A stretch of 20,000 nucleotides of DNA. Origin: an uncultured virus (IMG/VR IMGVR_UViG_3300031419_000541) (lineage: Duplodnaviria; Heunggongvirae; Uroviricota; Caudoviricetes). The DNA is taken from IMG/VR virus record IMGVR_UViG_3300031419_000541; one strand, given 5' to 3'. The notes under the pieces are model-generated. The model ran no database searches. It had not been told where the DNA came from and saw only the letters and a program-made list of their open reading frames with translations. Shown here piece after piece: positions 1 through 20,000 of this stretch (its first letter is position 1; every line of letters starts with the position of its first letter). The position numbers and the translations under genes are program-made.

Positions 1-891
1 AATATTTTTAAGTTTAGCAAGGGTAGTTGCACTGCATTCATTAAAAATAGGAATGTAATCTTTTTTATATCCCTGAAAATCCTGCAATATACTCAATATT
101 TGCCAGTCAGAAGGATTATTCTGCTTCATATATGTGTTAAATGCTTCAATGACGTACTGATTATAATGACTACTTCTGTGATGAATAAATGTTTCAAGTA
201 AAGTTAGTCTACCATTAGAAATTTTAAATTCCGGTATATTACAAAAATATAATTCGCTTAATGCGTTGTAATATGAAGATGGTGCTTTCTCTATATCAAC
301 AAAATATTGATTAATGAGTTCAAAAAAAGCATCACGAACAGGATTGATATCATAAGCCTGATCCATTGAAATTGAAGTATGATAACTTGACATTTTTCCA
401 AGATTAAAATGTGTCAGCTTAGCGAATTGTTTAAAATCGTTAAGGTTATTTTCATTTAAAGCATTAATAATACCCAAAACAATAAAATCACAAGGATATT
501 GAAGCAAAAAAGAGTTTTGACATTTATTAAAATTAAAGAGATCCATAAGATAAGGTTTTTTACTATTAATTTCATTAAACGTTTTTATCTTTTCAGCAAC
601 ATGAGAGATATCAAAACTACTAAATTCATTATAATTATTAACCAAAAAAGAAAATGGATGATATTCATCAGGTAATCCATTTGAAAAAGTGTGTTCATAT
701 TTGTTCATATGATCGATAATTTGATACTTGATATTGATATCAACATTATGATCACTATATAAAAAAATGAAGAAATTATGATAATGAATATTTCGCATGA
801 ATAAATCCAGATAATACTCAGGATGGTTATAAAAATTTTCAGGCTGATATAATTCTTTAATTGTATCAATATCTATTGAAATGGGATCCAT
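1..891 (-). CDS. Hypothetical protein, 3'-truncated by the window edge (>=297 aa; MDPISIDIDTIKELYQPENFYNHPEYYLDLF...); probable paralog of 12985-14115
   Basis: Not in the ORF track because it has no stop inside the window. Manual translation of the minus strand from ATG at 891 is open down to base 1. An AGGA Shine-Dalgarno overlaps the TAG stop of the upstream gene (TAG-GAAAAATT-ATG). Confidence 0.85.
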   Translation of the reverse strand, partial: MDPISIDIDTIKELYQPENFYNHPEYYLDLFMRNIHYHNFFIFLYSDHNVDINIKYQIIDHMNKYEHTFSNGLPDEYHPFSFLVNNYNEFSSFDISHVAEKIKTFNEINSKKPYLMDLFNFNKCQNSFLLQYPCDFIVLGIINALNENNLNDFKQFAKLTHFNLGKMSSYHTSISMDQAYDINPVRDAFFELINQYFVDIEKAPSSYYNALSELYFCNIPEFKISNGRLTLLETFIHHRSSHYNQYVIEAFNTYMKQNNPSDWQILSILQDFQGYKKDYIPIFNECSATTLAKLKNI

Positions 892-899
892 AATTTTTC

Positions 900-2663
900 C
901 TATAATCGATTAATGTTTTTTGATGGAATAATGCTTTTTTGAGTCGCTGCACTCAGAATAAATTTTTGATAAGAACTGAGTGTTGCAGGTTGAATGTAAT
1001 CCAGACCTTCTGTGATTTCTTTGTTATATACTTCCTGAATAGCAGTTAAATAAATATTATCAGGTATGGAAACTGAAAAATGTTCATTAAGAGATTTATT
1101 AAAAGTTAGAATAAAATCTGCATATCCCTGATAATACATTTCGTGCAGATCTATTTCACCAGAATCAAGATAAGTATTCTTAATAAAAGCGGGTTCATAC
1201 AAGACCTTATTCAACTCTTCAATGATATCATGAGTATTATTATTTTTAATGGCCTTAATCAGTAAGTTTTTATCCTGCAACAGAGCAATGGCTTTTTTAT
1301 CAATTTTGGCCATATTAAAGAATAATAAAGAAAGTATTTCAGAAGGAAATTCACAAATGTTGTTTAATTTTTCATAGGGTAAAAAATAATCGTTTAAATT
1401 ATCAGACTCATAAAATTCATTAGATGTAAAAAGTGGTTTAATAAAATCAGGAATATATTTAGAGTTCATGACTATATCCGTGGTAATATATTTATGGATA
1501 AAGTTTTCCTCTGGATAATAATTGTTATGCGAAAGAATATTTGCATATTTGAAATCCATAGCAAGCATTAAAGAAATTAATTGATAATTCTCATGAACAT
1601 TAGAATAACGCTGAATTAAATTGAAATCATTTGATTGAGAAATTTTAATTTTATTGTCTGTATTAAATAAAGATAATAATGTATGCATAACTGAAAGCTG
1701 TATTTGCAGATGTTCTTCATCATAGGTTTTTCTGAAAAAACTATTTTTATCTGTAAAAATATCTGTTGTTTTATAAATATCATAATTGATAACTTGTTTT
1801 GCTATATCCAGTTTAATAAATTGTAAGAAAGTATCTGCATTTAAATTGAGCGATGTATTCAAAAAAGCTGCCAAAGGAAATTTTGAAAGGGTTTCTTTAT
1901 TTTTCAGAAAAGGCTTAATAAGGGTCTGCATGGTATTCAGAGAGTAGGGTGTAATATTTAATTTTTTCAGACCTTCTGATAAATGTTCCAAAATGTCAGA
2001 TGATTGGCTATTTTTTAAAAGTTTAGAATAAAATTTATATCCTGAGAGCTTGTTGTTATTAAAAAAATCAGCAGGGAAAGGCACATTAAATTCAATGTCA
2101 ACCGGCCGTGATTCCGAAAAATTAATGCGTTTACTGATTGAATTAAGAACAGTGCCGTACTCTTTTTCTGTTTTTTTAGAATCAAACAAATTACATCCAT
2201 TGACAAAACTAGTCATAAGTTGTTCAGGCGTTTCCGATTTAAAAAGCAAGCCTTGTTTGTTGATAAAATTAAGCATTGTAATATTGGCATACAGAATGCA
2301 TGTACTTAAAAAAGTAGATTTTTTTGTAGTAAGCAAATCAACATTATTTTGCAAAGAAAATCCAGGATTTTTATCTATGATTTTATTGAGTACAAAATTA
2401 ATTTGATCTTCAGTGATAGATGGATTTTTAGCCATTGCAGACAAAATCATTTTTTCATGTTTTTCTGAAAAAAGTGGATGATCAATTAAAAAAGAAATGT
2501 TTTCGCTAAAAAAAAGTTCAAAGCTTTTTTTGAGAAATCTGGAATATGCGACTGGTTGTTTTTCTAAGAATAGAGAAACGGATTTTTTACCATTGACATT
2601 AAAAGGCTTTTTGAAAATATTTTTTAGTTTTTCGGATTCTTGATCTTCTTGTGATAACGACAT
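900..2663 (-). CDS. Large hypothetical protein (~587 aa) with C-terminal R-L signature (...QKFILSAATQKSIIPSKNINRL)
   Basis: Long ORF. Start moved from 2726 to ATG 2663 (MSLSQED) because of a strong SD (ACAGGAGAG) and an extended -10 TGGTATAAT lying inside the ORF-track N-terminal extension. Confidence 0.85.
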   Translation of the reverse strand: MSLSQEDQESEKLKNIFKKPFNVNGKKSVSLFLEKQPVAYSRFLKKSFELFFSENISFLIDHPLFSEKHEKMILSAMAKNPSITEDQINFVLNKIIDKNPGFSLQNNVDLLTTKKSTFLSTCILYANITMLNFINKQGLLFKSETPEQLMTSFVNGCNLFDSKKTEKEYGTVLNSISKRINFSESRPVDIEFNVPFPADFFNNNKLSGYKFYSKLLKNSQSSDILEHLSEGLKKLNITPYSLNTMQTLIKPFLKNKETLSKFPLAAFLNTSLNLNADTFLQFIKLDIAKQVINYDIYKTTDIFTDKNSFFRKTYDEEHLQIQLSVMHTLLSLFNTDNKIKISQSNDFNLIQRYSNVHENYQLISLMLAMDFKYANILSHNNYYPEENFIHKYITTDIVMNSKYIPDFIKPLFTSNEFYESDNLNDYFLPYEKLNNICEFPSEILSLLFFNMAKIDKKAIALLQDKNLLIKAIKNNNTHDIIEELNKVLYEPAFIKNTYLDSGEIDLHEMYYQGYADFILTFNKSLNEHFSVSIPDNIYLTAIQEVYNKEITEGLDYIQPATLSSYQKFILSAATQKSIIPSKNINRL

Positions 2664-2685
2664 GTTTCTCTCCTGTATTTTAATG

Positions 2686-2694
2686 ATTATACCA
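2686..2694 (-). promoter_or_regulatory. Extended -10 promoter element (TGGTATAAT) for the 900-2663 gene
   Basis: Exact TGnTATAAT match about 20 nt upstream of the ATG. Confidence 0.55.
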
Positions 2695-2735
2695 TATTCG
2701 AGCATAAAGAGAATAAAAAGGGCCACAAAAAATAT

Positions 2736-2763
2736 TTGACTTTTAATTTTTAATACGTATTAT
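2736..2763 (+). promoter_or_regulatory. sigma70-like promoter TTGACT-N16-TATTAT driving the structured leader and the 3003 gene
   Basis: Near-consensus -35/-10. The same TTGACT hexamer recurs at 5128 and 7020 upstream of genes of the same module. Confidence 0.55.
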
Positions 2764-2795
2764 GAAATATTCAATTGGAGCTTCTCCTGTCGAAT

Positions 2796-2883
2796 ATAAA
2801 CATTTTATGGCGTTAATGAAGTTACTTCTATATGTATGTTAAAATATGAAGACCCACTTTATTGCTTTCCATGAAATGTTTAT
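2796..2883 (+). ncRNA. Putative structured RNA element, copy 1 (nested three-stem hairpin)
   Basis: Outer 15-bp stem ATAAACATTTTATGG/CCATGAAATGTTTAT (1 G-U), middle stem AATGAAGT/ACTTTATT, inner CTTC/GAAG. Shares AAGTTACTTCT, GTATG and CACTTT-TTGCTTTCCA with copy 2. Confidence 0.6.
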
Positions 2884-2899
2884 CCCTTAAAATTATCTA

Positions 2900-2973
2900 A
2901 ATAACCTGGTTTACATAAAGTTACTTCTGAAAGTATGAATATTAAGAAACACTTTGTTGCTTTCCAGGCTGTT
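2900..2973 (+). ncRNA. Putative structured RNA element, copy 2
   Basis: Outer stem AATAACCTGG/CCAGGCTGTT (1 G-U, 1 mismatch), middle stem ATAAAGT/ACTTTGT, inner TTCT/AGAA. Same conserved motifs as copy 1 but different stem sequences. Confidence 0.6.
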
Positions 2974-3002
2974 TTTGTGCAAATTTAACGAGAGGTGAAG
3001 GA

Positions 3003-5069
3003 ATGAAAGACGCAATTTTAATTGAGAATAGCTTTATCCGTGTAAATGTATCAGAAAACAATGCTCCTGCAGCTTCTATTGAAGATCTGGGAACAGTGCT
3101 TTCGAATCTGGCATGGCTTGGCTATATTCCTTCATCTGATCTGATGTCTGTTTTATCTGCTTTATCTTCTTCTGAGCTTAATTTATTCTGGTTGCATGCT
3201 AAAAATGTATTTGCTAACCATTTTGAAGAAGGAATGGATGCTCATAACGGTGTTGTATACAAAAATTTTCCATCAGAGGTGATTAACAAAAGTCATGCAG
3301 AATACTGGATTGCTCAGATTTTTATTTATTTGGGTATTCCTTCTGACGTTTTTGCAGAACCTGTAAAAGAACGTGAGGTATTGAACGTTGATTTAAATAC
3401 GCTTAAAGTTCTGAAAAGAGCTAAAGAATCAACGCTTATGGATATTTTCACATATTATCATTCTCGTAAAGTGTCGTTAACGCCTGCCCAGTTAGAAACG
3501 CTGCCTTATTTGATTAAAGAACTGGCTTTATCCCACATAAGTGTCAGTGATTTTGATTTTAAAATGAATGGTGTGCATGGTGCAATAGCCGCATATAAAG
3601 CAAATATTTCAGTACGCGCTGAAACAGCAACAGATATCCTGCGTATTGCAATTGTGCTTTCGGGCAATAAAAGCAATATCAACCAAAAGATTACAAAATT
3701 CAAATTTAAACGTGCAGAACGAAAATTCTTGCTTACCATGCTTTGTGAGTTATTCAATTATGAAGAAGATATTGCAGCACGCAGAGAAACCTTTAAGGCA
3801 TTATTTCGTGCATTAAAACCAGGTGATTATGCATGGGCGAAATCTGTATCAGTAATTTATGATACACTTTATCAGAATAAGCTACGCTCTTTTAATGGTC
3901 AGGTGGACCTTGCAAAAACCCAAAATAATGTATTTGACTTATTAAAAAAACGTCCTGGTGTTTTCATGCGCCGTTTTCATGAGTTTTATGGTGTAAATAA
4001 AACAGAAGCAGTAAAAAATCTGGTAATTATTTTACCTCAACTGACGGTTTTCCAGTTATTAAAAATAAAAAAATATGTTGAAAACATCAATAATAATGAC
4101 TTTATTGTTGCAAAAGCAAAATCATCCTGGAACCATGCGAAAATTCTGGATAATACAAAAGTTAAATTTGATTCGGAGCATATCAAAACAATAGTTAATG
4201 CTATTAATTCTGTGTTGAAAGAAAAACTTGAATTATATCTGCCAGAAGGAGTTATTGCAGGACAAGGTCTTAATGATTTAAAATTACCGTCCAACGATCA
4301 GGAGCTTTCTATTGGGCGTGGAACTGTTGTCGAACTTCCTGAGCAAATTAAAGTTTTACGTTCTGCAACATACTGGACTGATAAAAACAGGGAACATGTT
4401 GGCAACTTCTATTTTGATAACAGCTGGAATCTCGTCCATGAGGAAGGTATAGATAAAGATCTTGTTGTATGCTGGGATCACAATGACGACAATAAATCAG
4501 TAGGGCTTTTCTCCGGCGATCCTTCTATTGTTAATAATGAAAACTCGGTTGCCACTCAGTTTATCGACATTAATCTTGACGAAGCAGAGAAGCAGGGATT
4601 CAAATATGCATTATGGAATGTATTGAGCTTTAATGATATTAAATTTAATGATGCCGAAAAAGCATTTGGTTGTCTTCAATTTCTTGAAAATCCAGAAAAA
4701 GGAAGCTTATTTGAACCATCGAAAGCAGATATTAATCTGAGCCTTAAAACTAATGGTACAAATAAATGTCTGGTTCTTATTGATATAAAGGAAAGAAAAA
4801 TTATTTATCTGGATATGGCATTTCCTAAAATGTCGGTGCAAAGTGCTGCGAACAATATCAAGCGTATACGAGATTTTATACCTGCATTGTTTGAACAGCT
4901 TTCTTTGATTCCAAGCATTTTTGATTTACTAGAAAATGCACCAAAAGGTACTTTGCCATTTGTTGTCAGTGATAAAGAAACAGCAATAAAAGGCAAAGCT
5001 TATGTATTCAAACAACAAAATCCAGAAAATGAGGTTGAGAATCTCGATTTGCAGGTATTTTTAAATTAA
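3003..5069 (+). CDS. Large (688 aa) protein: helical N-terminal/middle region plus C-terminal TerD-like domain
   Basis: SD GAGGTG. Motifs LLKKRPGVFMRRF, FSGDP...ATQFIDINL, YALWNVLSFNDIKF and LVLIDIKERKIIYLD recall the large TerD-domain stress proteins (recognised from memory, not searched). Confidence 0.65.
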   Translation: MKDAILIENSFIRVNVSENNAPAASIEDLGTVLSNLAWLGYIPSSDLMSVLSALSSSELNLFWLHAKNVFANHFEEGMDAHNGVVYKNFPSEVINKSHAEYWIAQIFIYLGIPSDVFAEPVKEREVLNVDLNTLKVLKRAKESTLMDIFTYYHSRKVSLTPAQLETLPYLIKELALSHISVSDFDFKMNGVHGAIAAYKANISVRAETATDILRIAIVLSGNKSNINQKITKFKFKRAERKFLLTMLCELFNYEEDIAARRETFKALFRALKPGDYAWAKSVSVIYDTLYQNKLRSFNGQVDLAKTQNNVFDLLKKRPGVFMRRFHEFYGVNKTEAVKNLVIILPQLTVFQLLKIKKYVENINNNDFIVAKAKSSWNHAKILDNTKVKFDSEHIKTIVNAINSVLKEKLELYLPEGVIAGQGLNDLKLPSNDQELSIGRGTVVELPEQIKVLRSATYWTDKNREHVGNFYFDNSWNLVHEEGIDKDLVVCWDHNDDNKSVGLFSGDPSIVNNENSVATQFIDINLDEAEKQGFKYALWNVLSFNDIKFNDAEKAFGCLQFLENPEKGSLFEPSKADINLSLKTNGTNKCLVLIDIKERKIIYLDMAFPKMSVQSAANNIKRIRDFIPALFEQLSLIPSIFDLLENAPKGTLPFVVSDKETAIKGKAYVFKQQNPENEVENLDLQVFLN

Positions 5070-5083
5070 TCGAGACATTTTTT

Positions 5084-5108
5084 AAAGAGAGCTACGGCTC
5101 TCTTTTTT
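5084..5108 (+). terminator. Rho-independent terminator
   Basis: AAAGAGAGC-TACG-GCTCTCTTT followed by more T's; c(UACG)g UNCG tetraloop; 14 nt after the stop. Confidence 0.85.
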
Positions 5109-5127
5109 GTTTTATATAATAAACAAA

Positions 5128-5156
5128 TTGACTTATTGTATTTAATGCAATAAGAT
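5128..5156 (+). promoter_or_regulatory. sigma70-like promoter TTGACT-N17-TAAGAT
   Basis: Canonical spacing; directly upstream of SD GAGGA and ATG 5184. Confidence 0.65.
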
Positions 5157-5183
5157 ATCACTAAACTGCAGAGGATAAATATT

Positions 5184-6227
5184 ATGAATATCGAAAATTT
5201 ATCGGAAGATATGATTTTAAAAACCCCGCTCACTCAGCCTGAAAAAATTTTTACAGGTTCAGATGCTGAATTAAAGAAAATTTATAAGAAACTATCTTTA
5301 CTCTGGCATCCAGATAAGCAGGTTGATGGTAAAAATACTAATGCGATTTTTACACATATACATGATCTTTATCAGTCAGCATTGACTAAATCCAAAAAAG
5401 GAACACTTGGAACAAACCTTAATGCGTTAGATATTACTTCTGTAGATGGAAAGAATTTTATTTTTCGTTATCAAAAATCCAAAAGCTTTGAACTGGGTGA
5501 ATATTATATCGCAAAAGAATTTGTGGTATGGGCATTTAAAAATGATTTTATTAATGAGGTAAAAGATAGCCTCAAAAATCTATCAAGTATTGTTTATCAA
5601 AGCGATAAAATGAAAAGTGCTTTCGAAAAATCATTGCCTGTTATCTACAAGCAGATAGAAACGGCTGATCGTTTTCTTGTAGTGATTAAAAAACCAAAAG
5701 AATTTTTGAATTTAGCAGATGTGTTGGCTCATTACAAAAAAATGCCTGCAAAGCATGTTGCATGGATATTAAGTCGTTTGTATAACATGGCTTGTTTTTT
5801 GAATTATAATCAGATTATGCATGGTGGAATTAACCTGGATAACTGCTTTATTAATCCTGAAACACATGAAATTTTGCTGGCTGGCGGGTGGTGGTATTCA
5901 AAGAAAGATGGCGAAAAACTGTCTATGTTATCAAGAGAAGCTTATGATATTGCACCGGTCAGTATGCTTAATTCAAAAAAAGCAGAAATGCTTCTTGATC
6001 TGCATTTAATAAAAAAATTAGGCAGAACATTGTTGGGAGATGTTATCGGTGACAACCTTCTTTCTGATAAAGAAATTCCTGTAAAAATGACAGAATGGTT
6101 AAGAGACGGCAATCAGGATAATGCCGTAAAACAATATACCGAGTGGTATGATCGTGTACTGACAGAAAGTTTTGGTGAAAGAAAATTTGTTGAAATGAAA
6201 ATCAAAAGTCAGGACTTATATCAATAA
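5184..6227 (+). CDS. N-terminal J-domain (DnaJ-like, HPD) fused to a degenerate protein-kinase-like domain
   Basis: ELKKIYKKLSLLWHPDKQ is J-domain helix II plus HPD. HVAWILSRLYNMACFLNYNQIMHGGINLDNCFI matches the kinase alphaE/catalytic loop, with the catalytic Asp replaced; LLAGGWW sits in place of DFG. Confidence 0.75.
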   Translation: MNIENLSEDMILKTPLTQPEKIFTGSDAELKKIYKKLSLLWHPDKQVDGKNTNAIFTHIHDLYQSALTKSKKGTLGTNLNALDITSVDGKNFIFRYQKSKSFELGEYYIAKEFVVWAFKNDFINEVKDSLKNLSSIVYQSDKMKSAFEKSLPVIYKQIETADRFLVVIKKPKEFLNLADVLAHYKKMPAKHVAWILSRLYNMACFLNYNQIMHGGINLDNCFINPETHEILLAGGWWYSKKDGEKLSMLSREAYDIAPVSMLNSKKAEMLLDLHLIKKLGRTLLGDVIGDNLLSDKEIPVKMTEWLRDGNQDNAVKQYTEWYDRVLTESFGERKFVEMKIKSQDLYQ

Positions 6228-6295
6228 TTTTTGGTTTACCATTGTTAGCAATAAATTGTGTGTTATTATATAGGTATATCAAGGGGAAAATATTT

Positions 6296-6928
6296 ATGAA
6301 TAACACACTATTAAAATCAATAATCGAATCTGTTAAGCTTGAAGGTAATAATGTTACTGATACAACTCATAAACCAATGGCTGACATCAGAACTGAAATG
6401 CAAAAATCATTAATGAAACAATTCAATGAAAATTTTAATGAAGCTGAACTTGTAGAAGCTTATAAAGCAACAATGTTTGAAAGTGCTCATGCTGTGATAC
6501 CGTTAGTTCTGCATGCAATTCAGGCGGTTCACCAAAAAAAATTCATGGGTTCTGACAAAACGATGAATGAAAAAGAGGCTTACCACTTCAACGCAATAAT
6601 AGCTGATAGTATCATTAATGGTGGTGCAGTCTCAAAAGAGGAAGCGTCAAAAAGAGCAGATTTAGCTTTCTATAATACTGCAACATATAACCATCAGGCA
6701 AAAGAAATGTTTATCTCTGCGGTTATTGTAGCAAACAAAGGTGATATCAGTCTATATCCAGGCAATAAACGTGACTTACCTCTTTATGATAAACTGACCA
6801 GTTATGCAGATAGGCTGTCTAAAAAATCAGAATTTAACGCTCCTTCATTAGATAGTGTAACTGAAAAATTATCTGCTCAACAATCGAATATAGTCCAGCC
6901 AGTAAAAACGCCAAAAGTCAGTATGTAA
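6296..6928 (+). CDS. Hypothetical helical protein (~210 aa), ends ...QPVKTPKVSM
   Basis: ORF. Start moved to ATG 6296 (MNNTLL) after SD AAGGGG; upstream TGTTATTAT extended -10-like element; own terminator downstream. Confidence 0.8.
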   Translation: MNNTLLKSIIESVKLEGNNVTDTTHKPMADIRTEMQKSLMKQFNENFNEAELVEAYKATMFESAHAVIPLVLHAIQAVHQKKFMGSDKTMNEKEAYHFNAIIADSIINGGAVSKEEASKRADLAFYNTATYNHQAKEMFISAVIVANKGDISLYPGNKRDLPLYDKLTSYADRLSKKSEFNAPSLDSVTEKLSAQQSNIVQPVKTPKVSM

Positions 6929-6958
6929 TAATGTGATGTAAAAATAGATCAACCAGAG

Positions 6959-6985
6959 AAGACAGAATTTCGATTCTGTCTTTTT
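6959..6985 (+). terminator. Rho-independent terminator
   Basis: AAGACAGAAT-TTCG-ATTCTGTCTT plus T tract. Confidence 0.85.
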
Positions 6986-7019
6986 GTTTAGTGAAATAAA
7001 CAAAAATGTGTTTTCTTAT

Positions 7020-7048
7020 TTGACTTTTTACAATAAGTAGAGTATTGT
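7020..7048 (+). promoter_or_regulatory. sigma70-like promoter TTGACT-N17-TATTGT
   Basis: Near-consensus with canonical spacing, upstream of the vWA gene. Confidence 0.55.
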
Positions 7049-7093
7049 TAGTGTATAAAGTAAACTAACTAATAATTATTGAGGAAAACAACT

Positions 7094-8008
7094 ATGGGCG
7101 GATATAACTGGAATCCACAAGACTGGGCATCTCATAAAAAAACAGCCTCCACGAAAAGCCAGACGCAGACCTTTACACAAAGAGGAATTCATCCTGATTT
7201 GGATCCTAAAAAAATTGTTATGCGTGAATCATGTGATTCAGATGTCAATCCTTTCTCTACACCGATTGTGATTGGACTGGATGTGACGGGGTCAATGGGT
7301 ATACATGCTGACAATATGCAAAAACAAGGTCTGGGTGTGCTTGTTGAAGGTATCCTTGAACGTAAACCGGTAACTGATCCACATATTATGTTTTTAGGCA
7401 TAGGTGACGTTCATTCAGACCAAGCTCCAATTCAGGCTACGCAATTTGAAGCAGATATTCGTATTGTTAATGAGTTGCAAAAAATTTATCTTGAAGGAAA
7501 TGGTGGTGGCAACGGCTCTGAATCTTATGAGCTGGCATGGTATTTTTCAGCATTGCATACCAAAATTGACAGCCTGTCTAATCGTAATAAAAAAGGCTAT
7601 CTGTTCACGATTGGTGACGAAAGTCCTGCAAAAATCATTGAACAGCAGTATATTAAAAAATTCTTTGGCAAAGAAGAAGCCTCCACTTACTCTTCAAAAG
7701 AACTTTTGGATATGGTCTCTCAAAAATACCATGTTTATCATGTTGTTGTTGAAGAAGGTTCTCATGCCCGTTCTAATCTGGATAAAGTTCTAAAAGACTG
7801 GCGTGAATTGTTGGGTGAACGTACTCTGCGACTGAGTAAAGGAAGCAGTCTTTCAGAAGTCATTATCAGCGCTATTGAAATTAATGAAGGTGCTGATGTT
7901 GAAAAAGTAATTAACTCATGGAGTGGAGAAACGGCATTGGTTGTGCGCCATGCGGTTAATCAGCTTGCAAACAAAACAAATACCGGAGCGGGTGTAGTTA
8001 AGTTCTGA
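7094..8008 (+). CDS. von Willebrand factor A (vWA/MIDAS) domain protein
   Basis: SD GAGG at 7081 with ATG 7094 (MGGYNW). IVIGLDVTGSM is the MIDAS DxTxS; also GIGD, EGNGGGNGSESY and GYLFTIGDE (distal MIDAS Asp). Confidence 0.85.
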   Translation: MGGYNWNPQDWASHKKTASTKSQTQTFTQRGIHPDLDPKKIVMRESCDSDVNPFSTPIVIGLDVTGSMGIHADNMQKQGLGVLVEGILERKPVTDPHIMFLGIGDVHSDQAPIQATQFEADIRIVNELQKIYLEGNGGGNGSESYELAWYFSALHTKIDSLSNRNKKGYLFTIGDESPAKIIEQQYIKKFFGKEEASTYSSKELLDMVSQKYHVYHVVVEEGSHARSNLDKVLKDWRELLGERTLRLSKGSSLSEVIISAIEINEGADVEKVINSWSGETALVVRHAVNQLANKTNTGAGVVKF

Positions 8009-8013
8009 TAAAT

Positions 8014-8039
8014 AATAAGGAGACTTCGGTCTCCTTATT
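8014..8039 (+). other. Strong intergenic c(UUCG)g hairpin between the vWA and purA-like genes (weak terminator or RNA stabiliser)
   Basis: AATAAGGAGAC-TTCG-GTCTCCTTATT, an 11-bp perfect stem with no long U tract. Confidence 0.65.
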
Positions 8040-8057
8040 CTATAGGGAGTATCAATT

Positions 8058-9287
8058 ATGAAAGCAAAAGTGGTTATCGGTGCAGGATTTGGAGATGAAG
8101 GTAAAGGATTGTTTACTGATTATTTAGCATCCCTTAATGAGAAAACAGTTGTCGTCCGATTCAATGGTGGGGCTCAGGCAGGTCATACAGTAACAACACC
8201 AGACGGAAAAAGACACGTTTTCGGACATTTCACGGCAAACAGCTTTTTAGAAAATAATAAAGGTTATTTGTCCAGGCATTTTCTGGTAAACCCCTTCGTG
8301 TATTTGTCAGAAAGAGAAAAATTAATTTCTTTGGGTACAAGCCCAACAACAGCTTGTCATGATGACTGTTTTCTAACCACGCCTTACGATATGTTGATTA
8401 ATCAATGGCTTGAGCAGTCTAGAAATTCCTCCCGTCATGGTTCATGTGGATTAGGTATTAATGAAACTGTAAATCGTTCGGAGAATGAAAAGTTACCTCT
8501 TTATATTAAAGACTGTAATTCGGAATCTGTTTTGAGAGAAAAAGTCATGCAAATCCGTGAATTCTTTAAAAAAAGGATTTCGGTTCTCGGTCTTGATAAA
8601 TACTTACAAGAAAATGAAGTGCTTTTATCTGACGATCTTATGGAAAATTTTATTGACGCAATTGCAGAAATGAAAAGTACCTTAATCACAGGCGTTAATA
8701 ATTTCAACCACTCATACTTTGCAGGTTATGAAATTATTTTTGAAGGTGCTCAGGGTCTTATGCTTGATCAGATTATGGGTGATTTCCCCCATGTGACACG
8801 TTCAAATACAGGTCTGAAGAATGTTGTAGAAATTAGTCTGGAAAATGGTATTACAGATTTGGATGTGCTGTATGCTACGCGCTGTTATAAAACCCGACAT
8901 GGCGCTGGCGTATTGCAGCATGAGTTGCAGGAAAAGCCTTATCCTATGATTGAAGATAAAACCAATATTCCCAATGAGTTTCAGGGAAGTCTTCGTTTTG
9001 CCTATCTGGATATCGATGAATTAACGTCTTTTATTGATAAAGATATTCAGTCTGTAAAACCACAAACAGATGGTATGCTGACGATTAATAAATTTATGGG
9101 TATTTCATGTCTTGATCAAAGCAATATTATAAAATATTATGAAAACGGAAGGCTTCGAGAGATACCAAATGACCTTTTTGGAAAAGGAATGGAAAAATAT
9201 GGTTTTGGTATTTATGAAAGTTTCGGTCCAAGCCGTGAAACTATTCAACATCTGAAAGTGACACCAAAGATTAAAATTAAAATGTGA
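8058..9287 (+). CDS. Adenylosuccinate synthetase (PurA) family protein, divergent
   Basis: GAGFGDEGKG, VVRFNGGAQAGHTV, HGSCGLGI, IFEGAQGLMLD, FPHVTRSNT, TRHGAG, SFGP; SD GGGAG. The aspartate-binding TTGRxRR loop is not conserved, so the symbol purA is withheld. Confidence 0.9.
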   Translation: MKAKVVIGAGFGDEGKGLFTDYLASLNEKTVVVRFNGGAQAGHTVTTPDGKRHVFGHFTANSFLENNKGYLSRHFLVNPFVYLSEREKLISLGTSPTTACHDDCFLTTPYDMLINQWLEQSRNSSRHGSCGLGINETVNRSENEKLPLYIKDCNSESVLREKVMQIREFFKKRISVLGLDKYLQENEVLLSDDLMENFIDAIAEMKSTLITGVNNFNHSYFAGYEIIFEGAQGLMLDQIMGDFPHVTRSNTGLKNVVEISLENGITDLDVLYATRCYKTRHGAGVLQHELQEKPYPMIEDKTNIPNEFQGSLRFAYLDIDELTSFIDKDIQSVKPQTDGMLTINKFMGISCLDQSNIIKYYENGRLREIPNDLFGKGMEKYGFGIYESFGPSRETIQHLKVTPKIKIKM

Positions 9288-9332
9288 GATATGTTTCAAT
9301 GAAAGGATAAGTTTTGCAAATTTAATTGATAA

Positions 9333-9358
9333 AAAAGGTGACTATATAGTCACCTTTT
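9333..9358. terminator. Bidirectional terminator between the convergent purA-like and WGR genes
   Basis: Perfect 26-bp palindrome AAAAGGTGACTATATAGTCACCTTTT. Confidence 0.8.
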
Positions 9359-9378
9359 AAATTTGAAATAATTATAAA

Positions 9379-10407
9379 TTAACTATAGCTTTCGATCTCA
9401 TAACCTTCTTTAAACTTGGATAGAAACTTGTCTTTGAAAAATTTAATAGCTTTTTGATGACTATCAAATGACTTTGTTTCCTTTTTAAGTTTTTTTCCAA
9501 TACCGCCGTACTCAACATCCACACTATTGCCGGATAAAGTAAGGCTATATTCTTTATTAGACGTTTCATAGATATACACAAGCTTCACTTTGTTAAACTC
9601 AGAAAGTTGTTTGTATGTGTTTACTTTATCGATAAATTTAAGCAATCCCCTAGCTTCTGTTTCATATTCACTGGGGGTATCAAATTCATTTTTAATAAAA
9701 AAGTTATTAAGGATTGAGCGAATCATGTTAAAGAATTCAGAATGTTTAAAAACTTTTTCAGGATTTTCACCAAAATTCATATCAAAAGATTCAAGCTTTT
9801 CTTTAGCATTAAGATCCGAGTCTTTCCAATACTCATTCAGATCTTCCTGTTGTTCATGAAGTTCAGGAATTTTAAATCCTTTAAAATCAGGAAGGCAACT
9901 AAAAAGGCTGGTTAACGTATAAATAATATCTGAATCGTCATACGCTTGTCCTGCGACTAAACACAGTCTGTTCTCGTTTTCATATCGCACAAGGGATAGT
10001 TCTGTATCATAGGCATCAATATTAGAACAAATTGTTGCTTTGTTATCCTGTTGAGCAAGAATTACAAAAGGATAATTATCCATTTCTTGAACTGTACTTA
10101 AAATATGATGGGATGTAAACAAATCCTGATTAAATTTATCAAAAACAGAATCAATGTCCTGACTATCACCAAAAAGATACTCAACCGTCATGCAATCAGA
10201 GCCATTTAATGCAGAAACTTCAAAAGATAAATCATCATCATTATAAAGCTGTTTTAACTCTATGACATCTCCGGTATTCTCAGCAAGAGGTTTCATAGAA
10301 TACATAGCTATTTTTTTGAAAGAAAAATCAAGTGTATTCGTGTTTAATAAAATAGACTGAATAACGCCTTGAGAATTTTTAGTTTGACTGTGCAGAACAA
10401 AACTCAT
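9379..10407 (-). CDS. Protein with C-terminal WGR-like domain and acidic N-terminal region
   Basis: SD AGAGG. C-terminal SNKEYSLTLSGNSVDVEYGGIGKKLKKETKSFDSHQKAIKFFKDKFLSKFKEGY follows the WGR-domain pattern (WGR read as YGG; ...K.K.GY). Confidence 0.75.
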   Translation of the reverse strand: MSFVLHSQTKNSQGVIQSILLNTNTLDFSFKKIAMYSMKPLAENTGDVIELKQLYNDDDLSFEVSALNGSDCMTVEYLFGDSQDIDSVFDKFNQDLFTSHHILSTVQEMDNYPFVILAQQDNKATICSNIDAYDTELSLVRYENENRLCLVAGQAYDDSDIIYTLTSLFSCLPDFKGFKIPELHEQQEDLNEYWKDSDLNAKEKLESFDMNFGENPEKVFKHSEFFNMIRSILNNFFIKNEFDTPSEYETEARGLLKFIDKVNTYKQLSEFNKVKLVYIYETSNKEYSLTLSGNSVDVEYGGIGKKLKKETKSFDSHQKAIKFFKDKFLSKFKEGYEIESYS

Positions 10408-10435
10408 TGTATTTTCCTCTTTTAGAAAGTAGTTA

Positions 10436-10464
10436 ATTGTACAATAATAGCGTTAATTCTGCAA
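10436..10464 (-). promoter_or_regulatory. sigma70-like promoter TTGCAG-N17-TACAAT for the WGR gene
   Basis: Canonical spacing, immediately after the upstream gene's stop codon. Confidence 0.5.
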
Positions 10465-11673
10465 TTAAATTCTTTTTATTATAAATTTTTGAGGCGAATG
10501 AATAATTTTTGATAGTTTATTACGGTTAACTTTGTTTTGTATCTGAATTAGAAATTCATGGTATGCATACATCTCTGGATCATTAGCAAATTCATAGAGA
10601 TTATTTTCAGAAAAATCCAGTCCGTTAACATAAAGAGCATTAATAATATGAGAAAATTTATTTTCAGGAATACCTCGTGAATAACTTTTATGGATATGTT
10701 GAATAAGCACATGAAGCCAGTCTGAAACAATCTGCACATCGTTTTTTCTGCAATAATTAATAAATGCGAAACGTTGATTATTAAACTGTAGAATAAAGAA
10801 AGAAGCTGTGTCAGCCCAATATTCAGAAATGACTTTTTTTATGTCAATATTGTTATCCAGCAGCCATTTTATTGTTTCTTTACTGTGGAGAAAAGGACGA
10901 ATGTTTTGGAAATTTTCTTCTGCAACATTTTTAAATTCAGGTGTGTTTATATTCAGATTAAAATGTTCACAATAAGATTTTATTTGTTTCATTGTAAATA
11001 ATGCATTTTTATTGTCGAAAAGAAATTCCTTATGAAATTTTTGGACGTCTTCAATGAATCCATGTTCAATAAAAAGCTCAATAATTTGTATACGTTTTGA
11101 AAAATATTTAGTAGGGCTAATAAGATATTTAGTTAATTCTTTCATATTAACATTGTAGTTGGTTATAATTTTTTTAATGTTATTGATATGATCACGTCGC
11201 ACAGCTTGTGCCGGATAAGGAAAATTATACGTTTTATCAACAAAAACAGCAGGGTAATTCTTCTCTTTTACAAGATAGTCCGCAATGTCACTTCTTCCCT
11301 TGATAAAGAGACAGGAAAGCAGGTCTGGTTTATCAACATCATAAATTTCATCCATGATGATAGTGCGGAAATGAGGTTTATCCAGATAATCAATATAAGG
11401 TTTAAAGTCTTTTTTAAAGCCTGCTATTTCAATAATAAGATCTATAAAACTCAATTCTGAATAATAAGGAAAATAGCTTTCCATGACATGTATAAAAAAA
11501 TCAAGATCACGATTTTTTAAAACAAAATCCAGATCACAAAGTAATTGACTGCCAACAAAATTGTCATTTTCATCAATTGTCATGGAACCCTGATAGTTAC
11601 TAATGCTTTTAAAATTAGCATAAAAAGTACTGTTATTATTTTTAAAATAATGTTGAGAAATAGAAATTAACAA
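10465..11673 (-). CDS. Hypothetical helical/degenerate ankyrin-like protein (402 aa), C-terminal R-I signature; paralog of 11757-12983
   Basis: TTG start with SD AGGGGG; ankyrin-like segments (GRSDIADYLV, IKWLLDNNIDI); ends QKFIIKRI. Confidence 0.8.
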   Translation of the reverse strand: MLISISQHYFKNNNSTFYANFKSISNYQGSMTIDENDNFVGSQLLCDLDFVLKNRDLDFFIHVMESYFPYYSELSFIDLIIEIAGFKKDFKPYIDYLDKPHFRTIIMDEIYDVDKPDLLSCLFIKGRSDIADYLVKEKNYPAVFVDKTYNFPYPAQAVRRDHINNIKKIITNYNVNMKELTKYLISPTKYFSKRIQIIELFIEHGFIEDVQKFHKEFLFDNKNALFTMKQIKSYCEHFNLNINTPEFKNVAEENFQNIRPFLHSKETIKWLLDNNIDIKKVISEYWADTASFFILQFNNQRFAFINYCRKNDVQIVSDWLHVLIQHIHKSYSRGIPENKFSHIINALYVNGLDFSENNLYEFANDPEMYAYHEFLIQIQNKVNRNKLSKIIHSPQKFIIKRI

Positions 11674-11698
11674 AATAGCCCCCTATTAATATTTTGCC

Positions 11699-11727
11699 AG
11701 TATAACCTTTAAAGGGGAGATTTTCAA
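11699..11727 (-). promoter_or_regulatory. sigma70-like promoter TTGAAA-N17-TATACT
   Basis: Near-consensus with canonical spacing, upstream of the TTG start at 11673. Confidence 0.6.
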
Positions 11728-11756
11728 TAATATTTATGAATATTAAATATTAAGTA

Positions 11757-12983
11757 TTAAATTCTTGGATTGTTAAGCTTTGCTGATTGTATATTAAGTT
11801 GGTTCCTTAATATGTTTTGCTGAATATGCACATCAACTTCACCAAGCTGTTCTGTGGTTAAAAGTTTATAACTTTTACGCTTAATAAATTCTTCAAATTC
11901 TTTTACGGTATGTTTAAAAATGTCAAATCCCATAAATTTCATGAAAGGGTAAAGATGACTAAAATCACTCAGACCTCGTGGATGCTTATAAGAGTAATCA
12001 GAAATAAAATCTGAGATAACTCTATCGGTATATGCAGGAGCTACTTTAACATTAAAGCCATGCTCTTCAATTGCTTCGAAAATATGATTTCCCTCAGAAG
12101 TAATTATTTTTTTAAGAAATGCTGACCAGAAAGGACCATGACTATTTGAATCAAAAAGCTCCTGATAAACAACACCATTATTATGAAAGAAATTAATGTG
12201 TTCTTTTGACTTAAGTAACACGTAACTGTTGAATGTACCATCAATAATTTTGTCATGTACGTAATTGGTATCAAAATCATATTGAAAAAAAGCATTGAGT
12301 TTGCATAAACTTTCACAATTTAAAGCACGAGTTGCTGTATTGAAAAAAATATATTCAATGTTTTCTTCTTCGGTCAGGTTTTTCGGAAGCATTTGATATA
12401 ATTTTATGGCGTCCTCAATATGATTATTAGAGAAACCAAAGTAAAATGCCTTATTATTCTGAATATGATAGCCTGAATCGAGTAATTCTTTAATATTATC
12501 ATAATCATGATATGAAAGAAGATCATTAAGATAACGACTGTCTTTAGATAAAATTTTAGGAATACCATATTTATCAGTCAGATAATTAGCAATGTCAGAC
12601 AAATTAAACATAAATAATTCAGACAATATATCATTTTTTTCATTATGAAAATCACTGGTCTTGAAACCATTATTAAAAAGATAATCAAAATAAGGCGAAA
12701 AATCGTCACGTAAGTAGGCAATACTTAAAAACATATTTTTGTTAAAGTTAAGATCAGGACAGGTTAACATATATTTTTTATGCAAATCGACAATATTAGT
12801 AAATGTTTTAAAGTCACAATGATGAATTGCAAAATCAAAGGTTTCAGCCAGTTTTTTAATATGGAATTTGGGATTTTTTGTATATTCTTTTTTATAGGTG
12901 TCAAAATCTCTGAAATAACCAGACATTGTTTCTTTATTTTTTGAATCCACTTCAAGTTGAATCAGGTTATATTCTTTAACCAT
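11757..12983 (-). CDS. Hypothetical helical/degenerate ankyrin-like protein (408 aa), C-terminal R-I signature
   Basis: Long ORF; ATG 1 nt after the upstream stop (TAA-T-ATG, coupling); DYDNIKELLDSGYHI is ankyrin-like; ends AKLNNPRI. Confidence 0.8.
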   Translation of the reverse strand: MVKEYNLIQLEVDSKNKETMSGYFRDFDTYKKEYTKNPKFHIKKLAETFDFAIHHCDFKTFTNIVDLHKKYMLTCPDLNFNKNMFLSIAYLRDDFSPYFDYLFNNGFKTSDFHNEKNDILSELFMFNLSDIANYLTDKYGIPKILSKDSRYLNDLLSYHDYDNIKELLDSGYHIQNNKAFYFGFSNNHIEDAIKLYQMLPKNLTEEENIEYIFFNTATRALNCESLCKLNAFFQYDFDTNYVHDKIIDGTFNSYVLLKSKEHINFFHNNGVVYQELFDSNSHGPFWSAFLKKIITSEGNHIFEAIEEHGFNVKVAPAYTDRVISDFISDYSYKHPRGLSDFSHLYPFMKFMGFDIFKHTVKEFEEFIKRKSYKLLTTEQLGEVDVHIQQNILRNQLNIQSAKLNNPRI

Positions 12984-12984
12984 A

Positions 12985-14115
12985 TTAAATTCTCTTTATA
13001 TTTTTATGCTGTGAATTATTATTTGTTAATAGCGAGAGGCTCTCTTTTTCATATTGAATATTAATAAGATATTCAGTTTTATCGTAGAGATCATGATAGT
13101 CACCTTTAAAAGAAGCATGGTATCTTTGTTTTATTTGATTTATGGCCCATGTAAATTGTCTGAGATCGTTATAACTGAAATCAGTTGTCAGTGTAGTGTG
13201 ATAATCATTAAAGCTGTTTGAGTTTTTAACTGTGTTGAATAATGCATCAGCAATAAATAAAATAGTTTCTTTATTAACAATATCTTCTGGTTGTTCTTTA
13301 TCAACAATAATATTTTGATTTATCGAAGACATAAATTTATTCAGGTAATTATTGATTTCCATGTGTAGAAAAAGAAAAGCCAGAAATGAGTTTTTATTAA
13401 TGTTAATTGCTTTTTCTTTTTCGATTTCAGATAAAATCATTTTGGTTAAAATGGGTAAAAAGCTATTGTTTAATGGAGCAAAAGCATAATAATCATTGAG
13501 TAAAATATTTATAATAAGTGGATTAGAATTAAGGCCAGGAGAAGCATTATAGGCATTAAAAGAAATATTTTTCTGTCTTATTGGGCTATGCAGGAAAGAA
13601 AAAGGAAGTTGCTTAAATAAATCAATAATTGTATCCAGAGTATCATGTGTTAATGCATGAAATGTCGCTAATAAAAATATATCATTATCATAGCCTGCAT
13701 GAATACAATTATATTCATTGAATAAAATTTTAAGATCTGGGTGATGGTTATTAATATCAATAATATTACGTAAATCATGAATATAATCATTTCTTATGTA
13801 ATCAAAAAAGTATTGATAATCTGTATCGTGATAAAAAGAACTTATATGTTCATTTAAAAAATCAATATTATTATACTGATGCCATACCGTTACATCGATA
13901 TAATTTCCTGAGATAGCTTCATGTATAAAATCATGCTTCACATCTTTATCGCAAGGTGAAAGGTAAATAAAGTTAAGGAAATTTAAGCGGTCTTGACTAC
14001 CTCTGCTGCATTCTATACTTTCAAGGATTGCCTTTTGGTTGTGATAAAAATAATCGTGATCCTGCTCCATAAATTGAATATGGTCTTGAAAGGAAAAGGG
14101 TTTAATTAAAGTCAT
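12985..14115 (-). CDS. Hypothetical protein (~376 aa), C-terminal R-I signature; probable paralog of 1-891
   Basis: Long ORF. Start probably MTLIKPF (14115) after GGA, since the ORF-track ATG at 14148 overlaps a TATAAT box. Ends HKNIKRI. Confidence 0.8.
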   Translation of the reverse strand: MTLIKPFSFQDHIQFMEQDHDYFYHNQKAILESIECSRGSQDRLNFLNFIYLSPCDKDVKHDFIHEAISGNYIDVTVWHQYNNIDFLNEHISSFYHDTDYQYFFDYIRNDYIHDLRNIIDINNHHPDLKILFNEYNCIHAGYDNDIFLLATFHALTHDTLDTIIDLFKQLPFSFLHSPIRQKNISFNAYNASPGLNSNPLIINILLNDYYAFAPLNNSFLPILTKMILSEIEKEKAININKNSFLAFLFLHMEINNYLNKFMSSINQNIIVDKEQPEDIVNKETILFIADALFNTVKNSNSFNDYHTTLTTDFSYNDLRQFTWAINQIKQRYHASFKGDYHDLYDKTEYLINIQYEKESLSLLTNNNSQHKNIKRI

Positions 14116-14208
14116 AATATTGTCCATAAAATAATATTCATTATACATGATAATGCATAAAACAATTATTTAAAAGTGTAATGTTTTTTTTAAAAAATCT
14201 TTTTTTTA

Positions 14209-14217
14209 TGCTATAAT
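14209..14217 (+). promoter_or_regulatory. Extended -10 promoter (TGCTATAAT)
   Basis: Exact TGnTATAAT upstream of SD AGGGAG and ATG 14243. Confidence 0.55.
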
Positions 14218-14242
14218 GTCATTATTGAATAGGGAGAGAACT

Positions 14243-15508
14243 ATGTTAAAAGAAAAAACCAGAATTTTTGTTCCTGAAAACATAGTTAATACTCTTAATT
14301 TATTAACTAAAAATAACGATGAAAAAGGGTTAAGAAAATTTCTTTCACATAATCCAGACTTATCAATATTCAGAGATTATAGTGGATGGGAGTATGGCAC
14401 AAGTTCGATTAAAGAAAATCCTATGGATATCACTTTAAATAAAAAAGGTTTAGCCTGTTTTAAATTATTAATGTCACATAATTATCCTTTTCAAAAAATA
14501 TTTATTTATTATTTAAATGAAATAATTTCCAGAAATTTGCATGAGCATATGCAATATATACTTGATGAATATCCTGATTTTTTATTTAAAGATATGAGGG
14601 ATGATTCAAAGAACACTCATGAGTTTTTGTGGATAAATATATTAATAAATAAAAAAGATTATCATGGTAATTTTATTATAGAAAAAAATGAGTGGTCTTT
14701 TTTACGTTCTTATTTGTTGGCAGACTATATTATTGAGAATGCACTAACTAATGCGGCCTATTTAGAGCAAAGCGATTTTCCAAATTCTTCTCTTTCGTTT
14801 AACGAAAATAAGATTAACCAAAATATGTATAATGATATGTTTAATCATTATACTGGAAATATTGAGGAATATTTAAAAAAACATTATGAAAAGTTATTCA
14901 GGCTACTATGTCATGTTTCTTCACTAAAAACGTTCGAGTTTTTTATCGGAAAATTTGGTAATTTATTGAAAGATTTGGCAATGGATAATAAAAATTTCAT
15001 TAATGATTTTATACAGCATTATTGTTACGAAAATAAAGGAATAACTTTATCACGAATATTTGGAAATTCAATGTTTTTAAAAGTATTGAATTATTTTTTT
15101 AATAAGGAAGAAGGACAGATATATCTCTTAGGTAAGGATAAAAATAAACAAAGTGCTTTGGAAAAACTGTTCAACGTTGAAGCAGATTTTGTATTCAGAA
15201 AACTGGTAGTTGAGGGAGTTATTCAAAAAAGTTGGCTTAACAACAATGTGATTCTTAATAAAAATGGTGATACGTTTGGTCATTTTATTTGTAAACAGCA
15301 AATAAGCGAAGATTCTCGCTTGGAAATAATTGATTTTTTTGAGTTAGATATCGCGAATATAAAAAATAATAAAGGAAAAATAGCCTTTGATTTAATTATG
15401 AATCCTTCAAAAGAAATCAGAATATTAAAAGAAAAACAATGTATCAGGCATTTGCTGAATGATAAAAAAAGTGATGCTCTGCCAGTTGTTAAAAAAATCA
15501 GAATTTAA
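14243..15508 (+). CDS. Ankyrin-repeat-containing protein (~421 aa), C-terminal R-I signature
   Basis: SD AGGGAG; ankyrin-type turns KDKNKQSALEKL, LNKNGDTFGHFIC and IKNNKGKIAFDL; ends VVKKIRI. Confidence 0.8.
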   Translation: MLKEKTRIFVPENIVNTLNLLTKNNDEKGLRKFLSHNPDLSIFRDYSGWEYGTSSIKENPMDITLNKKGLACFKLLMSHNYPFQKIFIYYLNEIISRNLHEHMQYILDEYPDFLFKDMRDDSKNTHEFLWINILINKKDYHGNFIIEKNEWSFLRSYLLADYIIENALTNAAYLEQSDFPNSSLSFNENKINQNMYNDMFNHYTGNIEEYLKKHYEKLFRLLCHVSSLKTFEFFIGKFGNLLKDLAMDNKNFINDFIQHYCYENKGITLSRIFGNSMFLKVLNYFFNKEEGQIYLLGKDKNKQSALEKLFNVEADFVFRKLVVEGVIQKSWLNNNVILNKNGDTFGHFICKQQISEDSRLEIIDFFELDIANIKNNKGKIAFDLIMNPSKEIRILKEKQCIRHLLNDKKSDALPVVKKIRI

Positions 15509-15734
15509 AGTTGTGTTTTTTCGGTCTTTCAAATAACATTGTTTTATCAATGATAACCGTTTTTTTTCGTCCCATGTTTAATCTTTTTCGCATATCAGGA
15601 TCACGAATTTCCAGTTTTATTTGATCCTGATTTGCTTCCACATAATCAGGAAACATAGAAAGTTGTTCTTCAAGAAAAAAACCTTCAAATTGATTCCCTT
15701 CGAATAAAAAATGTATCTGACATCCAATTTCCAT
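15498..15734 (-). CDS. Small hypothetical protein (78 aa)
   Basis: Fills otherwise empty space; protein-like composition; weak SD (AAGAG); overlaps the convergent gene end by 11 nt. Confidence 0.55.
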   Translation of the reverse strand: MEIGCQIHFLFEGNQFEGFFLEEQLSMFPDYVEANQDQIKLEIRDPDMRKRLNMGRKKTVIIDKTMLFERPKKHNFKF

Positions 15735-15816
15735 AAAATAGACTCTTTTAAAATTGTTTTTATCTGTAATAATAACCTATTATAGCTTATTGGTTTGGAA
15801 TAAAAAGGTATATTAA

Positions 15817-16770
15817 ATGTTTAATACACAAGAAAAGTTATTTCTGTATAAAAAAGGAGCTATTGACTCTCGAGGGCTTGTTCAGGATCTGAATAATTGT
15901 TCGGTCAAAGAAATAAAAACGATAATAGATTTTCTTGAAGAACCTGTAAATCTGATTGATTTTATTGACGCTTTCTACTTACGAAATAATAGCCTTAAAA
16001 ATAATGAAAAAAAAGAGATTATATCTTATTTAATGCAAAAATTTTCCTTAAAAGAAATCTTTAAAAATGCATATGCTTACAAAAGCGAAATAGGTAATCT
16101 GGTTATAGAGGCTAAGCCTAAATTATACTATCAAAATCCTGAAATTTTTCTCACGACAAAATGGAATATTTTTATTATTGAAAATTCAGAATGGAAAACA
16201 GCATTAATGAAAACATTTGAGGATAAAAAATTATCATATAAAGAAACTTATAGAAAATACAAAAACGATATGCTGTGCTATGAGATGAATGAATCGCTTC
16301 TGGTAAAAATAATCGATATATTTGAAAAATTATCAGGAAATGGAGAGGATCTTTTTAAAAAAATCCAGAACACGTTTAATTCAGTTTATGAGCGTGAAGA
16401 AGAAATAAAAAGCTATTTTTCAATTAATGTGGACAACTGCAAGCAAAAATCTATAAAAAGATATATAGAAATTATATTTTCTATGTGCAATGCAAATTCA
16501 ATTAATTTAAAAAAAGTTTTCTATATTGGCGACCTGAATTATGAATTTATGGAAAAAATGAACAAATCATTTTATTTTAATATGGTTGATTATATCAGCA
16601 TAAAAGAACCAAAATTTGCTTTTTATATTAAAAATAACATAACAGAAAAATATAATAATTCAGAAAGAATGTTGTATTTGATTGAAAAAATGACAAAAGA
16701 AGAAAAGAAACAGATAGGAGAAAAGCTGGGCGATTCACAGAAATCGAATGGTACTAAAAAAAGATTATAA
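15817..16770 (+). CDS. Hypothetical helical protein (317 aa), C-terminal R-L signature
   Basis: SD AAGGT; ends EEKKQIGEKLGDSQKSNGTKKRL. Confidence 0.8.
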   Translation: MFNTQEKLFLYKKGAIDSRGLVQDLNNCSVKEIKTIIDFLEEPVNLIDFIDAFYLRNNSLKNNEKKEIISYLMQKFSLKEIFKNAYAYKSEIGNLVIEAKPKLYYQNPEIFLTTKWNIFIIENSEWKTALMKTFEDKKLSYKETYRKYKNDMLCYEMNESLLVKIIDIFEKLSGNGEDLFKKIQNTFNSVYEREEEIKSYFSINVDNCKQKSIKRYIEIIFSMCNANSINLKKVFYIGDLNYEFMEKMNKSFYFNMVDYISIKEPKFAFYIKNNITEKYNNSERMLYLIEKMTKEEKKQIGEKLGDSQKSNGTKKRL

Positions 16771-16887
16771 AAAATTTGCTATAGAAAAAATATGATGTTT
16801 ATATTTAAATAACAACAGGAATGTTGTTCTGAAATATCAAGCCTTTAAGTTATTACTCCCAAGTGAGGTAACGAATAGAGGTAATAT

Positions 16888-17232
16888 ATGAACAAAAAAA
16901 TACAGAAATATTTAAAATGTATATTAGATAATTCAGTTAATTTAGAAAATTCTTATGATCCAATATATTATGAATTAAGAAAGGACGGTCATAAATATTT
17001 CATTCTTGCAGCTTATTATGGCAAGGCAAAAAATGGAAAAGAAGATAAATTTTTCTTCCAGTTGGAGCTTCCCGATAACATTGTTATTGAATATGATGAA
17101 AATGAAATGATTCTTCGTTGCTGGTGGCAGCATGACTACTTTAAACTTGACAGAAGATCTAAAAAGTTAACCAAAGAGTTAATAAAAAAAGTCAAACCTT
17201 TCATACGTGATTCATATTTAAGTTGGTTTTAA
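16888..17232 (+). CDS. Hypothetical protein (114 aa)
   Basis: SD GAGGT; followed by a terminator. Confidence 0.75.
   Translation: MNKKIQKYLKCILDNSVNLENSYDPIYYELRKDGHKYFILAAYYGKAKNGKEDKFFFQLELPDNIVIEYDENEMILRCWWQHDYFKLDRRSKKLTKELIKKVKPFIRDSYLSWF

Positions 17233-20000: not shown

What the first reader, a model, noticed from the sequence alone, without database searches (positions are those of the whole stretch)
2767..2973. Tandem pair of covarying structured RNA elements in the ~240-nt leader of the TerD-like gene
Seen in sequence: two ~75-90 nt units (2796-2883, 2900-2973) share AAGTTACTTCT..GTATG..CACTTT(A/G)TTGCTTTCCA, while their closing stems differ in sequence yet both pair (ATAAACATTTTATGG/CCATGAAATGTTTAT versus AATAACCTGG/CCAGGCTGTT). 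Each folds as outer stem, asymmetric internal loop (3' side GCTTT conserved), AAGT/ACTT stem, small internal loop, then CTTC/GAAG or TTCT/AGAA hairpin. A further hairpin (ATATTC..GGAG-CTT-CTCC..GAATAT, 2767-2797) sits at the predicted transcript start. Conserved loops with compensatory stems indicate RNA structure rather than simple duplication. Inference: a protein-binding RNA (autoregulatory operator, or a partner RNA analogous to the Y RNAs encoded beside Ro60/TROVE genes) or a tandem riboswitch-like element for the downstream 688-aa protein. I cannot assign it to a named Rfam family.
Basis: partly seen in the sequence, partly recalled or inferred. Interest (0 to 1): 0.8.

Follow-up and report, generated by a model that had tools for sequence, protein, structure and literature searches.

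The report
New partner RNA of TerD-like protein
The two repeated elements are copies of a previously undescribed, widely conserved small structured RNA that always travels with one uncharacterised protein gene in large phages and many bacteria, much as Y RNAs travel with Ro60, so it probably forms a new RNA-protein particle.

Summary
Window 2796-2883 and 2900-2975 are two copies of a ~75-nt RNA: stem P1, an asymmetric internal loop (GGC-YAU / RCUUU-CC), stem P2, then an open loop starting with the near-invariant U(C/A)CUUCUA. No Rfam 15 family matches it. A covariance model built here finds 1-4 tandem copies beside homologues of the 688-aa protein in 114 of 134 loci, from bacteria of several phyla, metagenomes, IMG/VR contigs and the Xanthomonas jumbo phages XacN1 and Xoo-sp13. 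All 16 modelled pairs covary (89.6% paired against 41-51% in slid controls). Copies lie upstream (64 loci), downstream (47) or both (3). Four units are on the opposite strand. Some sit inside tRNA arrays 0-3 nt from tRNAs, and 20 of 101 arrays end in their own terminator. One unit carries a YrlA-like tRNA module. In 151 actinomycete genomes the RNA was found only in 5 of the 8 that have the protein family, always next to that gene. The protein (PHROG 33734) has a TerD-fold C-terminus. Its helical N-terminal domain is most like Ro60 in structure (Z 8.6, weak) but not in sequence profile. Best reading: a dedicated, Y-RNA-like partner RNA. A riboswitch is unlikely. The inner CTTC/GAAG hairpin is not supported. 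Expression and binding are untested.

The parts
2736..2763 (+). sigma-70-like promoter (TTGACT, 16 nt, TATTAT) that would start transcription near 2770
   Evidence: 10 of 12 matches; 4 sites found against 2.7 +/- 1.8 expected, so weak alone. The same arrangement, TTGACT-17-TATACT, precedes the units in L039. TTGACA-17-TAATAT precedes the first unit in L027.
2767..2797 (+). 5'-terminal hairpin at the predicted transcript start, probably a 5'-end stabiliser (inferred)
   Evidence: -7.8 kcal/mol, z -3.4. L039 keeps the outer stem ATATTC/GAATAT with a different inner stem. A ~96%-identical variant strain shows no change here. It is not part of the family model.
2796..2883 (+). RNA unit 1: P1 2796-2810/2869-2883, internal loop, P2 2813-2821/2856-2864, loop starting UUACUUCU
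   Evidence: R2 gives 71.7 bits, E 1e-12. Fold z -5.6. The variant strain has 0 substitutions in these 88 nt, although the 451 nt laid differ at 18 places.
2900..2975 (+). RNA unit 2: P1 about 2904-2909/2964-2969, P2 2915-2921/2951-2957, same conserved loops; P1 is followed by a U run
   Evidence: R2 gives 59.8 bits, E 3e-10. Fold z is only -1.2. The variant strain changes 8 positions inside it. These include 2920 (breaks a P2 pair), 2924 (a C that is 146 of 146 in the family) and 2964 (P1 G-C becomes G-U). This copy may be under weaker constraint.
2988..3002 (+). ribosome-binding region (GAGAGGTGAAGGA) just before the start codon
   Evidence: Read from the sequence. It lies only 28 nt after unit 2, so in this window the gene is most simply transcribed through the units.
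3003..5069 (+). 688-aa protein P0001: helical N-terminal domain (about 1-430), TerD-fold domain (about 448-630) and a small C-terminal part; the presumed RNA partner
   Evidence: PHROG 33734, E 4e-114, full length. No Pfam family. NF041916 at 100.5 bits against a cut-off of 600. Model pLDDT 90. TerD structures Z 13.0 and 12.0. Ro60 structures Z 8.6 and 7.8 for residues 144-433.

Best explanation
The two units are tandem copies of a new, widespread class of small structured RNA. This RNA is the dedicated partner of the protein encoded beside it (PHROG 33734: a helical domain plus a TerD-fold domain). In this window, probably part of a large phage genome, a promoter at 2736-2763 drives one transcript. 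It carries a 5' hairpin, unit 1, unit 2 and then the protein's coding region. I infer that the protein binds the conserved face of each unit: the GGC-YAU / RCUUU-CC internal loop and the single-stranded U(C/A)CUUCUA. The two would then form an RNA-protein particle in the manner of Y RNA with Ro60. The variable loop would be a free module that in some relatives carries a stable hairpin or a tRNA-like domain. Where the units lie in the mRNA leader, as here, the same binding could also feed back on the protein's own synthesis. Shown: the fold, its conservation and covariation, the exclusive genetic linkage, and genomic layouts typical of free-standing stable RNAs. Inferred: transcription, release as a discrete RNA, binding by the protein, and any activity. 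The neighbourhood of tRNA, tmRNA, translation and RNA-repair genes hints at RNA surveillance or an RNA-level conflict role.
For: (1) Structure. On 146 units (144 distinct) 89.6% of cells pair against 41-51% when partners are slid. All 16 pairs change on both sides. Covariation is 0.829 against 0.06-0.19 slid, and no shuffle of 500 reaches it (the same on 45 units). The alignment was fitted to the model, which favours it. G-U pairs are common (30 of 144 at pair 28/217), and reverse-strand scores are near zero, so the fold is in the RNA rather than the DNA.
(2) Conserved single-stranded letters. U35, C37, U38, U39 and U41 are 146 of 146; the GG/CC closing pairs are 141 and 133 of 144.
(3) Linkage. 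114 of 134 loci carry a unit, and 93 of 103 with at least 400 nt on both sides.
(4) Whole-genome tests. Five genomes gave 3 hits, all beside a family gene. In 151 actinomycete genomes R2 hit 5, all among the 8 with an NF041916-type gene and each within about 300 nt of it; none of the other 143 was hit.
(5) The link extends to paralogues of 20-24% identity in phages Weasels2, RpAliso and RcXuper.
(6) Not a leader. 64 loci have units upstream only, 47 downstream only, 3 both. Four genuine units are on the opposite strand (L002, L011, L014 twice). No gene family recurs after the RNA.
(7) Stable-RNA layout. Units lie 0-3 nt from same-strand tRNAs in L092, L068 and L095/L154, and 22 nt after a permuted tmRNA in L157. 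Terminator-like hairpins follow 20 of 101 arrays: 10 before the gene and 10 after it.
(8) Y-RNA parallel. The loop of L014 102-243(-) matches the tRNA-like part of Rfam YrlA (44.3 bits, E 3e-7, model 23-86 of 114). The top structural match of the N-terminal domain is Ro60 (9l5y_B Z 8.6, rmsd 4.7, 223 aligned; 2nvo_A Z 7.8, rmsd 5.7, 224 aligned), against about 90 aligned residues for the generic helical repeats listed beside them.
Against: There is no evidence of transcription, of a discrete RNA species or of binding. No RNA run holds the stretch. The Ro60 likeness is weak. Z 8.6 is below the level the tool advises for helical repeats, Foldseek finds nothing, a profile-profile comparison with 14 TROVE proteins gives probability 0.04%, and no TROVE Pfam hit appears. 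Only 1 of 146 aligned units has the tRNA-like module, and its YrlA score is below Rfam's threshold of 69. In this window the units are only 28 nt from the start codon and have no terminator-like site, which fits a leader as well. 10 loci with at least 400 nt on both sides show no unit. Two of three true RING_SCO0854 genes examined had no hit. Loci from different collections overlap, so locus counts are not counts of independent lineages.
Confidence: 0.6

Rival explanations
1. Purely cis-acting operator. The protein, or another factor, binds the units only within its own mRNA (5' or 3' UTR) to set translation or stability, and no free RNA or particle exists.
For: In the window and in most upstream arrays no terminator separates the units from the gene: 44 of 54 upstream arrays. 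Unit 2 ends 28 nt before the start codon. Downstream units in Actinobacteria begin 5-24 nt after the stop codon, so they are in the 3' UTR.
Against: Four opposite-strand units cannot be part of the mRNA. Some units lie inside tRNA arrays up to 2 kb from the gene (L092 975-1049). 10 upstream arrays end in terminators. One unit has a tRNA-like module.
Confidence: 0.15
2. The RNA is a stable decoy, mimic or guide in its own right, for example presenting CUUCUA(A) like an anticodon loop or a pyrimidine-rich rRNA tail. The neighbouring protein only processes, protects or loads it.
For: The loop is invariant across phyla. Units are embedded among tRNA and tmRNA genes. A tRNA-like module occurs in L014. 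Translation and RNA-repair genes lie nearby in 7 of 22 loci scanned. That CUUCUAA equals a tRNA-Arg(UCU) anticodon loop is my own recollection, not a tool result.
Against: No target was identified. The invariant stretch is not closed into a 7-nt loop by any conserved stem. Strict linkage to one protein family suggests the letters are kept for that protein.
Confidence: 0.1
3. Type III toxin-antitoxin-like pair. The tandem RNA units neutralise a toxic protein, with a terminator setting the RNA-to-protein ratio.
For: The order promoter, unit(s), intrinsic terminator, gene is seen in L004/L110, L030, L040, L041/L087 and L042. Copies are tandem (1-4). Distribution is patchy and phage-borne.
Against: Units within one array diverge: 80% mean column identity and different P1 stems in the window. 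In 47 loci the RNA lies only after the gene. No nuclease or ToxN-like fold was found, and there is no PADLOC hit.
Confidence: 0.08
4. Tandem riboswitch (ligand-sensing aptamers) controlling the downstream gene.
For: Conserved loop letters with covarying stems. Tandem copies. In L004 and L030 a terminator follows, and its 5' arm could pair with the unit's CCAUG loop (two cases only).
Against: The position is often 3' of the gene or on the opposite strand, or between tRNAs. Terminators are as frequent after downstream arrays, where nothing is left to control. No gene is consistently regulated.
Confidence: 0.04

Closest known systems
Ro60 (Rsr) with Y RNA / YrlA (Rfam RF02553, RF00019)
   Same: A small modular RNA is encoded next to, and only next to, one RNA-binding protein gene, in bacteria and phages, often in more than one copy. 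It has a conserved stem with an internal loop plus a variable module. One unit here carries the YrlA-type tRNA-like module. The best structural match of the protein's N-terminal domain is Ro60. Passages of PMC4201824 say that YrlA-like RNAs lie beside Ro60 genes in more than 250 bacteria and phages and contain a tRNA-like domain.
   Different: The conserved letters differ: GGC-YAU, UCCUUCUA and RCUUUCC here, against the GNCGAAN0-1G motif named in PMC4201824. The Rfam Y RNA models do not match the window. The protein has no TROVE signature in sequence and carries a TerD-fold domain where, as I recall, Ro60 has a vWA domain.
Type III toxin-antitoxin systems (ToxIN and relatives; features recalled)
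   Same: Tandem RNA units precede a protein gene, in some loci with a terminator between them. Carriage is phage-related and patchy.
   Different: Units are longer, diverge within an array, and often lie after the gene. The protein is about 690 aa with a TerD fold and no nuclease signature.
TerD-family proteins and the NCBIfam family NF041916 (MXAN_6230/SCO0854 RING domain protein)
   Same: The C-terminal domain has the TerD fold (Z 13.0). Residues 293-624 align with positions 385-721 of NF041916. Intermediate paralogues, and one of three true members examined, also have the RNA beside them.
   Different: The score is far below the family cut-off (100.5 against 600 bits) and the RING part is not matched. 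No RNA partner turned up for TerD proteins in the papers searched.
Small stable RNAs inside phage tRNA clusters (phage T4 species 1 and 2 RNAs; recalled, not checked here)
   Same: Non-tRNA stable RNAs sit at tRNA-like spacing inside a phage tRNA array, as in L092 and L068.
   Different: No sequence or structural relation was tested, and no partner protein is known to me for the T4 RNAs.

Membership tests
Y RNA / YrlA | Match to the Rfam models (RF02553 YrlA, RF00019 Y_RNA) | tested here: not met
   There is no hit in the window at gathering score or at E up to 10. Only the inserted module of L014 102-243(-) matches YrlA positions 23-86 at 44.3 bits, below the threshold of 69.
Y RNA / YrlA | Encoded beside a Ro60/Rsr (TROVE, PF05731) gene | tested here: inconclusive
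   The neighbouring protein has no TROVE hit, and hhalign against 14 TROVE proteins gives 0.04%. Yet Ro60 structures are rank 1 and rank 4 for its N-terminal domain (Z 8.6 and 7.8, 223-224 residues aligned).
Y RNA / YrlA | tRNA-like module | tested here: not met
   It is absent from both window units. It is present in 1 of 146 aligned units.
Riboswitch | Consistently in the 5' leader of the genes it controls | tested here: not met
   64 loci have units upstream only, 47 downstream only, 3 both. Four units are on the opposite strand and some lie between tRNAs. No gene recurs downstream.
Riboswitch | Binds a small-molecule ligand | not testable with these tools
   This needs in-line probing or binding assays.
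Type III toxin-antitoxin | Near-identical short repeats directly upstream of an endoribonuclease toxin | tested here: not met
   The window units share 80% mean column identity and have different P1 stems. Position varies. The protein has a TerD fold and no PADLOC hit.
TerD domain | TerD beta-sandwich fold | tested here: met
   2qz7_B Z 13.0, rmsd 2.9, 158 residues aligned; 2kxt Z 12.0. Foldseek E 3e-5. No TerD family appears among the Pfam hits at E up to 0.001.
NF041916 RING_SCO0854 | Score over the curated cut-off, with the N-terminal RING part | tested here: not met
   100.5 bits against a cut-off of 600. Only profile positions 385-721 are matched.
PHROG 33734 (unknown function) | Full-length profile match | tested here: met
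   E 4e-114, residues 7-687 on profile positions 8-763 of 764.

The most novel reading that the evidence does not exclude
This is a second, independent Ro60/Y-RNA-like system. A ring-like helical protein with a TerD domain uses a modular small RNA whose invariant CUUCUA(A) loop imitates a cellular RNA, such as a tRNA-Arg(UCU) anticodon loop or the pyrimidine tail of 16S rRNA. Its swappable outer module (hairpin or tRNA-like domain) recruits other factors. Large phages and bacteria would use the particle to survey, repair or shield translation RNAs during RNA-targeting conflict.
Probability: 0.12. Interest if true: 0.9.

Novelty: new variant of a known kind. Interest (0 to 1): 0.8.

Why it matters
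This adds a well-supported structured RNA class with more than 200 examples. It spans Actinomycetota, Cyanobacteria, Proteobacteria, Myxococcota, Spirochaetota and large phages, and no Rfam 15 family covers it. It gives a first functional handle to a sizeable family of unknown proteins (PHROG 33734 and relatives of NF041916), and it suggests that a TerD-fold protein works with RNA. If the particle is confirmed, it would be a second example of the Ro60/Y RNA design. That would make it possible to ask what such particles do in bacteria and why large phages carry them among their tRNA genes. Cultured carriers exist: Mesorhizobium, Pararhizobium, Dactylosporangium, and phages of Rhodococcus, Rhodobacter and Ruegeria.

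Tried and rejected
- Rfam 15: no family covers the units, neither in the window at gathering score or at E up to 10 nor in 16 related loci. The low-scoring microRNA, snoRNA and preQ1-II rows are chance.
- Whole-genome searches of the window's own genome were impossible because none is held.
- Expression: no RNA holder is listed for the stretch. The one run guessed to be RNA (X20) and run X7 laid nothing.
- First model R1 (5 units) missed most relatives. It was replaced by R2.
- The inner hairpin CUUC/GAAG was dropped from the model.
- Conserved neighbour genes: all-against-all clustering of 1433 flanking ORFs gave no family in more than 7 loci, and those were all Dactylosporangium/Virgisporangium synteny. 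None included a window gene. The DnaJ-domain and adenylosuccinate-synthetase-like genes of the window are therefore not part of the module.
- TROVE homology by sequence was rejected. Foldseek on the N-terminal model gave nothing at E up to 0.001.
- An idea that the loop pairs with the gene's own ribosome-binding site was dropped. The window's loop (UACUUCU) fits its GAAGGA less well than the family consensus would, and the sites in L027 and L004 do not match. This was by eye only.
- Literature: searches for TerD with RNA terms, SCO0854/MXAN_6230, TROVE with TerD, YrlA terms, and the loop motif or the PHROG number found no description of this RNA. PMC5938088 is not held. Supplements were not opened.
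- The earlier-findings index returned nothing.

Full report
**1. What is in the window**

Between the divergent ORF 900-2726(-) and the 688-aa ORF 3003-5069(+) lie about 275 nt of non-coding DNA.

- The two units align at 80% mean column identity but have different closing stems.
- Unit 1 folds far better than shuffles: -25.1 kcal/mol, z -5.6. Unit 2 does not: z -1.2.
- The small hairpin 2767-2797 has z -3.4.
- A sigma-70-like site at 2736-2763 would start transcription just before that hairpin. The scan is not significant alone (4 sites against 2.7 +/- 1.8 expected).
- Rfam 15 has nothing at gathering score in the whole window, and only chance-level rows at E up to 10.

**2. The downstream protein**

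P0001 has no Pfam or PADLOC family. It matches PHROG 33734 (unknown function) over its full length, E 4e-114. It also matches the C-terminal two thirds of NCBIfam NF041916 (RING_SCO0854) at 100.5 bits, against a cut-off of 600.

- A confident model (pLDDT 90) shows a helical N-terminal part and a TerD-fold domain: 2qz7_B Z 13.0, 2kxt Z 12.0.
- Folded alone (pLDDT 83.6), the N-terminal domain's best match among 48,161 chains is Ro60 of Thermus phage phiLo (Z 8.6, rmsd 4.7, 223 aligned). Deinococcus Rsr is at rank 4 (Z 7.8, rmsd 5.7, 224 aligned).
- The generic helical repeats listed beside them at similar Z align only about 90 residues.
- This is a hint, not proof. Foldseek sees nothing, the PDB sequence search is empty, and hhalign against 14 actinobacterial TROVE proteins gives probability 0.04%.

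**3. The RNA is conserved next to distant homologues**

The protein has 76 relatives in the word-indexed search. I fetched 35 genome loci, 80 of 190 metagenome loci, 16 IMG/VR loci and two GenBank jumbo phages.

- Reading L027 showed three tandem units with the same conserved letters upstream of a 33%-identical homologue.
- Regular expressions then found single units in Pararhizobium, Mesorhizobium, Agitococcus, Aquabacterium and a betaproteobacterial MAG. Their P2 letters change in step: AAAGU/ACUUU, GCGGU/ACCGC, GGGU/ACCC.
- A first model from 5 units (R1) found 45 hits at E up to 1, 44 of them on the gene's strand.
- The rebuilt model R2 found 148 hits in 100 sources and 23 in 16 further sources. 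It also found 43 hits in the 18 viral loci, every one of which has at least one.

**4. Structure and consensus**

For alignment A6 I gave R2 85 of the 117 sources held at that time: those with hits, leaving out exact duplicates. On its 146 units (144 distinct) the P1 and P2 pairs are 89.6% paired, against 41-51% when the 3' partner is slid. All 16 pairs show changes on both sides. The covariation score is 0.829 against 0.06-0.19, and no shuffle of 500 reaches it. The 45-unit alignment gives the same picture. These alignments are fitted to the model, which favours the structure, and one row (L074 1839-1916, minus strand) is a false hit.

The consensus, from 5' to 3':

- P1 ending in GG
- C-Y-A-U
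- P2 (8 bp)
- U-(C/A)-C-U-U-C-U-A (five of these letters are 146 of 146)
- a variable stretch of about 15-100 nt that is A/U-rich, often with a hairpin closed by a stable tetraloop
- P2'
- R-C-U-U-U
- CC of P1'

The window's units carry the rarer A in the loop (7 of 146). This variant recurs in the phages Weasels2, RcXuper and RpAliso.

**5. Linkage**

These counts cover 134 loci: the window, L001-L115 and L147-L164. The L074 false hit is dropped. L116-L146 and L165-L168 are not counted. Several loci are the same contig held in two collections.

| Measure | Count |
|---|---|
| Loci with a unit beside the gene | 114 of 134 |
| Same, among loci with at least 400 nt on both sides | 93 of 103 |
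| Units upstream only / downstream only / both | 64 / 47 / 3 loci |
| Copy number 1 / 2 / 3 / 4 | 49 / 39 / 21 / 5 loci |
| Units on the gene's strand / opposite strand | 209 / 4 |

The opposite-strand units (L002, L011, two in L014) carry all conserved letters.

Whole-genome searches are specific:

- In five genomes (6-14 Mb) R2 gave three hits at E up to 0.01. One is at the L004 locus, one at the L030 locus, and one is 32 kb from L004.
- That third hit lies in front of a 744-aa paralogue, 23% identical to P0001 and scoring 356 bits on NF041916.
- In a sample of 151 actinomycete genomes, 8 have an NF041916-type gene.
- R2 hit 5 genomes at E up to 0.1. All are among those 8 and each hit lies within about 300 nt of the gene. 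None of the other 143 was hit.
- A locus-level search added a sixth genome (G141, 26 bits). It also gave a weak, divergent unit in front of one of three true RING_SCO0854 genes.

**6. Why it is not simply a leader**

- When the RNA lies after the gene, what follows varies, and is sometimes a gene on the other strand more than 1 kb away.
- Clustering 1433 flanking ORFs found no shared neighbour beyond close relatives.
- Terminator-like hairpins with a U run follow 20 of 101 arrays, usually within a few nucleotides of P1. Ten are in upstream arrays and ten in downstream arrays.
- In several phage-like contigs the units are spaced like tRNAs inside same-strand tRNA arrays:
  - L092: tRNA-Glu 901-977, unit 975-1049, tRNA-Leu 1047-1131
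  - L068: unit 2415-2489, tRNA-Gly 2489-2562, tRNA-Ile 2572-2645, unit 2647-2714
  - L095/L154: tRNA-Pro, then a unit 3 nt later
  - L157: a permuted tmRNA, then a unit 22 nt later
- Such a layout implies release as a discrete RNA by the tRNA-processing enzymes. This is an inference.
- The long loop of L014 102-243(-) matches the tRNA-like part of Rfam YrlA, the bacterial Y RNA (44.3 bits, E 3e-7, below the threshold of 69). The passages of PMC4201824 that I read describe exactly such a module in Y RNAs encoded beside Ro60 genes.

**7. The window in context**

The window is probably part of a large phage.

- Its ORFs are mostly unknown, and the few hits are phage families: PHROG 33734, 2971, 1211 and an endonuclease VII PHROG.
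- Relatives sit in 170-480-kb viral contigs and in XacN1 (three units, L163 4453-4841, before ORF396) and Xoo-sp13 (two units, L164 4761-4913).
- The 52%-identical relative L039 has the same promoter, the same 5' hairpin (outer stem kept, inner stem different) and two units, the second degenerate.
- Contigs of a ~96%-identical strain show no change in unit 1 or in the 5' hairpin. They show eight changes in unit 2, three of them at conserved positions. Unit 1 looks like the constrained copy.

**8. Mechanism**

I commit to a partner-RNA reading (0.6). The protein binds the conserved internal loop and the single-stranded UCCUUCUA, and forms a particle whose variable loop is free for other contacts. 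In this window the units are also the mRNA leader, so feedback on the protein's synthesis is a natural second role.

What the particle does is open. The surroundings hint at RNA surveillance, repair or RNA-level conflict:

- tRNA and tmRNA genes;
- genes annotated nucleotidyltransferase or tRNA nucleotidyltransferase in four cultured phages;
- aminoacyl-tRNA synthetase, EF-Tu and PNKP-type genes in 7 of 22 loci scanned.

The rivals are a purely cis operator (0.15), a decoy or mimic RNA (0.10), a type III toxin-antitoxin-like pair (0.08) and a riboswitch (0.04).

**9. Novelty**

No Rfam family matches. No paper turned up in six searches. The passages I read in PMC7159879 and PMC7824862 do not describe it, and the earlier-findings index holds nothing. 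I file it as a new variant of the Y-RNA/Ro60 kind. It is not a member: the RNA models, the conserved letters and the protein's sequence all fail the membership tests.

Noticed in passing
window 8058-9287 (+): An adenylosuccinate-synthetase-like gene hits PHROG 1211 ('2-aminooxy adenylosuccinate synthetase', E 2e-57). It hits NCBIfam PurZ only weakly (47.8 bits against a cut-off of 300). It could be a phage nucleotide-modification gene, but it is not conserved beside the RNA module.
   Followed up: partly
window 1-20000: Most ORFs have no Pfam or PHROG family. The exceptions are a DnaJ-domain protein (5184-6227), a WGR-domain protein (9379-10407, minus strand) and an endonuclease-VII-like protein (18179-18943, minus strand). 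With 30% G+C this looks like part of a large phage.
   Followed up: partly
L014 102-243 (-): One unit carries, inside its variable loop, a permuted tRNA-like module (T arm, closed acceptor stem, D arm) that matches Rfam YrlA positions 23-86. The contig is only 2.4 kb, so whether a Ro60 gene is nearby is unknown.
   Followed up: partly
L092 5235-5588; L157 3385-3683; L150 9713-10062: tmRNA genes (standard and permuted) lie next to the module in phage-like contigs. Long same-strand tRNA arrays occur too, for example eight tRNAs in L044 97-1396.
   Followed up: no
L159 9185-9272; L048 7692-7775; L114 3539-3613: ARAGORN calls a tRNA with anticodon CUA (labelled Pyl) and two tRNAs with odd anticodon loops ('aa', 'ttca'). 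They may be suppressor or frameshift tRNAs of large phages.
   Followed up: no
L166 4478-5467; L167 3898-4899; L163 2643-3506; L164 2424-3284: A gene annotated nucleotidyltransferase or tRNA nucleotidyltransferase lies within about 1.5 kb of the module in four cultured phages: RcXuper, RpAliso, XacN1 and Xoo-sp13.
   Followed up: no
L147, L149, L150, L159, L081, L161, L089: Translation and RNA-repair genes flank the module in 7 of 22 loci scanned: Met- and Phe-tRNA synthetase, EF-Tu, PNKP phosphatase, the 'Swiss Army Knife' HAD domain, the cREC receiver domain and YqeY. TerC (L048) and a PRTase (L072) were also seen.
   Followed up: no
L116 1559-3793 (-); L124/L132: Mesorhizobium sp. SP-1A and Dactylosporangium sp. 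NBC_01737 each carry a second, distant paralogue of the protein 32-54 kb from the first. The Mesorhizobium one has its own RNA unit, L116 3953-4030(-).
   Followed up: partly
window 1053-1135 (-): A weak R2 hit (23.4 bits, E 0.009) lies inside ORF 900-2726 and lacks the invariant loop letters. It is probably chance.
   Followed up: no
L004 5905-5935; L030 5896-5926: In the two alphaproteobacterial loci the 5' arm of the terminator after the unit is complementary to the unit's CCAUG loop, so an alternative pairing is possible. Only two cases were seen, so it was not pursued.
   Followed up: no
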